DNA of 63,644 bases, counting the filler, from Folioceros fuciformis (Eukaryota): NCBI GenBank assembly GCA_049999805.1. It is 3 parts of 2 records of this genome, joined end to end, with 100 filler letters (N's around TTAATTAATTAA, not from the genome) between each part and the next. Parts side by side here need not be neighbours in the genome. Positions count along the whole stretch, not along the records: positions 51,344 to 63,644 come from JBNGIO010006348.1; 2 more parts are not named here. The stretch is one strand, 5' to 3'. The position numbers and the translations under genes are program-made. This document shows, one piece after another, positions 1 through 63,644 of the stretch. Each line of letters begins with the position of its first letter. Within the stretch, counting starts at the first letter, position 1. The notes beneath the pieces were generated by a model, which saw only the letters and a program-made list of their open reading frames with translations, was not told the origin of the DNA and ran no database searches.

Positions 1-44
1 GGAGTGGAGTGTAGTTGTGTTGGATTGTTTGGAGCTGGCTTCGC

Positions 45-1229
45 ATGGCTGTGGTGGAGAGCGTCCCGGTGATGGAGAAACATTTCCGGCTTCCCACGGA
101 GCTGGATGAGTACATGCAGGAGTCGATATACCACATGGTAGGGTTCTGTTCTACGGAGGAGGAGATGAAGAAGAGGGAGACAGAGGCGAAGGAGGAGCAG
201 AGGAAGCTGCAGGCTCAGCTGGCGAGGATGCAGCAGAAGATGCGGGAGCTGGAATTCAAGAGCGGGAAGGCGAAGGAGGAGGCGGCGTTGAATGCGCAAG
301 CTCTGAGGCGGCAGGTAGCGGAGTGCTCGAAGCTGACGGAGCAGTGTTCCCGGCTTAAGGAGGAGTGTTCTAGGCTGGAGAACGAGTGCCAGCTGTTTCA
401 CAATGATAGGGAGGTGTTCATGGAGGCTGCCGATGAAGCGGAGGAACGGGCTGCGGAGGCGTACGAGAGAGCTACCGATGCGGAAGCCAGGGCTAGCGCG
501 CTCTTCGCTGAGACGGAGAGGTTGAAGCGGCAGTTGGCGCTCACCGGCGCTAGGGTGGAGGGAGGGGAGAGCGTCAGCACATTGCGGGCCAGAGTGTCGC
601 AGTTGGAGGCGGATAACGGCCGTTTGCAGAAGGAGCTGAGCGCGGCGAGGTCGGAGGCCCAATTGGAGCTCAGTTCGGCTCATGACCAGATTGCCAAGCT
701 CGGGAAGGATAAGGCGGAATTGATGGCTCTCGTGTCCACTGCCAATGAGCGCTACCGTGAGCTGTTGAGGGAGTTGACTGCGGCGCAGGATGGTAGTTCT
801 GTGTTGCGGGAGGTTGAGCTGCCGGTTAATTTGATAGGGGCTGCGGCTGCCGGTGCTGGAGTGTGCAAGGCTATGGAGCAAGAGAACAGAGCCGCTGCCT
901 CTGACTGCAAGTCGTTGGTGAAGAGTATGAAGAAGGAGCTGTACAAGAGCAAGGCTAAGCTGAGTGTGGCTGAAGAGAAGGTGCAGGCATTGTTAGAAGA
1001 GGTGGAGGAGTTGAAGGCAGCGGTGGCTCTGTCGAATGAAGATTCCAGCAGGACAGCAGAAGAAATGCAGTACATGAGTGCTGAGAACAAGGTCATGAGG
1101 CTGATTCTAAGTGCAAGGGCTGATTCGCTTTCCATCAGTCCAAATACTGGCGTCTCGAACTGTCTGAAGGGCGTTTCAAGGCCTCCAAGTCAAGTTCAGG
1201 GGTGGCACAAATGCATGCAACGGATGTGA
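45..1229 (+). CDS. Long coiled-coil protein of unknown function
   Basis: Open frame from ATG at 45; E/K/A/L-rich heptad-like sequence throughout; GC3-rich codons. The 3' end may be spliced. Confidence 0.75.
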   Translation: MAVVESVPVMEKHFRLPTELDEYMQESIYHMVGFCSTEEEMKKRETEAKEEQRKLQAQLARMQQKMRELEFKSGKAKEEAALNAQALRRQVAECSKLTEQCSRLKEECSRLENECQLFHNDREVFMEAADEAEERAAEAYERATDAEARASALFAETERLKRQLALTGARVEGGESVSTLRARVSQLEADNGRLQKELSAARSEAQLELSSAHDQIAKLGKDKAELMALVSTANERYRELLRELTAAQDGSSVLREVELPVNLIGAAAAGAGVCKAMEQENRAAASDCKSLVKSMKKELYKSKAKLSVAEEKVQALLEEVEELKAAVALSNEDSSRTAEEMQYMSAENKVMRLILSARADSLSISPNTGVSNCLKGVSRPPSQVQGWHKCMQRM

Positions 1230-1824
1230 GGACCCCTCATTGTTGTGTACAGGCACGGGTGGTCATATTGGAGTTCATTTGTTACGTGAATCTCCATAGC
1301 TTGGATGACCGACCACTCAGGTTCAAGATCTCTAAGGAAGAAAGCGAGCCATGAGCTACAGCGAGAGATGATGGCTGGAATGTTGGCAACTCAGCCCCCG
1401 ATGTTGCTGGCTCTGTGGGCGTGGGAGGAGAGGAGGCATTGACAGACATGGGGTACCCATGTGTGTGTATTATGTGTTGGCGACTCAATGGCGTATGTGC
1501 GTACATACGTAGCTCACTTGTAACATGGCCGCGTCAACTTGTGGACGCGACAATTTCTCTGCTGGCCACAGGAGTCAGAGGCGTGCGGCGCTGCCATTTC
1601 TGATGTACATTGCGCATGTACTGCCACTTGCAACAGATAACACGGATGCATATGACGTGAACTGCCGTGCACCGCAAGGCGGTTCTGGCTGCGCAGTCTT
1701 CCCTTTGTGATCACGACATGTGTAACTTTGTGACTGGAAATTGTTTTGAATCCTCTTGCCAAGAGGAAAGTATACGTTTGCTTTTACAACACGCAGCATG
1801 TTGCTCGCTGTGATTCAACTTCCG

Positions 1825-4038
1825 TTACTTTCGAGTGCACCCTATGCTACCTACCTGCTCCGTCGTCCGTGCCGTGCCTCGACCACCGTTTAAGTGCAAC
1901 AAAAATTGGTGCGAGCTGCGCAGAACCGTGACAAAATTAGTGGCAGCCAGATCCTTGATTCCCCAGAGAACCCGTTGGAAAGGCTGGCAACTCTTTTTCT
2001 GCGTAGCAGAAATGCAGCAGAAAGCCGAGGTGTCCATGGGACGGCTTCCTTGATAACCCATTTTGGGCAACAAACTGACCACCATGAGACTGCCTGTTGC
2101 TGCGCTGGGATGTTCGGGATGGACCTGGAAGCTCTTGGCCGCAATCACCTTGTGCAGCTTCTGGTTGAGGACGTGCCCTCTGGAAGCAGGCTGCGAATGA
2201 TGCTTTTGCGAAGCAACCATGTCCGTGCCTCCTCCTTTCCCATGCCCAACCCCAGCAGTAGCCTCCGACATCTTCACCGCCTCCCAATTCTGCATGGCCA
2301 GCGGGCTCTCCCCTAGGCCTCGATCATCCACCAACACCTCCCCACCCCTGCTCCCCTCCTGCTGCTGCTTCCCATGCATTTCAGAGACACTGGGTCTGCC
2401 TCTCTGCATCCTCGCCAAATAGGAATCCTTCCTCCTCTGCCTCTCGTGCAAGCCCCGCCGGAACGTCCTCCGGTTGTTCAGCTTCACCACATCCTTGGCC
2501 CTGGCCCTGGCCCTGGCAGCAACATGTTTCATCCTCCCCGGCTGCTGCTGCTGCTGCCCCCCGCTGGCTATGTGCAAGGAGGGCACATGGTTGTACAGAT
2601 GTAGCTGGTCGTAAGGAAACGCCTCTTCTGGATGGGCAGAGAAATTTGGTGCCCTGAATGGATGCCCAACATGGCTCCGCATCAGCAGCAATGAGGCATC
2701 CGCCAGAATCTTGAGAAAGGGCAGCAGGGAGAGGGAAGATCCCCGCTTCATGTCCACTGCCCTCCTGTCCCTCCCTAGCCCGAACAGGCTCGAGTAGCAG
2801 AAAACGGAGAAATGCCCGAACCTCTGCAACGCCAAGGCCAGCTGCTTCTGGTGCAGCCTGGTGTCCCCAAACTCCAAGCTGGTGCCCATGATGATGGCTG
2901 GCTCCGGTGGGCGGCACCATTCTTGCACATGTCCATCATCCACATAACGCCCACGACCATAGCCATCACCTTCTCGCCATTTCCTCTCCTTCAACTTCTG
3001 CCTCTTTTTCTTCAGCCTGCTGCTGTTCCTGGTGGCAGGAAGCTTGGCCATGTGCTCCTCCCACTCATGCTCCACCCGGATCCTAAACGTGCGAGGGCAC
3101 GCAGTGTAATTCATGGGCACCACAGCATCCAGCAAACGTTCCTTCCACCATCTCTCCACGTCCTGGAACTTGCTCAGCGCCTGCTTCCTCTCGGCTCCAA
3201 CAGCCGCAGTGAGCACCAACTGTGGCCTGAGCGACCTGCTCGTCCTCCGGATCTCTCGCAGCAAGGCAGTGACGCAGTCGCATCGCCACCGATCCCACAC
3301 TTGCGGCCTCTCATCCGGGGATGCCAGCCCGGTCTCTGCCTGGAACAGCTCCAGCGTTCTCCCGTCTCTAGAGTACTGCCCGCCCTTCACCACGGGCTTC
3401 TCGTTGGGGAAGCGGATGTAATCAAGATGCAACCCGTCGATGCTGTATTGCGACACGATCTCCCTGCACACTTCCACGATGTGGCTTCTGGCCTCCGGCA
3501 GGCACGGGTTGAGGCTGACGTAGAAGCCGCAGTTGAGGGGCTGCCGCCTCCCGGCCGCATCGTACCAGCTCCACTCCGGGCGGGACAGGTAGAGGTGCGC
3601 CGGGTTTGTGGGCGGCTCCGTCCCCCGCCACAGAGGCATCACGTTGATCCAGGCGTGCAAGGCCATGCCCTTGGCGTGCGCCTCCCCGATGGCCAGCTGC
3701 AGAGGGTCGAAGCCCGGGTGCTTCCAGCCGTACGCCTCCGACCAGGGCTCCAGCCGCGACGGGTAGTATGTGCTGGCGTTCCCCCGCACCTGGAAGAAGA
3801 CGGTGTTGAAGCCCGCCTGGGCCGACCTCTGCATGATGCGCACGATGTCCTGCTCGCTGTGGAAGTCGTATCTCGTCACCCACACTGCGCGAACCTGGTC
3901 CCCGTACCGGAGATTGGGCAGCCGGCCAGATCGCCGGAAGGCTGGGTCCTCCCACTCGTACGGGCAGAGCAGCGCCCCTGTTCCTGCCATGCTGCTCCTC
4001 ATTCCCTGCCCCTTCTCCTCCTGCTCATCCCCGTGCAT
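1825..4038 (-). CDS. Glycoside hydrolase family 10-like (GHL10/DUF187, YddW/DigH-like) protein with low-complexity C-terminal extension
   Basis: Motifs VRAVWV, GFNTVFFQVR, FDPLQLAIGEAHAKGMALHAW, LNPCLPEAR and IDGLHLDYIRFP are typical of DUF187; first in-frame ATG at 4038; catalytic region is uninterrupted; true 3' end uncertain. Confidence 0.8.
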   Translation of the reverse strand: MHGDEQEEKGQGMRSSMAGTGALLCPYEWEDPAFRRSGRLPNLRYGDQVRAVWVTRYDFHSEQDIVRIMQRSAQAGFNTVFFQVRGNASTYYPSRLEPWSEAYGWKHPGFDPLQLAIGEAHAKGMALHAWINVMPLWRGTEPPTNPAHLYLSRPEWSWYDAAGRRQPLNCGFYVSLNPCLPEARSHIVEVCREIVSQYSIDGLHLDYIRFPNEKPVVKGGQYSRDGRTLELFQAETGLASPDERPQVWDRWRCDCVTALLREIRRTSRSLRPQLVLTAAVGAERKQALSKFQDVERWWKERLLDAVVPMNYTACPRTFRIRVEHEWEEHMAKLPATRNSSRLKKKRQKLKERKWREGDGYGRGRYVDDGHVQEWCRPPEPAIIMGTSLEFGDTRLHQKQLALALQRFGHFSVFCYSSLFGLGRDRRAVDMKRGSSLSLLPFLKILADASLLLMRSHVGHPFRAPNFSAHPEEAFPYDQLHLYNHVPSLHIASGGQQQQQPGRMKHVAARARARAKDVVKLNNRRTFRRGLHERQRRKDSYLARMQRGRPSVSEMHGKQQQEGSRGGEVLVDDRGLGESPLAMQNWEAVKMSEATAGVGHGKGGGTDMVASQKHHSQPASRGHVLNQKLHKVIAAKSFQVHPEHPSAATGSLMVVSLLPKMGYQGSRPMDTSAFCCISATQKKSCQPFQRVLWGIKDLAATNFVTVLRSSHQFLLHLNGGRGTARTTEQVGSIGCTRK

Positions 4039-6419
4039 TGCATCCAACCTTCCTTCCGCCTCTTTCTCCTCCTCCTCCTCCGATCCTGCCCTCACAACAT
4101 GCTCTCCTTGCCTCTTTTATTCCGCCTCCCCCGTCCCTTCTCCACCCCCATCTGCCACGCACAAGAACAAACACCCACCATCCTCGTCGGCTCTCAAGCG
4201 TCACAATACCAAGGTCTGGACTGAAAAATGCTGGCTCCTACATGATAACTGAACACTGAAACAACCTCTCATGTTGCTTCATACATGGTCCATCACACTG
4301 AGTAGAGCACAAAGAAAGATGTAATCCTGCAGACACTCTGAATACTACTGACAGGGTCTCACACCTGCTGAACACTGAAACACGATGTCACATCTCAAGC
4401 AAGGTCCCCCAAACTCACACGATATACTCATAAAAATCTCACATGATCTCCTGAATCCTCACTTTGAGGTCTCACACCTGACGATCCTCGACGACGAAGA
4501 GGAAGAAGGCTCGATATTGAAAGAGGCCAGGCCTGGATAGGAAACAACTCTCAAGCTAAGAATCCCCCACAAAGTGAAAGAATTAACAATCCTGTACGAA
4601 CGAGTGGCGGAGGCACGACCAGGACTTCAGGCTCCAGTGCATTGAAACAAACTGACACCGAAAGAAGCCTCGCTTTACGCTGGTGGGCTACATCGAGCGC
4701 TAGCGGTGAAAGAATCTGCAACTGAATGAAGGTCTCGCGCTTTACGCTGCTGGGCTGCATCGAGCGCCACGACCCAGAGGCGACATAACCGATGGTAGGG
4801 GGCGGGGAAGGCGTGGAAAGAGATTTGCGTGCGGGGAGGAAGAAAGGGAGGGGAATTGCGTGCGGAGGCGAGACACAGTGGTGTCGTTGATATACACGCA
4901 CCAACTGCTGGCTTCCCAGCAACGAGAAAGGGGAAGGGGAAGGGCAGGGTGAGACGTGGGATAGATATGCCACCAAATCCTGAGTTACAGCACACTAATA
5001 GGGCTGCGCATGGGGTGAGATGCGGAGTTGCGGGCTAAGTGGGCGGAGCTGGCGTGCGCACTGGCAAGAACGGGAGCTGGTGCGCTGGGCCAGACGTGCG
5101 TTGGCGGGGCTGCAACAAGTAAGCCCCTCAACCATAGCCGGATGCGGAGTTCCAAGTGAGGGCCCCGCCTATTCTGCCTTCCCCCAAGCTCGACATTCTA
5201 AAACGCCAGGTGTGCCAAGCCAGTCCCAGCCTCGGAATCAGCAAGCCAGTCGTGCGTTTGTTACAGTGCGGGATCTCCCAGTCCCGTTCCGTTCCCGCCT
5301 GCTACTATATTATCTGGCCCGCCAGCCTGGGGGAGAATGGTGGCTCGCACAGCACGGGCTTTGCGTTAGCAGCAAACGCAATGACAGTGAAAATCGGCAG
5401 GGACGAGCCCGAGTGAACTGACTGACAGCAAGAAATGCGCACACCAGACGTCTCAAGATTCCTGTTGTGAACAGTCCACCTGTGTAATGGACGACGGGCG
5501 ACTCCATGACTTTGCAGTGTAAGACAGGGTCGGGCAAGAGATGTAAATTGTGAAAGGCAACGGACGTACATGGGGTGAATGAATCTAGGTCGAGGTTAAT
5601 TTCCACTCTTAAACGTTTATTGGCTCAGTCTAAGAGACGTCTAGACTGGTTGCTCCGTGCCACTCGGTCGCGGAGCTGCACTCGGAGCGGTGACGAGGAA
5701 GATGCAGCTCCGAGTGATCGCCTGAAGAGTTTGTTGCTACGGATCCGAAGATCTGGAGCCATGGCAGCTCCGGAAAATGTAGGATTAGGTGAGTCTGCTC
5801 TGGACCCGCTCGAGGTGCTTCGTTTCTGGAAAGATCTCATCCGGCTAGCACCTGGTTGCGTGGGAGCTGGAATTTGGAAGATTGGTTTGGCTGTTGATGT
5901 TCCTGAAAATTTGGCGCTTGAGTTCATGAGTTGGATCTTCGGCTGCGGTGTTTATTTGCGTTAGAACGGATTCAGCATACTCTCCAGGAGACTGAGTTTT
6001 GTGTGAAAGGGATGAGCTCTTGGTGCGAAGAATAGGTTTGGTCATTCATTTCGTGTGCTGGTTTCGGTGGTCACTGATGGATGTTTGAAGGTTTTTCTGC
6101 TTGTACGTCGTGTTGGATTTGTTATTCAGGGGAAAAATGTTTTCGAGTGCACCATTGTAGGCAGGATGCCGCTGGAGAATGTTCTCTTAATACCATGATG
6201 GCTGCCAGGTACAGAAGCAACTCCCCCACCCCCACCCGAGCCGGCGAAATTTTGGATCAAATACAGGTGGCCAATTCGGTTCGTTCTTGCGGCCAACGTT
6301 GCCATGGGTGGTGAGTAATTGCTGCGGCCTCGTTGCTTTCAGCGAGTGGCCTTCAAACAGCTAGTTCTAACGTCAATCCTTGTTCATGCTCGAATTGATG
6401 TGATGGTAGTTCCTGCTAT

Positions 6420-6770
6420 GTGGTCACAGCTTATTTCTTATTTGCCCCCGATGGAAAACAACGCGGGAAGCACAGAGTCGAACACCCGAAGAGGTCGTCC
6501 GAGAAGAAGGTAGTTTCTCCAGATAAGACAGCTGCTGTGGTTCAAGAGTCAGGTCTGGAGGAAACGACCACAGAACCGATACCAGCTGTCAAGTTTGTGC
6601 CAAGAGCAAAGCCGCCTGTGACTCCGGAGCAGCAGAGGCAAGTTCTTCAGTACATTCTGGATGAAAAGCGGAAGTTGAAGCCCAAGACGAAGAAGGAGAA
6701 AGCTAAACTGGATGAAGAAAAAGCCCTGCTGAAGCATCTGCTACGGAGTGCGGAATTGCCTGCTATCTGA
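6420..6770 (+). CDS. Last exon of a small conserved plant protein of unknown function (upstream exons probably near 5761-6230)
   Basis: C-terminus QVLQYILDEKRKLKPKTKKEKAKLDEEKALLKHLLRSAELPAI resembles, from recall, a conserved uncharacterised plant family; possible AG acceptor near 6430. Confidence 0.5.
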   Translation: MVTAYFLFAPDGKQRGKHRVEHPKRSSEKKVVSPDKTAAVVQESGLEETTTEPIPAVKFVPRAKPPVTPEQQRQVLQYILDEKRKLKPKTKKEKAKLDEEKALLKHLLRSAELPAI

Positions 6771-7201
6771 ATCGATGGCGGAAGCTACCAGCATCAAACA
6801 GGCAGAAGTACCTGCATGGCTTGGACCGTTACTCGAGCATTGAGTGTTTGCAAACGTCACCCAGGAGGGGAAGATGATCGCTTGGTAGGAAGTGAGAACC
6901 GTGTTTCGCAGTGTTCTTTACTCTTAGATTTTGTGAACTTCCTATTGCCACCAGATTGTGTGATCATACCCGTGTATGTTTCTTCGGGGACTGACTCCCT
7001 TGGTCAACTGGGCGAAGCACTCCATATGGGCCGCCTCTGTTGCACCGGGTGGCGTCTTCGTTGTGGAATGGGCTCAAGGCCATTGCGTACTGCAACGGGT
7101 ATTGCGAGCAAGTCTAGAGTCAGTGGCCTCTACTAGCAATTATAGTGTCCTTCCTTACCCGCGTTTTACCCTCACAGGGTTTCTTCCACGAAAAAGCCTA
7201 C

Positions 7202-10200
7202 TCACGACTCTGAGTCCAATTGCCTCGCATACCCAGCGTTCTCCATTTCGCAAATGAGCTGTTCTAGCCTTGCGTACACAGCTTCCCTGTCGGGATGTTT
7301 TTTGTCCCCGACCAAAAAAGTGTGCACTACGCCGTCAATGTCTGTCCACCAGCTCTGGCCCGGCTCCTTCCAGGCCTTCATTCCAGTTCTCCTGGCCTGC
7401 ATCTCCTCTGCCTGTTCCCACATGTTGACGCGTTTGTAAATGTTTGACATCAACACATACGCGGCAGCATCGTTCGCGTCCAGCTTGACTGCTTCCTGAA
7501 AAGCATGAAGTCCCACCTCCACATTGCTCCACATTCGACAAGCACCCAGTAGGCTGTGCCAGACTGCTGAGTCGGGCCGCATAGGCATTGTGCTGAACAA
7601 ATCCAGTGCCTCGTCCAGTAGGCCTGCACGACCCAGGAGATCCATCATGGTTGTGTAGTGCCCAACTGTGGGACTGCAGCCGTAGTGTTTGGTCATGGCC
7701 TCGAAGTACTGTCTCCCATCCTTCACGAGACCGGCATGACTGCATACTGTTAGCACACTGAGGAAGGTGACGCCCGTTGGCTGTATGCCATCATCTCTCA
7801 TTCTGTGGAACAAGTCAAAGACCGCTTCACTGTCTCCTTGACGGCTGTAGCCTGCAATCAAGGCATTCCAGGCCACTACATCTCGATTGGCCAGTGCCTC
7901 GAACACTTGCTGTGCATGAAACATGCTCCCAGACTTTGCATACATATTTATCAAACTGATCGCTACAAGCACCTCAGACTGTAGCCCCTGTTGTGTGATC
8001 TTTGCATGAAGCTGCTTTCCCAGATGCAAAGCCGCCACGTTTGCACACGCCTGGAGGAGGCACACAAATGTCACAGCATCAGGTGCAACTACGGCTTCGT
8101 TTTGCATAGCTCTGTACAGACGAAATGCTTCGTGTCCCATACCCTGCTGGGCATAACCTCCAATCATGGTGTTCCACATTACCACATCTTTGTGAGGAAG
8201 CTTGTCAAACACGCCCTGAGCATCTTCCAAGTTGCCGCACTTGACATATCCTGCCATCAGAGCGGTCCATGTCACCACATTCTTTTTTCCAAGTCCGTCA
8301 AACACTCTTTGGGCGTCTTCCAAGCTGCCACACTTCGCATACATGTTCACCAGGCTGCCACCTACTTTCACATCAGTCTGAAGGCCTCGTTCTCCAATCT
8401 GTGTATGCAGCTGTTTCCCAGTCTCCAAAGCAGGTGCGCCTACAGTTGCACATGCCTGCAGGAGAGTTACAAATGTTACAGAATCAGGCACAGCAGTGCC
8501 TTCTTCTCGCATTTCATTGTAAACGTGAAGGGCTTTCTCTCCCATGCCCTGCTGAGCGTATCCTGCTATCAAGGTTGTCCACGTCACCACATTCTTGTCA
8601 CTAATTCCGTCAAACACTCTTTGGGCATCTTCTAAGCTGCCACATTTTGCATACATATCCACCAGACAGCTACAAACGAATAGATCAGGCTCAACCCCGC
8701 TGGCGAAGACATCAGCATGCAACTGCTGCCCAGATGTCAAGTCTCTTGCCCTTGCACAAGCTTGCAGGGCCGATGCAAAGATATGGCCATCTGGCTTCAC
8801 ACTTGACCTGCGCATGTGATGATACAGTTTTATGGCCTGGTTATCTTGTCCATGTTTAACATGTGCAGAGATTAGCGAAAACCAAATGAAGACGTCTGGC
8901 TTGGTGACCATACTGAACACGTCCATTGCTTCTTGCAAACTGTCAAGAGTAGCATACATTTGCAACATACAGTTGGACAAGAAGGTGTCCGACTTATACT
9001 GCCCTCTCATAATGAGAGCATGGACACAACGACCCAGAGCCAGATCCTTCTGCTGCCCGCATCTTTTCAACACGGTATGAAATAGGGATCGTGGAATATG
9101 GTGGTGTGCTTGTACCAAAACTCCTAGAGCCTCAACAGCCTCGACAAGGTGCCCCTGCTGACATAGTCTCCTCACCGTATCAGCGGTTACACTGATTTCG
9201 AATCCTGTAGGCCTCCGACAGTCATTATCATGTCGCTCATTCAAGTTGTTAGTACAACCCATCTGCTTATCCTCGGCTACAAGCTGCACATCTTTCTTCA
9301 TTTTCTGAATCAACCATTCCAGCATTGCATATATACCGTCACTCTCAGGATGCTTTGCATCCCCAACCAAAAAGCTGTGCACCACTCCGTCCATGTCTGT
9401 CCACCGGCTCTGGCCTGGCTCCTTCCATGCCCCAATACTTGCTCTCCTCTCCTGCATCTCCTGTGCCTGCTCCCACATCTTGGCACCCCAATATATGTTC
9501 GACATCAACATATAAGCTGCAGAGTCGTTTTTGTCTAGATTCACTGCTTCTTTGAAAGCATGAGTTCCCACCTCTACATTGCTCCACATTTGACAAGCAC
9601 CCAGTAGAGTGTGCCAAACTGCAGCATCAGGAAGCAAAGGCATTGACCTTACCAAAGCTAGAGCCGCGTCCAGTTGGCCTGCACGACCCAAGAGATCCAC
9701 CATGCATGTGTAGTGCTCCACGGTGGGAGAGATGCCATAGTGTCTGCTCATAGCCTCAAAGTACTCTTGCCCCATCTTCACTAGACCTGCATGACTGCAT
9801 ACTGTTAGCAGACCAACGAACGTGACGCCAGTTGGCTGAGTGCCATCCTCTCTCATTCTGTTAAACAAGTCAAAGACGACTTCAGTGTCTACCTGATGGC
9901 TGTAGCCAGCAATAAGTGCATTCCAGGCAACGACACCTCTTTCCGGCAATGCTTCAAAAACCTGCCGGGCGCGGACCATGCTCCCACACTTTGCATACAT
10001 ATTTACCAAACTGACAGCAACAGGCACATCAGCCTGAAGTCCTTGTTCGACAATCTGAGCATGGAGCTGCTTTCCAACATGCAGGGCTACGACATCTGCA
10101 CATGCCTGCAGGAGGCAGACAAATGTCACAGCATTCGGCACAACGATACCTTCTCCCTGCATTCTCCTGTACAGATGAAGGGCTTCCTGCCCCATGCCCT

Positions 10201-11632
10201 GCTGGGAATATCCTGCAATCATGGCATTCCACGTTGCGACGTCCTTGTGAGGGAGCCTGTCAAACACTTTCTGCGCGTCTTCCAAGCTGCCACACTTCAC
10301 AAATCCTGCTATCAGAGCATTGCACGTTGCCACATCCTTGTGAGTGAGTTTGTCAAACACTCTTTGAGCGTCTTCCAAGCTGCCACATTTGGCATACATG
10401 TCTACCAAGCTGCAGCCTACTACTACGTCATCCTGAAGTCCCCGTTCTCCAATTTTCGTGTGAAGCTGTTTCCCCTGTTCCAAAGCCATGCTTCCTACAC
10501 TGGCACAGGCCTGCAGGAGGCACACAAAAGTAACACAATTGGGTGCAGCAAGGCCGTCTTGTTGCATGGCATCGTAGAGCTGAAGGGCTTGTTGACCTTT
10601 ACCCTGCTGGGCATATCCTGCTATCAGAGCTGTCCACGTAACCACATTTTTGCGATCGAGTCCATCAAACACTCTCTGAGCTTCTTCCAAGCTGCCGCAC
10701 TTTGCATACATGTCCACCAATCCACTACCAACAAACACATCAGGTTCACCGCCAGTCGCCAACACATCTGCGTGCACCTGCTGCCCAGATTCCAAGTCTG
10801 CCCCCTTCGCACAAGCCTTAAGCGCTGCTACGAACACATGACCGTCGGGCTTCACACTTGACCTGCGCAGCCGATGGTACAATTGTATGGCCTGATCATC
10901 CTGTCCGTGTTCAACATGCGCAGAGATTATGGAAGACCACATGAAGGCATCTGGTTTACCAACCCCGGTAAACACGTCCATTGCTTCGTGCAAGCTGGCA
11001 TGAGTAGCATACATCCGAAGGATGTGGTTGCACAAGAACGTGTCCGACTCGTAGCCCCATTTCACAGCCAGAGCGTGGACCCGACGACCAAGAACCAGAT
11101 GCTTCTGACTCACACATCCTTGCAGCACAGTATACAAGAGAGATTGAGAAACATGATAGTCTGTCTCCACCAAAACTCCCAGACCCTCAACAGCCTCGCT
11201 AAACTGCCCCTGTTGACATAGATGGCTCACCGTATCAGCCGTTACGTCATTCTCGCATCCTGCAGGCCTGCGTAGTCCAAGATCGTTCCGCATTGTCCAG
11301 TTGGAAGTAGTGGCACGACGACCCATCCGCATATCCACAGCTGCCAGCTGCACATCCACTAAACATTTCCTGTCCCAGAGGGCCTCCTGGGACTCACAGC
11401 TATGCCGGAAAACGGCCTCGTCACATCTTGAAGTCAGACCAGCCAACCAATTTTCGTTGTTCTGCACCAGGAAACCCGTTGCCACCCGAGGCCATGTGCC
11501 CCTGTCTGTGGACGTAGGGCAAGGGGCCGAGCAGCCATGATCAGCACAAGCACCTCGTGACAATATGGAGACCCCCACACCCAGTTCCCCTACGCCAAGC
11601 CCTGCGCAAGCTGAACCAGGTGTCCAAATCAT
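7202..11632 (-). CDS. PLS-class PPR protein (organellar RNA-editing factor type) with two tandem PLS-E-E+ modules and no complete DYW domain
   Basis: Repeated motifs LVDMYAKCGSLEDAQ, VTWTALIAGY and VTFVCLLQAC; two E domains (HYTCMVDLLGRAG, HYTTMMDLLGRAG) and two PG boxes (KEPGQSRW, KEPGQSWW); single intronless ORF. Confidence 0.93.
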   Translation of the reverse strand: MIWTPGSACAGLGVGELGVGVSILSRGACADHGCSAPCPTSTDRGTWPRVATGFLVQNNENWLAGLTSRCDEAVFRHSCESQEALWDRKCLVDVQLAAVDMRMGRRATTSNWTMRNDLGLRRPAGCENDVTADTVSHLCQQGQFSEAVEGLGVLVETDYHVSQSLLYTVLQGCVSQKHLVLGRRVHALAVKWGYESDTFLCNHILRMYATHASLHEAMDVFTGVGKPDAFMWSSIISAHVEHGQDDQAIQLYHRLRRSSVKPDGHVFVAALKACAKGADLESGQQVHADVLATGGEPDVFVGSGLVDMYAKCGSLEEAQRVFDGLDRKNVVTWTALIAGYAQQGKGQQALQLYDAMQQDGLAAPNCVTFVCLLQACASVGSMALEQGKQLHTKIGERGLQDDVVVGCSLVDMYAKCGSLEDAQRVFDKLTHKDVATCNALIAGFVKCGSLEDAQKVFDRLPHKDVATWNAMIAGYSQQGMGQEALHLYRRMQGEGIVVPNAVTFVCLLQACADVVALHVGKQLHAQIVEQGLQADVPVAVSLVNMYAKCGSMVRARQVFEALPERGVVAWNALIAGYSHQVDTEVVFDLFNRMREDGTQPTGVTFVGLLTVCSHAGLVKMGQEYFEAMSRHYGISPTVEHYTCMVDLLGRAGQLDAALALVRSMPLLPDAAVWHTLLGACQMWSNVEVGTHAFKEAVNLDKNDSAAYMLMSNIYWGAKMWEQAQEMQERRASIGAWKEPGQSRWTDMDGVVHSFLVGDAKHPESDGIYAMLEWLIQKMKKDVQLVAEDKQMGCTNNLNERHDNDCRRPTGFEISVTADTVRRLCQQGHLVEAVEALGVLVQAHHHIPRSLFHTVLKRCGQQKDLALGRCVHALIMRGQYKSDTFLSNCMLQMYATLDSLQEAMDVFSMVTKPDVFIWFSLISAHVKHGQDNQAIKLYHHMRRSSVKPDGHIFASALQACARARDLTSGQQLHADVFASGVEPDLFVCSCLVDMYAKCGSLEDAQRVFDGISDKNVVTWTTLIAGYAQQGMGEKALHVYNEMREEGTAVPDSVTFVTLLQACATVGAPALETGKQLHTQIGERGLQTDVKVGGSLVNMYAKCGSLEDAQRVFDGLGKKNVVTWTALMAGYVKCGNLEDAQGVFDKLPHKDVVMWNTMIGGYAQQGMGHEAFRLYRAMQNEAVVAPDAVTFVCLLQACANVAALHLGKQLHAKITQQGLQSEVLVAISLINMYAKSGSMFHAQQVFEALANRDVVAWNALIAGYSRQGDSEAVFDLFHRMRDDGIQPTGVTFLSVLTVCSHAGLVKDGRQYFEAMTKHYGCSPTVGHYTTMMDLLGRAGLLDEALDLFSTMPMRPDSAVWHSLLGACRMWSNVEVGLHAFQEAVKLDANDAAAYVLMSNIYKRVNMWEQAEEMQARRTGMKAWKEPGQSWWTDIDGVVHTFLVGDKKHPDREAVYARLEQLICEMENAGYARQLDSES

Positions 11633-11879
11633 AGTGCCCACATTCTTTCACAGCGATATTCAAGGTTTCCATCCAGTGCACATATCTTCACGATACACAA
11701 ACTGCTGCTTCTCATGAACTGCACATGCACATGATGCAAGTGGGTTAAATGTGAAACATTCTGCCCCCTGAGCTTGGACAAACATTCTGCCACCTAAGGA
11801 TCTCAATCTTGGTCAATGACAGGCACAGGGAGCCGTATTAAAAATAAATTGATTATTGTCCACACTGTCGTGCACAGCA

Positions 11880-11953
11880 GTCTGGGTGGTGTAGTTGGTC
11901 ATCACGCTAGTCTCACACACTAGAGGTCCCCGGTTCGAACCCGGGCTCAGACA
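11880..11953 (+). tRNA. tRNA-Val (anticodon CAC)
   Basis: Acceptor stem GTCTGGG/CTCAGAC plus discriminator A; D-arm TGGTGTAGTTGG; anticodon stem CTAGT-CTCACAC-ACTAG; T-loop GGTTCGAACC. Confidence 0.96.
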
Positions 11954-12462
11954 CCTATTTGAATCGCTCGTGCGGTCCCCAGCTCACATACTTTTATCAA
12001 AAAATATACTTCCGCCCAGGGAACTACTGGAAACGTGGTTCCCAGCCTTGCGTGGAGAGGAACAAAGCGGACTCCCGTTGGAAACGTGCACGGCTATTTT
12101 ATGTAATCTTTGCTTTTTGCCCACAGCCCAAGGGCTTGCTTTTGTCCTGGATGGCATTTTCTACTCCTGGCTTGTTTCTCACAGCCAAGGGTCTGTACAG
12201 GCTGATGCAGTGGATGCGCTCAATAATGGATCACGGAGTAAAAAATTCAATAGACTGCATCGAGGATGACGGACCGAGTACGCTCGAACGTCCACCCCCT
12301 GACTCTGTGAGGCAACAGGCTGCGTTGGGGAAAGCTGGAGGATGACGAGGCGGATAGCCTCGATAATCTGTGCCAGGGCCTGTTGGGGGCTGACCTTCAA
12401 GTCTATGTACATATACGGAAGCGAAAATTCACCACCAAGAGGAACGAATTAGGTGTTCGGCT

Positions 12463-14511
12463 ATGGGGACCTCATCCGCCCTCGCCCAGGTTGGGGCTCT
12501 CGCAATCCTCTTGGCTGCCGTTGCTGGTAGGCGGAAGATTCAGAAGCTCAAACTCTTACGCAACATTTCAAACGGAACATCGTCACTTGCTGCTTCTGAG
12601 TGCTGCAATGCAGACCTGGGAATGATGGGTTGTTGCTCTTGCAGGCGCAGACGCCGTAAAGCCTGGGCTCTTCGTCTTCGGCGACTCGTACGGGGACACT
12701 GGGAACCGCAACCGGACCGACCCTCTAATGAATCGTCCATGGCAATACCCGTATGGCATCAGCTGGCCTGGGCGTCCTGCCGGCCGCTTCTCCGACGGGA
12801 GGGTGTCCACAGATTTCCTAGGTGCAGTATGTCCTTCTCAGACGAACTCGTTACGTTTCTTCTTGAAGTCCATACCAATGTGCGTTAATGTGTCGCAGCT
12901 CCTCTTATAACATCCGCCAAGATCAAGACTTACCAGTTCATCACCAGCCGCACTCGGGCCAGGAGCATCAAGCACGGCATCAATTTCGCTGTGGGCGGCT
13001 CGGGAACGTTCCCTGCCCCCTTGCTCACCTCACTGTCCGGGCAGGTGGCGCAGCTGGAAGATATCCTCACCAAGTACCCAGGCCTGTATTCCCCGTCACA
13101 GACTGTAGTGGTCATCTGGATGAGTGGAAACGACTACACCTCCCTGCTGTTAGAAAATCCTAACGCCACTCCAGCAGTGGGACCTCACACACCCTTGCCA
13201 AGTCTAATCTTACAGATTTGTGTGCCGTCTTTCCTGTTCGATTCATCCGCTGTGCCTGGCCACGGATGCAGGATATGCTAGCCCGAGCCAACGAGATCGT
13301 TTCACGGGTGGGCGAGAGCGTGCGGAAGATGTACACTCTCGGATTCCGCAACTTCGCTGTCGCCAACTTACAACCCGTCGGATGCCTGCCAATGAGCACC
13401 GGGCCGGGCAGTGACACGGCTTGCGACTCTTCACAGGACCCCCTCGTGGAGTACCACAACCACCTGCTGGCTCTTGAGACCGAGGATTGGCAGGCGTCCC
13501 TGCCCGACCTGCGCTGTTTGCAGCTCAACATGAACAAGGCGTTCTACTTCATTATCCAAAACCCATCTCTGTTCGGTAAGCTCCGCTTCCGGCTTCCGTC
13601 ATGTCGTGATGCGCCGGTGCGCAGAAATCGCATTCCACATTTCCTGCGTCAGTGAAAATGGCCTGGTGGTCGAAGCTCTCGCGTAGGAACTGGAAGTCTG
13701 GGTTTCGAATCCCGCATTCAGTGTCCCATGCAGTTACCATTCTCCTAATCCTGCAGGTTTCAAGCACGGTTTGGGGAGCTGTTGCAAGGGTAATCCTCCC
13801 GGTGTGTACTGCGGGGACGTGGACGCGCAGGGCAACCCGCTCCACACCATCTGCCCTAGCCCCCCTGAGTACTTCTTCTGGGACAGCTTCCACCCGGGCA
13901 ACGATGGCTGGTCTGCCCTGAGCTCTCTCCTGTACTACGGTTTCAATTTCACCATCGGTGCCCCGAACCTGGTGTACTGGCTCAACTCCGCCAACTTGGA
14001 CAAGCACAGACACAGCGGCATCGGCAAGCTCTCCACTGCAGCAGCGTCCGCCCTTGCTCTCGAAGCCCTAAGCAAGTCCGGGGACCTCGACCCTATCGAG
14101 TTGGCCGACATCATCAGCACGCTGTCCAAGCTCCCTGTCGACATCCTTGCCGATGTAGGGCCGGTGACGGTTTTTCTCCCGGCTCTGGACGGAGCGGCCG
14201 GGCAGCAGCTGAAATCTGTGTTGTCGCGGGCTCCGGAGTTGGCATGGGAGGTGGCCCTCCAGCAGGTTGTGCGTGGAGCGTGGCCGGCGTGGAGGCTGCT
14301 GGAGCGGGCTGCGGGAAGAGAGCTTCACTTGAGCACTCTGGCAGGGGGCTCTATTACAGTGACTGTGCGGAGTGGAACTCTTTTCCTCAGACCGGGAAGG
14401 GAGGACGCGGAGGTGTCGGTGGTTCAGCCCTCGCTGGTTTCCACCTTGAATGTCGTGGTCCATGGAACTAGCGCCTTGCTTCTCCACGATGGCTTTGATC
14501 CTGATGTTTGA
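12463..14511 (+). CDS. Secreted GDSL esterase/lipase with C-terminal fasciclin (FAS1)-like domain; about 5 exons
   Basis: Signal peptide exon; block I FVFGDSYGDTGN; GRFSDGR; block III MSGNDY; block V FFWDSFHP; followed in frame by VTVFLP ... LSTLAG ... VVVHGTSALL, matching FAS1 H1/H2; GT-AG introns. Confidence 0.85.
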
Positions 14512-15437
14512 TCGGGCTGTGTTAGTGAGCCATGCATCCCAGGCGGTCCTCACCAGTGATCGGCCAGTGGCTTGCACTGCTCTGGTGACGATTTGTGTTG
14601 CCTTTTGGTGTGCAGTCTTGTCGAGTGCAGCAATGTACTCAACGACACGGAATACAATGCCATTTCGACCACATGACTGCGGCCGCTTGTCCCGTCCCTT
14701 GCCGTGTCTAGCCCGGTCTTCATGTTTTGCGTGCGTGGAGCCGAATCCGGGCTGGAATCGGTGTTGACGCGAAAGAGCCCTTATTCACGCGAGAAAGTAC
14801 CGTGTTTCTATCCAAACTCAGATATGTACATACAAACCAGTTTTTACGAAGTTATATGTATAACGTATGGCGACTGTTGAGCTCACCCGCACGAGTTGCG
14901 ACCGTGAGAGAAGGTCGATCTGCAGTCTCGCAGAAACTGGTCATGAACAGCATCTCTACCTCGTGCGCGTGCAGAAAACGCGGTCCAAGGAAGTCGCGAC
15001 CGAAGGTTCCAGATCCCCTCGTTCGGCTCCGACTATATGTAGATGGATCGCGGGATGCAATTGTTGGTGCATCGAGTTTCTCCGCTTTCACTGCAACCAT
15101 TTGCCTTCAGATTGCCAGGTATTGGCTCATCTCTCAGCCGCAGCGTGACGGAGAGTTGTCTCGAGTTAGGTGGTGTGAATTGGATTGGGAATGGCCTCCA
15201 TTTCTGATGGATTTCCGTGCTTGATGCAGTGGGCCTCGGTGGGGTGTAGGAGCGGATCGGGCGTTGGAATTGGAGTGGGAGAGGCGGGGCACAACCGGGA
15301 GTCGGGCAGTGAAGTGGGGCAAGATTGAGTCCGCAAAGGCGAGGTCCGGCATCCGGACCAGAATTGCCGGGCTGTTTTCGGGCAAGAAAGCATCCGCGAG
15401 AGCAGAAGCGGCGTCGCAGGAGATCGGTGTGAGCGAC

Positions 15438-16274
15438 ATGGAGGAGACTGAGGAGGGCAACACGGCGGTCTCGCAGACGACCTATTACTTCTCTCATGGC
15501 TCGCCCATGCTGCCTCTGGAGGATGAGCCTGCCAAGGCTTTTCTCCAAGGGTTCCCCAGGACGCTGCCGGAGAAACCCAAAGCCATCTTGATGGTGTCAG
15601 GGCACTGGGATACCAAGGAGCCCATGGTGAGCACCACGGCCAAGAACCAGACCATCTATGACTTTTACGGCTTCCCGCCGGAGCTCTACAGGCTGACGTA
15701 CACTCCCCCGGGCGCTCCTGCCGTGGGACATAGAGCCATACAGTTGTTGAAGGACGCAGGGTTCAAGGTCGGGGAGGACAAGAAGAGGGGGCTGGATCAC
15801 GGTGCGTGGGTGCCGTTACTGCTTGCCTATCCGGAGGCTGACATTCCGGTGCTGCAGCTGTCCATCCAGTCCCACAGAAATGCAGAGCATCACTACAAGG
15901 TTGGCCAGGCGCTGCAGCCTTTGAAGGATGAGGGGGTTCTGATCATCGGGTCTGGGAGTGCTGTGCATAACCTGCGCGAGGTGATGAGAAGTTACGGAGA
16001 TACTTCTGGTAAAATTCAGTCCTGGGCTAAGGCGTTTGATGACTGGACTCGGGAGTCTCTTGTCAGTGGCAAGTTCGACGATGTCGTTCACTACGAAAGC
16101 AGGGCTCCTTATGCCCAGAAGGCTCATCCCAGCAATGACCACTTCGTGCCGTTGCTGGTTGCCTTGGGGGCTGCCGGGGATGGAAGGAAGGCAGTGCTCA
16201 TTCACGCCAGCTGGAGCCTTTCCTGCATGTCCTACGCTTCATACGCTTTCAGACCTGCTCCTGCATCTCTGTAG
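15438..16274 (+). CDS. DODA: Extradiol ring-cleavage dioxygenase, LigB / 4,5-DOPA dioxygenase-like
   Basis: Motifs YFSHGSP, VSGHW, IYDFYGFP, RGLDHGAWVPL, GSGSAVHNL and AHPSNDHFVPL; intronless; start could lie further upstream. Confidence 0.9.
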   Translation: MEETEEGNTAVSQTTYYFSHGSPMLPLEDEPAKAFLQGFPRTLPEKPKAILMVSGHWDTKEPMVSTTAKNQTIYDFYGFPPELYRLTYTPPGAPAVGHRAIQLLKDAGFKVGEDKKRGLDHGAWVPLLLAYPEADIPVLQLSIQSHRNAEHHYKVGQALQPLKDEGVLIIGSGSAVHNLREVMRSYGDTSGKIQSWAKAFDDWTRESLVSGKFDDVVHYESRAPYAQKAHPSNDHFVPLLVALGAAGDGRKAVLIHASWSLSCMSYASYAFRPAPASL

Positions 16275-16879
16275 CATTTCTGTGGGGAGCTCCAGAGTTT
16301 CTGCGGGCTTACCATGGTGGGACAGATCTTGTATAGCATTCACTTATGACGTACTCGCATCCCATGCCGAGACATGTCTTGCGTGTCTTACATATTCATT
16401 GGGCTTGTATGCGGAAATGCCCTCCTGCTTGGCATGAATTGTAGGGGGGCTCCCTTCCTTCTGGAAACTTTCTGTTGTACCTCGCTGAACGACAAGTCTC
16501 CTGCTCCTGTAGCAGGGGTTCGTCTTGTCCAGCAGTGGCCTCCAGCAATCAGAAACTTGGCGCATTGGATTGTAACAAAATGTCGATGTCACATGATCGT
16601 CAAAGTGACTGCGCCATTAAAATAAGAGACCGACCTTGTAGCAAGGTCTCTCTGGATACCTGGCGAACCTACTAGGCCTAGCTCACAACTTGTCTATTAA
16701 GATTAACAGTCTTGAGGAACGTGGTGGCTTTGTAGTCTAAGGTCGCTAATCCTCATGAAGGTGGAGTTTGAACGAACCCATTTACTGGAAGTCTTGACGT
16801 CACTTCCTGAAGGAGGGAGGAATGTCAATTCTCATTACTTGGATTATCTATTCCTATGAGTGTATTTTCTGAAACAAAC

Positions 16880-17821
16880 TACAGTCCACCCTCCCTAAAT
16901 GTTACCTGTTGGGAGTAGGGCATTGGGTAACATTTAGGGAGGTGTAACAATTAGAGAATTTAAGTATTTATCAAAAATAAAATATTTAAATTGATTTAAA
17001 ATATGAAAATCATAAAATATATTTTATATATGATTATTTATTTTTATTATATATATAATATAAACATTATAATACTTAATTTTATTATAACTTTATAATA
17101 AATAGAATTTAAAAAAAGAACTTCAAATTTGCCTTAAAAAATGGAGGTTATTTCTAGTTCTTTCAAAGAAGACCTAAGCTACTTCCCTAACTTGCTTAAA
17201 AATAATTTCTCAATTTGTTGCAAATTTTTAATTATAGACATCGTATCATTTGGTTGTTGTTCCAAAAATATACATATCCCTCCAAGTGCATCTTCCACTT
17301 GAGCACGATCTAAAATAGGCCTTGATAATATTTTTCAGAAGAATTTTCAACATCAACAACTTTATTTTCGGGTAGAGGTTGAACAAAAGCCCATGTATAT
17401 ATGCATCCGAAGTAAAAAAAATAGCATATACATTTGTCATAATCAACAAATTCTTGTGCAAACATAGAAGGGTCAATTCTCTTGTTTCAAGTCCCAAATT
17501 CCTTGGTTGATAAAGAAGCATTTCTATTTCTATGTATTTTATATTTCTCTATTGAACAAATCTTCACGTATTGCTTGGTTACTTGCTATTACTTATCATT
17601 ATTGTCAGCATTCCATGTCTTAAAACTAAAACTAAGTCTATATCCAACACGCTCATAACCCAAAGTGTTTCAAACAATTTTTAATGATTTTCTCTTTAAC
17701 ATTGATACGCAAAGCTTTTTTTTATTGCATTGTGATTGGATAAGTTAGATATCTATATTATCTATATTATTTTAAGCATTATATTATAAAATTTTAATAA
17801 TATTTATAAAATTGGACTATA
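16880..17821. mobile_element. AT-rich degenerate DNA-transposon relic, possibly pogo/Tc1-mariner-like
   Basis: TA-CAGTCCACCCTCCCTAAATGTTACC at the left end with an internal inverted copy (16926-16942); a degenerate complementary end (...TTGGACTA-TA) at about 17796-17821; abrupt AT-rich composition. Confidence 0.4.
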
Positions 17822-18598
17822 GTGATTGGGAGTGCCCATTTTCATAAAACAAGTAAATATTGTACCATGTATGCATGACATCCTTGTTGTGGCCAATAAG
17901 CGAGACGGTATAGACCATGTACGTAGCTCAATTTTGAGAAGGGAGACGATTTTGTGGCTTTGACGCTTAGCCGGTAACCGGACACAGACTCGGTCATGAG
18001 GCCTGACGACCTCGTGTGGGAACGGGGAACCTGGATGGAGAGGAGTCAATGAAGACAAGTGTGCATACGAGCTAGGAAAGCGCGTGAAGACGGTCGACCG
18101 CTGTGCGCTGCCAACCGCATGAGTGAATACTCAACGGCTCCTTACTCCCCGTCCTCAAGTCGGCTTCAAATGCGCTACAGCCCCTGTGGAAATTTGTTGC
18201 CGTCACGTGAGATCGGAGCATCCTGTTGGCCATAGCTGCCGCCTGAGCTTGCTCTGATGCAATCGAGAGGACTTGCTGCTCGCTTCTCGGTGTCATCAGC
18301 CTGCGGGCGCAGGAGCAGGAGCGGTTGCATGCTGCCAGGATCAGTCCGAATGCTCGAGTTTTCAGCTCCAAGGGGCTGGCCGGACTATGTGTGTGAGATT
18401 CGAGGTAAATTTGCAGGCATCTGCTTGTCATTCTTGCTCTCTGTCTCGGATTAGCTAGCAAGGAGCTGTATGACGTGTATGGAGAATTCTTTGTTAGGTT
18501 TGCGATTTTGCGGTGCATGTGATGGATTCTCCTGCTGTGGCAGCGCAACTAGCTTTGTGTTCGGGGGATGCAGAGGTTTCGCCGCCTGTTTTGTGGCC

Positions 18599-19877
18599 AT
18601 GGAGAGCTTTCCGACTCCTAGGAAGACGCTGGACTACGTGACGGGAGGGTTCATTGCGGCGGGATGCATTCCGTTCATCTTAGGGAACATCATCATCGCA
18701 GTGCACCGGAATTACCGACCTGTCAAAACCAAGGCGGTGGATTTGACCGTCCTCAGCTCTGTTGGAGGGTTGATATGGATCGTAGCAACCATAGTTGTCA
18801 ACAATCACTTTGGTCGGAAGGAGGGTTCATTTTGGGCTTGCTGTAACCTGTGGAGTTTCTGGTTACAAGCGTCGTTGGGGTTTGCCCTTTGGCTCAATTG
18901 CATGATAGTTCGTCTACTGAATTTGCACCTCATCTTTTTCGAAAAAGTTGAGAGAGTGAAGAGGTGGATACACATTGTTCTGCCACTTCTGCTCCTGCTC
19001 AGTCCGGTTGTGGCCTATTCCGCGATGGCCACCGTTTTCCGAGCAAGCCAGTGAGTGGGAACAAACCTCACTGAAGGTGGCTAGTTATGCATCTCTTGAC
19101 TTCTTTGCAGACTCACATCCAGGTTTCTGTCATCACGTTTGCAGATTCAGAAAACCATACGGGCATGACGATGGTGGAGGGGACTGCAAAATTGTTCATC
19201 GTGGCTGGTCTATTGGACTGCTTGTCCTGCTTCCTTTCTATTTTTTTATATTCCTCGTGCTGGCTTTCACCTTGCGGAACATCATGGCTCAGTACAATGA
19301 ATTTCGGTAGGGTTTTGTGGCAAAAGGTGTGTGATGGTTCTGTCCTCGTGCTGTAATGGCAGGCTTGTCGAGGTAACATCCTCCTTTCGCGTGCAGGCTG
19401 ATACGGAAGGGGGGGGTTTTGTCTGTGTTTCTTTATCTATTGTCATTGGTTACACTCCAAACGAACGCATATAAGGAGGTCGCGGGTCGCTGCTTTCTTT
19501 CACTGTCTGTGGCTTCAGCGGTGTTCTACTACTTCTGGGCTCGGAATGCTGCAGTAATATACAATGTTTTATTCCACAAAGAGGAGTACGCCCAGCAGTT
19601 CTGTGAAAGCTTTTCAGCTTGCGTACCTGACACACAAGCAAGGTTTGAGGCGTACCTCACTTTTATCAGCGAAGCCATTTCTAGAAAGGGAGCACACTTG
19701 ACGAGCTGTACTGAAATGGAATGTCGCGCAGTGGGCTCTACCCAGATCTGCAGCCACGCCTGGAATTGTGGCTGCAACAGGCCCGAGAAGAGGTATCTAG
19801 TCTGCGAAGTCAGATACAGGACCTGGAACTCCAGCGGGCCAACTTGGAGGCTACTTGCACCCGTCTTGACCAACAGG
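18599..19877 (+). CDS. Multi-pass (7TM-like) membrane protein resembling the N-terminal domain of plant RGS1, followed by a coiled coil; multi-exon, 3' end uncertain
   Basis: CNLWSFWLQASLGFALWLNCMIVRLLNLHLIF aligns with AtRGS1 [32 protein letters not shown] (from recall); further hydrophobic helices in exons at about 19146-19306 and 19398-19642. Confidence 0.65.
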
Positions 19878-20109
19878 TAACGTGCTTCCCATTTCTCGGA
19901 TCAAATGTTTGAGCGCTTGATCTGTTGCCACTGCATGTGTCTCTTGAGAAGGTTGGACCTCACTTTACTTCAGTGTTCAGGTTGCTTGACCTTAGGATCC
20001 TGCAAACACACATACTCCAAGCCGAGATGGATTTCGTCTTGAATGCTCAAAAGTTATGAGCTACTGCCCGCTTGGATGCAGTTCCTGGGTCTCTCGCTGA
20101 CAACTGTGA

Positions 20110-20283
20110 GAAAGGTGTTTCTTGTAAAAGGCAATGATGCACAGCCTGGTATGTGGACTGGGGCCGCATCCCACAGCCTACCTAGTGTTCGGCCTCGAAA
20201 GGTGTTTCTTGTAAAAGGCAATGATGCACAGCCTGGTATGTGGACTGGGGCCGCATCCCACAGCCTACCTAGTGTTCGGCCTC
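20110..20283. repeat. Perfect tandem duplication, 2 x 87 bp
   Basis: GAAAGGTGTTTC...GTTCGGCCTC at 20110-20196 and 20197-20283. Confidence 0.92.
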
Positions 20284-20541
20284 ACTTTCTGCATATTCCC
20301 AATACTGAAATATGATTACCAAGTGTTTTCTAGGGTCTGCTTGAACAACACTGTTTCTTTTGGTGTGCAGGAGGTGGGATCTTGATCCAAAAACTCTGAG
20401 GGCCTGATATTCTCTAAAGGTGCTGGAACCTCTGAGCGTTGGTGTTGCGACCTGTCCTAGGCTGAAACAAAAATCCCTGCGACCTTGTGCCACATGGCGG
20501 TACCTATCAGTTGAGTTGTTCCTCCCGAGGAAATCAGGACA

Positions 20542-21012
20542 TCAGCACGCTGTGCGAGTTGATGTGAACTTCGTGTCATTATCAAATTTCAAGCAAGCTT
20601 GGTTTGCGAGTGCTGTGTCTCTACCAGGCGGCCAAAGTCGCAACTCTGTGTCCTCTGCTCCCAAATATTGTTCTCTATGCAATTCCTCGAAATACCACGC
20701 TAAGAGATATTTCGCGATTTGAGTGCGCTCCTGGAACGTCTGAGCCTCGACGATTTTCGTAACCTGTTCTTCCATGCATGGGTTCCCACTGCAAGCCAGG
20801 GCACGCGCCCAGCGCTTCAGTGCGGGCAGCTCCTTTGAACCCAGAGTCGAAGCCATGGTTGGATCAGTGACAGCAGAGATTGCAACCTCGATTCCACGAT
20901 CGATCTGGCTCAAAAGATCTTTGGTATCCCAAGGAGCGCTCGACCTCAATTTGTCTGCAGGCTCTGGCTTGCGACCGGATTCTTCCACCGGAGTTCCTTC
21001 TTCTGAGTCCAT
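20542..21012 (-). CDS. Hypothetical protein or exon
   Basis: 156-aa ATG-initiated ORF with protein-like composition; no recognised family. Confidence 0.3.
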   Translation of the reverse strand: MDSEEGTPVEESGRKPEPADKLRSSAPWDTKDLLSQIDRGIEVAISAVTDPTMASTLGSKELPALKRWARALACSGNPCMEEQVTKIVEAQTFQERTQIAKYLLAWYFEELHREQYLGAEDTELRLWPPGRDTALANQACLKFDNDTKFTSTRTAC

Positions 21013-21353
21013 TTATGTTCTTTAATTCCTCCTTCACCAAAAGGATACAGTCGAGGCTGGCCGAGAAATCATTTGATGAGGGTGCAGCCACTTGGTCTGC
21101 CAAAGGACACGACCTGCGACGAAGTGGCAGCGACTACAAAGCAGTCGGTGTTTTGCATTCTGGCTTCTGATTTCACTCTTCGTCGATGGACTTTCCAGTC
21201 CCGTACTTTATGGCTTCTAGTCCCTGTCTGGACATGATCAGGGAGATATGCGAAACCAAACAAAAATTGCATATCTACCCTCCAGCTCCACGATGCATCT
21301 AGGCATGCAATGTCAGGAGCCACAACAAACGGCCACCATAGACTGCCAAGAAC

Positions 21354-22229
21354 TTAATCGAAGCGCAAGCGCATATCTACGTCGTCGTCCGACTCTTCAG
21401 CTCACTCCGGCTTCAGATATTCCTTCACCTTGTCCGCCTGGGGAAACGAGTAGCCTGTCTCGATGGCTATAGCCAACACGTTCTTGTAGCTGTTGACGAA
21501 GAAGTGTGGTGCTGCCGCCAGCGTCGGGTAGTTAAGGCCCAGAGAAAGCGCTGACACTGTCGAGATTCCAGCAGCGAGCTTGTTCATCAAGTCATCTTCT
21601 GTCAGATCCAACACCGTAGGATCGAACACCGACCCGTTGTCGAAGATGCTCTTGACCACAAGCCCGTACGAGAAAGGACGGATTCCCAGCTTAGCCAACA
21701 ACGCTGCCTCGGAGGAGCCGACCTTGTCACCCTTCTTGATGAGCTCCACCGGGGCTATGATTTCCACAGTTCCCTTGTTAATCTTCGTGGGGATGTTGAG
21801 CACCTGGAAGAAGGAAGTCTGGGACGGATCCAGTCCCGTGTTCCCCGGAGGAACCACCACATCGATGGGTGCCACAAGACCCACACGGGCAGGTGCTCCT
21901 ACCTTGTACTTGGCAATCTCTTCCCTCACCTCCTTCAGGTCACCCTTGGTGAATATCAAACCAGCGTTACCTACCAGCAAAGGTATCAGATTCAAGATGG
22001 CTTCGTTACCCGTCTTCTCAGAGTGAATTCGAATGGTCCTCTTCATCATCGTGTTTTTCCCCATCAGGACCACGGACTCGGGCCTCAACCCCTGCCTGAT
22101 GCCCTGCAACTGGTTGGATCCGACATTGTCGGCGAGACAAATCAGGACCTGAGTGTACTGTTCCAACAGGTCGCACATCTTCCTGTCGTACGCCTGCTTC
22201 TTCTCCTGCTTGGTACCCTTGAACCCCAT
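21354..22229 (-). pseudogene. RPP0: 60S acidic ribosomal protein P0 (uL10) paralogue with deleted Ala-rich hinge and premature TGA (21402-21404) before a divergent acidic tail
   Basis: [11 protein letters not shown]...[13 protein letters not shown]...KVKEYLKPE* followed in frame by AEESDDDVDMRLRFD*; closely similar to the copy at 24785-25747. May instead be an expressed truncated variant. Confidence 0.75.
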
Positions 22230-22554
22230 GGTTACTCCCCGATCAGCTTCACCAACACCGCCAGCAGCTGTTACAGGCGACGTAGCACGACGACCGACGA
22301 CGAGACTACAGCAAGGAACCCGCACCAGGCCCAGCAAAATCCTGGAGTAGTAGAACAGCACAGCAAAATTCACGCGAGCTGCAGAACACACGGGAGATGA
22401 TCTCACCAAATTACTTGACATGCAGAGCACACGAAATCAATCAACTCCAAGAACCACACCTGACCTGTGCTCAAGGACCCCCAAAAGGGAAAACGCTCCA
22501 ATTCAGCAACGAAAGAGGGAAAGATGATACACACGCCTTGCGTTCCACAACAGT

Positions 22555-22615
22555 GGGGGGCCAAGCCGACGTCGATCGGGAAGGCGGGCAGGTGTGCTGC
22601 CGCTTTAACCCCAGA
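22555..22615 (-). promoter_or_regulatory. Conserved structured element in RPP0 5' leader (copy 1)
   Basis: GGGGTTAAAG-CGGCAG(CACAC)CTGCC-CGCCTT-CCCGA(TCGACG)TCGG-CTTGGCCCC; stems shared with 26074-26135 while loops differ. Confidence 0.65.
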
Positions 22616-22794
22616 TTACGAGACAACACAGACGCTCACGCTCGACGGAACGATTTATCGATCCTAGAAGAAGAAGGAGGAGAATGCATGCATTGATCGA
22701 CTCTTCCTCCACCACGAGGTGCAGTGGAGAACACGGGTTTCCAAATTCAGCAGCGGCTGAGTTTTAGCTGTTGTCCGACCGACAGTTGTAAATT

Positions 22795-22860
22795 GAAGAC
22801 TTTAGGGCTATGTGTACGATTTTTGCTTTTTTTGGGCTTAAAGCCCTAAACCCTCGCTGA
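22795..22860. promoter_or_regulatory. Divergent RPP0/EMG1 promoter region with site II (TGGGCT) and telo-box-like (AAACCCT) motifs
   Basis: TTTGGGCTTAAAGCCCTAAACCCTCG between head-to-head genes; these motifs are established in plant ribosomal-protein and ribosome-biogenesis promoters. Confidence 0.5.
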
Positions 22861-22975
22861 ACCTTATTGTCGTGGGGACTACTGCGACTGCATGAATTCA
22901 TCCCGAGGCTATATACATATGTCTGTCCTATATTGCTGCATCGATTGATCGTTGCGTCGTGCTGCGGCTTTTGAA

Positions 22976-24318
22976 ATGGGGGAATTGGAGGAAACTACAG
23001 AGAAGGTGGCTCCAGAGCCCAACGACGCGGGGACGTCAGTAGAAGATGAGGAAGGGGGTGTGATCTTTGTGCTGGAAAAGGCTTCCTTGGAAGTTGGGAA
23101 AGTTGGCAAGGTATGCGGTGGGGGGCTGCTGGTGCTGATGAGGTGACGAAGAAGACTCAGGCCAGGAATGGATGCTGATATTGCGTGACTCGTGTGTGCA
23201 GGGGTACCAGCTTTTGAATTGCGATGACCATGCCAATTTCTTGCGGTCGCACAAGCGGGACCCTGCCAATTATCGTCCAGACATTGTCCACCAGGTCTTG
23301 CGGCAGAGGCCACTGAGGGGGTTTTGGGCTTCGTGAGATTGCAGACATAGGGTTTACAGTTTATTGATATGGGGGCTTTTGGAATGGAATGGAGCAGGCT
23401 TTGCTGGCTATTCTGGACAGCCCGTTGAATAAAGCAGGGCGGTTGAAGGGGTTGTTTGTGAACACAGACAAGAATGTCCTGATCCAGGTGAACCCTCACA
23501 TTCGTATTCCGCGGACCTTCAAGCGCTTCTGTGGGCTTATGGGTAAGCTTTGTTTTAGGGTGGGGTAGTGTGTTTTTTACCTGCCGACAGTCGAACGTCT
23601 AGGGCAGTCGTCTGACTGATGATTGCTGTGCTGCAGTACAATTGCTAGAAAAGCTAACCATTCGAGCAACAAATGGTCCCGACAAGCTTTTGAGAGTCGT
23701 CAAACAGCCAGTTACACGGCATCTGCCTGTTGGCGCTCGACGTGTTGGTAGGTCCCTAAAAATGCGGACAATGGTGCTAGTCTCGAAGCTTGGGTTTCCT
23801 CATGAAATTTTCTGGGAATTAGCGGGGTTCTAGTTCATTGGAATTGGTTCGGCAAGCTCCTATGCGCGGAGCTCCGCTTGCCTTGGCTCAACTGATGGTC
23901 TCTGATAGTACATGATGGTAACAGGGATGTCGTTTAGTGCACCCAAAGTTGTTGAATTGCGGAGCTACGTCAAAGCAGCGGGCATTAAATCCACTTTAGT
24001 TTTTGTGGTGAGGATATAGGCAAAGCTGCTTTTTTGGTTTCTTTGTGCCTTGCCACTGTCGAACCTTCTAATACTTCAGTACAGGTCGGAGCGATGGCCC
24101 ATGGCAAGATTGAAGCTGATTACACAGATGATCTAGTGTCAGGTATGAAATTTCCTGGACCTTGCATGCATTCCTTCAGTCTTTCACCAGCCTGGGTGTT
24201 GTGTAAGGAGCGCAACCTGAGTGAACACTGTCTTGCAGTTTCGCAGTACCCATTAAGCGCTGCTTGCTGCCTTGGTCGCATCTGCAACGCCCTAGAGCAA
24301 GAATACAAAATCGTCTAG
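22976..24318 (+). CDS. EMG1: 18S rRNA pseudouridine N1-methyltransferase NEP1/EMG1 (multi-exon)
   Basis: Exons encode VIFVLEKASLEVGKVGK, YQLLNCDDH...RPDIVHQ, ILDSPLNKAGRL, NPHIRIPRTFKRFCGLM, VGAMAHG and YPLSAACCLGRICNALE; GT-AG introns. Confidence 0.92.
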
Positions 24319-24784
24319 TCCTGCTGCAATAGCGTGTCTTTGGAGTGCTCTCAGGCCATAGGACGTTGAAACTTCGGAAAGCACCCACCAAGGCTAGTTT
24401 TCTCTAAATGTTTCGGGAAGGTACTGAATGTTATTTCGCAGGCTGAACTGTGTACTCTAAGTGCATCGGGGTGGTGATGGTCACCGTGTATTATGGTACG
24501 ACTGTGCATCAAACTGGTGATGGTCACCGTGTATCATGGTAGGATTGTGATTTGGTGTACTGGTGTACTGAAGGAACTGCAAATTTGTCCAGATACATCG
24601 TTCCCGAATACTTGGTGAATCACACAACACCTAAGATCATACGATGAAAATCAACCAAGCTTACACATACCGGCTATGCAAGAAAGTCCGCTTTCGCAAA
24701 ATTCTCATGACGCCAAAACCCTTGGGCCCACAAGGAAGCATCGAATGACAATTACAAAGGTGAACTGCACAAACTAAAGTTAAC

Positions 24785-25747
24785 CTAATCGAATAGACTG
24801 AAACCCATATCCTCGTCCGACACTTCCTCAGGTTCCGCCTTTTCTTCTTCCTTCGCCGCCGCAGCAGCGGGTGCAGCAGCTGCCGATGTCTCCGCCGGAG
24901 CCGCGGCCACTGCAAATTTGCTTGGGTCCTTCAAGTACTCCTTCACCTTCTCCGCCTGAGGAAATGAGTACCCTGTCTCGATTGCGATGGCCAACACGTT
25001 CTTGTAGCTGTTCACGAAGAAGTGTGGTGCTGCTGCCAGCGTCGGATAGTTCAGACCCAGAGAAAGTGCTGCCACTGTCGAGATTCCAGCAGTGAGCTTG
25101 TTCATCAAGTCATCTTCTGTCAGATCCAACACCGCAGGATCGAACACCGACCCATTGTCGAAGATGCTCTGAACCACAAGCCCGTATGAGAAAGGACGGA
25201 TTCCCAGCTTGGCCAACAGCGCTGCCTCAGAAGACCCGACTTTGTCACCCTTCTTGATCAGCTCCACGGGGGCGATGATTTCCACAGTCCCCTTGTTAAT
25301 CTTCGTGGGAATGTTGAGCACCTGGAAGAAGGAAGTCTGGGAGGGATCCAGCCCAGTGTTTCCCGGAGGAACCACCACATCGATGGGTGCTACAAGACCC
25401 ACACGGGCAGGTGCTCCCACCTTGTACTTAGCAACCTCCTCCCTCACCTCCTTCAAATCACCCTTAGTGAAGATCAGACCAACATTACCCACCAGCAACG
25501 GAATCAAATTCAAAATAGTTAGGTTCTCGGTCTTCTCAGAGTGAAGACGAATGGTCCTCTTCATCATCGTGTTTTTCCCCATCAACACCACAGACTCAGG
25601 CCTCAACCCCTTCCTGATGGCCTGCAGCTGATTGGAGCCGACATTGTCAGCAGCACAAATCAGGACCTGATTATATTCCTCCAACAGGTCGCACATCTTC
25701 CTGTCGTAAGCCCCTTTCTTCTCCTTCTTGGTGCCCTTGAAACCCAT
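24785..25747 (-). CDS. RPP0: 60S acidic ribosomal protein P0 (uL10), intact
   Basis: Full-length with Ala-rich hinge and terminal [14 protein letters not shown]; probable 5'UTR intron with acceptor near 25753. Confidence 0.97.
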
Positions 25748-26073
25748 TGCTCCTGCAAATGACAAGGTACTAAAGTTAGCTTCAGTAGAATAGTGCGAAA
25801 CAGAGATATCATTCTATCTGTACATAGTGACTGATAACGGATTAGGAGGACCCGAAAACGCAGCACTACCTTCAAGAGTTTACCTGTTAGCCAGTTGTGC
25901 CTACAGCGTGGTCTAGCTAAAAAGCAAGCATAAGATACTCGGAAAGCTGAGCAACAAATCAAAACACTACCACACCTGGTTAGAAGGATCCTGGAAGGCC
26001 CTGGCAAACAGACGCTCCGCTTCACCGACAAAGGATACAAGATCAATTCCTCGAACTACGTACTGCAAGCAAC

Positions 26074-26135
26074 TGGGGGCCAAGCCGAGCGTAGTCGGAC
26101 AAGGCGGGCAGCCTCACTGCCACTTTAACCCCAGA
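26074..26135 (-). promoter_or_regulatory. Conserved structured element in RPP0 5' leader (copy 2)
   Basis: CTGGGGTTAAAG-TGGCAG(TGAGG)CTGCC-CGCCTT-GTCCGA(CTACGC)TCGG-CTTGGCCCCCAG, just upstream of a probable GTACGT splice donor. Confidence 0.65.
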
Positions 26136-26352
26136 GTAAGAGATGCGCTGACGAAGGGAGAGCGCAAAGCCGCAGCGAGAAAGAGACCTAGTTGAAGGCT
26201 CCCCCAACAATTTCAACAGCCAATATTTAGGGTTTTGAGGTTCGTGTCCTCGAGCCCTAATCCTTACGATTTCGACAGCCGATATGTAGGATTTTGGCGA
26301 ACTCTCTCAAAACACGAAACTTCACCCAAGGTACCAGCGTGGACTTGGAGAC

Positions 26353-28295
26353 ATGGCTAAGGGAAAGCGTAAACGTGAGGATGATGAAGACGACGATGGA
26401 GATGATAACACAGGGAAGAAGGCCGTGCTTCCCTCGCAAATTAAGAATAAGGATCGGAGAGCTGCTGCTTATGCAAAGCTAAAGAACGCGAAGAAAAGGG
26501 ATAAGCAGAAGGCTCAGCAGGCTCGCCTGGCTGCTGAAAGGGAGGCGGAAGAGCTTGGCGAAGCGGTAAGCTGCTGGAGGGTTTATGGGGGTTCAGCAGT
26601 TGTTGTAGCTGCAAGGCGTTCTGATGGGTGATGGGTTTTGCAGCCTCCGGTAAGGCAAATTCCACGGACCATAGAGAACACTAGGGAGCCAGATGAGACA
26701 ATCGCGCTGCCAGATGATGAGGAGGTGGGTTTAGGGTTGTGGGGACTCAATGTGATGAATTTTTCTTTGATCTGACTAGCTACCGAATAGAAGGCTGACA
26801 GAGGGATTTTTCAGCTCCATGCGGATGACGCAACCGATGAATTCAGTGCTCATTTCTCACGAGCTCGGGACTCGAAATTGCTCATCACGACTTCCAGGGA
26901 GTGCTCAAACGTGAGACTATGATATGCCGTTGCCCAGTGGTTTCGTATGGTGCTGTTGGTTTTTGTTCGCGGTGCTGGACAGGCGGCTTAGCTCACACGG
27001 TGTTGGCTTCTAATGTAGCCCACCCGGAAGTTCATCTTGGAACTGCTAAGGGTCATTCCACACGCTTATTACTACAAGCGCGGGAGCTATGAATTGAAGC
27101 AGGTGAACAGTTTTATCGGACTTCACCCCTCCCCTTTCATTATATCATACTTCTCACTGGCTCACCGTGGTTCGGTGACATGTCGCAGATTGTAAAGTAT
27201 GCAAAGAATCGAGATTTTTCTGGCATCATGGTGATAAACGAAAATCGCAAAGAGCCCAGTATGTCACTAGACTATGAGGGAAAACAGTCTCTGGCTATTA
27301 AATTCTTTGGGGGAGCTCATCGTTGTGTTTTTTCCTTGCAACAGATGGTATGCTTCTTATAAATTTGCCAGATGGCCCTACTGCCCAATTTGTTCTCTCT
27401 AACCTTGTGCTCAGCAAGAAAATAAAGGTAGGCTGCTGCGTTCTGGGTTGACGTCCCTGCTACGTGTGGTGTATAGAGAGAAGTTGGTAACTTTCGGTTG
27501 AACTGTAAAATTCAGGGCCATGGGCGGGCAACTAGCCATATACCTGAACTTATTCTGAACAATTTTACAACCCGCCTAGGGCATCGAATTGGCAGGTGTG
27601 GGTTTCATTTGTTTATGGCTCTCTGGGAATTCGCATGACAATTGTACTGCCGTGTCCACAAGTAGATGACAATCTTCTTTGGCCGTGCAGGCTTTTTGCT
27701 TCAGTATTCCCCCAGAACCCCAATTTCAAGGGTCGACGGGTCGTAACTTTTCACAATCAACGTGATTTCATTTTCTTCCGTCATCACAGGTATACGCAAG
27801 GCTCCCTGATGCTGTCTGGTTCGACATATCAAAATGTGCGGTCACAAACTTACTAGCGGTGTTTCAGATATATTTTTGAAACTAAAGAGGTTTTGGACCC
27901 TCTCACCAAGAAGAGCAAAGTAGAAGGGGCTGTGAAGAAGAGAAAGTCTAAAGAGAAGGTCATTTCTCGACTGCAGGTGATCCTCGTAGTTTTTATGTCT
28001 TCTGAGTGTGGCACAGAAAATCCCAAACAACTAGAGACCTAGGAGCTCGTAAGTCGTGCCTGAAGAAATGGATTGGTATTGCAGGAGTTGGGTCCTCGTT
28101 TCACTCTGAAGCTTCAGAGTCTACAGCATGGGACCTTCGACTCTAAGTTCGGTGAATATGAATGGGTTCATAAGGTAATCATGCTAGCGCGACTTGGGGG
28201 CACCTGGCTTTGCTTCGTTTTCAGCTCTATCAACTGATGGATCTCTCCTGTGGCAGCCCGACATGGACACGAGTCGACGGAGATTCTTCCTGTGA
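26353..28295 (+). CDS. RPF1: Ribosome production factor 1 (Brix domain), multi-exon
   Basis: [77 protein letters not shown] and terminal DTSRRRFFL*. Confidence 0.93.
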
Positions 28296-30169
28296 CGTGA
28301 AAAACCAATCAGAAATTGTCTGCTGTTTGGTATCTCGTCTTACAAGGCATTCACACCGGCCACGGGCTATCGAGTCTCTCGCATTGGATTTCAATTTTGC
28401 CTCCTTGAAAAGCTCATCTGCAAACGGAGATCTATGAAAGAAAATCGAGTCATCACCTTGAAGTTTCAGGGGGACCCCAGGCGTCCTCTAAGACGGATCC
28501 CCCAGTAACTCCAGTCGAGATTTCGGTTTGAAACATGAGCCTTAAAATGTGGGAATGTAGAGCACAAAGTCGCGCGGCGCTGCTGATATTGAACAAGTGT
28601 TCAAAGACCAGACCAAGACAAGGTAGAGGGGAAGACTCATAGACGGAAGGATGGAATGAAAGACATGGATGACCTCCTCCCGGAAATGGAGGATGGAGCT
28701 CGAAACTTTGACAAGCACATTGGTATCCCGCTTGTGTATTATGTAGTCTAAAGTTCAGCTGAGTTTCTAAATATACGATTCTAGAAGGTTGCTCATGGGC
28801 TTTCATGTCCCAACGCTGTCAGAGCCTACGCTCGTTGTCCTTGTCCCCGTGAACCTGAGTTGGGCCAGTGAAGAGAGGGACATGCTTACAAACATGCTTA
28901 CAAGTCGTTCCTGGTCTAACCTAACAATGAGGTTAGCACAGTTTTCTAATTAGCTGTGCATTAAAGTTAGCTATGAATTCCTACATGCACTACGGATGAC
29001 TTCGCACTCACCACCAATGTGGGCCAGTGTTCAACTGAACTCTGGCTACCTTGAGTGACAGAGGCCTGCTATCAATCCGTCTCATCCTGTAATCCAAGAT
29101 TACTGTCTCTATCTCTTTTCGTGTATAGTTTTACACCAGATCTCTTTATTGTAATCTATCTTGCACACCCATGTACACTAGCTTCCATCATGCACATCAC
29201 TATCTTGCGTACCTGATCATTTAACAGATTTGGACTCCGTGAAAGGCTTTGAATCGGAGCGACTTAATTCATGCAGCCACCTCCGCACCTCCACTGGCTT
29301 TCACTTCCAAGCTTTCCGAGTCCGTCGACCTAGGAAGCCTGAGGAAGATGTACCTCTACGAACAACGCAAAGCAACAGAAGAGTCTGCACAACCACACTT
29401 CACGTCAGACCACCCAGGAGACTATAGCAAGCCACCCATTCCCGACAGAACAGTAGCATTGTTGGGCATGAGAGATGAAACGCACTGCAAGTGAACCTGA
29501 CCAGATGGTGATGATAAGCAAGACAGTCGGCTCCACACTGATAGCCTGACCTCACCGCCCAGTGTCGTTCACGCAAGTACAGAAACCCCTTGTACCGCTG
29601 ACGCAAGAAGGCCCGATCCCGCACCATTCAGTTCCAAAGCTCCTCTCAAGTCAGCAGTTTCCGGCCTTGCAAAATATGCAGTCAGCGAGTGAACTGGTGT
29701 CGAAGGTCTGCAGATTCTACTTAGCTAGGAATCGGACCTCGGATCCCCCAACTTTAGAGGTGGAGACGAGCAAACTTTAGAGGTGGAGACGAGGTGATGA
29801 CAAAGGGAAATGGCCTCCTCCAAGCCTAGATCCATCGTCGGGCCATCAGTCTTGTCCTGCACATCCAATATCCGACCTGGGCTGCCAACCGTAAGCATCG
29901 CGCGTTAACAATGACAAGTATCGCCGTGTATCATGGGAGCATTGTTATTTGGTATATTTAAGTTAATGTGAATCTTTCTGGCAACTCCGTTCCCGAACAA
30001 TCGGTCAATCACACATCGGCCATGCGTTAGGGGAAAAGTCAACCAGTTTAAAGACACTAGTTGTGAAGGAACTCCTCGTTTGCCCATTCTCATGATGCCA
30101 AAACCCTGGGGCCAACGAGAAACCATCCAATGGTAATTACAAAGGGTCATTGCGCAAAATACAGTCAAA

Positions 30170-30216
30170 CTAATCGAATAGACTGAAACCCATATCCTCG
30201 TCCGACACTTCCTCAG
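30170..30216 (-). CDS. RPP0: 3' end of a third RPP0 copy running into an assembly gap
   Basis: Encodes [14 protein letters not shown] identically to 24785-24831; the adjacent 3'UTR (about 30085-30170) is similar to but diverged from 24700-24785. Confidence 0.75.
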
Positions 30217-30316
30217 NNNNNNNNNNNNNNNNNNNNNNNNNNNNNNNNNNNNNNNNNNNNTTAATTAATTAANNNNNNNNNNNNNNNNNNNNNNNNNNNN
30301 NNNNNNNNNNNNNNNN
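30217..30316. other. Assembly gap with artificial TTAATTAATTAA spacer (same at 51244-51343; plain 100-N gaps at 46451-46550 and about 59575-59673)
   Basis: N-runs flanking a 12-bp stop-in-all-frames linker. Confidence 0.9.
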
Positions 30317-31100
30317 GCGTAATCAAGGGGACTCTGCAGGTCGTACCACAGGGACGTCAAGAGTGGTTTGCTGAGTCGACACGAGTGCAAGCTGCAGCAC
30401 AGTACGAGTGTGGTGCGTGAGAAAGAGGCGGTTGGTTTATATTCGAAGCACAATGCAGCAGCGGCTGCGGAGCCGACTTGTCTGCCTGCCTGCCTGCCTG
30501 CCCGCCCGCCTTCCTTGCTCGCCTGAACTCTCACCCTCGCTCTCGCACGGATGACGCCGCCCGACTCTCTGGGTTTGCCTTTCGGCAAATGAGCGCAGCG
30601 CAGCGCAGGGATGGACTCTGCATCTCCCCCCTTGATGCTGGTCCGGGGGGGAGTGCGAGCTGGAGCGCGAGCTCCAGCACGCTTGTGATGTCCTGTTCTC
30701 CGGGCGGGAACGGGACGGGGGACGGGACGTGAACGCTGCTCTCTGCTGTCCCTGCTTCCCCCGTCCCTCTCCCAGTCCCAGTCCCAGTCCCAGTCCCAGC
30801 TGCTCCTCGCCAGTCCAGGCCGGGCCGGGCCAGGCCAAGTCCCTGCTCCTGCTCCCAAGCCTCCTCGCCTTCTCCTTGCATTGCTCCCTCTGGAGCTCGT
30901 GATGGCAGGCGGAGCGTGGTGTGGGACGCAGTGCAGCGTAAATGAGGTGTGGTTGGAATTTTGATGGGTTTTGCCTTTGCGCGGGTATTGAACGGAAGGG
31001 AGGAAGGAGGGAAGGGAGTGGAGTGGAGTGGAGTGGAGTGGTGTGGAGAGGAGAGGAGAGGAGAGGAAGGAATTGTGGTGTTTGATGCTTTTCTGTGGCC

Positions 31101-34100
31101 ATGGCGGCCAGCAGCTGCGTGCATGTTGTGGTTCCGACGGGAGTGATTGAGGAGGAGCTCAAGGAGTTCATGGAGACGAAGGTCGGGCCGCTCTCGGGAT
31201 GGTCATATAACATCAAGAAGAGGTGTTTGTCGAGCAGGGATGTCGGCTACGCGTTGCTGCAGTTTACGGACCAGAGGCTCGCGGGGAAGGCTTGCGAGCT
31301 CTCGGCGGACAACAAGCTGCATCTCAGGGGCGGGAATTTGACGGTGACGCGCACCAGGTACGACATCAAGCAGGGCCCGTCTTACGGAATGGAGCGGTGG
31401 GGGAGCGGGACCTTCCATGGCGGTTGTCTTGTGTCCGATACCGATTTCAAGCTTATGTGGGATCCGGAGGTGGCCGCGGTCACGGAGTTCGATTTCCGTG
31501 CTAAATTGTTGCGCCTTGTGTTTAAACTTAAGTGCGAGGAGGACTGCGAGTGCAAGCTGGAATTTCCGTTTAACCAGCTGCATCTCACTGCACTTGCGCT
31601 GCGGAAGGAGCAGTACAAGGCCTTGTTCAAGCTGCAACACCTGCCTACTTCTACCGAACACTTCAAGGCGTTTCTGTTGAAGGTGATTTCGTTTCCTGCT
31701 CCTTCATTTCCTGCCTGCTGCTTCCCCTCTGTTGTGCTGTCCCCGCTGTTTTCCTGCTAGTTGCTTCGCCTCCTTTCCCTGCATTTTTCATTTTCCCAGT
31801 TCCCCTGCTATTTTCCCGCAGCTTCCTGTTTTGTTCACGATGGCTGATTCCCTCTGCGTCTCCTGCTTCACCCTCCCTCTGCTTCTCCTCCTGCGGTGTC
31901 TGTGGCATTTACCTGCCACTGAAACTGGCTGGCTGTCAAGCTGCAGCCAGATTGGGCTCCGCAAGTTTTCAAGCGATCTTGTAGGGAGTTGGTGCCGCCG
32001 CCAAAAGAGTCCCTGCTCAATTCTATCCATGAGTTTTGCGACGCCAAGACCTTCCACAATGTTGGAGGGCCTGAGGAGGTCTGGACCAGAATGGGAGATC
32101 TGCTTCCCGACTACCCCATTGCACAGTGTCGTCAGTTTCTGGTGCTTGTCTCCAATGTTTCTGACGAGGAGAGCAAGAAAGTTTTGGAGATGCTTGGAGA
32201 TTATGCGGTGGTGGCCCCTGCAGGAAGGCAAGCGTTGGAGACCCAAGTGCATCTCTACTATGCTTTTAAACAGCCATTTGGGCCTGTGCTCGGCTCTCCG
32301 CACATGAATGCACTTCCGTTTGAGCTGTATTTCAAGCTCCATAGCTTGGTACATTTTGGGACATTGGCGGCACCGAGCTTGACACCACAGTTTCTGGCCA
32401 TGATCCGGCCCTCTTATGATTCTCCTGTAGAGTGGACTATGCAGGCTTTAGAGGAGATGGGCACTGAGGAGGGCCTTGTGTCTAATCCGATGACGTATGT
32501 TCGTGATGCACTCGATAAAATGAGTCAGGAGGCAACCTCATTGAAAGCTCCTGTGGAGCACCGATCTCGCACCCACTATGGCCACCATGTCTGGGTTCGG
32601 CGTATGTTTGTCACTCCATCCAGGATTCTGTTGTACGGACCTGAGCTAGAGCCCTCTAATCGGGTCACTAGGCAGTTCGTGAAGCACATCGACTGCTTCC
32701 TTCGTGTCGTCTTTGTGGAGGAGGATTTGAGCCCGCTGCAGTATCAAGCGTTGGCTAAGCCCATAAAGAGCTTTGATTCGAATCTCCTCCCTGAGTCTAC
32801 GGCAGTACACCAGAGGATGAAGAAAATAATGGACGGGTTCTGGATTGCTGACAAGAGGTTCGAGACTCTTGCCTTCTCAACTAGTCAGCTTCGGGAGAAG
32901 TCACTTTGGATGTTTGCAGCTCCCAATTCTGAAGTAACTTGTGAAACTATCAGGAAATTCATGGGGGATTTTGGTATGATTCGGAATGTGGCCAAGTATG
33001 CTGCGCGCATGGGGCAGTGCTTCTCTGCAAGCACTCCTACTTACGATGTCCCCACTAGTCAGGTAGAGCGTATTTCAGATATTTTCACCACGCGTAACGG
33101 TATCACGTACAACTTCTCGGATGGCATTGGTAAGATATCACTTGTCTTTGCCAGGGAAGTTTCCAGAAAGTGTGGATTCATCAAGTGCGATGGCAGAGTT
33201 CCTTCCGCCTATCACATCCGTTATGGTGGCTATAAGGGCGTTGTTGCACAAGATCCTACTGTAGAGTCCAACATGACACTCTTTCTCCGGGACAGTATGT
33301 GTAAGTTTGAGTCTACTCATACTGGGTTTGAAGTGATTAAATGCAGTACGGCAAAGCCATGCCACCTCAATCGTCAGATAATCACATTACTGTCTACTCT
33401 CGGCATTCCAGATGAGACCTTTGAAGACATGCTGAAGTATGTGCTAGGGGAGCTGGATGCCATGCTGCATGATCCAGCTAGGGCTCTGCAGTTCTACTCC
33501 GGTGATATGCTAGCTTGCTTGCTCAACGTTGGGTTCGATCCTTCACTTGACCCACACTTAATGGGCGTGCTGCGAACCATGCGTGCATCACAACTTTTGG
33601 ATCTGCGGAAGAAGGCACGTATCCCAGTGAGGAAGGGTAGGATGATGCTAGGTTGTCTTGATGAGGCACGAACTCTGCAGGGTGGCGAAGTCTTCATTCA
33701 AATTTCTCCTCTGGCTACAGATTGTGGTGTGATGATAGACGGCACTCTGTCTCCAGTAATTGTAGATGGAAAAGTTTCGACTTACATTGTCACAGGGGAT
33801 GTAATTGTCACCAGGAGTCCTTGCCTGCACCCTGGGGATATCCGACGGTTGAATGCTGTAGATAACCAACGTTTGCGGCATATGGTGGATTGTGTGGTGT
33901 TTCCTCAAGTCGGCACCAGGTACTTTCTCCTCAGGAAGGAGGACCGCATGAACGCTGGCCCTCTATTTTTCTTCCCTTCATGCTTCTTGATGTTGTCTTA
34001 AATTCTAATAAACTGCCATCTATGATCAGGCCTCACCCCAGCGAATGTTCAGGTGGAGATTTGGATGGAGATGAGTATCATGTAATCTGGGACCCTCGCC

Positions 34101-35077
34101 TGATTCCTTCAAGAATGGATGAACCTATGGACTACAAACCACCCCCGGAGACAAAATTGGATCATATACCTACGATTCAGGTACTGCTCAGAGACCTGTT
34201 GAAATTGAAAATTACCCGGTAGGTAGGGCTTGAAGAAGCGATCTGATGGCCTCCCCACTTCATGCAGGACATCAAAACTTTCCATGCAGATTCTTCTTTG
34301 AACCCGGCACTTGGTGTCATTACGAATGCGCATGTTGTGATGGCAGACAAATCTCCTGCCCGAGCTCGAGACAAACGGTGTCTGCAACTTGCAGAGTTGT
34401 GTTCAATTGCAGTCGATTTTCCAAAAACAGGTATTCCAGCTTATTTACCAATGGACCTGAAACCCAAAGAGTACCCAGATTTTATGGAAAAGGAGCACAC
34501 AGAGATAACGTATGAGTCCACCACTATCTTGGGAAAGCTCTGGAGGCAGGTCAAACATTCAGGACGGGAGTTACTTCCGGAGTTTCTCTCTCCGACAAAG
34601 GAGTCTGTATCTCGAGCCTTTAGTCCCTCTTTTGTTGTAGATGGGTATCAGGACTATCTAGAGATCGCTGAAATCCACAAGAACTGGTACGACAAGAAGC
34701 TGATAGGATTGATGAATCGGTATGGAGTCAAGAATGAGTCTGAGATCTATTCAGGTTTCATTTTAGGTGTCTCTCCTCGATATAAGAAGCGGGGTGCGGA
34801 CGAAAAGGAGAGGATTGCTGGGGTTATGAAAGAACTCTCTAACGAGGCAAGGAAGACCTTCGAAGACGATAAGGGCAACGAAGAGGCGGCCAATGCAAAG
34901 GTGTCGGCCTATTATTATGTAACTTACCACGAGACGTATTACGAGAAGAATTTGTCAGCGAGCGGTTCTAATGTGCATCTGCTGAGTTTCCCGTGGGTGT
35001 TTTGGGAGCGGCTCGTGAGCATCACGAGATCCAAAGGTGCCGCAGCTGGATCTCATGCGACCTCTTTCCAAGCATGA
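31101..35077 (+). CDS. RNA-dependent RNA polymerase, alpha clade (RDR1/RDR2-like), 4 exons
   Basis: N-terminal RRM-like region; motifs ELEPSNRVTR, AFSTSQLREKSLWMF, KYAARMGQCFS, FSDGIGKIS, IRYGGYKGV, PCLHPGDIR and catalytic CSGGDLDGD; introns at about 31683-31940, 33920-34029 and 34181-34268. Confidence 0.93.
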
Positions 35078-35814
35078 TGTGTAGACGTGGAATAGATACT
35101 TGAGTAGAAACTAGTCTCTCTGTCGGCTGGGAAGGTTCTCCCAGGATTTTGAAACTGACTGTATCCCAATTCATCTTTTCCTTGATAGATGACTCTCTGT
35201 GGGTGACATCATGCATTCCTGAACACTAAGATGGGTGTAGTCTAATTGCAAACGCCTGCGTGGGCCACAACTGATTCCTTTGCATACTCTCCCTGTGATT
35301 TAGTGCATTAGGCAGAAGAAATGTGTACTTCAAACTTTAGCCATTTCAAACCTGCAGATTTTTCCTTCTGAACTAACTAATGACATCGAGCTCGGAGCAC
35401 CCTCGTTGTAGACCTAATACCCTTTCTACGCCATCCGGCTGTTTCAAAGTGGTACCCTGAATCAAACTCCCGCCATTTCCTAGTGATAACGTGGTTTCCT
35501 GCACGGTTATTGGCTAAATACCCTCTTCACGCATTTTGATTAATTTTTTTATGTCTTTATTATTATTTAGCATTATATCCCGGTCCCCACAGTGAAAATC
35601 CATTCCAAAAGACTTTGATGACATTTTTTTCCTCCTCTACCAACTAAACTAATGCTTTGCAATAACCTTAGAACTTGGCTCCAACAAACTCCAAACGTTG
35701 GTGACCAGCCTTGCAGCTTTGTATCCTTTGTATAGTAAGGAGGCAAAGGTATTTTCTATTATTGAAGAAGAGTGGAAAGTCCCATCTACTCCAAAGATTG
35801 GAGGAATAACCGAG

Positions 35815-36270
35815 GTAGGGCCGAAGATCAATCGGGGAAAAATCTTTAAAAGATCAATTGGGGATATCTTTAAAAGACCAATCCAATCGGGAAAATCTTT
35901 AAAAGACCAATCCAATCGGGGAAATCTTTAAAAGACCAATCCAATCCAAGAGATCTTTAAAAGACGAATCGGGGAAATCTTTAAAAGACCAACCGAGGTA
36001 GAGGTAAGGCCGAAGACCAATCAGGGCAATCTTTAAAAGATTGGGGAAATCTGTAAAAGACCAACCAAGGTAGGGCCGAAGACCAATTGGGGAAATCTTT
36101 AAAAGACCAACCGAGGTAGGACCGAAGACCAATTGGGGAAATCTTTAAAGACCAACCGAGGTAGGGTCTAAGACCAATCAGGGCAATCTTTAAAAGACCA
36201 ACTAGGGCAGGGCCAAAGACCAACTCAAGCAAGACCAAAGACCAACTCAAGCAAGACCAAAGACCAACCA
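35815..36270. repeat. Complex tandem minisatellite (core AATCGGGGAAATCTTTAAAAGACC and variants)
   Basis: Many imperfect short units, some with GAGGTAGGGCCGAAGACC spacers. Confidence 0.85.
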
Positions 36271-36418
36271 GGGAACTAGCCTAATCCCAAAATGTCATGA
36301 TGTGGAATAACAAAAGGCCTACTTACTACACCATTGCCGAAGAAGGGAACTAGCCTAATCCCAAAATGTCATGATGTGGAATACCAAAAGGCCTACCTAC
36401 TACATCATTGCTGAAGAA
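36271..36418. repeat. Direct tandem repeat, 2 x 74 bp, part of a dispersed repeat also present at about 42677-42820
   Basis: GGGAACTAGCCTAATCCCAAAATGTCATG... at 36271 and 36345. Confidence 0.85.
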
Positions 36419-36921
36419 GCCGCTTGACCTGCGCTTATTGCTGTTCTAAACATCGTGTTGGCCAATGCTCTTTTGCAAAGCAATAGATACGCATTGTCAA
36501 AAAAAAAGGCCGTCATAGAGGAAAGAGGGAGAACCCCATTCTTGTGACTCTGATAAACCTTGGCACACTCCTTGATTAACCTTGATATCTCTAGCCCCAT
36601 GAAAGTATGCCCGTCTTGCAAGGTATAATACTTATGGACTTTGGCATTTGCACAACCCTTCGCTGCCCATCCAAGAAGGTTGATAATGATTGTACTCTCC
36701 CCGTGGTATCCATAACAACCACATCAATGACACAAACTTATTCCCTCCTAATAAAAAAAAGGTCGACTCTAAGGAGGCTACTTTCTTTCCTTCTCGTCCC
36801 TCCACAAATAGAAAAGGGTAAGAGAAAAGAGTACATGGAAGTAAACTACTCTTCATCATATAAACCCAAATAAATATTAATAGAGATCTATGAGATGCTG
36901 GTTACGTTGTTTACCAGGGAA

Positions 36922-39835
36922 TGTCTCTGGAACTACCTAGAATGACGGACATCTACTAAGCATATGCCACTCCACAAGTCAGCGATGGACTATGCCTTCC
37001 TAAGACCATAGCCCCCTATATAGACTAACAATTAGTACTGTCAAATGTATAAGGTTTCAAATCAATGATGATGTTACTTGATCTCCTTCCCACACCTGTG
37101 ATGCTATGGCCAGGAACTTGTGGTGGGATTCATGCCATAGGACACCTTCAGTTGCTGACGCTATATTCCTTCCTCAATCCATGGTGTAGTATCACATGGT
37201 GTACAGAAAGCAGGGTGCACACTTTGTTGAATTGACAAAACACAAGGCTGCTAGACTAACCCTCAAGCACAATCCATAGATGGAGATTACAACTGATGGT
37301 ACAATAAGATCTAGTAGCAAAGACAGGCGTATAGGCGCTCTGCTTGACTATGGCCTTGAAGGCCAAGGCTTTATATGAATTATTGGTAGTCTAGATATTC
37401 CATTGTAAAGCTCCGAAAACCCCTCCCCTCGCTCCAATACAAAATATCAACATCTTACTATCTCCTCTATGTGGCTCCTAAGATCTTCCTTCCCGATTAC
37501 TTCTTACATCGTTGGTTGGGCATTCGTCGTCCTTACCTTGATGGCTTTTCCCCTCAGCTGGCACACCCACGACTGTGCTCCAAACCTCACTATCGCCCTA
37601 TCTGTTGCTAAGGTTAGATAGCCTTCCTCCATATTGTGATGCCTCAAATTTCTAGTGGGAGAACCATGTCTCCCTATCTCCAGTTGTTTCCACTGGTGAT
37701 AGGTACTTTCAACAAGCTGGCAAAGGGTTCTACTAGCCTGCTTGCGTCACCATCTTCCTCGCTACCTTCTTGCCCTTCACGAATATCCTACTTAAATGCT
37801 TCAAGATCTAAGGTTGACACCAACTCCTACCACTTCCCGTACTCGTGACTTCGATCTGAGTTCCTCAAAGATGCTAGCAATACAATAAGCTCACCATGAT
37901 TAATAGGCTGCACATCTAGACAAGCGTTATTACTAACCAACCCTAGGGCCTCCAACCCCACAGAGACTTGATGGAGCCATAGGTTAGCTCATTGCATCAA
38001 AGCTCATGTTGCAGGCCGCTGTGCATTCGAAGCTGGAAGACTAGGCTATAGATATCAAAGGTGACCTAAGTTCCTCAAACTTTTTGTATGACACCAACAA
38101 TAGTGCCTTTTGCAATAGCAAAAACCACAAATCCACCTCCCTCCTAGTTCTAGGTCTCTGCGGGGTCTGTGAGTCGTAAGGAATCCACGGCACACTCGAA
38201 GCCATCATTTTACCTCACTACCTCCCCTTTATGAGGATCTCTCAATGTGGCCCCCTCCTTATGCTCTCACCAACCACCCTCCTATTACAGAGTAGCCATA
38301 TCCCAAAAATACCAAACGCTCACAACCACACAATCACACCTAACTTATCTACCTACTCATAATAACCTAGACACCTTGAAGGTTAGATGCACTTTCTTTC
38401 CCTCAGTCATGGACCTCACAACTTCTTTTCCTCCTTCTTCTAGACATAATCTCAAAGAGCAAGGTCAAATGCCTTAAGAGCATCCATCTGCTTGAATTAG
38501 GCAAAGAACTTCTTCAGGTAGCTAAGACTTACTACCTTCTCTTGAGTCTTGAAGTCTGGTGGTAAGAGTATCTAGGCAACACCCTTAGTGAAGACCTCTT
38601 GTAACAAGAAGGCCCCTTAGCATCGTGGCTTCAGTTTGTACCCTAGCTCCCTCTTCATGTAGTGGCGGATATTAAGCTTTAGGACCCAATCTCCGGGTTA
38701 TAATGTAGACAGCTTCCTTCCTTCATCCAGGATCTCCTTCAGTCTCTTCTTCTTGTGTTCTTCCCTTTGGAGGCCACTCTTCTCACTTCCTCCAACTCGT
38801 TTAGCTCATATGCTAGTTATGTTGTTAGTTGGGGCATGCTTCTAGAAATACGTGTAGAAGGGCGAACATCTATTAGGCATATGCCACTCCAAAGGTCAGC
38901 GATGGACTATGCCTTCCTAAGACCATAGCCCCCTATATAGACTAACAATCAGTACTCTCAAGTCCATAAGGTTTCAAATCAATGATGATGTTACTTGATG
39001 GCCTTCCCACACCTATGATGCTGCGGCCAGGAACTCATGGTGGGATTTGTGTGATAGGACACCTTCAAGCTTCCCACACCTGTGATGCTGCGGCCAGGAA
39101 CTCATGGTGGGATTCGTGTGATAGGACACCTTCAAGCTTCCCAGGATTCGTGTGATAGGACACCTTCAAGCTTCCCACACCTGTGATGCTATGGGTAGGA
39201 ACTTGTGGTGGGATTCGTGTGAAAGGACACCTTTAGCTTTCCACACTTGTGATGTTGTGGCCAGGAATTCGTGGTGGGATTCGTGCGACAGGACACCTTC
39301 ACCTTCCCAACCTACACCTGTGATGTTGGGGCCAGGAATTCATAGTGAGATTTGTACGACATGACACCGTCAGCTGCTGACACTGTATTCCTTCCTCAAT
39401 CCTTCAAGTTTTGTAGTCATGGTACAGTAGCACGTGGTGTATGTAAAGCGGGGTGCACACTTCATTGAATTGACAAAACACAAGGCTGCTAGACTGACCC
39501 CCAATCCATAGATGGAGATTACAGCTCATTGTACAACAAGATCTAGTAGCAAAGACAGGCATATAGGCCCTCTGCTTGACTATGGCCATGAAGGCCAAGG
39601 CTTTATACAACTTCTTGCTAGTCTAGATATTCCATCCTAAAGCTCAAAAACCCCTCCCCTCCTTCCAATACAAAATATCTTACTATCTCCTTTGAGTGGC
39701 TCCTAAGATCTTCCTTCCTCATTGGCTCCTAAGATCTTCCTTCCTGATTGGCTCCTAAGAGATCTCTTCCTCGTGATTGCTTCTTACATGGTTGGCTGGG
39801 CATTCGTCGTCTTCCCTTGATGGCTTTTCCCCTTA
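36922..39835 (+). mobile_element. Non-autonomous LTR retroelement: LTR1 36922-37556, LTR2 38837-39835, about 1.3 kb non-coding interior
   Basis: Two long diverged direct repeats starting TG and ending CA/TA; PBS-like TGGCACACCC after LTR1; G-rich GGGGCA before LTR2; no matching target-site duplication seen. Confidence 0.75.
39002..39370. repeat. About 68-bp tandem array inside LTR2
   Basis: CTTCCCACACCTGTGATGCTGCGGCCAGGAACTCATGGTGGGATTCGTGTGATAGGACACCTTCAAG repeated about 5 times; single copy in LTR1 (about 37086-37150). Confidence 0.88.
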
Positions 39836-40218
39836 AATCTCAAATTTAAGATATAGTACCTTTAGCTTGTTTGAGTTCCACGGTACGTACCTTGTCCGAG
39901 TTCGAGACAACATGCCAAAAAATAAATTTAAGGCGATATAAGTTATTATAAAACATAAAAACGAATGGGCAGAACGGCAGGGCCCGTCTTATCCCTGCCC
40001 ATGAGTGTGATCGTGAGATCCAGTCGTGAGATGGTTGTGAGGTCCAGTCGTGAGATGGTCGTGAGAGCCAATTGAATCAAAATGGCGAAATGGCAGGCAG
40101 TGAAGCTGGTGGTGGCAGGCAGTCTGCGAATGGCCGAAGGCGCCGCGCATCCAGATTCTTTGAACGTGGCGGGATTCTTTAAGCTGCTGGCCAGGACGGT
40201 GAAGCTGGTGGCGTCACG

Positions 40219-40600
40219 CAACTCCTCCGCCCTCTCCTGCTCCAGATCCTTTCGGTTCACGGCCGATCAGTCTGCCGTGGACATGGAGAAGGTGGATCCC
40301 GAGGCGGAATTTCTCAGCGCCAGGACAATGTACAGCCGGACCGTACGACTGTACGACGGCAGCTGCATGGCTTCCTTCTCGGCCTCTTCCTTCCCCCTCT
40401 CCATCGTGGGAGCTCGGAATTTCACTCTAGGGGATGGCATCTCATTCCTCATAAGCTCCCGCCACAGCCATAGCTGCGTCTGATCCTGCCAACGCATCCG
40501 GGGATGTCTAGGTCTGTTCCAGGGTTTGCCCGCGGGGAGTCCGGGTTGGTGACGGCACCAAGATCGTGGCTGTGGAATTTGACACCGTCCCCGACCCCTT
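40219..40600 (+). pseudogene. Partial, disrupted duplicate of the lectin domain of the LecRK at 45158
   Basis: NSSALSCS...ADQSAVDMEKVDPEAEFLSAR... is highly similar to about 45317-45690 but breaks into frameshifts and stops. Confidence 0.8.
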
Positions 40601-40819
40601 GTACTGGGACGTGATCAGCTTTCGGAAGTATGTTTAACTCACATCACTCATACCAGGTAGGCAAATTAAATTGTTGGTTAAAGTCACATAACTGTGGTGA
40701 CGTCGAATGCCATGATATCATCAGCATATGCCAGCTGCGCGCGGGGCAGGTCAAGGAATCACCACTGCCTTTCCACTTGGGTATGCACCAAGAAATCAAG
40801 CACTGTTGCGACGGATTTT

Positions 40820-41330
40820 GTGACATGTCTTTGCCTGCTTCAGGCATGTGCAAGTGTGGTACCCCAGCTTTGGAGAAGTGGAAGCAGGTTCACGTATGCG
40901 CTGGGTCGAGAACAAGGACAATTAGAACATTTGACAGTTCGTAGCAAATATCGTGGTAGACATGCCCAGTGTGGCAGCTTCGAGGCCACTAGACTAAACG
41001 CGTGTTTCACGGCATGGCTGTGAAAGCTGTTGTGACGTGGAATGCTATGATGGGAGGACATGACATTCACAGCAGGGCATAGGACAGGAGGTCCTGCAGC
41101 TTCACACGGTGATGCAAGTCGAAAGCATCGTTGCACCTGATTCTGGGGCACTTGTGTGCCGCCTGTGGGCATGTGCAAGCCAACTTCATGCCCAGGTTCG
41201 AGGTTAGGCCTTGGGCTTCAAGCTCATCTCACCGTAGGCGACAGTGTGACGAAACATGCATGCAAAATCGGAGAGCATGGAAGATGCGTAGCAGTCGCTG
41301 GATGCGTGACACAACACCACCTCTGAAAGG
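40820..41330 (+). pseudogene. Degenerate PPR gene fragment
   Basis: VTCLCLLQACASV and HAQCGSFEA remnants in broken frames. Confidence 0.6.
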
Positions 41331-42949
41331 AAAATCTGTCATGTCGAACACTATTGGAATGCATGAGCTCCGTGCGGTTGACTGAAACTTGTGAAGCTTA
41401 GTTCGGCACTCTCTTATGTGGGTTTCGTTGGTGCTACACGTTTTCGAGGTTGCAAATGAACATGCACGTTTCTTTTCTCCAAGAAGGTTAACGAGTGAAT
41501 TGAAATGTTTTCTGTAGACTAGGATCCGGAACAAGCCGGGGTTGAAATGAATCAGGAGAGGACGGTATCTTCACGTCTCCGATAAGGTTAACCGTTGATT
41601 CGAAACAAGCTGGATTGGGATTCGAACGGAATCAAAACAAGAGCATACCTAAGTATCCCAGTGGCAAAGTATGGGCTAGGTCCAACTGCATAGAATCAAG
41701 AGAAGAACAGACCTAAATATCCCACTGACACAGGACATGGATATGATCCCGGCGTCATTGGGATAGACTACATATGTACACCAGCATAGAATCAAAAACA
41801 GAACAGACCTAAACGGACAACCTTTACGCCGAAACTCTCAATCCGAAGACGCGGCAAGGTCTTGTGATGTGTTGTTGTCGGTCACCACCTGCTCACAGAT
41901 GATAAGATAGGCTCCGATCTGAGAATTGAAGTCGGAAGGAGTGGAGGACGGCCGCAGAGCAACACCGAATCGGAGGACTTGAGTGAAACACAGAATTAAG
42001 ACCGAGGTTGCAACACCGCCTCCACCCGAGCCAGCGAACCTTTTGAAGGAACCCTGGTCGATACAGTTGCCGCGCCTGCATCTTTCTCTCCGGGACCGCC
42101 TTCAGGTAAGGCGTTTGGAATCCTTCCATTCGCTTTGGGACCAAACACGTAGAGCTTAGTAGGAGGTGCAATCGGGCCAACGCCTGCGAACGGAGTGATG
42201 TGCGCCTCCCCCGTGGGAGGATCCCACACCGTGAAGCCCGACATGGTATAAGCTTGACAACTGGCACAAAGCAGAACAAAGTTAAGCAAAAGAAAACCAA
42301 CTTACTCGCTCCCCGGGCGCTTGATCCCCGCTCGCGGTCGCTTTTGTGCCAACTTCACAAAAGAGTCTGAGTCTCAGATTTCACCGTCACTCCCAGCTTT
42401 TATGTGCGTTCGGGTTCTGTACACTTCGCAACCCTCATACCGGGACAAATTTAAATTATTTTAAAAACTTTTTAATAAAATTAATCCTACTTTTATGAAT
42501 TCTTACATATTATGTAAATTTGCAGTTATGTTTTACGGTTTAGTTATCTTTTTTCTGTAAGAAGTTTTGTCATTGAATTGCAACATATACATAGAAATCT
42601 TTCATTAATTAATTAGGGAACTTATGATTAAAATATATTTATAAAACCCAGTATTTTTTATGATTGAAAAAGAGATGGAAAGTCCCATTACTCCAAAGGT
42701 TGGAGAACAACACTAAAACTACCTATTACTCCCAAAATGTCATATGGTAGAATAACAAAAGGCCTACTTACCACCGATGCCGACAAAGCCGCTTGACCTG
42801 CACTTGTTTTTGCTATAAAATGATTTATCCTTCTTCAAAGACAATGATTTACTCTTCCATAATAAAATTAACCACTTTATTTAAATGAATGTAGATCATT
42901 CACGTAGGGTTTAGGTTTTAGGGTTTATTGAATGTCAATAACATCTAGA

Positions 42950-44300
42950 AGATGAAAGTAGTTAGTTATGCCTTTATTGTAATTCAAACATTGTTTTATT
43001 GCTTAAAAGATCATTATCTTAACTTATTGTACAAGATAAAAAGGTACCTACATGACTATTTAAACTCGTTACAATGGAAGCAAGAAAGCCAAACTAATCC
43101 TCAGACATTACAAGAGGCCACTATAGCAGCATCAAATGTGATACTAAATCTAAATGTATGCTTAACATGCACCAATGTCAAAAGAAAGGTATTCAAGATC
43201 CCAAGGTAGATCTAGAGGTAGAGGAGGAGCAATCACCATTGTGAATAAAGGAACAAATGAAATTGCTTGCAAAGAAAGAGCTAGAGGAGATAACAAAGGT
43301 CATGGAAGACAACAAGTAATGCCTAGCTTAAACTGGTGTGTGCTACAATTGTGGAGAGTAGGGACATTTGCTAGGAATTGTCCACATGGGTTTAGGGTTT
43401 AGGGAAATTCTAACTTGAATTTATTAGTTGCCAATCCACTACTATGAGAGTCAGAATTCAAGAAGTCCCTAAAGAGCCCAAATGACATAAGAGGCCACAT
43501 GTTGTGATAACATGTGTTGAGTCATGTAGTATCAAGGATGACACTGATTCAAGGGAATATGAAGCCTTGATTCGAGGGAATATGAAGCCTTAATGTACAT
43601 ATGTAGGAAGATGAATGGTGTAGAAATAAAGGTGTTATTGGATTTTGTAGCCACCCACAATTTCATAACTCCTTTTAAGGCAAGAAAGCTTGGCCTTAAA
43701 TGGGTTAAAACTTCCACACCATATGGAATGAAGCAAGCTAAAGTGACTGTACAATTTTTGGGTGAATTGCATAGAGTAAAGCTATTAGTTGAGGTGTGGG
43801 AAGGAAGTGTGAGTTCCATAGTTGTGGACATGGATGACCATGATATCATCTAGGGCTAGAGTGGATGAGATCCAATGAAGTGCTAAGTGTAGTCACTTAC
43901 CATTGCGATATCCACGAAGCACAAGGTGGTCTTTGCTGGTGTTGCAAGAAGCACAACATGGTTTGTACTAGTGTTAGCAAGAAGCACAAGGTGGTTTGTG
44001 CTAGTATGAGCAAGAGGCTTGGGAGAACATCAATATAGTTGGTTTTAAAAAGAGAGCTCAAGAAGCGATCTCATAAAAAACGAAGGAGGTATTCCAAGGA
44101 TCAGAGGACGACGGTCTTGAACAAGATTCTATATGGAGAAGGAAGTACAAGATGTCTTAGATGAATTTAAGGATTTGATAACAAATGTGTTTCCACCTTT
44201 CTCGTCTTAGAAAGTAGTAAACCATGCAATTGAGTTGAGATCAAGAAGTATGTGTGTGTTGTTGAGAGCACGCATAAATTATAACAAGATAAGTTGTAAG
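42950..44300 (+). mobile_element. Degenerate Ty3/gypsy gag-protease relic
   Basis: Zinc knuckle CYNCGE...FARNCP (about 43341-43385); aspartic protease-like IKVLLDFVATHNFI; pre-RT VQDVLDEFKD...VNHAIEL; many stops; AT-rich. Confidence 0.75.
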
Positions 44301-45157
44301 AACTAAAGCTACAACAAGCAAGGTGATGGTTTTTGAATACGCTAAAGAAACCATTGGAGGTTCTATATTTGTAGGAATATCGATGGTATATGCATGAAAA
44401 GAATATAGTCCAGAGCTAGAATAATATAACCATTCTTAAAATAAGATTAAAATCCTCCAGAGGCGAATGAGCGGAGCATATCCTATCCCAATCTATCCAT
44501 GAGTCTGGTCGTCCAGATCCAGTTGACGACGGTCGGGAGCCTGTACGTCTTTATCGTGACGTAGGCTGGGAATGACTTGGTTGCCAAATGGCAGGCAGTG
44601 AAGCTGCTGGCGGCCGGCAGTCCGCGGATGCCGGAAGGCGCCGCGCGTCCAGATTCTTGCTTTCACTGCTCCAGATTCTTGTTTCCACTGCTGGCTTTGG
44701 CTCTGGCTCCAGCTCTTCCCGCTCCCGGCTCTGGGTGTACCAGCCTCAGGTGCACGGGCCAATCGGGCATTACACCCACAAATATATTCTTGTATGTGCG
44801 CACGGCTTGCCTGCTAAAAGGCATTGGCTGGGCAGCCGTAATGTACGATGGCGCGTGACGGTCATATGGTTGCAGCAGTCTGTGCCATCTGGAGGCTGGG
44901 TTCCATTTGCCATTTGGGCTCGTCAGCTCGCATCCTCTTGTCAGAACACCGTCCTGGCAGTGGCATCCTCGTCCTCCTCCTCTGCAGACCGCAGAGTTAG
45001 GGGGCAGTGTTAGTAGTTAGCGTGTCTGGCAAATTGTGAGCGCCCTCAACATGATGGGCGCGCAGGATCGAGAGGATACCGCTGCCGAGGCCAGGGATAT
45101 TACTCCCAGCTCCCCCCGTTCGCTTCAGGCAAGAAGTGATGCGGATGAGAAGGCGGG

Positions 45158-47578
45158 ATGATGGAGGAAAGGGCAGATGAGGGGACGGACGTGGCGGGGT
45201 TCGGGTTATTACGGTGTAGTGTGTTGGTGAAGCTTGTGGTGCTGTTTTGCGTTGCGGGATTTGCAGTGACATCGGTTGGCAATGCCCAGAATGTGGACTT
45301 GTGGATCCCTTTGTTCAACTCCTCCGCCCTCTCCTGCTCCGGGTCCTTTCAATTCGCGGCCGACCAGTCTGCCGTGGACATGGGGAAGGTGGATCCCGGG
45401 CCGGAATTTCTCAGCGCCAGGGCAATGTACACCCGGCCCGTGCAGCTGTACGACGGCAGCTCCATGGCTTCCTTCTCCACCTCCTTCCTCCTCTCCATCG
45501 AGACAGCTCGGAATTTCAGTCTTGGGGATGGCATCGCATTCCTCATAGCTCCTGCCACAGCTGCGTCTGCGCCTGCCAACGCATCCGGGGGAAGTCTGGG
45601 TCTGTTCCAGGTTTTGCCCACGGGAGAGTCTGTGTTGGGCGACCGCACCAGGATCGTGGCTGTGGAATTCGACACCTTCACCGACCCCTGGGACAAGGGC
45701 GCGGGACACCACGTCGGGCTGGATATCAATAGCGTGGCTTCCGCCAAGCAGGCTCCTTTCCCCGACACCTTCGCTATCGGGAGCGGGAAGGTGGGGGTCT
45801 GGATCGACTACGACGCCCACGCCCTGCAGCTGGAGGTGCGGATGATGATGCAGCACAGCGGGAACTCCACCACCAGCTCACAGCCAGTGCCGCTGCTGGC
45901 CATGGACAAGAGCAATGCCACCCTGGTCCTCGCCTACTCCAACTTTAATCTCTCCGCCTTCGTGCAAGATTTCTCCTACGTGGGATTCTCAGCCTCCGGG
46001 ACGGCCCAGCACGCGCAGGTGAACCGCATCTCTTCCTGGCACTTGACCACATCCGGGCTTCGCTCTCCTGACGCCCCCGGGCCCGCGCCCCTTCCCAGAT
46101 CAGAGGGCAAGCACAGCCGCGGCATCCCGTCGACAGGGGAGAAGGCAGCCGTGGTTGCGGCCGGGCTCTTGGTGGCCTTGTGCCTAGGAGTGGGCGCCAT
46201 AGCCATCTCGGTGCTGCTGCGGAGGAGGAGCAACAAGGGCAATGCCAATGGGGATGCCGGACTTGGCATTGCAAGCTTCCCAAAATTCGACAAGAGGAAG
46301 AAGAGACGGGTGCAGAGGAGGAGGCTGCTGGACGACGCAGGGTGGAGCGGGTCGGAGCTCGGGCTGGCCGGGCCCAGGAGGTTCTCGTACAAGGAGCTAA
46401 GCGTGGCGACAAGGGGCTTCAGCCAGACGGTGGGGAAGGGGGGCTTCGGGNNNNNNNNNNNNNNNNNNNNNNNNNNNNNNNNNNNNNNNNNNNNNNNNNN
46501 NNNNNNNNNNNNNNNNNNNNNNNNNNNNNNNNNNNNNNNNNNNNNNNNNNAGCTGCTTCTGGTGTACGACTACATGCCCAATGGCAGCCTGGACCGATAC
46601 CTCTTCAGACGCAGGAAAAGCGACCTGCCGCCCCTGGACTGGACCCAGCGCTTCAATGTCATCAAGGGCGTGGCCGCCGCGCTGCTCCACCTGCACGAAG
46701 AGTGGGATCAGCCTGTGGTGCACCGGGATGTCAAGGCCAGCAATGTGATGCTGGATGCCGACATGAATGCCAGGCTCACTGATTTCGGGCTCGCCCGCCT
46801 CATGCCCAGCAGCAAGTATTCCCAGACCGTTACAATAACAGCAGGTAGGTCTCCAGCAACAATACTGGACATTGCAAGCATTGCTGTAGCTGCAATTGTG
46901 GGACAGGAATGGCTTACTCACCTTCCCTTCCCTTCCATTTGCTTCGCTTCGCTTCTCGTGTCTGGCGCTGGTGCAGGAACTCCAGGGTACTTGGCGCCAG
47001 AATGCACCTACACGGGCAAGGTGAGTGCGGAATCAGACGTGTTCAGCTTCGGGGTAGTGGTGCTGGAAGTGGTGAGCGGCAGGCGGCCCGTGGACATGAA
47101 GAGGCCTCCCGCCGAGAGGTCGCTGGTGATGTGGATGTGGTCTCTGCACACGCAAGGTGGGGAGGAGGCTCTCCTTCAGGCGGTGGATGCCAGCCTGACG
47201 CCCAGCTGCAGCCGGGACTGGGAGCAGGTGACGCGGGTGCTCAAGGTGGGCCTGCTCTGTGCGCTGCCTCATCCTGCGGGCAGGCCAACCATCCGCCTGG
47301 CGCTGCAGTACCTCATGGGCGTGCAGCCCATCCCGCCGCTGCCTGCACGCGGGCCCGTCTCGCTCTTCGGGGTCAGCACTTCTCTGGACCGCCTCGACAT
47401 CGCCTCCCTCATGACTATGACCACCAGGGAGTTGAGCACTTGCTCGCCATCTCACACCACCGAGCACTCGCTCACTGGTTCATCGGCGCTGCCTCTACTG
47501 CGCAACAAGATGCAAGACCAGGAGTCAGAATCAGCGTCAGTATCATGTCAATGGGCCTCCGCAACGTCTCCGAGGTAG
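45158..47578 (+). CDS. L-type (legume) lectin receptor-like kinase
   Basis: Lectin motifs ASFSTSF, GDGIAF, VAVEFDTF, HHVGLDINS and YVGFSAS; TM helix; kinase motifs GKGGFG, VHRDVKASNVML, DFGLAR and GTPGYLAPE; probable intron near 46845-46977; N-gap in the kinase N-lobe. Confidence 0.93.
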   Translation: MMEERADEGTDVAGFGLLRCSVLVKLVVLFCVAGFAVTSVGNAQNVDLWIPLFNSSALSCSGSFQFAADQSAVDMGKVDPGPEFLSARAMYTRPVQLYDGSSMASFSTSFLLSIETARNFSLGDGIAFLIAPATAASAPANASGGSLGLFQVLPTGESVLGDRTRIVAVEFDTFTDPWDKGAGHHVGLDINSVASAKQAPFPDTFAIGSGKVGVWIDYDAHALQLEVRMMMQHSGNSTTSSQPVPLLAMDKSNATLVLAYSNFNLSAFVQDFSYVGFSASGTAQHAQVNRISSWHLTTSGLRSPDAPGPAPLPRSEGKHSRGIPSTGEKAAVVAAGLLVALCLGVGAIAISVLLRRRSNKGNANGDAGLGIASFPKFDKRKKRRVQRRRLLDDAGWSGSELGLAGPRRFSYKELSVATRGFSQTVGKGGFGXXXXXXXXXXXXXXXXXXXXXXXXXXXXXXXXXXLLLVYDYMPNGSLDRYLFRRRKSDLPPLDWTQRFNVIKGVAAALLHLHEEWDQPVVHRDVKASNVMLDADMNARLTDFGLARLMPSSKYSQTVTITAGRSPATILDIASIAVAAIVGQEWLTHLPFPSICFASLLVSGAGAGTPGYLAPECTYTGKVSAESDVFSFGVVVLEVVSGRRPVDMKRPPAERSLVMWMWSLHTQGGEEALLQAVDASLTPSCSRDWEQVTRVLKVGLLCALPHPAGRPTIRLALQYLMGVQPIPPLPARGPVSLFGVSTSLDRLDIASLMTMTTRELSTCSPSHTTEHSLTGSSALPLLRNKMQDQESESASVSCQWASATSPR

Positions 47579-48046
47579 CCCAGATGTACCTGTGATTCAA
47601 ACGCAGACGAGTGCCAATTTTGTCCAGAAACACCACACAGGACAGTACAGGACAGGACAGGAAAAGAACAGGACGGGACACCCGACTGGACAAGGACGGC
47701 AGCACCACCACAAGCACGAACCACACCCTTCGCCTACAAACTTGTTGCTCTTCAACCTTTATGTAACGTTATGTACATCAAAATCCTTCCTCCACTACTA
47801 CGTCCCATGTGCCAGCCTCTATGTACGTTAGCAGCCATAGAAACTTAATTTGGACCAAAGTTCCCGTCCAGCAGCAATAAATAATCTACAAACTTCTGTC
47901 CGACCAAGGTTCCGACAAAAAAAGCCCAGTCTCCAGTCTAGTGCCACCTGCACAGAGAGGCACTAAGGAGAGAGCACATATCATGGTCAGCAAAATTTAT
48001 CTTAGTTCTATCTCACGTTGCTTTGGAACTACCTTCCTCCAGTGCA

Positions 48047-50661
48047 TCACTTATCAGTTATCAACTCGAACTTGCTGGTCTTAGAGAGCCCTTGACTGTG
48101 AAGGGTGTCGTAAGTCTCTGTACACACGATGGCGAAGGTGGATAAGGCGTCAAACACATGGGGCAGCCCTGTCTGGAAGCTCGACAAGGTCACTGAGCGC
48201 GTGTCCTGGATGGCCTTGCCCACGTTGATATCCTCCTCTTCCAGCCTCTTCCTCAAAGCTTCCACTTGCGCCTTGCGCTCCACGAAGTAAGGATTCTCTG
48301 GTGGTGACGCCGTCGCCTCCTCCACGATGTCCGACTTCTCATCGGAATCCGATGTGGGAGGGGGGATCCATGGTTCCACATACTTCTTCTCGTAGTTGTT
48401 CAAAGCCAGGATCTTCTTGTCCAGCTCTTTCTCTGTTGCCTCCTTCCGCTTTTGTTGCCGTTGCTCCTCTACTTGGATAGCGACGATAGTGCGCACCACT
48501 CCGATGAAGCTGGTGATTCCCTCGGAGGCACATGCATATGGAAGGCGGTCCAGAGCCTGCTGCCACTCCTGACACAAGGTGAAGACAGGGGCCACACCTG
48601 CTATCGCGGGAAGACCTGACTTATCTTTCACATCTTGTTCTTCCGACACAGCCTGCATCATACTCAACCTCAACCATCCGTTGAGATTGCTCATATACTC
48701 TTTCTGAGCAGCCATTGCAGTATTGAACGCAGCATGCCATTTCGTTACAGCCGCTTCCAACTCCGCGGTCACCTGCCTCTGATACCCGTTGGTCAGCTCT
48801 AGTGAGCCGGAATCACCCAGGGTCTGAATTTCAAGCACCAGAGCTTTCTGCTTCTGGTGGCACTCGAGCATGTCCTTCCACATTATCTTCATCCTGGACA
48901 CCACCACAATATATGTAAGTTCAGTTACCAGACAGCTTGTTAGGAACTGTTTCGACTTCCGCAAGGTAACAAGGCCGGAAAAATATACCCTTCAAGCAGC
49001 TCCAGTAACTGCGGATACAATTCCTCGTCTCTCAACTCCTGAATTTTCGCCAGAGCTCCATCTACAGCTTGGAAAGCTACCATCACTCGAGTTTGCAGGC
49101 TTTTTATTAGCACCCTTGTCTTTTCCATCACGAGAGGATCTTCCCCCCGGGCTTCCTGATGCCTCAATTGCACCACCTTCTTAGCAAGCTCGACCCGGAT
49201 GATCTCAGCGCCCTACACAAGGTACCAGAAGTAATTATGGAACCGAGTTGAACTGAGCCAACAGAAATCAGGGCTGAATAATCGCAACCCGACTTAAGTA
49301 CCTTTACTTCGTCGAAAAGCTTCTTCTCCCAAGCGAACAACCTGTCCAAAGTTGCTGCATGACTACCCATCGCCCCACATTCATCATGGGAAAGGCTTTC
49401 ATCACCTCCACTTTTCACCGACAGCAAAGACTTCGAAGATGCAGATTTGCTGAAGAACGTCAGTGACGAGTTGAAGACTCTCGATGAATTTTCGAAATAA
49501 CCTGGAATGTAATTCAGTACAATTAACGGAAAACGTTTCACAAACATAGCACTCAGCCCTGGTGGACGAACGTACACCCCTCACGAGCCTGCGACTCAAA
49601 TGTAACAGGCGCAACCACGAAATGCACCACAGGACTTTCAGATCCGTAACTAAGACCCACGGTTTGCAGTCCTCCACTATCGAGCAAGAAGCCATTCCAC
49701 GAGAGCCAGGAGGTTAGAGAAACGCCTTAAGCTCGGCTCCATCTCATGAAAGGAGTAGATAGGAAGCATAAGGAGTACCTTTGTTCTGCGCGAAATTGGA
49801 GAGGTAATGTACTTTCCGTGTCTCCAACATGCGACTCATTTGATCACCGCATCCGGCGACCCTTGAGAAGAGTTCATCCACGTCTTTGAGGACTCCAACG
49901 AGGTCCCGTCCATTGGAGGAAGCCACCATAGCAAGGTCCCTATTTGCCGGAGACTCAACTGCCGTCACCTTGGCCCTCTCAACGACCTTCTCCACGGGCT
50001 GCTGAGTCTGCTCCTTGGCCACGGCGCCCGATTCCTCGGACAGGGTAGGTGGAACCGATTCCCCATCCGCCTTATCCCTAACATCGCCGTCCGACTCCCG
50101 CATTTGCTTCAATTTTCGTTGCTCCTGCAAATGGAAAGGGGGTGCCGGTGGACGAAAGGGATCCAAAAATGCTTGCCAGCTACTACGCGCGGTGGTAGGT
50201 GGAGGAGGTGGCCGGCCAACGTGCGGAGCACTCTGCCAGCTTTCTTGGGAGGCAGGTTTCGGAGACGCAAGAAGACTAGCCTTGGACGCACCCTTGGACT
50301 TCTTCGCCGGGGAAACAGACGGGAGAATGCTGCTCTCCTTCCGCGACAAACCAACGGAGGGAGGAGGAGACATGGGAGGAGAGCTGGGCGGCGAAGGGAA
50401 AGACGGAGGAGAGGAAGGAGCCAACGAAAGAACATCCACCGACGCGGGAGTTGCTGGTACCTGGCTGGCATCTTGCCCTTCTTCATCCCCTTGCGCAAAT
50501 CGGCGCACTGCAACTCCCGTACTCTGCAGCGCCTGGAGATACTGGATGTGCGCCACGGCGAAGGCATGCCGAGCAGTCACAGCCTGCTTCATAAACCTCT
50601 TTCTCGCCTTGCACCGTGCCACAGTCTCCTCATTCTCCACTTTTGAGCTCACACACCCCAT
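48047..50661 (-). CDS. DUF630/DUF632 protein (NRG2/APSR1-like family), multi-exon
   Basis: N-terminal MGCVSSK...VARCKARKRFMKQAV...HIQYLQAL (DUF630); SHAATLDRLFAWEKKLFDEVK, LRDEELYPQLLELLEG and MWKDMLECH (DUF632). Confidence 0.92.
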
Positions 50662-51565
50662 GGTTGCCGATGCGGCTGGCGCAAGCACAACCTCTTCCCC
50701 CCTTTCAGCACCAACTTCTTCCTCCCGGATTTCAGCACCAGCCAAAGCTCACCACTATCCACCTCAACGCATTCCCTCCCTGACACCACACACCTACCTA
50801 TCTACCTACCTACCCGTCCAACACGCAGTCAATCCCCCTCTCTCGCACCTCACAATTCCGCTTCCTCCCTCACACCGCAGACACAAAACCAAACCTTCAC
50901 GCAAACAAAACCAAGGCTAGCCAAAAGACGAGGATCTTGAACCTAAACACCAGCCCGATCACTCCCGCACACAATGCAGCCCCGTACTCTATCTGTCCCT
51001 CACCAAACTACACACTCCTCTCGAACAATTCCGCACACCGTAAGCTCAAATTTGGAACCCTGCCAGCCTCCGATCCCACTCCCGCCAATCTTTTTTACGA
51101 AATTTTCACGCTGTCAGGCCAAGTAGTCCGCACATCCAGCTCCTCTCGCGCATTCCAGAATATTTCACACCGGTCCAGCCACACGCATTCCTCAAATTGC
51201 AGCCCGCACGCACGAAAGAAGCCTCCCGTTGCAAGAGCGCCGCNNNNNNNNNNNNNNNNNNNNNNNNNNNNNNNNNNNNNNNNNNNNTTAATTAATTAAN
51301 NNNNNNNNNNNNNNNNNNNNNNNNNNNNNNNNNNNNNNNNNNNCTATATACATGTAGATACCTAATGAATTCTAACTTTTTCCTTGGCCCTTGATATGGA
51401 AATGTTGTCACTTCAATGAGAAAATGTACTACATATAGTAAATATGCTTAATAAATCCTAACTTTTCCTTGGCTCTTGACATGGAAATGTTACTTCCTTT
51501 AGTTTCGACCAGGACACTCACTACATATACCTGCAAAGCCTATCTAGAAGCTTATTTCAAATAGT

Positions 51566-52132
51566 ATGAAGCAAATTGCTATGGCTAACAGCTCTTCAAT
51601 CTATGATATATCTACATATGTTCTTCAAAATGAAGAAGCCCATGTTGATTCCAAAGTGACTTGTGCAATTTGCCTTGATAGTCTTGAAGTAGGCCAAGAG
51701 ATTGCTAAAGTAAACACATGTGCTCATTCATATCATAAAAAATGTATAGATCGATGGTTGCAGAATCAGGCAACAACACATACATGCCCACTATGTAGGC
51801 AGGAAATCCGCATTAGAGAAGAGAATATACAACACTTTTTACCATCTTTAGGTCAAAGTGATGATTCAAATGCATTGATTAACACTTCACCATCAGAAGA
51901 TGATTATCAACTGATACGAGATTTCATGAATGGGATAACAGAAATGGATGAAAATTTGTATAGGCGCGTTGCCAACATGTTGGTACAACATAGAGAAAGT
52001 GCAATCCCAAGTAGCAATGAAGATGAGAGGAGTTTCTTGTATCTTGAACTGCAATGGAGCCTAGCTATGTTTGAAGAGAGTGACGGGGCTCTAGTACCTT
52101 GGGTACTAGATACCATAGCCTATCCCTTATAG
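51566..52132 (+). CDS. RING-H2 finger protein (putative E3 ligase), intronless and AT-rich
   Basis: CAICLD-x-CAHSYHKKCIDRWL-x-CPLCR. Confidence 0.75.
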   Translation: MKQIAMANSSSIYDISTYVLQNEEAHVDSKVTCAICLDSLEVGQEIAKVNTCAHSYHKKCIDRWLQNQATTHTCPLCRQEIRIREENIQHFLPSLGQSDDSNALINTSPSEDDYQLIRDFMNGITEMDENLYRRVANMLVQHRESAIPSSNEDERSFLYLELQWSLAMFEESDGALVPWVLDTIAYPL

Positions 52133-52309
52133 TGAGTATTATGTATATGTTACCACCATACCTTGATGGATATAATCCTCTGATTTGTGTGAAAAAAATA
52201 TATACTTGAAGTAATAAATTAAATTTATTATAATTCTATAAAGTTATTAAATAAATGATATATTTCTTCAGTATCATTAAATTATTAGTTTTCTAATTAA
52301 ATTTAATAT

Positions 52310-52882
52310 TGCGAGGGAGTAACAACGTTGGTTTGAGTGCCAAGTAAGCTCCATGCAAAGGCATGTTTAGCATAGCAGGTAACTAAGAGAGCATGAGAAG
52401 AATGCAACCCTAGGAAAAAGTGTGTGGTAGTGAATAATAGCTTAAGGCTTAAGTAAGTGCTTAAGTAAGTAGTTGCTAAGTTAGTGACTTGAGCTTGTGT
52501 ATAAAAGGGGACCTAGCCAAGGGCTAAGGGAAGTTCAGTACAATGAGTTGAGATGAGTATCTCCTCAAAGCCTTGAGAGCAATGGGTGCTTGGGCTATAC
52601 CTTGAGAGCATGTGTTGCTTGGGCTGTGAGAGCACATCAAAGCTCCTGTGAAGGAGCTGTGGGAGGAGGCCAAGAGAAGGGAGAGCTAAACTCCTAGCTT
52701 AGGCAAAGATGGAGGCCTAGTGCTGTGTCCGGTGTTTAAACCTGACCCAGTATTTAAACCTGACCCTTGCTTTGGCTTCTAACTGCGTGGTTCTGGCCCA
52801 CCCCGTTGAAGGGGTGTCACTGAGGGCCTTGTTTTAAAATATAGACCGGAATAGGAGAGAACCTTAGGAACGGGACTTCACA
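52310..52882 (+). mobile_element. Possible solo LTR
   Basis: TG...CA ends (TGCGAG / CTTCACA), internal TATAAAAGGGG and short internal repeats; sharp boundary with AT-rich DNA; no target-site duplication found. Confidence 0.35.
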
Positions 52883-53550
52883 TTAAAAGACCAAAGCGAG
52901 GCCTCCACCACGGAAACAAACAAGCAACGAACACGAAAGTGACACCATGAAAAACCGTTAGAAACACCCCGCTCTTAAGTTCCAATCCGCTCACAACGTG
53001 AAGGCTCATCCTTCCTGGCTCGTTCGATTTCATCACGCTCTGGAACTCACAACCTGGCAGGAATTAGAATCAAACTCCCGCAACTCCAAGCAAGTGAGCT
53101 CCTTGAAGGGTCGCAGGTACCGGTTTCCAGAAACTGCGCATTTTTGTCTTTGAAGCAAGCAGTCCTCAGCATACCAAACCCTTGCTCCCTTCTTCACCTT
53201 GTCGACAGTCATTCAGCTTGCTCGCCAAGCATAGAGGAATCAGGACTTTCTTGGATGAAAGCAGTCCCCGAGATGCTCAATCCTTCCATTTTTCTTGTTG
53301 GCACACTGTAGAGGAGTGCTTTTCTCGTTACAAAAGAAGTGTGAACTGCTGCTCCTGGTCATGGGCCTGCTAGTCATTCGGGCCTCTACTGAAAAGATGA
53401 GTCTCTTAAGGCAATGATTGCTCTATGAATACGGTTAGACTTGCGCTCATCAGTTACGTCTTGCAACTTGAGACCCTAAGCTCTGAGAACAGGACTTGGA
53501 GAACACAAAGCATTCTGGTCCTTGATGATGGCAGGACATGCTAGAGGAAC

Positions 53551-53590
53551 GGGTTTAGGGTTTAGGGTTTAGGGACCCTAAACCCTAAAC
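53551..53590. repeat. Short inverted interstitial telomeric repeats (TTTAGGG)n-A-(CCCTAAA)n
   Basis: GGGTTTAGGGTTTAGGGTTTAGGG A CCCTAAACCCTAAAC. Confidence 0.85.
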
Positions 53591-53879
53591 ACACCTTGTT
53601 GCAACTTCAACACAAAATATAATCAGAAGCTCTTGATCAGAGAACTTGAGGCTACCCACTCCTATGAAGAATTGAGGCAGATATAGGAATAATTGGAAAT
53701 GCTGGACCAGTCTGGACCTGCAATGGATCAGACAAGGAATAGCTGTAGCCACAACTGGCACGATGAAGGGAGGGCATAATCTAAACCCTGTTCTTGTTTT
53801 TGGGAGTCCTGAGGCTCATGATCTCGGCACAGTAACAAGTCTTGATACATGGCACTCATCGTTGGCTGCAGCAGTTTGA

Positions 53880-54250
53880 TCTTGTTGTCAAAGTCCAAGA
53901 TAATTCTCAAGGCTGAATACCAGTAAGTAACATATGCTCGCAACAAGCTATTGCCTTGTGTCCTCCCATGAAGCACCGTACCCATGGCCCCACATTTGTT
54001 GTCTCTAATGGCGAAGAAGAAAAAAAAAAGGGTCTTTCTCGCGTGCATCTTAAGAGAACACCACAATGCGCATAAATTTCCACGAGGTGGTCACCACCAC
54101 TAACGTTATTCACAGGCGCTCTTTCCGCAAGTCGGGAGTACAGCTGTCTGCCCCTCTGTAAAGCACCAGTGCTTCCACAGAATGCAACCAAGAGCAACAT
54201 GAGGGCCCCGCCACCTGCATGCGTTCAGAGACGGCAAGTGCCTCTTCACA
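53880..54250 (-). pseudogene. Degenerate PPR fragment
   Basis: LLVAFCGSTGALQRGRQLYSRLAER...HLVEIYAHCG resembles PLS PPR motifs. Confidence 0.5.
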
Positions 54251-55004
54251 CACTCCATGCTGGATAATCCTCGAGGCCCCGCAATTTAAATGCGTACTTG
54301 GCCACCGGGCAGGCGCCAGATGTCATTGAGGCAGCACGTCCTCACCTTTTTCAAAATGCACTCACAGCTTTTAGAACGATAAACGGATTGTTCGCCTTTC
54401 GCATATGCAAGCAATCTGACTTTTTCCCCCGCGGCAGGCATGGTGCACTATGTGTATTCGAGGTACAGTGTGGTCGATTCGAAGGAACTCGAAAGGGCAT
54501 TCTCATTCAACGCGCTTGGTCCGGACCAACCGCGTTTTCTCCTGATGAGTCCAAAGGAAGGGATGACGATGAATGGGGTAGGAACCTAGGTGAGCTGAGC
54601 TCAGGTGGTGGGTCCTACCGTCCACAAACCTACCTACTGCATCTACCTTCTATCTAAAGGAAGGCATCTTTCGTGCACGCAGCAGTGTAGCAGGAGTCGT
54701 GTCCTGTTGTGACAAGTAGGTGGGAGAGAATTGGAAGGAGGGCTGGAAGCAGCAGCTAAGAAAAGTTTAGGCTTTCCTGTCCGCGATGCTGGCCCAGTCA
54801 GTCCACAACACCTAGGCGTGGTTGGATAAACTACTGTGTGCAAGTATGGAGGAGGAATATCCACTGGTCACAGACAGACACAGAACGTGGGGACTGGGAA
54901 AAGCCACGCACGCTCAAGCCTTGATGAGTGGAGTGTGAGTGAGGCCTGTCAGCTCAGTTGCCGGCTACCACTCAACCCTCTCGTCTTCCGGAGATTCAAG
55001 AGTC

Positions 55005-55310
55005 TTGTATGGTGTCCCAATCCTCCCTGAGTGTGTGTGCTGTCAGGCTAACGTCCCCAAGCGTATCGTTCTCTGGGGTCCCTATCCTCTTCGAGTGTGT
55101 GTGCTGTGAGGTTGGTGTCCCCGTCCCCGAGCCTATCGTCGTGTGATCTGTCAATCCTCGCCAAGTGTGTGCTTGTGAGGTTGCTGTCTCCTGGCCTAAC
55201 TTCGTCTGGTTTCCCAATTCTCGCCTAGTGTGTGCTTGTGAGGTCGCTGTACCGTAGCCTATCCTTGTCTGGTGTCCCAATCCTCGAGTGTGTGCCGTGA
55301 GGTTGCTGCC
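55005..55310. repeat. Imperfect tandem repeats (about 60-70 bp) upstream of the Roco-like gene
   Basis: Recurring TGGTGTCCCAATCCTC...GTGTGTGC(T)TGTGAGGTTG units. Confidence 0.65.
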
Positions 55311-55376
55311 CCTGCTGCACAACGGATGATACATACATCTAAGGTGCATGGATTGCGAAGCGCAGCTTAGCACAGC

Positions 55377-58300
55377 ATGGCGGAGGAGGAGGACTGTGAC
55401 TCTCGCGAGTTGCCGGATAAGCTGCAACAGCTGCTGGAAGATGTGGAACGCAATGCCTTATCAAAACTACCCTGCTTGCACGGAGAGAAGTACGGCGATT
55501 TTTTCAGAAGGGGAGCTTCAGCGAGGACGGATGGCAGGCGCTGGCGAGTGCGCAAGCGCGTATTGACGTCTATTGGCCAGTGCCACAGTCTCCGCGGCGG
55601 TCGGAAGATCCTGTCGATGTGGGAAATCGGCATTGCTCGGGAGGATAAATGCGCGGTTCTGTTGGGGGCCCTGGCTACCAACCCTTACCTTGAAGCCATT
55701 GATCTGGGTGGGTGCCAAGGTTTTGGAACGCTGGCGGGTTGCAAGGCCCTGGGCCAGCTTATTGCTTCCAGTGGCAGCTTGCGACGGCTGGAGGCACCCG
55801 AGATTGGCCTTGATGTCGCTGGACTTGGTGCCCCTGTCGAAGGCGTCAACGAGGATTCTGTCCTGGAGTATTTGGAGCGAGGCTGCAATAGAGTGGGAGA
55901 TGGTGAAAGGGCACAGCACGTGGTTCGCATGCTGGCCACCGCTTCCCGTCTCAATGCCCTGTATCTCTATGGGATCGGCATGGATGAGGCGGGTGCCCAG
56001 TGTATTGCAACCGCACTTCCGGTCTGCGCCTCGCTCCGGGAGATTTGTTTGGGTCGGCGTAAGACATGTGGGGATTCGGTACTGGGCAGCCTGGGGCCCT
56101 TGAGCACAGTGTTGAAACTAGCTTTCACCCGTGATGATGGTGATGTGCATGCGCCATATCTGGGGTCACCAAGCTGTCATTGTATACCCGGAACAGTGAG
56201 GAGCGAGGCCTGGCCGACGCGCTGGCCGGAATGTTGCGCACCAACGATTGTATCACAGAGCTTATCAACAACGTTTTTGCAGTCCAGTGCGGCTTAGACG
56301 TCTGGCGCCACAACTCCACCCTCTCCAATTTTCAGTTGTTTGGCTATCCCGAGTCGTCAAGTGAATTTTCGGTGTCGTTTCTGGAATGCAAATCATTATG
56401 CATCCTGATCTTGAACTGGAGTTACTGGCCCTCTTTGATGATAGTCCTGGTGCAGTCTTTGGAGAAAAATACAGCCTTGAATCAGCTCAACATTCTGCAA
56501 TGGTACGAACTCGAAGATAAGCTCTCCAGAGAGTCGATGCACTCCTTGCAAGGCAACACCACTTTGCAGAAGATACTCGTAGGGGACACAAACTGGGAGA
56601 GGGAGGGAAAGCAGGCCATCATCAACGCGACGTTGGCACGCACAGTTACTCACAGGGGCTACTGGCCTCCTCTTTTAGAGGGGCAAGAGGCTGTGAAGCG
56701 CAGGGTTGGGCGCCTTTTCCTGTGCGGTGCACTTCACGCAGGGAAGACTACTCTCCGCACCACGTTGATTGCCGCATGGCGCGCGTTGCAACCACACACA
56801 TCACATTGTGCAGGATCTGCATCACCCAAAGTTGGATTCGGGGAACAACTGTCTCTAGCTTGGAAACGTCCGTGGTTCGGTAATGTTTCACTGGCAGGAG
56901 CTGCATTACCCGATCAGGGGTGGACTGTCCCCAGAACGGAAGGCATAGAGATGGAGATGCTGCACAACGACTATGAGATGGAAGTTACCATCTGGGATCT
57001 GGCTGGGAAAGCTCAGTACCGAGCTCTGCAAGATTACTTATTCCGGAGCTTCAACCAGACATGTGTCTTCCTGTTGAGATCTAACCCACTTGATGCCTGC
57101 AATCCTGGCGAACGCCTTCCGTCTGAGAAAATGCTGCTGGACAAGTTCAGAAACAGCTTCAAGTTTTGGCTTAGATTCATCCACTCTAATTCTCGCAACG
57201 TGGGTTCCTGCTTGCTTCGGGTATGTGTGGTTGTCACTCATAAGGATGAGATGGAGCATCTGTACGCTGAATCGCCAGTCGGTCTGCAGCAACCAGTCGT
57301 GGATGAGTTAGCCAAGACTTTCGAGGAGATACCTATCAGGACAATGCCTGTCATCATGGATGGCCGATCTAAACAGACTGTTCAGCCCTTGCTAGAGCAG
57401 CTATTCCAGTCATTTCAAGAGCTTCTTACGCTTCCTCTGTTTTGGGTCTCGGAGGCATGCAACGGATGCAGTGCGAGTTTGACTCACTGGGTATCTCAGA
57501 ATCCGGCTCAGCCTCTGATGACCAGGGAGAGATGCAAAAAGCTGTTCATCACAGATGATGAGCAACGCGTTCAAGCAATTCTTGCCTATCAGCACAATGC
57601 AGGCCGGGTCATCTGGTTTCAAGATGTTGATGTTGTGGTGGTGAATCCACACTGGATCAGTCATTCGTTCCTGGGCCACCTCATTCACCTTCTAACGGGA
57701 CCATCGATGTCGGAGAGATCGCCAGACCGTGGATTTGTTGCCGAAAACCTGAAGGACATTTTGGCCCGGATTCTCATGTATATGCAGGCGGCCGATAGGA
57801 TTCGTGTTCAAGATCTGGTATCATTGATGACGAGACTACACCTGTGCTATCGAGATGGTGCGAATTCAAGGCTTAGATTCTTCGTTCCCTTCACCTTGGA
57901 CAATGCCAAAGGTACAGTTCTTCAAGGGAAACGACAGTTAGACTGGAAGGGAGGTGCGGCGTCCAAGTACAATTACGTTGGGAGGCGGCTACAATGTCGA
58001 GAGGAAAGAAAGACGTTTTTTGGTCCAGGCTGCTTTCCAAGATTCCAGGTACGTTGCCTTCTGAGCTGTCTCTTTTGTTAGTCATTTAGCCTCTCTTGCG
58101 TTTCATGACATGGCCATTGGTTGTGCATTGCAGGTCAAGTGACAACAGATCTTGTTCCATTGGCTTTGCGGAATGAAGTCTCAGCAATACAGTATTGCAT
58201 GTAACTTGATCACATTTAACTTTAGTGGTATGGACGTATTTTCGGAGAGGAGTGGGGATATTGAGGAGGAGACCGGGGATATTGGGGATCATGTTGACAC

Positions 58301-58715
58301 TTTGATGAGCTCGTTAAAGAGCAAAGACGAAAGTGTCCAGCTCCTCCAAAAGCGCATCGTTGCAAAACTGAGAGCATTTTGTGCTTCTCCTGAAAGTAGT
58401 CCTGGAGTTGAACTAGTAGAAGGGGTCATCAGAACTGAGTGTGTGGAGAAGCCTACTCTCTGTATTCTCCGACACAATCAACCGGTTCTCATACAGCATT
58501 TGATGAAGTGCTGTCTAGATCATCACAAAAGCCATGCAGGGCAGACTTCCTCTGGCTCGGATTCATCCGATGATCGATGGTGCTGGCCAGAATTCCCTGC
58601 CGTCTATCCCTTGTGTATGAGAGGGCCACGGATCTCTTAAGTAGCGATGAGGTGCAGTCTGCCTTGCAAGAGTATCAGCCCCGGTGCATGCAGAGAAGTA
58701 TCTTGCCACGGGGTG
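55377..58715 (+). pseudogene. TORNADO1-like LRR-ROC-COR (Roco) gene, apparently disrupted
   Basis: RI-type LRRs; ROC G1 GALHAGKTT, switch RTEGIE, G3 IWDLAGK, G4 VVTHKD; COR motifs VVVNPHW, FFVPFTL, YVGRRLQC, FPRFQV and CASPESSPGVELVEGVIRTECV; frame break near 56180-56297, in-frame TGA at 58140 after intron 58049-58133, further frame break near 58600. Confidence 0.82.
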
Positions 58716-58967
58716 AGAATTCGACCCTTAAATCATGCGATAGATTTTCTCATCGTCTTCTCTACCAGTTCTGGAGATTTATCCTTCAGAAATGTTGAGG
58801 ATGGCACAAGCTTCATCATAGCTTTCATGAGGGCCATCGTTAATCACTCTGAAGATCAAGATGCGTCGAGCATTCGAATAAGAGTGATTCGCAAGGTCAC
58901 CCAAATGCAGGGAGTGCAGTGTCCTCAGTTCCTCAACTCACTCACTGGAAAGCTATACTGGTCATAA
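58716..58967 (+). pseudogene. Caspase-like small subunit (p10) fragment, copy 1
   Basis: DFLIVFSTSSGDLSFRNVEDGTSFI...QCPQFLNSLTGKLYWS matches the caspase p10 pattern DFL...ST..G..SWR....GSWFI...QMP....LTKKLYF. Confidence 0.7.
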
Positions 58968-59873
58968 CCACCTCACTCCCTGCACATGTTTGGTTGGCTA
59001 GCGTGAGGAGCGTGTGGTCAGGGCCTGTAGTGCCTTCCATCAAGCGTCAGGTATCAAGTGTCTCTCTAGCTGCGTACTGTACTGCCTGGTTGTTGGTGTG
59101 TCGAACTGTTGCTGATACGACCTTCTCACGTCTCCTCCCTTTCTATGCCTGTTTGGCAAGAACGTCCACTCACAGGGTCCTTGTGTGGATGAACAGATGA
59201 TGGGACGTGGAGGCCATGCGTAGGGAGGGAAGATTGTGCTGTGTTCGTACACAGGTGGGAGGTGATTGTTTCAAGAATCAAGTCCAAGTTTGGGGTTTTG
59301 TGGTGTTTACATTGTTCTGTTCACCAGCGTGAGGATGTATGCTTCATCTTCGCTTCCCGACCAGCCAAAAGCTGGAATAGGTAGTCCCTCTCTGAAATCG
59401 CGTCCGGAGGTTGTTTTTTCATGTCACAGTGATAGCAGATCTTGTGATAATTGTATCAGGTTTGCTGGCACGTGTAAGGGCCTTGTCGGGTGTTTTGAGT
59501 TTGGTGTTTGTCGCCGTTTATCCGTGTTAGGAACACATACTTCTCTCTTCCTTTTTCAATAAAACCCGTCGTCGNNNNNNNNNNNNNNNNNNNNNNNNNN
59601 NNNNNNNNNNNNNNNNNNNNNNNNNNNNNNNNNNNNNNNNNNNNNNNNNNNNNNNNNNNNNNNNNNNNNNNNNNGATCCCATCTCATCACATAAAGTGCC
59701 ATAAAGCGAGCAAGTACTATGTCGACCACAGGCACGGCGGCTGCTATGTACTCGGCTGCTCGTAGGCAAGCCACTTCCAAGCAGGAAAAGGTTGTCCAGA
59801 GCATGAAGTCTGGAGAAGAGTGATCTCATCTCAGCTGGACCCGGATCCGAAACAGAGTGCAAAGACGGAACGT
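58716..59873 (+). repeat. Segmental duplication, copy 1 (copy 2 at 62370-63644, running to the window end)
   Basis: Highly similar sequence from AGAATTCGACCCTT through the 3' flank, with scattered substitutions and an N-gap in copy 1. Confidence 0.92.
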
Positions 59874-61039
59874 AAACCTTCGGTTCTGCTTTCGTGCTGC
59901 CTGCAGGAATTGCGAATTGAAGTGAAGTGGAGCAAGGGAAAGCAGAGGAAAAAAAACAAAGAGGATTCCGGTCCAGATCAGGGGAACTGATGACCTGTCC
60001 ACCCTAAAGCCTGCTCCCTGCTCTGCGTCGTGCGAGGGGTATGAGCCAGGCACGAATTCCGCAACTCAGACCGAAAGCAGAAAGCGGGTCGAGGCCGTGC
60101 GCATCATGAGAAGCGGTACAGAGTAACCAAAGTTCTGTCGTTACGAGGAAGGTGAAAATAATGCGATCAGAGCTACAAACAGGTCGTCTCTGGCTATTTC
60201 GCCCTCGACGGCAAGCTTCAAGGTGAGCGAGATCGAGCAAAGGCGGAAGCAATGGCCTCGGGGCAAGGAGCAGATTGTTGCGGGCTGTTTGCGCCGGCAA
60301 CGGAGTAGGAGGCTGTAACGGGAAGAGGTGGAGAAAATGGAGCCCGAAATGGGCTGGATGCCGAGCGCCCTCAGGGCAGAAAGCCGGAACACCGCAGGGT
60401 TGCCGCTAATCGTGGATGGGGGGCAAACAAGAACCCCAAAAAGGGTAAGGTTCCTGTATGGCCCGTGCTTGCCTAGTAGTTGGGCCGGTACGTAGTGTGG
60501 GAAGCGAAACATTAGCGCAGGAAAAGGCAGAGCGTGGCATGAAGAAATGTTTGCTTGGAAGGTGGTGTCATGTTTTCTCTCCATGCGCGCACGGAATTGA
60601 AGTAGCATAAATGTCCTCTTTGGCCTGGACCCTAAAATTCGCGGACGCGCCAAAGGAGACACGTCTAGAATGGCGTAGACCTTAGAAGCCCGAAGCAAGC
60701 CGTAAGCATGTATCGAAGGAGGCTGCTAATGCTACTGCCACAAATGTTTTCCGGTGCAGGTTCGGGTTCAGGTGCAGGTGTCTATGTCCAGGAGGGGGGC
60801 CACTCCTACTTCCTCCAGGCGCAGTCCACTGGCCCCTTGCAGTTCTGCAGCAATTTCCCAGGTCCTGTGCACAGCTTCATTGCTCGCTGTTCAGCAGCTT
60901 TGTAGGCACTGCTCTTCATCGTCCAGGCCGCTACACGAACCCTGGCCCGGCTGCTGTGGGTTTGTGCCGTAACGAGGATGCGTTCGTGAGCGGCCTAGTA
61001 TACTAGTACTGTCCATGCACCTGCGACAGCGGTCCCGGA

Positions 61040-61885
61040 ATGATGGCCACAACGAAGGCTGAAGCTTGTTTTCTTCTTATTGCCCGTCATTTGCTTTCAG
61101 GCGGGACCCAGCCAATTGGCCTGTGCACAAGGATTCTACGAGGAGCTCAGGCTAGCCCCATCTTAGGGAGTCGACCCCTCGCAAGTAAGGCCTCCAGGTG
61201 CAGCAGTGTACGGAACCCACCAATTCCACTTCTGGGAGGGGGTGTGGGTGGTAGGGATGGATTTTCTAGCGATGGTCGTTCCCAGGAGCAGGAACACTTG
61301 TGGCATCAATTTTTTCTGGACCCTACCATGTGGTGGGACGACAGACGAAATAAGAAGAGCTCCCGCTCTCCTGACTTCCGGCGAAAGGGGTCCAACGAAG
61401 TGCTGTGCTTAAGCAACATGTTTAAGCCAGATTGGGTTGATGAGCAGCTCATGTCCTTGGATATCCAGATGGGCCATGGTGCCTCCCCCTCCAAGTTCAG
61501 GTTTTGGGATAGGATTGAACCTGGGAGGCGTGCAGGATCAGAAATGGCGGTTGGTACGGCTGTTACCGTGAGCATGTTATGTCAGCAGGGGAAGCTTTTT
61601 GAGGCCGTTGGAGCCCTGGAATCTCTGGCGGAGGCGGACTCTGGTGTTTCTCAGTCTCTGTTCTACACTGTCCTAAAACTGTGTATAGCTAGAAAGGATT
61701 TGGTTTCGGGGCGACGGGTTCACGATCTCACTGACAAACTTGGGTATGAGTCGAGTCCATACTTGGGGAACCATATCTTGCGCATGTATGCTTGTGGAGG
61801 TAGGCTGCCGGAGGCTATGGGTGTGTTCACCAGGGTGGGCAACCCTGGTGAACACAACCATGGCCTCCTGCAGCACACTTCATAG
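61040..61885 (+). pseudogene. Truncated PPR gene: transit-peptide-like N-terminus, OSB/PTAC9-type PDF motif and first PLS PPR motifs
   Basis: WHQFFLDPTMWWDDRRNKKSSRSPDFRRK (PDF motif); TVSMLCQQG...LGNHILRMYACGG is homologous to the start of the PPR modules at about 11250 and 9190. Confidence 0.75.
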
Positions 61886-62621
61886 GAAGTTCATGCGATT
61901 GCAATGATGGTCAGCATGGAAGAAGGCAGAGATGGAGGATAGGTAGACAGAGGGCGGCTTCAAGCTCTCTTCCAGATGTTGAAATTCCATACAGATATCG
62001 TGGTGAACGGTCCTAAGGAAGGGAAATCAAGGCTGAAAGCCATTCTTAGGGTCCCTCGCCTAGCAAAAGATGAGTGCTTTCTGTTTTGCGTGAACGCCCA
62101 TGGTGGGACTGATGAAGACGGAAGACAGTATGTTTTTGCTCAGGTGAAGCAGGCAAGGCGGAGAAGCTTTATGTTGAAGAAGAAATTTGAATCCCATCCC
62201 TGAATGCGAGTATTTGGCAAACAAGCCTGAGGTGGTTGTCGTAAATGCTTGCCGAGGCACTGGCACTCTTGTCAGAAGCATGAACGCACAGGGGTTGAGC
62301 CCCGCCGGCCTTGCCACTACCAGCAAAGCCGAAGGGTCAGACGTTCAGGGAAGCCAGGGTCCCAGCAATAGAATTCGACCCTTGTATCACGCGATAGATT
62401 TTCTCATCGTCTTCTCTACCAGTTCTGGAGATTTATCCTTCAGAAATGTTGAGGATGGCACAAGCTTCATCATAGCTTTCATGAGGGCCATCATTAAACA
62501 CTCTGAAAATGAAGATGTGTCGAGCATTCTAACAAGAGTGATTCGCAAGGTCACCCAAATGCAGGGAGTGCAGTGTCCTCAGTTCCTCAGCTCACTCACT
62601 GGAAAGCTATACTGGTCTTAA
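61886..62621 (+). pseudogene. Caspase-like (peptidase C14A-type) p20+p10 domain, interrupted by a TAG and two apparent 1-nt deletions
   Basis: AIAMMVS...GRDGG*VDRGRLQALFQMLKF; DECFLFCVNAHG (His codon 62099); CEYLANKPEVVVVNACRG (Cys codon 62250); p10 DFLIVFSTSSGDLSFR...QCPQFLSSLTGKLYWS. Confidence 0.75.
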
Positions 62622-63644
62622 CCACTCCATTCCCTGCACATGCCTGGTTGGCTAGCGTGAGGAGCGTGTGATCAGGGCCTGTAGTGCCTTCCATCAAGCG
62701 TCAGGTATCAAGTGTCTCTCTAGCTGCATACTGTACTGCCTGTTTGTTGGTGTGTCGAACTGCTTCTGATACGACCTTCTCACGTCTCCTCCCTTTCTAT
62801 GCCTGTTTGGCAAGAACGTCCTCTCAAAGGGTCCTTGTGTGGATGAACAGATGATGGGACGTGGAGGCCATGCGTAGGGAGGGAAGATCGTGCTGTGTTC
62901 GTACACAGGTGGGAGGTGATTGTTTCAAGAAGCAAGTCCAAGTTTGGGGTCTTGTGGTGTTTACATTGTTCTGTTCACCAGCGTGAGGATGTATGCTTCA
63001 TCTTCTCTTCCCAACCAGCCAAAAGCTGGGATAGGTAGTCCCTCTCTGAAATCGCGTCCGGAGGGTGTGCTTTCATGTCACAGTGATAGCAGAGCTCGTG
63101 ATAATTGTATCAGGTTTGCAAGCACGTGAAGGGGCCTTGTCGGGTGTTTTGGGTTTGGTCTTGTCGCCGTCGTTTATCCTTGTTAGGAACACATTGTTCT
63201 CTCTCTTGCTTTTTCAATAAAACCCGTCGTCGTGCCCCTCGTCAAACTTGAATTTGCTCCCTGGAGCAGCCACATGACATCTTCACACGCAGCAACGCCC
63301 AGAGCAGGAGAAGCCCGGATCAGACGCCTCCGGCAAGCGCTGCCGCCTCACTTTCACCTGATCATCCAGTGCACAGTGTGTCAACAGCGGCGACTATGAC
63401 GCCTGCAATTAGGCACGCCCGCTGATCCCATCTCATCACATAAAGTGCCATAAAGCGAGCAAGTACTATGCCGACCACAGGCACGGTGGCTGCTATGTAC
63501 TCGGCGGCGGCGGCGTAGGCAAGCCACTTCCAAGCAGGAAAAGGTCGTCCAGAGCATGAAGTCTGGAGAAGAGTGATCTCATCTCAGCTGGACCCGGCAT
63601 CTCAGCTGGACCCGGATCCGAAACAGAGTGCAAAGACGGAACGT

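Follow-up and report, generated by a model that had tools for sequence, protein, structure and literature searches.

A candidate leader RNA element shared by two RPP0 (uL10) paralogues of Folioceros fuciformis

Two islands of about 60 nt, one upstream of each of two RPP0 (uL10) genes of Folioceros fuciformis, appear to be copies of one RPP0-specific cis element, for which action as a leader RNA is our preferred, though tentative, explanation. The RNA view is supported by 47 identical positions standing against poorly conserved flanks, by nested repeats within the element and by a spliced mRNA that includes element 1. The window, i.e. the whole stretch of DNA analysed, comprises 63,644 nt of assembly GCA_049999805.1 and is made of 3 parts of 2 genome records with 100 N of filler between parts, positions 1-30,216 deriving from JBNGIO010006328.1. 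The comparative data for the element are two sequences from this one genome (Table 1).

Table 1. Features of the two RPP0 loci, in window coordinates; paired segments are given as 5' arm / 3' arm.
Feature	Position	Strand	Remarks
Gene A coding region	21402..22229	-	275 aa; P0 body without acidic C-terminal domain
Gene A 5'UTR intron	22379..22464	-	86 nt, GT..AG; joint 22378->22465
Gene A non-coding exon 1, to contig limit	22465..22651	-	X1 record 3; contains element 1
Second, weaker conserved exon 1 block	22494..22513	-	partner 26013-26032 in gene B; 15/20 identical
Element 1 (gene A)	22555..22615	-	sequence, alignment, consensus fold, spliced contig (X1 record 3)
Element 1 P1	22609-22612 / 22556-22559	-	GGGG/CCCC
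Element 1 junction	22603-22608	-	UUAAAG, invariant; C/U site 22602
Element 1 P2	22597-22601 / 22587-22591	-	GGCAG/CUGCC; loop 22592-22596
Element 1 P3a	22583-22585 / 22560-22562	-	GCC/GGC
Element 1 P3b	22576-22579 / 22566-22569	-	CCGA/UCGG; loop 22570-22575
19-nt pyrimidine patch	22666..22684	-	just upstream of gene A contig end 22651; candidate TSS zone
Gene B coding region	24785..25747	-	320 aa; full-length P0 including Ribosomal_60s tail
Gene B 5'UTR intron	25753..25975	-	223 nt; joint 25751->25975, side 72
Gene B non-coding exon 1, contig-covered part	25976..26046	-	joint and sequence
Element 2 (gene B)	26074..26135	-	sequence, alignment, folds
Element 2 P1	26129-26132 / 26075-26078	-	extendable: C26134-G26073, U26133-A26074
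Element 2 junction	26123-26128	-	UUAAAG; U at C/U site 26122
Element 2 P2	26117-26121 / 26107-26111	-	loop 26112-26116
Element 2 P3a	26103-26105 / 26079-26081	-	
Element 2 P3b	26095-26098 / 26085-26088	-	loop 26089-26094
Pyrimidine patches	26177..26186 and 26153-26162	-	upstream of element 2; gene B may have an upstream TSS zone here
Telo box AAACCCTAA	26227..26235	-	92 nt upstream of element 2; promoter/TSS zone marker

Both genes are RPP0/uL10 paralogues according to their Pfam domains (Ribosomal_L10 and RL10P_insert) and to land-plant P0 matches of 78-87% identity, and they are arranged in tandem, 3.5 kb apart. The reading frame of gene A is closed by an in-frame TGA (21402-21404), and, while the C-terminal tail is gone from its product, the rRNA-binding N-domain is retained under purifying selection. 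The two coding regions differ at 39 of 120 four-fold sites, from which it follows that the paralogues are old. A third RPP0 paralogue, with a 171-nt 5' part, is present among the contigs of run X1.

The islands are found on the minus strand, 326-388 nt upstream of the RPP0 ATGs. The blocks shared in their 5' half are TCTGGGGTTAAAG, one C/T site, GGCAG, a 5-nt patch and CTGCCCGCCTT, followed in the 3' half by 1-2 variable nucleotides (including a 1-nt indel), CCGA, a 6-nt patch and TCGGCTTGGCCCCC. The alignment has 47 identical positions, and across the two patches identity is 0/11. Perfect inverted repeats of 5 bp and 4 bp bracket the patches, an arrangement reached by 1 of 200,000 composition-preserving shuffles (analytic estimate 9e-6). 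Identity per 20-column window is 0.60-0.85 in the island and mostly 0.10-0.50 in the flanks, which are hardly alignable between the paralogues. The initial annotation was right on both counts, that two elements of about 60 nt are conserved in dissimilar surroundings, on which coordinates, alignment and flank identity agree, and that the loops differ while the hairpin stems GGCAG/CUGCC and CCGA/UCGG are kept.

A 32-nt pattern of the 5' half, searched with up to 3 mismatches, matched two sites only in the window, both of them the islands, and two or more matches were obtained in 0/100 shuffles. These shuffles and those of the inverted repeats exclude chance similarity. That the islands have no function, being such a similarity or the leftover of a recent gene conversion, is hardly credible; in its favour, there are only two copies, and they belong to neighbouring tandem paralogues, but conversion would homogenise the loops too, and no loop position agrees as against the identity elsewhere. 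A covariance model of the element scored 95.0 and 90.8 bits on the two islands and 12.7 bits (E 0.11) on the next best site, so that the window holds no third copy. As for single blocks, both window occurrences of GGGGTTAAAG are at the RPP0 genes, CTGCCCGCC has two occurrences elsewhere and TCGGCTTGG and TTGGCCCC one each elsewhere; no sub-block was found at other gene starts in the window. Scanning a metagenome collection, in which plants are rare, with the 5'-half pattern gave 10 loci (L001-L010), which are chance matches because none of the ten carries the downstream blocks. A coding or uORF reading of the element was rejected, as no ATG is present and the two copies are put out of frame with each other by the 1-nt indel, and so was an inversion of the loops by template switching, the loops not being mutual reverse complements on inspection.

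Transcript evidence comes from a single run, X1, whose spliced contigs are not on record as RNA; such contigs cannot reveal a transcription start, and a stretch left uncovered by them speaks neither for nor against transcription. Record 3 of this run (529 nt) is placed on 22465-22651 and 22037-22378 with 0 other letters, and its joint reads CT..AC on the plus strand (one contig, side 187). Since this contig carries a minus-sense GT..AG intron, element 1, situated 36 nt inside the 5' end of the contig, with 90 nt between it and the 5' splice site downstream, is part of a spliced RPP0-A transcript. For gene B, shifting the cut of the joint by +1 gives a minus-strand GT..AG intron, whose donor aligns with that of gene A; the X1 contig extends to about 26046, without a loose end, and falls short of element 2. 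Placement in the 5' leader of both paralogues, as initially annotated, is thus shown only for gene A, where the element is in the non-coding exon 1. Runs X2 and X3, from other organisms, gave coding sequence only, and the 80% likeness used would leave unplaced any copy whose loops differ.

A start of gene B upstream of element 2 is predicted from the telo box found there, because telo boxes of plant translation genes lie mostly at -50 to +50 of the TSS (PMC3022908). The profile of C-skew and pyrimidine content gave a weak peak only, 40-60 nt upstream of both elements. The lack of upstream ATGs, which might have pointed to a gene B leader of greater length, was not significant, the probability of zero ATGs being 0.79 for 26047-26200 and 0.095 for 26047-26351.

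The consensus fold of the pair is a Y-shaped junction with a closing stem of 4-6 bp, a GGCAG/CUGCC hairpin and a GCC/GGC stem bearing the CCGA/UCGG hairpin (-21.4 kcal/mol, SCI 0.82). This sense fold was equalled or beaten by 3/1000 and 5/1000 conservation-keeping column shuffles (z -3.2 to -3.45) and by 0/1000 full column shuffles. The antisense consensus fold is equal or better (-24.85 kcal/mol, z -4.5, 0/1000 shuffles), and therefore the signal is one of palindromes and not specifically of a sense RNA. Stability of the single sequences is ordinary for their composition (z -0.94 and -1.45, with 39/200 and 14/200 shuffles folding as well). When the whole first exons of both genes were folded jointly the local junction was the shared structure; whole-leader folds of the single sequences, both MFE and partition, give the local helices a probability of at most 0.08 in both genes.

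Covariation of the stems is absent from these two sequences of one genome, since all 16 consensus pairs are invariant between the copies. Of the three-way junction drawn in the initial annotation both hairpins were recovered, while its 8-bp outer stem GGGGUUAA/UUGGCCCC is a weaker alternative and not the best computed fold, with -20.0 kcal/mol in both copies against MFEs of -24.0 and -28.3 and with pair probabilities that are 0.23-0.33 for copy A but 0.00 for copy B. Two U-G pairs of this stem, possible on the sense RNA only, count in favour of the RNA view. The C/U change described as keeping its pairing with G falls on a site unpaired in the consensus fold (C-G pair probability 0.30 in A, no such pair in B), a detail weaker than first drawn. 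Invariant stems with free loops are the reverse of the trace left by most loop-reading RNA-binding proteins, which counts against the RNA view, and they are also expected from dimeric DNA-binding proteins.

The main rival explanation places the function in the DNA and regards the presence in the gene A transcript as incidental. Each island would then gather several transcription-factor sites, located at the RPP0 core promoter or just downstream of it: two palindromes, GGCAG-N5-CTGCC and CCGA-N6-TCGG, to which dimeric factors would bind, and the flanking blocks. The invariance of half-sites and of spacer lengths (5 and 6) together with free spacers is a classic footprint of dimeric DNA-binding; the antisense fold signal, the lack of covariation in the 16 consensus pairs, the loss of the local RNA helices in full-leader folds and the location in a short divergent-promoter region adjoining the telo box all argue in the same direction. 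The blocks also contain GGTTAA and GGNCCC, which we take to be GT-1 and TCP cores, and a CCCGCC core presumably resembling E2F sites. However, element 1 is transcribed, at least 36 nt inside the transcript, and 61 bp with 47 invariant positions goes far beyond the nearby degenerate motifs, the upstream telo-like units being about 0.5-0.65 identical between the paralogues. A half-site of 4 bp is short for a factor, the nesting of the palindromes in further complementary arms (GGGG/CCCC and GCC/GGC) is unexplained by a DNA model, and no other gene of the window has the blocks. On balance we consider the DNA-level explanation somewhat unlikely.

Under the leader RNA explanation, strong purifying selection would have preserved the module since the old duplication. 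Transcribed within the non-coding exon 1, the module may fold into a small Y-shaped junction consisting of the 4-6 bp closing stem, the single-stranded invariant UUAAAG, the GGCAG/CUGCC hairpin and the GCC/GGC stem with the CCGA/UCGG hairpin. Because stems and junction are invariant and loops are free, a trans-acting factor would be expected to read the folded core and not the loops, and such a factor would set the translation or the stability of the leader-bearing RPP0 mRNA. The most attractive candidate ligand would be free P0 (uL10), alone or with P1/P2, in a feedback on the supply of stalk protein. We infer that the module folds in vivo and acts at the RNA level, and likewise infer any ligand and the direction in which expression would change; binding of uL10 or P1/P2 with autoregulation is pure conjecture.

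A more specific form of the RNA view holds that the junction mimics the uL10 site of 25S rRNA (H42-H44), so that surplus P0 represses its own mRNA. Within the window the element is confined to the two uL10 genes, its three helices form a topology of about the size of the rRNA site, and it is kept in gene A, whose tail-less product retains the rRNA-binding domain; the bacterial L10 leader and the plant P5SM are precedents for such mimicry. On the other hand, the junction between closing stem and first hairpin is long and unpaired, and it is in the loops that the element varies, although in the uL10 site of rRNA nothing is more conserved than the loops of H43 and H44. The Rfam searches also speak against mimicry. 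Rfam 15 (4227 models) at gathering thresholds gave 0 matches in the whole window, and at E up to 10 there were 4 weak matches in 22300-22800, all outside element 1, and 0 in 25950-26300. No family, including the L10 leader, P5SM and LSU rRNA models, is matched by either element, and no likeness to H42-H44 was detected by the LSU rRNA models at E up to 10, though a mimic in three dimensions alone may exist; the family likeness considered in the initial annotation was not borne out. In the passages and main texts covered, our literature searches found no report of gene-specific feedback for the stalk protein uL10/P0, and RPP0/uL10 goes unmentioned in the main text of the papers checked on ribosomal protein autoregulation. 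We therefore regard rRNA mimicry as doubtful and unlikely.

The compact three-helix shape with an invariant core could also be that of an independent small RNA, or of a signal for processing, embedded in the leader (ribozyme, tRNA-like or snoRNA-like). This is very improbable, given the lack of an Rfam match on either element, the continuity of element 1 with the spliced mRNA contig and the absence of box motifs on inspection; a tRNA-like reading was rejected, as ARAGORN finds only a tRNA-Val elsewhere, at 11880-11955. A literal literature search for three element blocks returned unrelated primers only. Neither the telo box AAACCCTA nor the site II motif TGGGCY occurs inside either element, the two strings agreeing with those in PMC3022908.

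Among known systems, gene-specific feedback by ribosomal proteins is textbook knowledge in bacteria and is known for a handful of eukaryotic ribosomal protein genes. Like the L10 leader of bacterial and archaeal rplJ autoregulation (Rfam L10_leader), the RPP0 element is a structured element ahead of a uL10 gene and, provided that it works as RNA, a leader peculiar to this gene and able in principle to respond to an excess of stalk protein. It differs from the L10 leader in matching no Rfam model, in belonging to an mRNA that is eukaryotic, capped and interrupted by an intron in its 5'UTR, and in having free loops and invariant stems, with a binding that is only putative. An independently evolved eukaryotic counterpart of the L10 leader, that is a Y-shaped land-plant RPP0 leader RNA bound by P0 or P0-P1-P2 and tuning stalk-protein synthesis, is a distinctly unlikely proposition; if it were true, the tail-less paralogue, in which the element is kept as well, might act as a regulator or decoy.

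P5SM, the 5S rRNA mimic in the plant TFIIIA pre-mRNA, lies in an alternatively spliced cassette exon, resembles 5S rRNA and sets a precedent for rRNA mimicry in plants. The RPP0 element shares with it a plant host, the link to the ribosome and a conserved, putatively structured RNA in a non-coding gene part; unlike P5SM it is in a first exon and has no detected likeness to rRNA, and among the X1 contigs each 5'UTR intron has one joint, with no alternative seen.

The kink-turn of yeast RPL30 is another autoregulatory element of a eukaryotic ribosomal protein gene. Autoregulatory islands of uL1/RPL10a (PMC4937301) and RPS13 (PMC2095825) act on splicing and are located at or in an intron. Like the RPP0 module they are gene-specific conserved non-coding islands of ribosomal protein genes, close to the first intron, whereas the RPP0 module stops 90-98 nt short of the 5' splice site and, among the X1 contigs, goes with a constitutive joint only.

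With only its loops free in two old paralogues, the 61-nt module is a small and easily mutated target for direct testing. It resembles the telo box and site II in belonging to a ribosomal protein gene and being near its transcription start, but these motifs are of 6-9 nt and common to most ribosomal protein genes (PMC3022908), while the RPP0 module measures 61 nt and recurs nowhere else in the window. Should it prove to act as DNA, the general telo-box system would be accompanied at RPP0 by a specific promoter module of unusual length and rigidity.

Element 1, upstream of the coding region of RPP0 (uL10) gene A, and element 2, upstream of that of its paralogue gene B, lie exactly where the initial annotation had placed them. 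Aligned, both read TCTGGGGTTAAAG, one C/T site, GGCAG, a 5-nt patch, CTGCCCGCCTT, one or two variable nucleotides including a 1-nt indel, CCGA, a 6-nt patch and TCGGCTTGGCCCCC. They are identical at 47 positions and at none of the 11 positions of the two patches. Both patches are exactly flanked by perfect inverted repeats (5 bp and 4 bp), an arrangement reached in 1 of 200,000 shuffles (analytic estimate 9e-6), so that the link between free patches and inverted repeats is real; the patches are either RNA hairpin loops or spacers of palindromic DNA sites. In the whole window a search with 32 nt of the element's 5' half, allowing up to three mismatches, hits only these two sites (0 of 100 shuffles reach two matches), and an unfiltered covariance model gives only the same two, at 95.0 and 90.8 bits, the next best scoring 12.7 bits (E 0.11). 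A remnant of gene conversion is ruled out because the loops differ completely. Also rejected were a tRNA-like gene, a coding reading and, by motif search, a telo box or site II motif as identity of the element.

Both genes encode the Ribosomal_L10 and RL10P_insert domains, while the acidic Ribosomal_60s tail is found by Pfam in gene B only. The full-length P0 of gene B is 87% identical to its best match in the protein collection and 78-83% identical to the P0 of conifer, fern, lycophyte, liverwort and moss. The two proteins share 255 of 273 residues, four-fold sites differ at 39 of 120, and introns and promoters are barely alignable; the paralogues are old. The 3' end of gene A has no Ala-rich hinge and carries an in-frame TGA after ...KEYLKPE, with a degenerate acidic tail, AEESDDDVDMRLRFD, and a further stop downstream in the same frame. 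Gene A is transcribed and its body well conserved; it is either a tail-less P0 paralogue or one relying on stop-codon read-through. Its product has lost the tail and retained the rRNA-binding N-domain, which is under purifying selection. The EMG1/NEP1 gene sits between the two paralogues, and each of these is paired divergently with a plus-strand neighbour across a short gap.

Features of the window
Feature	Position	Strand	Remarks
Element 1 / element 2	22555-22615 / 26074-26135	-	
Gene A, RPP0/uL10	21402-22229	-	ATG 22229
Gene A 3' end	21340-21430	-	TGA 21402-21404
Gene B, RPP0/uL10	24785-25747	-	ATG 25747
EMG1/NEP1	22839-24236	+	paired with gene A
Lys/Arg/Asp-rich ORF	26353-26631	+	paired with gene B; no Pfam match
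529-nt contig	22465-22651, 22037-22378		0 differences
Third RPP0 paralogue, X1 record 2	21658-21953		54 differences/296 nt
Weaker exon 1 block	22494-22513 / 26013-26032	-	15/20 identical; contains GGAGCGT
Two ~31-nt units, gene B	26204-26300	-	CAAAAYCCTAMATATYGGCTGTYGAAATYGT-like; one contains the telo box
Related stretch, gene A	22804-22826	-	
Further telo boxes (AAACCCTAA)	42918-43400, 53555-53588		three clustered at 53555-53588
PPR ORF	7202-11647	-	1481 aa, uninterrupted; E and E+ motifs
tRNA-Val(CAC)	11880-11955	+	
RNA-dependent RNA polymerase ORF	31923-34001	+	
Legume-lectin receptor kinase ORF	45149-47578	+	

The transcript contigs placed on the window (X1) contain, over the stretch, nine precise joints whose ends are GT..AG or CT..AC, and thus derive from spliced RNA. 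The 529-nt contig skips an 86-nt intron (GT..AG in minus sense), which places element 1 in the non-coding first exon of a spliced RPP0-A transcript, 36 nt from the contig 5' end, with the donor 90 nt downstream. The 5'UTR intron of gene B measures 223 nt, and its donor is homologous to that of gene A. Upstream of element 2, at a distance of 92 nt, there is a telo box, and pyrimidine patches are found in the interval; most telo boxes of translation-related genes in Arabidopsis and rice are reported at -50 to +50 of the transcription start (PMC3022908), and by this rule, taken from distant species, transcription of gene B is predicted to start upstream of element 2. The proposed location in the 5' leader of both paralogues therefore stands for gene A, one of the two copies being demonstrably in a spliced 5' leader, and is a prediction for gene B. 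A weaker second block, 3' of the element, falls within the transcript-covered part of gene B exon 1. The two ~31-nt units upstream of gene B and the related stretch upstream of gene A are probably promoter motifs that the paralogues share, conserved far less rigidly than the element, and the further telo boxes may mark other translation-related promoters. A 2030-nt contig covers NEP1 exons and extends into the 3' portion of gene B, which means that this convergent pair overlaps or abuts at the 3' ends. The organism also expresses a third RPP0 paralogue; the 171-nt 5' part of its contig falls off the window and may represent a further sample of the leader.

Folded alone, each element forms a three-helix junction of stability ordinary for its composition (z -0.94 and -1.45). 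Four helices make up the consensus, both for the pair and for the complete first exons: P1 (GGGG/CCCC, extendable to 5-6 bp), P2 (GGCAG/CUGCC), P3a (GCC/GGC) and P3b (CCGA/UCGG), with an invariant unpaired UUAAAG between P1 and P2. Column shuffles that preserve the pattern of conservation equal or better the pair consensus (-21.4 kcal/mol, SCI 0.82) in 3 of 1000 cases and, in a second run, in 5 of 1000; full shuffles do so in none of 1000. Of the junction first proposed, both hairpins are recovered; its 8-bp outer stem is a disfavoured alternative, incompatible with P3a, 4 to 8 kcal/mol worse than the MFE and with pair probabilities of 0.23-0.33 in element 1 and 0.00 in element 2. Caution is needed in reading much into the fold, since all 16 pairs are invariant, the lack of covariation being uninformative for or against pairing, folding of the antisense strand is no worse (z -4.5), and when each complete leader is folded as a single sequence, the local helices have probabilities of at most 0.08. 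The missing strand asymmetry, like the invariant half-sites and the fixed spacer lengths, would be accounted for by the main rival, a module acting at the DNA level, with palindromic transcription-factor sites located at the core promoter. We consider this somewhat less likely than action as RNA; it leaves unexplained the additional nested arms (P1, P3a), a rigidity far beyond that of the neighbouring promoter motifs and the fact that element 1 is transcribed.

Tentatively, we read the module as an RPP0-specific cis element that works at the RNA level, within the leader: a trans-acting factor would recognise the compact junction, with its strictly invariant core, and thereby set translation or stability of mRNA bearing the leader. 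Free P0, as a putative ligand, would be the obvious candidate because the element is confined to the two uL10 genes of the window and is kept in gene A, whose product has the N-domain and no tail. Autoregulation by P0 through rRNA mimicry is improbable, no rRNA likeness of the element having been detected.

The Rfam search suggested by the initial annotation gave no family on either element, at gathering score or at E up to 10, with models including the L10 leader, P5SM, ribozymes and LSU rRNA. Full-text literature searches turned up no description of a eukaryotic RPP0/uL10 leader element; in their main texts, a 2025 survey of new plant structured RNAs (PMC12218528) names neither RPP0 nor uL10 nor a three-way junction, and a yeast screen for ribosomal protein autoregulation (PMC7732827) and a review of ribosomal protein gene regulation (PMC8047918) name neither RPP0 nor uL10. 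The module is real, sharply delimited, conserved specifically at these genes and of hairpin or palindrome architecture; on the sequence evidence of two paralogues in one genome, without covariation, strand asymmetry or an orthologue, it makes a good candidate for a new leader element of ribosomal-protein genes.

Follow-up and report, generated by a model that had tools for sequence, protein, structure and literature searches.

In the plant Folioceros fuciformis (assembly GCA_049999805.1), a Roco gene stands directly beside a segment of a caspase gene, which raises the question of whether the two were once parts of one protein or have met by chance. We examined this locus in a window of 63,644 nucleotides, the whole stretch of DNA that was analysed, along which all positions given here are counted. 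The reading that we favour, with a probability of roughly 0.7, is that the locus belongs to a plant Roco-caspase fusion family and is decaying, though transcribed. The features on which this reading is built are collected in Table 1.

Table 1. Features of the Roco gene, the caspase copies and the segment between them
Feature	Position	Strand	Basis or remark
N-terminal region of Roco gene	55377..56139	+	frame 0 from ATG 55377; X1 contig 55255-55757 covers the start
Apparent reading-frame change, frame 0 to frame 2	56140..56165	+	three-frame translation; inside the repeat region
Main exon: further repeats, Roc, COR-A, start of COR-B	56144..58048	+	ORF, Pfam, atlas, tblastn
Intron, 85 nt, GT..AG	58049..58133	+	removed in X1
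Last exon, first part: COR-B tail, then linker	58134..58715	+	frame 0; TGA 58140-58142, TAA 58638-58640
Donor-like site GTGAGA at junction	58713..58718	+	unused in the contigs seen
Caspase p10 copy A	58716..58967	+	in frame with COR-B tail; natural stop TAA 58965-58967; without p20
Duplicated block A: p10 and 3' region	58716..59873	+	assembly gap 59575-59674
Intron, 146 nt, GT..AG, 3' region	59048..59193	+	joint 59047 to 59194, X1 only
PPR gene 5' fragment	61436..61846	+	within the intervening 3.17 kb
Palindrome (fold-back), 71 nt	61804..61874	.	blastn opposite-strand self-match, 87% over 71 nt
Caspase copy B, p20 and p10	61886..62621	+	tblastn of P0007; three-frame translation; Pfam
Duplicated block B	62370..63644	+	runs off the window end

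Anatomy and transcription of the Roco gene

The Roco gene lies on the + strand, with its start codon at ATG 55377 in our ORF reading and a long ORF at 56144-58081. The long ORF carries the GTPase motifs G1 (GALHAGKT, 56726-56749), G3 (DLAGK, 56996-57010) and G4 (THKD, 57236-57247), and Pfam placed in it a Roc domain (E 8.7e-4, below the gathering score) and, at about 57527-57889, a COR-A domain (E 2.5e-6, likewise below the gathering score at 27.9 bits versus a cut-off of 35.3). In addition, the protein-language features of residues 185-635 matched Roc/COR-A clusters of a protein atlas with a top score of 0.97, and the ten best matches with a family assignment all fell into one family or clan. 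The Roc region proposed in the preliminary description, which had been made from the sequence by eye, is thus present, and the COR-A region probably is as well. Among PDB sequences, the Roc-COR exon retrieved only C. tepidum 3dpt (E 0.24) and no significant Roco match, and an AlphaFold model of this exon, built on a two-row alignment, was unusable (pLDDT 31). The sole long relative found for the Roc-COR region was R1flu_028445 of Riccia fluitans (hereafter P0001; 29% identity, E 6.1e-35), a protein with the architecture NB-ARC, LRR, Roc, COR and then an alpha/beta-hydrolase. By tblastn, its residues 772-1210 align to 56702-58054 (E 1.6e-40) and its residues 1235-1328 match 58236-58520 (E 1.7e-11). 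The gene had been called TORNADO1-like. Arabidopsis TORNADO1 likewise combines repeats, Roc and COR in a plant protein and is not known to have a protease domain; no TORNADO1-type protein was returned in the search for long relatives, the only one found being the Riccia protein, and orthology of the window gene to TORNADO1 is not supported.

The locus is transcribed and spliced. We take X1, a set of RNA-like contigs from one study, to be RNA on the sole ground that it shows two GT..AG splices (58049-58133 and 59048-59193), which were seen in X1 only and are absent from the DNA runs. The depth profile of X1 and the parts that it leaves uncovered (e.g. 63092-63644) were excluded from the evidence, and a prokaryote-type promoter and terminator scan was set aside as irrelevant to a plant gene. 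At the first intron, 16 loose letters before 58127 in record 6 of X1 equal 58026-58041, the record also has one differing letter, which fits a join of 58048 to 58134, and the DNA-run contig X3 58045-58546 reads through the intron. The joint from 59047 to 59194 has a depth of 217 in X1 and is absent from X3 and from X2, the DNA contigs of another study. In the same organism, the Roco and caspase parts each have further paralogues, as loose ends in both the DNA and the RNA runs show.

The N-terminal region did not bear out the description of the gene as carrying leucine-rich repeats: Pfam found no LRR family at E <= 1 in either of the two N-terminal ORFs, and the repeats have a weak 57-residue periodicity (lag 57, z 2.9) in one of the two segments. 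By eye, 55377-56139 resembles ribonuclease-inhibitor-type repeats. Leucine-rich repeats are frequent among Roco proteins but do not define them. The change of frame at 56140-56165 may reflect either a frameshift or an intron that went unrecognised. Around 56140, 230 frame-compatible GT..AG pairs are possible, among which the sequence alone cannot choose, and the contigs of the sequencing runs list no indel or joint at 56140-56165. None of the 230 pairs was compelling as an intron that would rescue the frame; the one that looks best, 56059 to 56282, conflicts with an X1 contig colinear over 56227-56616.

Downstream of the first intron, homology of the COR-B tail to its relatives runs in frame 0 and ends near 58510. 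The tail ORF (58143-58640) reached shuffle z values of 15.0 and 24.6 against relatives, the value of 15 being that for P0007, a caspase ORF described below. Pfam found no COR-B match in this ORF, and the aligned region of P0001 overlaps a weak Pfam COR-B match of that protein (residues 1198-1284, E 5e-4); the label COR-B for the shared tail therefore depends on a chain through this weak match. Searched against PDB sequences, a profile of four COR-tail sequences found no Roco protein. The COR-like sequence of the preliminary description had been read in frame 2, in a stretch containing RATDLL (YERATDLLSSDEV..., 58574-58714), and this assignment falls: its z values are 1.5 against P0007 and -0.1 against P0001, with 19 of 200 and 106 of 200 shuffles, respectively, scoring as high.

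The junction and the duplicated blocks

At 58716 the Roco gene abuts caspase p10 copy A, both being on the + strand, as had been described. The p10 ORF (58641-58967) matches Peptidase_C14 in Pfam (E 3.6e-9, 37.1 bits versus a cut-off of 21.4) over profile positions 158-233 of 233. The junction is also the exact start of a duplicated block, again as described: 58716-59574 and 62370-63232 are 94.1% identical over 864 columns and, after the N gap at 59575-59674, 59675-59873 and 63424-63644 are 87.8% identical up to the window end. The p10 segment had been held to be out of frame as assembled, which proved incorrect. The tail ORF and the p10 ORF share one frame and are parted by a lone TAA (58638-58640); indeed, a single frame runs through from the acceptor (58134) to the p10 stop (58967), and only TGA 58140 and this TAA break it.

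A misjoining of haplotypes or paralogues near the N gap could in principle have created a false Roco-p10 adjacency, given that a 100-N gap lies inside block A and that the two blocks are 94% alike. However, this gap is 860 nt downstream of the junction, and two contigs from separate studies, X1 58517-58909 and X2 58523-58800, cross 58716 with no differing letters and no gaps. Because contigs from two studies cross the junction, we do not regard it as an assembly artefact, an explanation that we consider extremely improbable. We also considered, but did not adopt, 58713-61885 as an intron (GT 58713, AG 61885, phase-compatible in frame 0). No joint is listed at the donor-like GTGAGA (58713-58718), through which X1 contig 58517-58909 reads, and the alternative acceptor 61873 for the same donor runs into a TAG. 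Among the contigs of the sequencing runs compared, none joins 58712 to 61886.

The p20 portion is missing from copy A, and tblastn located it at 61886-62137 only, within copy B. The preliminary description had spoken of p20 as deleted here; its absence stands, and deletion is one possible history of it. Copy B has both NAHGG (62093-62107, in p20) and NACRG (62244-62258), and it bears two stops, TAG 61940-61942 and TGA 62175-62177, with a change of frame between them at about 62140-62155. No His-Cys dyad was found in an intact frame at the locus, as copy A is without p20 and copy B keeps the motifs in a broken frame. The stretch 62178-62621 matches C14 in Pfam (E 1.7e-18, 67.6 bits versus a cut-off of 21.4); the p20 piece 61943-62203 has no Pfam match by itself but aligns to P0007 with z 22.7. 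Between the two p10 copies, 12 of 252 nt differ (nine nonsynonymous, three synonymous), and by these counts the copies diverge at a neutral ratio.

The 3.17 kb between the junction and copy B opens with duplicated p10 and 3' sequence of the gene itself, holds a PPR 5' fragment and has the fold-back palindrome last. Residues 144-280 of ORF 61007-61885 share 54% identity with the PPR N-terminus at 11359-10952, and the palindrome ends the PPR fragment 12 nt before copy B. No Helitron or target-site-duplication signatures were seen by eye at either end of the segment.

These observations bear on the possibility that the locus still works, either as a Roco gene with a p10-only tail that acts as a decoy or dominant-negative for caspase paralogues, or as a Roco gene with a regulatory 3' region. 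Transcription and splicing, the in-frame p10 and the further Roco and caspase paralogues in the loose ends of the runs would all suit such a gene. Nevertheless, in the contigs of the runs, TAA 58638 comes ahead of p10 and TGA 58140 comes after the observed splice; the 9:3 ratio of changes between the p10 copies is neutral; and the frame is probably broken near 56140. We therefore hold a working gene to be very unlikely. No uninterrupted polypeptide with COR and caspase-type domains is encoded at the locus (TGA 58140, TAA 58638, p20 missing) which, although transcribed and spliced, is a decayed gene and not a working system.

Relatives with a COR tail and a caspase domain

In each of two ORFs from public assemblies, a homologue of the window's post-COR-A tail is followed in the same frame by a linker and an entire caspase domain; both ORFs start inside COR-B. 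In P0007 (450 aa), residues 14-125 align to the tail ORF (BLASTP E 8e-10) and the caspase domain occupies residues 187-425 (Pfam E 8.3e-34); in P0162 (427 aa), residues 6-88 align to the tail ORF (BLASTP E 2e-12) and the caspase domain occupies residues 181-421. The two are 35% identical over 428 columns. P0007 retains NAHGG and NACRG in an open frame, as well as the His-Cys dyad and the S1-pocket arginines; P0162 has ISGHG where the Cys motif is expected. The caspase fold was tested on P0007 only, with an alignment that included animal caspases: the model has pLDDT > 90 over most of residues 190-430 and low confidence in the N-terminal 180 residues, and its top PDB matches in Foldseek are caspase-7, -3 and -6 (E ~1e-20, target-normalised TM 0.83-0.87). 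Residues 1-186 of P0007 gave no usable match in the protein atlas. No Roc was seen in the P0007 and P0162 ORFs, and a search for long proteins (789-2250 aa) related to P0007 found none, which is weak evidence.

The locus had been proposed as the remnant of a Roco-caspase fusion. The two ORFs, which pair the tail with a complete caspase, give this proposal real support. Chance insertion had been the expectation should no Roco paralogue end in a C14 domain, and the proposal survives this check, as P0007 and P0162 carry the COR tail and the caspase domain together.

In a quick tree search, in which only 49% of the retained columns are occupied in the window row, the window caspase grouped with P0007, P0162, two transcripts of the hornwort Nothoceros and four unnamed proteins in a 10-row clade (SH-aLRT 96), with every named animal caspase outside it. 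The nearest named relatives of the window caspase sequence are animal caspases, and no metacaspases appeared among the named matches or PDB rows shown. The clade members P0018, P0092, P0100, P0037, P0027, P0023 and P0050 have no COR tail in the ORFs examined. Among the 160 proteins compared, the tail matched P0007 only; P0162 came from a later search.

We can now weigh the chance juxtaposition, in which a stand-alone caspase was partly duplicated and p10 with its 3' block came by chance to lie at the 3' end of an unrelated Roco gene without any caspase domain in its past. Such an origin would agree with a junction lying exactly at the duplication breakpoint, in a mosaic region that also includes a PPR fragment and a palindrome, and with the lack of Roco sequence directly upstream of copy B. 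It would also agree with the scarcity of the tail, which most members of the caspase clade lack in the ORFs examined and which matched, among 160 proteins, P0007 alone before P0162 was added. On the other hand, it leaves unexplained that two full-caspase ORFs of the same clade have, in their N-terminal part, a homologue of the tail of this very Roco gene, that p10 is in frame with the COR-B tail, and that the break falls at a linker length typical of P0007 and P0162, with copy B starting at the matching point. On balance, we consider a chance meeting unlikely.

A probable split Roco-caspase gene and its known counterparts

Homology of copy B to P0007 begins at 61886, which corresponds to P0007 residue 185 (tblastn), and 58715 and 61886 are both codon boundaries; the chance of each such in-frame agreement is one in three. 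If 58715 were joined to 61886, the linker would be about 69 codons long; the linkers of P0007 and P0162 measure about 60 and about 92, respectively. Copy B takes up, codon to codon, at the point where the Roco part breaks off; the 3.17 kb rearrangement therefore probably split what had been a single Roco-caspase gene.

What the data show directly is the anatomy, the junction, transcription with splicing, the lesions and the ORFs elsewhere that unite a COR tail with a caspase; an intact ancestral gene, an order of events and a mechanism of sensor, switch and protease are what we infer. The ancestral gene would have encoded N-terminal repeats, Roc, COR-A, COR-B, a linker of about 60-90 residues and a complete p20 and p10 in one polypeptide. 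If such a protein worked as other Roco proteins and initiator caspases do, the repeat region would have sensed a ligand, the Roc-COR module would have altered its dimer state with GTP, and the caspase domains would have been brought together and thereby activated. The next step, REARRANGEMENT, would be the rearrangement of about 3.17 kb (58716-61885) between the linker and p20, the outline of which is seen in the assembly and the history of which is our reconstruction. We favour one templated insertion, by replication template switching, into the once-intact gene, under which the p20-p10 at 61886-62621 would be the gene's original caspase, displaced. Alternatively, a tandem duplication may have been followed by loss of the first p20; since the window ends inside block B, the two histories cannot be separated. 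Both halves have since decayed: the Roco part carries the stops TGA 58140 and TAA 58638 and, near 56140, probably a frameshift, while copy B carries TAG 61940, its frame change and TGA 62175. A role of the locus in immunity or cell death is something that we only infer.

The locus itself is a fossil, and its value lies in pointing to a family. We put it at even odds that plants of the hornwort lineage keep active single-chain receptors made of a repeat sensor, Roc-COR and a true caspase-type protease, of which this locus is a dead member. If such an active family is real, some land plants would have caspase-type executioners wired to a GTPase and not to an apoptosome or inflammasome, and this would offer a testable entry to whether such executioners were distributed before the split of animals and plants or transferred between lineages. 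Intact members, if they exist, would make a third coupling of sensing to proteolytic death in a plant lineage, beside NLR resistosomes and metacaspases.

Plant metacaspases (C14B) are clan CD cysteine proteases; unlike them, the window domain has a contiguous p20-p10 layout, an (N)ACRG motif and animal caspases as its best named matches. Plants are commonly said to lack caspases and to use metacaspases instead, as stated, for example, in the abstract of PMC12521494. Like the window gene, Riccia P0001 is a plant Roco protein, and it too has a C-terminal enzyme domain; it ends, however, in a hydrolase and not a caspase, and its NB-ARC is missing in the window gene. Animal Roco proteins (DAPK1, LRRK1/2) similarly join the Roc-COR switch to cell-death signalling modules in eukaryotes, and the atlas contains Roc-COR clusters from sponges and molluscs that carry CARD or Death domains. 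There, caspases are recruited through adaptors, or kinases are used, whereas here the caspase domain is fused to COR itself.

The preliminary description had presented the architecture as one not known from plants. In open-access full texts and bioRxiv preprints, supplements excluded, we found no report of a Roco-caspase or of a hornwort or plant caspase, so that this much stands; a Roc-COR module with a caspase-like protease as such is known from bacteria. The two relatives with the same join in one frame point to a plant Roco-caspase family that we did not find described. According to Kaur, Iyer, Burroughs and Aravind (eLife 2021, PMC8195603), bacterial proteins with LRR, AP-GTPase (Roc) and COR carry C-terminal effectors that include caspase domains. 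As reconstructed, the window gene shares with these prokaryotic proteins the module order of repeats, Roc, COR and a C-terminal protease, and the predicted logic of sensor, switch and executioner. In contrast to them, it is a nuclear plant gene with spliceosomal introns, it is broken, and its protease is nearest to animal caspases. A gasdermin-cleaving protease of Runella zeae, named Roc-COR-CHAT, likewise has Roc-COR fused to a caspase-like protease, and its protease activity was demonstrated by experiment according to Johnson et al. (2021, bioRxiv 10.1101/2021.06.07.447441); unlike in the window gene, that protease is of the CHAT type, bacterial, and has its gasdermin substrate encoded next door. 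Intact full-length plant members, should there be any, would form a eukaryotic counterpart to these bacterial Roc-COR-protease immune proteins.

Setting and reading of the Roco gene

The DNA of the window is plant-like and nuclear, and its ORFs, read by eye, include apparent genes for E-type PPR proteins, a lectin receptor kinase, an RNA-dependent RNA polymerase and the ribosomal protein P0. By eye, a single open frame of 1481 codons at 7202-11647 (-) holds two tandem PPR units with near-alike N-termini and no stop between them. Uninterrupted P0-like ORFs lie at 21402-22436 (-) and 24785-25813 (-), ~3.4 kb apart, the former having no acidic C-terminal tail inside the ORF.

Features of the candidate Roco-caspase gene and of the second caspase copy
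Feature	Position	Strand	Evidence
Roco gene start	ATG 55377	+	ORF reading
Main ORF of Roco gene	56144-58081	+	GTPase motifs GALHAGKT, DLAGK, THKD
Caspase p10, copy A	starts 58716	+	Pfam C14 E 3.6e-9
Caspase copy B	61886-62621	+	both p20 (NAHGG) and p10 (NACRG)

Pfam matches of the Roco gene to Roc (E 8.7e-4) and COR-A (E 2.5e-6) were both below gathering scores. By protein-language features, residues 185-635 resemble Roc/COR-A clusters (top score 0.97), and the ten best family-bearing matches of this region all have a family or clan in common. The sole long sequence relative found was the Riccia fluitans protein P0001 (29% identity, E 6.1e-35), with the Pfam order NB-ARC, LRR, Roc, COR-B and alpha/beta-hydrolase, most matches being below gathering scores; from these, P0001 (1704 aa) looks like an NLR/Roco hybrid with a C-terminal enzyme tail. 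The preliminary description had read the gene as a TORNADO1-like LRR-ROC-COR protein. The LRR label was not confirmed, no LRR family matching at E <= 1 in Pfam, and the putative repeat region has a weak 57-residue periodicity and nothing stronger; orthology to TORNADO1 was not supported by any result of our analysis. In three-frame translation the reading frame switches near 56140, which could be either a frameshift or an intron. Just upstream of the ATG, at 55010-55308, lies a diverged tandem repeat (unit ~63-64 nt, 73-79% identity).

A transcribed Roco-p10 junction

The caspase p10 indeed abuts the Roco gene where the duplicated block begins, as initially noticed, position 58716 serving as both p10 start and first base of the block that is repeated at 62370. 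The two blocks are 94.1% identical over 864 columns and, beyond a gap of 100 N, 87.8% identical up to the window end. We aligned contigs from three sequencing runs of one organism to the window. The junction is bridged by a contig of run X1 (study P1; 58517-58909) and one of run X2 (study P2; 58523-58800) without any difference, and no insertions or deletions were listed anywhere in the aligned contigs of the three runs. As contigs from two studies cross 58716 unchanged, the Roco-p10 adjacency is genuine. An EcoRI site (GAATTC) occupies 58717-58722, where the duplicated block starts, and recurs 125 nt upstream at 58590-58595, which is probably a coincidence.

The last exon, which extends from its acceptor (58134) to the natural p10 stop (58965-58967), forms one frame (frame 0), interrupted by two nonsense codons alone, TGA 58140 and TAA 58638. 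The p10 thus shares the frame of the putative COR-B tail and is not, as first described, out of frame as assembled. Demonstrable homology to relatives in this exon is in frame 0 and ends near 58510; the stretch formerly taken as COR-like, YERATDLLSSDEV..., is read in frame 2 and does not significantly resemble P0007, an unnamed ORF discussed below (z 1.5), or P0001 (z -0.1).

Run X1 behaves as RNA. A GT..AG joint, 59047 to 59194, is present in X1 alone, and in one X1 contig 16 loose letters ahead of 58127 equal 58026-58041, which together with a single differing letter is consistent with the splicing out of 58049-58133 as an 85-nt GT..AG intron. This intron is read through unspliced in a contig of the DNA run X3 (58045-58546). 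The gene is therefore transcribed and spliced, and its transcript continues across p10 copy A and into the 3' part of the duplicated block.

Relatives joining a putative COR-B tail to a caspase

With 62178-62621 as the caspase query, HMMER was run exhaustively against 1.84 billion representatives; 170 proteins matched at E <= 1e-3, of which 5 reached E <= 1e-10 and none reached E <= 1e-30. Organism names were attached to 11 of 30 examined clusters, 9 of them from animals and 2 being Nothoceros aenigmaticus (hornwort) transcripts; 2 others were labelled just 'hypothetical protein' (JGI/IMG), and the remaining 17 were nameless. The match of P0007 (450 aa) spans almost all of the query. The first 125 residues of P0007 align to the COR-B-tail ORF of the window (BLASTP E 8e-10; phmmer E 1.1e-6), and none of the other proteins in the set, 160 at that stage, matched this tail. 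A further search from P0007 found a second unnamed ORF, P0162 (427 aa; 35% identical over 428 columns), residues 6-88 of which align to the same tail ORF (E 2e-12). Both run from tail through linker to a complete caspase domain in one ORF. P0007 retains both His and Cys motifs; P0162 keeps the His motif (GHGG), but ISGHG stands where relatives have the Cys motif NACRG, which makes P0162 a possible pseudo-protease within the family. The P0007 structural model, confident across most of the caspase domain and of low confidence in its N-terminal part, resembles caspase-7, -3 and -6 (target-normalised TM 0.83-0.87). Another caspase match, P0043 (507 aa), aligns in its N-terminal part to the LRR region of P0001 (phmmer E 2.6e-5), by sequence a separate LRR plus caspase architecture.

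A quick maximum-likelihood tree comprised 51 rows, namely copy B and 50 of roughly 190 collected proteins (mostly single-stretch matches over most of the query, organism-named members and the nearest relatives of P0007 and P0162). Copy B falls in a 10-row clade (SH-aLRT 96) whose members include P0007, P0162, both hornwort transcripts and 4 unnamed proteins, all named animal caspases lying outside it.

By the preliminary description's own test, the fusion idea would fall if no relative of the Roco gene ended in a C14 domain; two ORFs do link the gene's tail to a caspase. The Roco-caspase fusion is thus supported by independent sequences for COR-B tail plus caspase, Roc and COR-A lying outside the P0007 and P0162 evidence. 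Overall, the preliminary observation largely stands, without its COR-like stretch at the junction, its frame break and its LRR label.

History of the locus and known systems

Copy B carries lesions of its own (TAG 61940, a frame change at ~62140-62155, TGA 62175). Between the p10 of copies A and B, 12 of 252 nt differ (9 nonsynonymous, 3 synonymous), about a neutral ratio. Directly upstream of copy B lies a 5' fragment of a PPR gene, its protein 54% identical to the PPR at 11359-10952, terminated by a 71-nt palindrome. Contig depth summed over DNA runs reaches 190-385 at 61358-61935 vs roughly 5-50 in most other bins, probably as the PPR fragment shares words with many genomic copies. Loose contig ends at 55972, 56587, 56603 and 62188 depart from the window into similar sequence, which points to further paralogues of both Roco and caspase parts in the same organism.

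The window geometry fits a single ancestral gene, because the Roco part stops at 58715 and copy B homology to P0007 begins at nt 61886 (P0007 residue 185), both codon boundaries; joining them would leave a linker of ~69 codons, vs ~60 in P0007 and ~92 in P0162; and the intervening 3.17 kb opens with a copy of the p10 and 3' region of this gene and closes with a foreign gene fragment and a fold-back. The favoured reading of the 3.17 kb is a templated insertion. Duplication followed by p20 deletion is a possible alternative history, the window ending inside block B. Today the locus is a transcribed fossil. If intact members work as Roco proteins and initiator caspases are known to, their repeats would sense a ligand, GTP would control Roc-COR dimerisation, and proximity would activate the caspase domains.

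Literature searches of open-access articles in full text and of bioRxiv preprints listed neither a Roco-caspase from plants or other eukaryotes nor a caspase from hornworts. In bacteria, PMC8195603 describes LRR-Roc-COR proteins that carry caspase domains at the C-terminus, and a Runella gasdermin protease is named Roc-COR-CHAT in bioRxiv 10.1101/2021.06.07.447441. Bacteria already provide this kind of architecture, and the Roco-caspase architecture here is its eukaryotic variant.

Follow-up and report, generated by a model that had tools for sequence, protein, structure and literature searches.

A decayed caspase-type (C14A-like) domain in the Folioceros fuciformis genome and its probable membership of a plant family with ROCO-linked members

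Can a plant genome encode a caspase of the animal type? Parts of two publications describe plants as being without caspases and as using metacaspases instead (PMC10565124; PMC12521494). The question is raised by a locus at positions 61886–62621 of the window, the whole stretch of 63,644 nucleotides of Folioceros fuciformis DNA (filler included) that was analysed, where a first-pass annotation made from the sequence alone had proposed a caspase rather than a metacaspase. In the literature searched, with supplements and subscription journals outside the scope, no paper on a plant or hornwort caspase of the C14A type, or on a plant ROCO-caspase, was found.

A complete Peptidase_C14 domain is encoded at this locus on the plus strand, as are all gene features below unless marked otherwise, and it is interrupted by one in-frame TAG and two frameshifts, which leave this copy (hereafter relic 2) without an open reading frame; the domain has no intron in the window. 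The first piece (61886–61939, frame 2) contains the first strand and the first S1 Arg (codon 61928–61930) and was aligned with a conserved SME...RxGG segment of seven relatives. It is followed by the TAG (61940–61942), at whose column A, D, E or Q stands in the aligned relatives. The second piece (61943–62136, also frame 2) covers the p20 core with the catalytic His-Gly (62099–62104), and a run of five T at 62133–62137 is the site of the first frameshift, from frame 2 to frame 1. The third piece (62140–62187, frame 1) corresponds to the stretch that leads from His-Gly to the KP...NACRG strand; it resembles by eye a conserved K-V-x-I-x-x-D-I-x-x-P segment of the relatives, though the placement of such a short piece by MAFFT is poor, and a tblastn match of the relative P0006 crosses it from 62154 in frame 0. 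After the second frameshift (62188–62189, frame 1 to frame 0), the fourth piece (62190–62621, frame 0) carries the KP...NACRG strand, the inter-subunit linker, the p10 half and a QCP...KLYW end before the stop at 62619–62621. The last piece alone (147 residues, 62178–62618) matches Pfam Peptidase_C14 with E 1.7e-18 over profile positions 110–233 of 233; the p20 piece alone had no match in the Pfam search. By tblastn, six intact relatives cover about 61886–62179 (E 1e-13 to 1e-27), while the seventh, truncated at its N-terminus, covers 62063–62155 only (E 1e-4). The join across three frames is supported by the alignment to intact relatives and also by the paralogous contigs described below. The letters are indeed those of the three-frame reading with a stop given in the first-pass annotation, and the frames, His-Gly, NACRG, the Arg of SFR and the Arg codon at 61928 were all located.

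The residues expected of an Asp-specific protease can be followed through the alignment. The His, the Cys-Arg-Gly and the Arg of p10 do not vary among the seven relatives, the first S1 Arg is retained in each of the six relatives covering that position, and the window has a counterpart of every one of these; its catalytic His codon is 62099–62101 and its Cys codon, in NACRG, is 62250–62252. The window Arg at 61928–61930, lying in an RxGG segment, aligns to ERRG of caspase-6, and the second S1 Arg (SFRN, 62442–62444) falls on SWRN in caspase-3 and on SHR in caspase-6; we take the two to be R179 and R341 in the numbering of caspase-1. The third S1 residue, Gln of QACRG, is replaced by Asn (NACRG) in the window and in six of the seven relatives, the remaining one having ICCRG. 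As judged from the aligned sequences, all catalytic and S1 residues of Asp-specific caspases thus have counterparts save for this Gln to Asn change. The earlier claim that every caspase hallmark has a counterpart therefore stands for His-Gly, the KP segment, the two Arg and the last strand, and fails for the Gln of QACxG, a substitution absent from that annotation, as were the second relic and the ROCO context described below.

Database searches lead to animal caspases. A phmmer search of 1.84 billion representatives with the 147-residue piece gave 170 matches at E<=1e-3; among the best ten of them, identity is 30–41%, and all eight that are named come from animals (Mytilus, Ladona, Gryllus, Oppiella, Anabrus, Nematostella caspase-6, Batillaria and Thrips). 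The same piece matches caspase-3 chains in PDB at about 1e-7, with Dronc and CED-3 also matched, and the PDB matches listed for it are caspases. A profile of the seven relatives matched caspases over the whole domain (caspase-6, E 1.8e-36; caspase-8, E 3e-34; caspase-3/7, E about 1e-33 to 1e-32), and caspases make up 60 of the 60 PDB matches listed. The relatives themselves match Pfam Peptidase_C14 at 1e-21 to 1e-39, about the whole profile being covered in six of seven. An Atlas search with P0006 returned animal caspase clusters only, at 0.87–0.89, which is under the trusted mark, and an NCBIfam search gave nothing useful.

A second relic is found upstream, behind a gene of another kind. The gene body at 55371–58640 consists of three open frames, 55371–56297, 56144–58081 (P-loop, DxxG and COR-A) and 58143–58640 (COR end), and ends at a TAA (58638–58640). 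Its Pfam matches are both below the cut-offs (COR-A 2.5e-6, 27.9 bits against 35.3; Roc 8.7e-4, 20.0 bits against 27), and P-loop, DxxG and COR-A stand in ROCO order, an order shared with the plant LRR-Roc-COR protein TORNADO1. The nearest Atlas cluster is “Tornado 1” of Streptophyta (score 0.96, a lead only), and a PDB phmmer search with the ROCO frame gave weak matches only (best E 0.02). The search for long relatives of this frame yielded a liverwort protein only, P0163 of Riccia fluitans (NB-ARC, LRR, Roc, COR-B, alpha/beta hydrolase), which matches window 56702–58054 and 58236–58520. For the Roc-COR part of the window it ranks first among long relatives (E 6e-35, 29% identity), its COR end is alike (E 3e-15), and an enzyme domain follows COR in it too; the end domain is, however, an alpha/beta hydrolase and not a caspase, and there is an extra NB-ARC. 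The neighbour gene resembles a ROCO gene of the TORNADO1 type (LRR-Roc-COR). In the literature searched, no TORNADO1 or plant ROCO protein ending in a caspase domain was found.

Downstream of the stop of this gene, and in the same frame as its COR-end frame, lies relic 1 (58716–58967), a caspase p10 half only. Pfam Peptidase_C14 matches it at 3.6e-9 over profile positions 158–233, and tblastn with the seven relatives finds the p10 part only; since the p20 half is missing, relic 1 has neither the catalytic His nor the Cys. No p20 remnant was found upstream of it by tblastn, and no DNA similarity was seen between 58540–58720 and 61800–62000 (score 16 versus a shuffle mean of 16.5). The p10 half belongs to a duplicated block with its 3′ flank, of which copy 1 is 58716–59873, with a run of N at 59575–59674 inside, and copy 2 is 62370–63644, extending to the window end. 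By blastn, 62370–63232 and 58716–59574 are 94.1% identical, and 63424–63644 and 59675–59873 are 94–100% identical, with a sharp boundary of homology at 58714/62368. The two p10 copies differ at 12 of 252 nucleotides (9 nonsynonymous and 3 synonymous), and their coding identity is 95.2% versus 93.6% in the flank.

The link between the two kinds of domain is seen in P0006, the 450-residue product of a 3988-nt contig, in which a COR-end segment matching window 58143–58637 (E 8e-10) is followed by a full C14 domain (residues 187–425). No full-length intact ROCO-caspase protein was seen in the searches run, and no long relative of either the caspase piece or P0006 residues 180–440 came out of word-index searches, which is weak evidence. 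We think it likely that 61886–62621 is a pseudogenised C14A-like domain of a plant family, and that at least part of the family carries it as the C-terminus of a TORNADO1-like LRR-Roc-COR protein. The window would then hold two relics of tandem paralogues: relic 1 would be the ROCO-like gene whose caspase part lost the entire p20 half, the p10 half being left behind the stop, and relic 2 would be the full caspase domain whose ROCO part was lost, placed behind a PPR fragment and broken by one stop and two frameshifts. The 94% likeness of the two p10 halves, which extends over some 1.2 kb of 3′ flank, would be due to duplication or gene conversion.

The family forms a clade of its own. In a tree of 51 rows, the window copy and its seven relatives lie on one side of a branch with SH-aLRT 100, and in a tree of 120 rows, seven rows stand together with support 99; in either tree the clade sits on a long stem and falls inside no named group of animals, the deep nodes being unresolved in both. 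Homologues in related plants, as the first-pass annotation had supposed, are indicated by this clade of eight rows and by P0017, labelled as a Trinity transcript of the hornwort Nothoceros aenigmaticus; this is the sole organism name among the seven relatives, and it derives from a transcriptome assembly, a source that can hold animal contaminants. Members differ by 44–71% among themselves, and the family is therefore old. Such an age sits uneasily with the entry of a caspase gene from an animal or another non-plant source by horizontal transfer, followed by fusion to a resident ROCO gene and amplification, which we regard as rather unlikely, although outside the clade every nearest relative that bears a name is metazoan, the search of 1.84 billion representatives recovered no member of the family from plant proteomes of NCBI or UniRef, and the caspase domain in the window is without an intron. 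The absence of caspases from plants reported in part of a published survey (PMC10565124) would agree with a transfer as well. The long stem, the position inside no named animal group and an identity to animal caspases of 41% or less among the ten best matches speak against it. Pattern scanning of IMG/VR and 185,579 prokaryote genomes likewise tells against it: no relative was found, so that no bacterial or viral route is visible. As the transfer concerns origin, it is compatible with the explanation by ROCO-caspase relics. A scan of metagenomes gave 23 loci, none of which was accepted as family: by tblastn, 18 are nearer to animal caspases and five marginally nearer to the plant family, the latter on short segments only.

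Is relic 2 really decayed, as first thought, or could it be a working gene whose breaks are introns, recoding or assembly errors? Runs from two studies, labelled as the same organism, contain the stretch; X1 and X3 are DNA runs, the kind of X2 is only guessed as RNA, and no RNA run is listed among those that contain it. At the first frameshift, which sits in the five-T run, paralogous contigs omit two nucleotides at 62133 (X1 depth 71.1 of 71.1, X2 455.9 of 597.6, X3 69 of 69), and the form without this omission is found at X2 depth alone, about 142 of 598, with no support from the DNA runs. At the second, a G is added after 62188 in one X3 contig (depth 32.6 of 196.6); the form seen in the window is confirmed by an X1 contig identical to it over 62159–62420. 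For the TAG at 61940–61942, no confirmation was found among the contig rows listed. At the listed p20 positions (61984, 61987, 62033, 62042, 62047, 62066, 62071 and 62074), contigs of the DNA runs differ mostly or wholly from the window letters, that at 62042 being kept in about a fifth of the X3 depth; the window's own p20 letters, TAG included, are therefore without independent confirmation among the listed contigs. Several distinct contigs cover the same caspase sites (e.g., six X1 contigs at 62369), one X1 contig connects window 58450 to 61899 (depth 81, side 30), in line with a fusion of the ROCO and caspase parts, and the summed X1 depth is about 200 on the caspase part versus 10–30 on the spacer, such depths not being copy numbers. 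Contigs of the same organism contain paralogues without either frameshift, and with the intact relatives they bear out the suggestion that an intact paralogue may exist.

Instead of the two frameshifts, a GT..AG interval at 62144–62210 (67 nt, phase 0) would carry frame 2 over into frame 0; this candidate intron was rejected, as it would delete a segment conserved in all seven relatives. The stop and the frameshifts, of which the second is confirmed by an identical contig, a domain without its own start behind a TAG (61883–61885) and a foreign PPR fragment, and the near-neutral pattern of differences between the two p10 copies make a working gene very improbable, even though neither the TAG nor the first frameshift is confirmed in the listed DNA-run rows. 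Neither relic is able to yield an active protease. As for expression around relic 1, X2 alone has a GT..AG joint from 59047 to 59194 (depth 217, one contig, side 33), and X2 contigs match 58127–58546 (one other letter), 58517–58909 and 59194–59516 (both identical) at depths of about 190–230, while its listed spacer contigs have depths of 5–8; the joint and the depth pattern are a hint of expression only.

The type of the domain was further examined by structure. Metacaspases are Arg/Lys-specific and monomeric, with an acidic S1 pocket. The predicted model of one relative, P0049 (pLDDT 71, pTM 0.74), has VIA Z scores of 23.5–23.9 with caspase-3/8/9 entries, versus 18.2 with MALT1, 16.1 with AtMC4, 14.8 with legumain, 13.7 with AtMC9, 11.7 with Yca1 and 9.7 with a chain of entry 4af8. 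Identity over the structural alignments is 26–27% to the caspase-3/8/9 entries versus 15–16% to AtMC4 and MALT1 and 13% to AtMC9 (15% to AtMC4 itself), and the Foldseek rows listed for the model are caspases, CED-3 included. Furthermore, a homodimer prediction for the relative P0022 gave an ipSAE of 0.66 versus 0.40 for the best of three controls, the runs agreeing in at least 73% of contacts with pLDDT of at least 74; the same ipSAE mark is reached by 21 of 30 proteins solved as one-chain pairs and by none of 23 solved as single chains. The predicted symmetric interface is on the last strand (residues 250–258). Because caspase dimers are solved, the score possibly comes from model memory, and the prediction is to be read as likeness to caspases, not as binding.

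Sequence, profile and modelled fold agree in grouping the domain with metazoan caspases (C14A), well ahead of the paracaspase and the metacaspases in score. A divergent member of the metacaspases, paracaspases or orthocaspases (C14B, Arg/Lys-specific) is hence hardly credible: Arabidopsis MC4 and MC9 share the caspase-hemoglobinase fold of clan CD and the same Pfam family, Peptidase_C14 spans all these groups, and metacaspases are the kind known in plants, but Z scores, identities and the PDB profile matches all favour caspases, both basic S1 residues of caspases are retained in the window family, and the predicted dimer pairs via the last strand. On this point the first-pass annotation was right.

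It was right as well in assigning the locus to the plant. A PPR fragment (61436–61846), from the N-terminal part of a PLS-type PPR gene, lies in the same frame as the p20 piece, with the TAG at 61883–61885 between; it has 54% identity over 137 residues (E 2e-36) to a PPR frame on the other strand (7205–11647, minus) with PPR, E and E+ motifs, and the window also encodes ribosomal protein P0, a eukaryotic RdRP and a legume-lectin domain. An origin of the locus in animal contamination, or in a chimeric join made by the assembly, to which the animal origin of the best named matches, the scaffold N run between the two relics and the differing p20 letters of most listed DNA-run contigs might point, is scarcely conceivable given that the domain begins 40 nt past the PPR fragment in one gap-free stretch (59675–63644), that a second copy of the p10 half and its flank follows a plant ROCO-like gene across the gap, that an X1 contig spans the N run, that window-identical contigs cover 62159–62420 and long parts of the spacer, that runs from two studies contain the stretch, and that identity to animals is only about 35%. 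The caspase-domain locus is plant nuclear DNA.

Under the preferred reading, that of relics of a ROCO-linked caspase family, the intact members share with metazoan caspases (caspase-3/6/7/8/9, CED-3 and Dronc) the whole p20-p10 domain, His-Gly, the KP segment and xACRG, both S1 arginines, a last strand of the form Q..P...L..KL(Y/F)(W/F) and, as predictions, the fold (Z about 24) and a last-strand dimer. They differ in having Asn-Ala-Cys-Arg-Gly for Gln, in forming their own clade at about 25–41% identity, and in being without CARD, DED or another death-fold prodomain, instead of which at least one member has COR upstream. Roc-COR dimerises in known ROCO proteins. In intact members of the family, the LRR would sense a signal and the Roc-COR GTPase module would bring two caspase domains together, which would pair via the last strand like animal caspases and be activated by induced proximity; cleavage would be after Asp, as both S1 arginines are retained. 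Such a protein would unite sensor, switch and executioner in one chain for immunity or cell death. In apoptosomes and inflammasomes, and in fungal and bacterial NLR-like proteins with fused proteases, a repeat-bearing NTPase switch controls a caspase-fold protease by induced proximity. In the window family, by contrast, the switch would be a Roc GTPase and not a STAND ATPase, and the protease would be fused rather than recruited by death-fold adaptors.

It is possible, and we propose it tentatively, that a land-plant lineage, probably the hornworts, has multi-copy, expressed and catalytically competent Asp-directed caspases fused to TORNADO1-like LRR-Roc-COR proteins, acting as sensor, switch and executioner in immunity or cell death. 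If this is true, such hornwort ROCO-caspases would be the first true caspases of plants. The copies in the window are dead relics, whose worth lies in pointing to the family. A plant clade of the C14A type, in which a single one of the catalytic and S1 residues is changed, would go against the rule that plants have no caspases, and the fusion to Roc-COR would wire a caspase to a sensor in a new way, without death-fold adaptors. The family also raises directly testable questions, namely whether its members cleave after Asp and whether they have a role in cell death or immunity in a bryophyte, and it bears on whether caspases predate animals or were transferred.

The caspase domain reported by the first-pass annotation at 61886-62621 (plus strand; relic 2 hereafter) is read in three frames, with letters, frames and breaks as originally described. 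A first piece in frame 2 (61886-61939) runs into an in-frame TAG (61940-61942), behind which frame 2 continues from 61943 to about 62136; frameshift 1, into frame 1, falls in a run of five T (62133-62137), and the third piece, from about 62140 to 62187, is followed by frameshift 2, into frame 0, at 62188-62189. From 62190 the last piece stays open up to its stop codon (62619-62621). All the codons named at first pass are present at their sites: an Arg at 61928-61930, His-Gly at 62099-62104, the Cys of NACRG at 62250-62252 and the Arg of SFRN at 62442-62444. Searched against Pfam, the 147-aa last piece by itself gives Peptidase_C14 (E 1.7e-18) over profile positions 110-233 of 233; the p20 piece by itself gave no match. 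The p20 region, about 61886-62179, is covered by tblastn with six intact relatives (E 1e-13 to 1e-27), and an N-terminally truncated seventh covers 62063-62155 only. Relic 2 is a pseudogene.

A metacaspase identity is rejected for this domain, since sequence, profile and fold tests all favour caspases proper. Against the PDB, phmmer with the 147-aa piece lists chains of caspase-3, Dronc, CED-3 and insect caspase-1 (best E 1e-7); against 1.84 billion cluster representatives it gives 170 matches at E<=1e-3, and eight of the best 10 are named, all eight from animals, at 30-41% identity. A profile of the seven relatives matches caspase-6 at 1.8e-36, caspase-8 at 3e-34 and caspase-3/7 at about 1e-33 to 1e-32, in alignments spanning the first strand to the last. 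For the fold, an AlphaFold2 model of one relative, P0049 (mean pLDDT 71, pTM 0.74), was compared with 48,161 PDB representatives. Caspase-3/8/9 entries gave Z 23.5-23.9 (rmsd 2.5-2.9, 207-211 residues aligned, 26-27% identity), and Sf-caspase-1, CED-3, caspase-4, c-FLIP and Dronc 19.8-21.8; lower values were obtained for MALT1 (18.2), Arabidopsis metacaspase 4 (16.1), legumain (14.8), metacaspase 9 (13.7), Yca1 (11.7) and a chain of entry 4af8 (9.7). The Foldseek matches listed are likewise caspases, CED-3 included, so that the proposed caspase rather than metacaspase type is borne out both by profile and by structure. The caspase signature is matched except at one residue, where relic 2 and six of the seven relatives have Asn, not Gln, ahead of Ala-Cys-Arg-Gly; save for this Gln, the domain is a C14A-type caspase by every feature tested.

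Homologues elsewhere had been predicted, and were found. At least seven intact relatives among the 150 phmmer matches listed (P0006, P0017, P0022, P0026, P0036, P0049 and P0099) share the particular motifs of relic 2. P0017 is a Trinity transcript labelled Nothoceros aenigmaticus, a hornwort, and alone among the seven carries an organism label; the other six were drawn from Logan or JGI/IMG. All seven contain Peptidase_C14 (E 1e-21 to 1e-39) and share, without exception, His, Gly, Cys-Arg-Gly and the p10 Arg. Six of them cover the segment with the first S1 Arg, and all six keep it; P0017 begins after that segment. With relic 2 read through as X at its three breaks, a 120-row FastTree places its clade (7 rows; P0017 left out by the domain filter) on one side of a branch with support 99, and a 51-row IQ-TREE including P0017 does the same for relic 2 and its relatives with SH-aLRT 100. 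The deep nodes of these trees lack resolution and the nearest outside rows include long-branched Drosophila sequences; therefore, no donor or sister group is inferred. Scanning prokaryote genomes and viral contigs by pattern revealed no relative; loci recovered from metagenomes were either animal-type or of insufficient length to assign. Both vertical descent with loss and an old horizontal transfer fit these data. Plants are described as lacking caspases in two papers (PMC10565124; PMC12521494), and passages from a third (PMC11218826) mention caspase recruitment domains only.

About 3.6 kb upstream of relic 2 lies a ROCO-like gene of three long plus-strand frames (55371-56297, 56144-58081 and 58143-58640). 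A P-loop and a DxxG motif are present in the middle frame, as are sub-threshold Pfam matches to Roc and, after it, COR-A; the nearest Atlas cluster, a lead only, is “Tornado 1” of Streptophyta (score 0.96). The sole long relative found is P0163 from the liverwort Riccia fluitans (1704 aa), an unusual NLR-ROCO hybrid with NB-ARC, LRR, Roc, COR-B and a C-terminal alpha/beta hydrolase, whose COR end matches window 58236-58520. Behind the stop of the ROCO-like gene, in the same frame, a second caspase relic (relic 1, 58716-58967, plus strand) retains the p10 half only (Pfam 3.6e-9); tblastn and DNA similarity detected no p20 remnant near it. From 58716 onward the sequence is 94% identical to 62370-63644, the p10 half and 3′ flank of relic 2. 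Comparison of the p10 halves shows 12 differences in 252 nt (9 nonsynonymous, 3 synonymous), close to a neutral pattern at these small numbers, and the flank is 93.6% identical. In the flank behind relic 1, a GT..AG joint at 59047-59194, skipping 146 nt, was seen in run X2 only (guessed to be RNA; depth 217), and could reflect splicing of a 3′-UTR intron of the ROCO-like gene. As they stand, neither relic can yield an active protease, because relic 1 lacks His and Cys, and relic 2 is interrupted and lacks a start.

The first 120 residues of P0006 match the COR-end frame of the window (E 8e-10) and are followed by a complete caspase domain at residues 187-425, and one contig of DNA run X1 joins 58450 (COR end) to 61899 (p20 start) at depth 81 (side 30). 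The window is therefore interpreted as holding a tandem pair of ROCO-caspase paralogues, both decayed: in the first, p20 would have been lost and the ROCO part retained; in the second, the ROCO part would have been lost, the caspase domain kept and a PPR fragment gained upstream.

Three runs from two studies of one organism contain the stretch. Several distinct contigs carry other letters over the same caspase sites (e.g., six X1 contigs at 62369 and seven at 62633), which shows that there are paralogues at least 90% alike. At 62133, 2 nt are missing from paralogous contigs (depth 71.1/71.1 in X1, 455.9/597.6 in X2 and 69/69 in the second DNA run, X3), and behind 62188 an additional G occurs in one X3 contig; these copies are free of both frameshifts. 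Frameshift 2 is confirmed by an X1 contig that matches the window exactly over 62159-62420. At every listed position in 61984-62074, the listed DNA-run contigs mostly or wholly differ from the window's p20 letters; thus, among these rows, the TAG lacks independent confirmation and frameshift 1 lacks DNA-run support. The suggestion that this copy is decayed holds, with a TAG and two frameshifts, the second confirmed. As for an intact paralogue, copies free of the frameshifts do occur in contigs of the same organism. An X1 contig also bridges the N run at 59575-59674.

The window is plant nuclear DNA, with a 1481-aa PPR frame bearing E and E+ motifs, ribosomal protein P0, a eukaryotic RdRP and a legume-lectin domain. 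The PPR frame, 7202-11647 on the minus strand, holds two complete tandem PLS-type units, each with an E motif, and a single E+ match at residues 756-783. Two tandem PPR genes seem to have been joined here in one frame, and repeat families D1, D2 and D5 lie within it. The PPR fragment directly upstream of relic 2 (61436-61846), in the same frame and followed by a TAG at 61883-61885, shares 54% identity with the N-terminal part of this frame. Summed DNA-run contig depth is 650-2700 at 61281-61924 versus 10-30 in the spacer immediately upstream, indicating that the organism has the leader and first repeats of that PPR type in very many copies; joins across parts of this region are seen in many contigs. 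Ribosomal protein P0 forms a minus-strand tandem pair, 21402-22436 and 24785-25813, 3518 nt apart (repeat 92% alike). The RNA-dependent RNA polymerase gene (31923-35077, plus strand; Pfam RdRP 1.5e-122) is split over at least two long frames, and at 45149-47578 (plus strand), a stretch interrupted by an N run (46451-46550), the legume-lectin domain precedes a kinase-like frame judged by eye, probably an L-type lectin receptor kinase. The original observation is confirmed, and its interpretation is supported by profile, fold, tree and plant context.

Known ROCO proteins dimerise through COR, and caspases are activated by induced proximity, pairing via the last strand. Intact members may thus combine the two, COR-driven dimerisation bringing caspase domains to pair by the last strand and become activated. 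A predicted homodimer of P0022 has a symmetric interface on residues 250-258, the last strand, with ipSAE 0.66 versus 0.40 for the best of three controls, contact agreement of at least 73% between runs and pLDDT of at least 74; among proteins of solved structure, 21 of 30 that are pairs of one chain reached this mark, against none of 23 that are single chains. Since caspase dimers have already been solved, this model shows likeness, not binding. Because both S1 arginines are kept, cleavage after Asp would be the natural prediction, which the Asn-for-Gln exchange could alter. P0163 has a hydrolase where the caspase would stand, behind the same COR end, suggesting by analogy a modular “sensor, Roc-COR, enzyme” design, as in immune receptors. 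In searches of open-access article texts, no account was found of a plant protein whose caspase domain follows Roc-COR. These results point to a family of ROCO-caspases in plants, which would surprise specialists in plant cell death.
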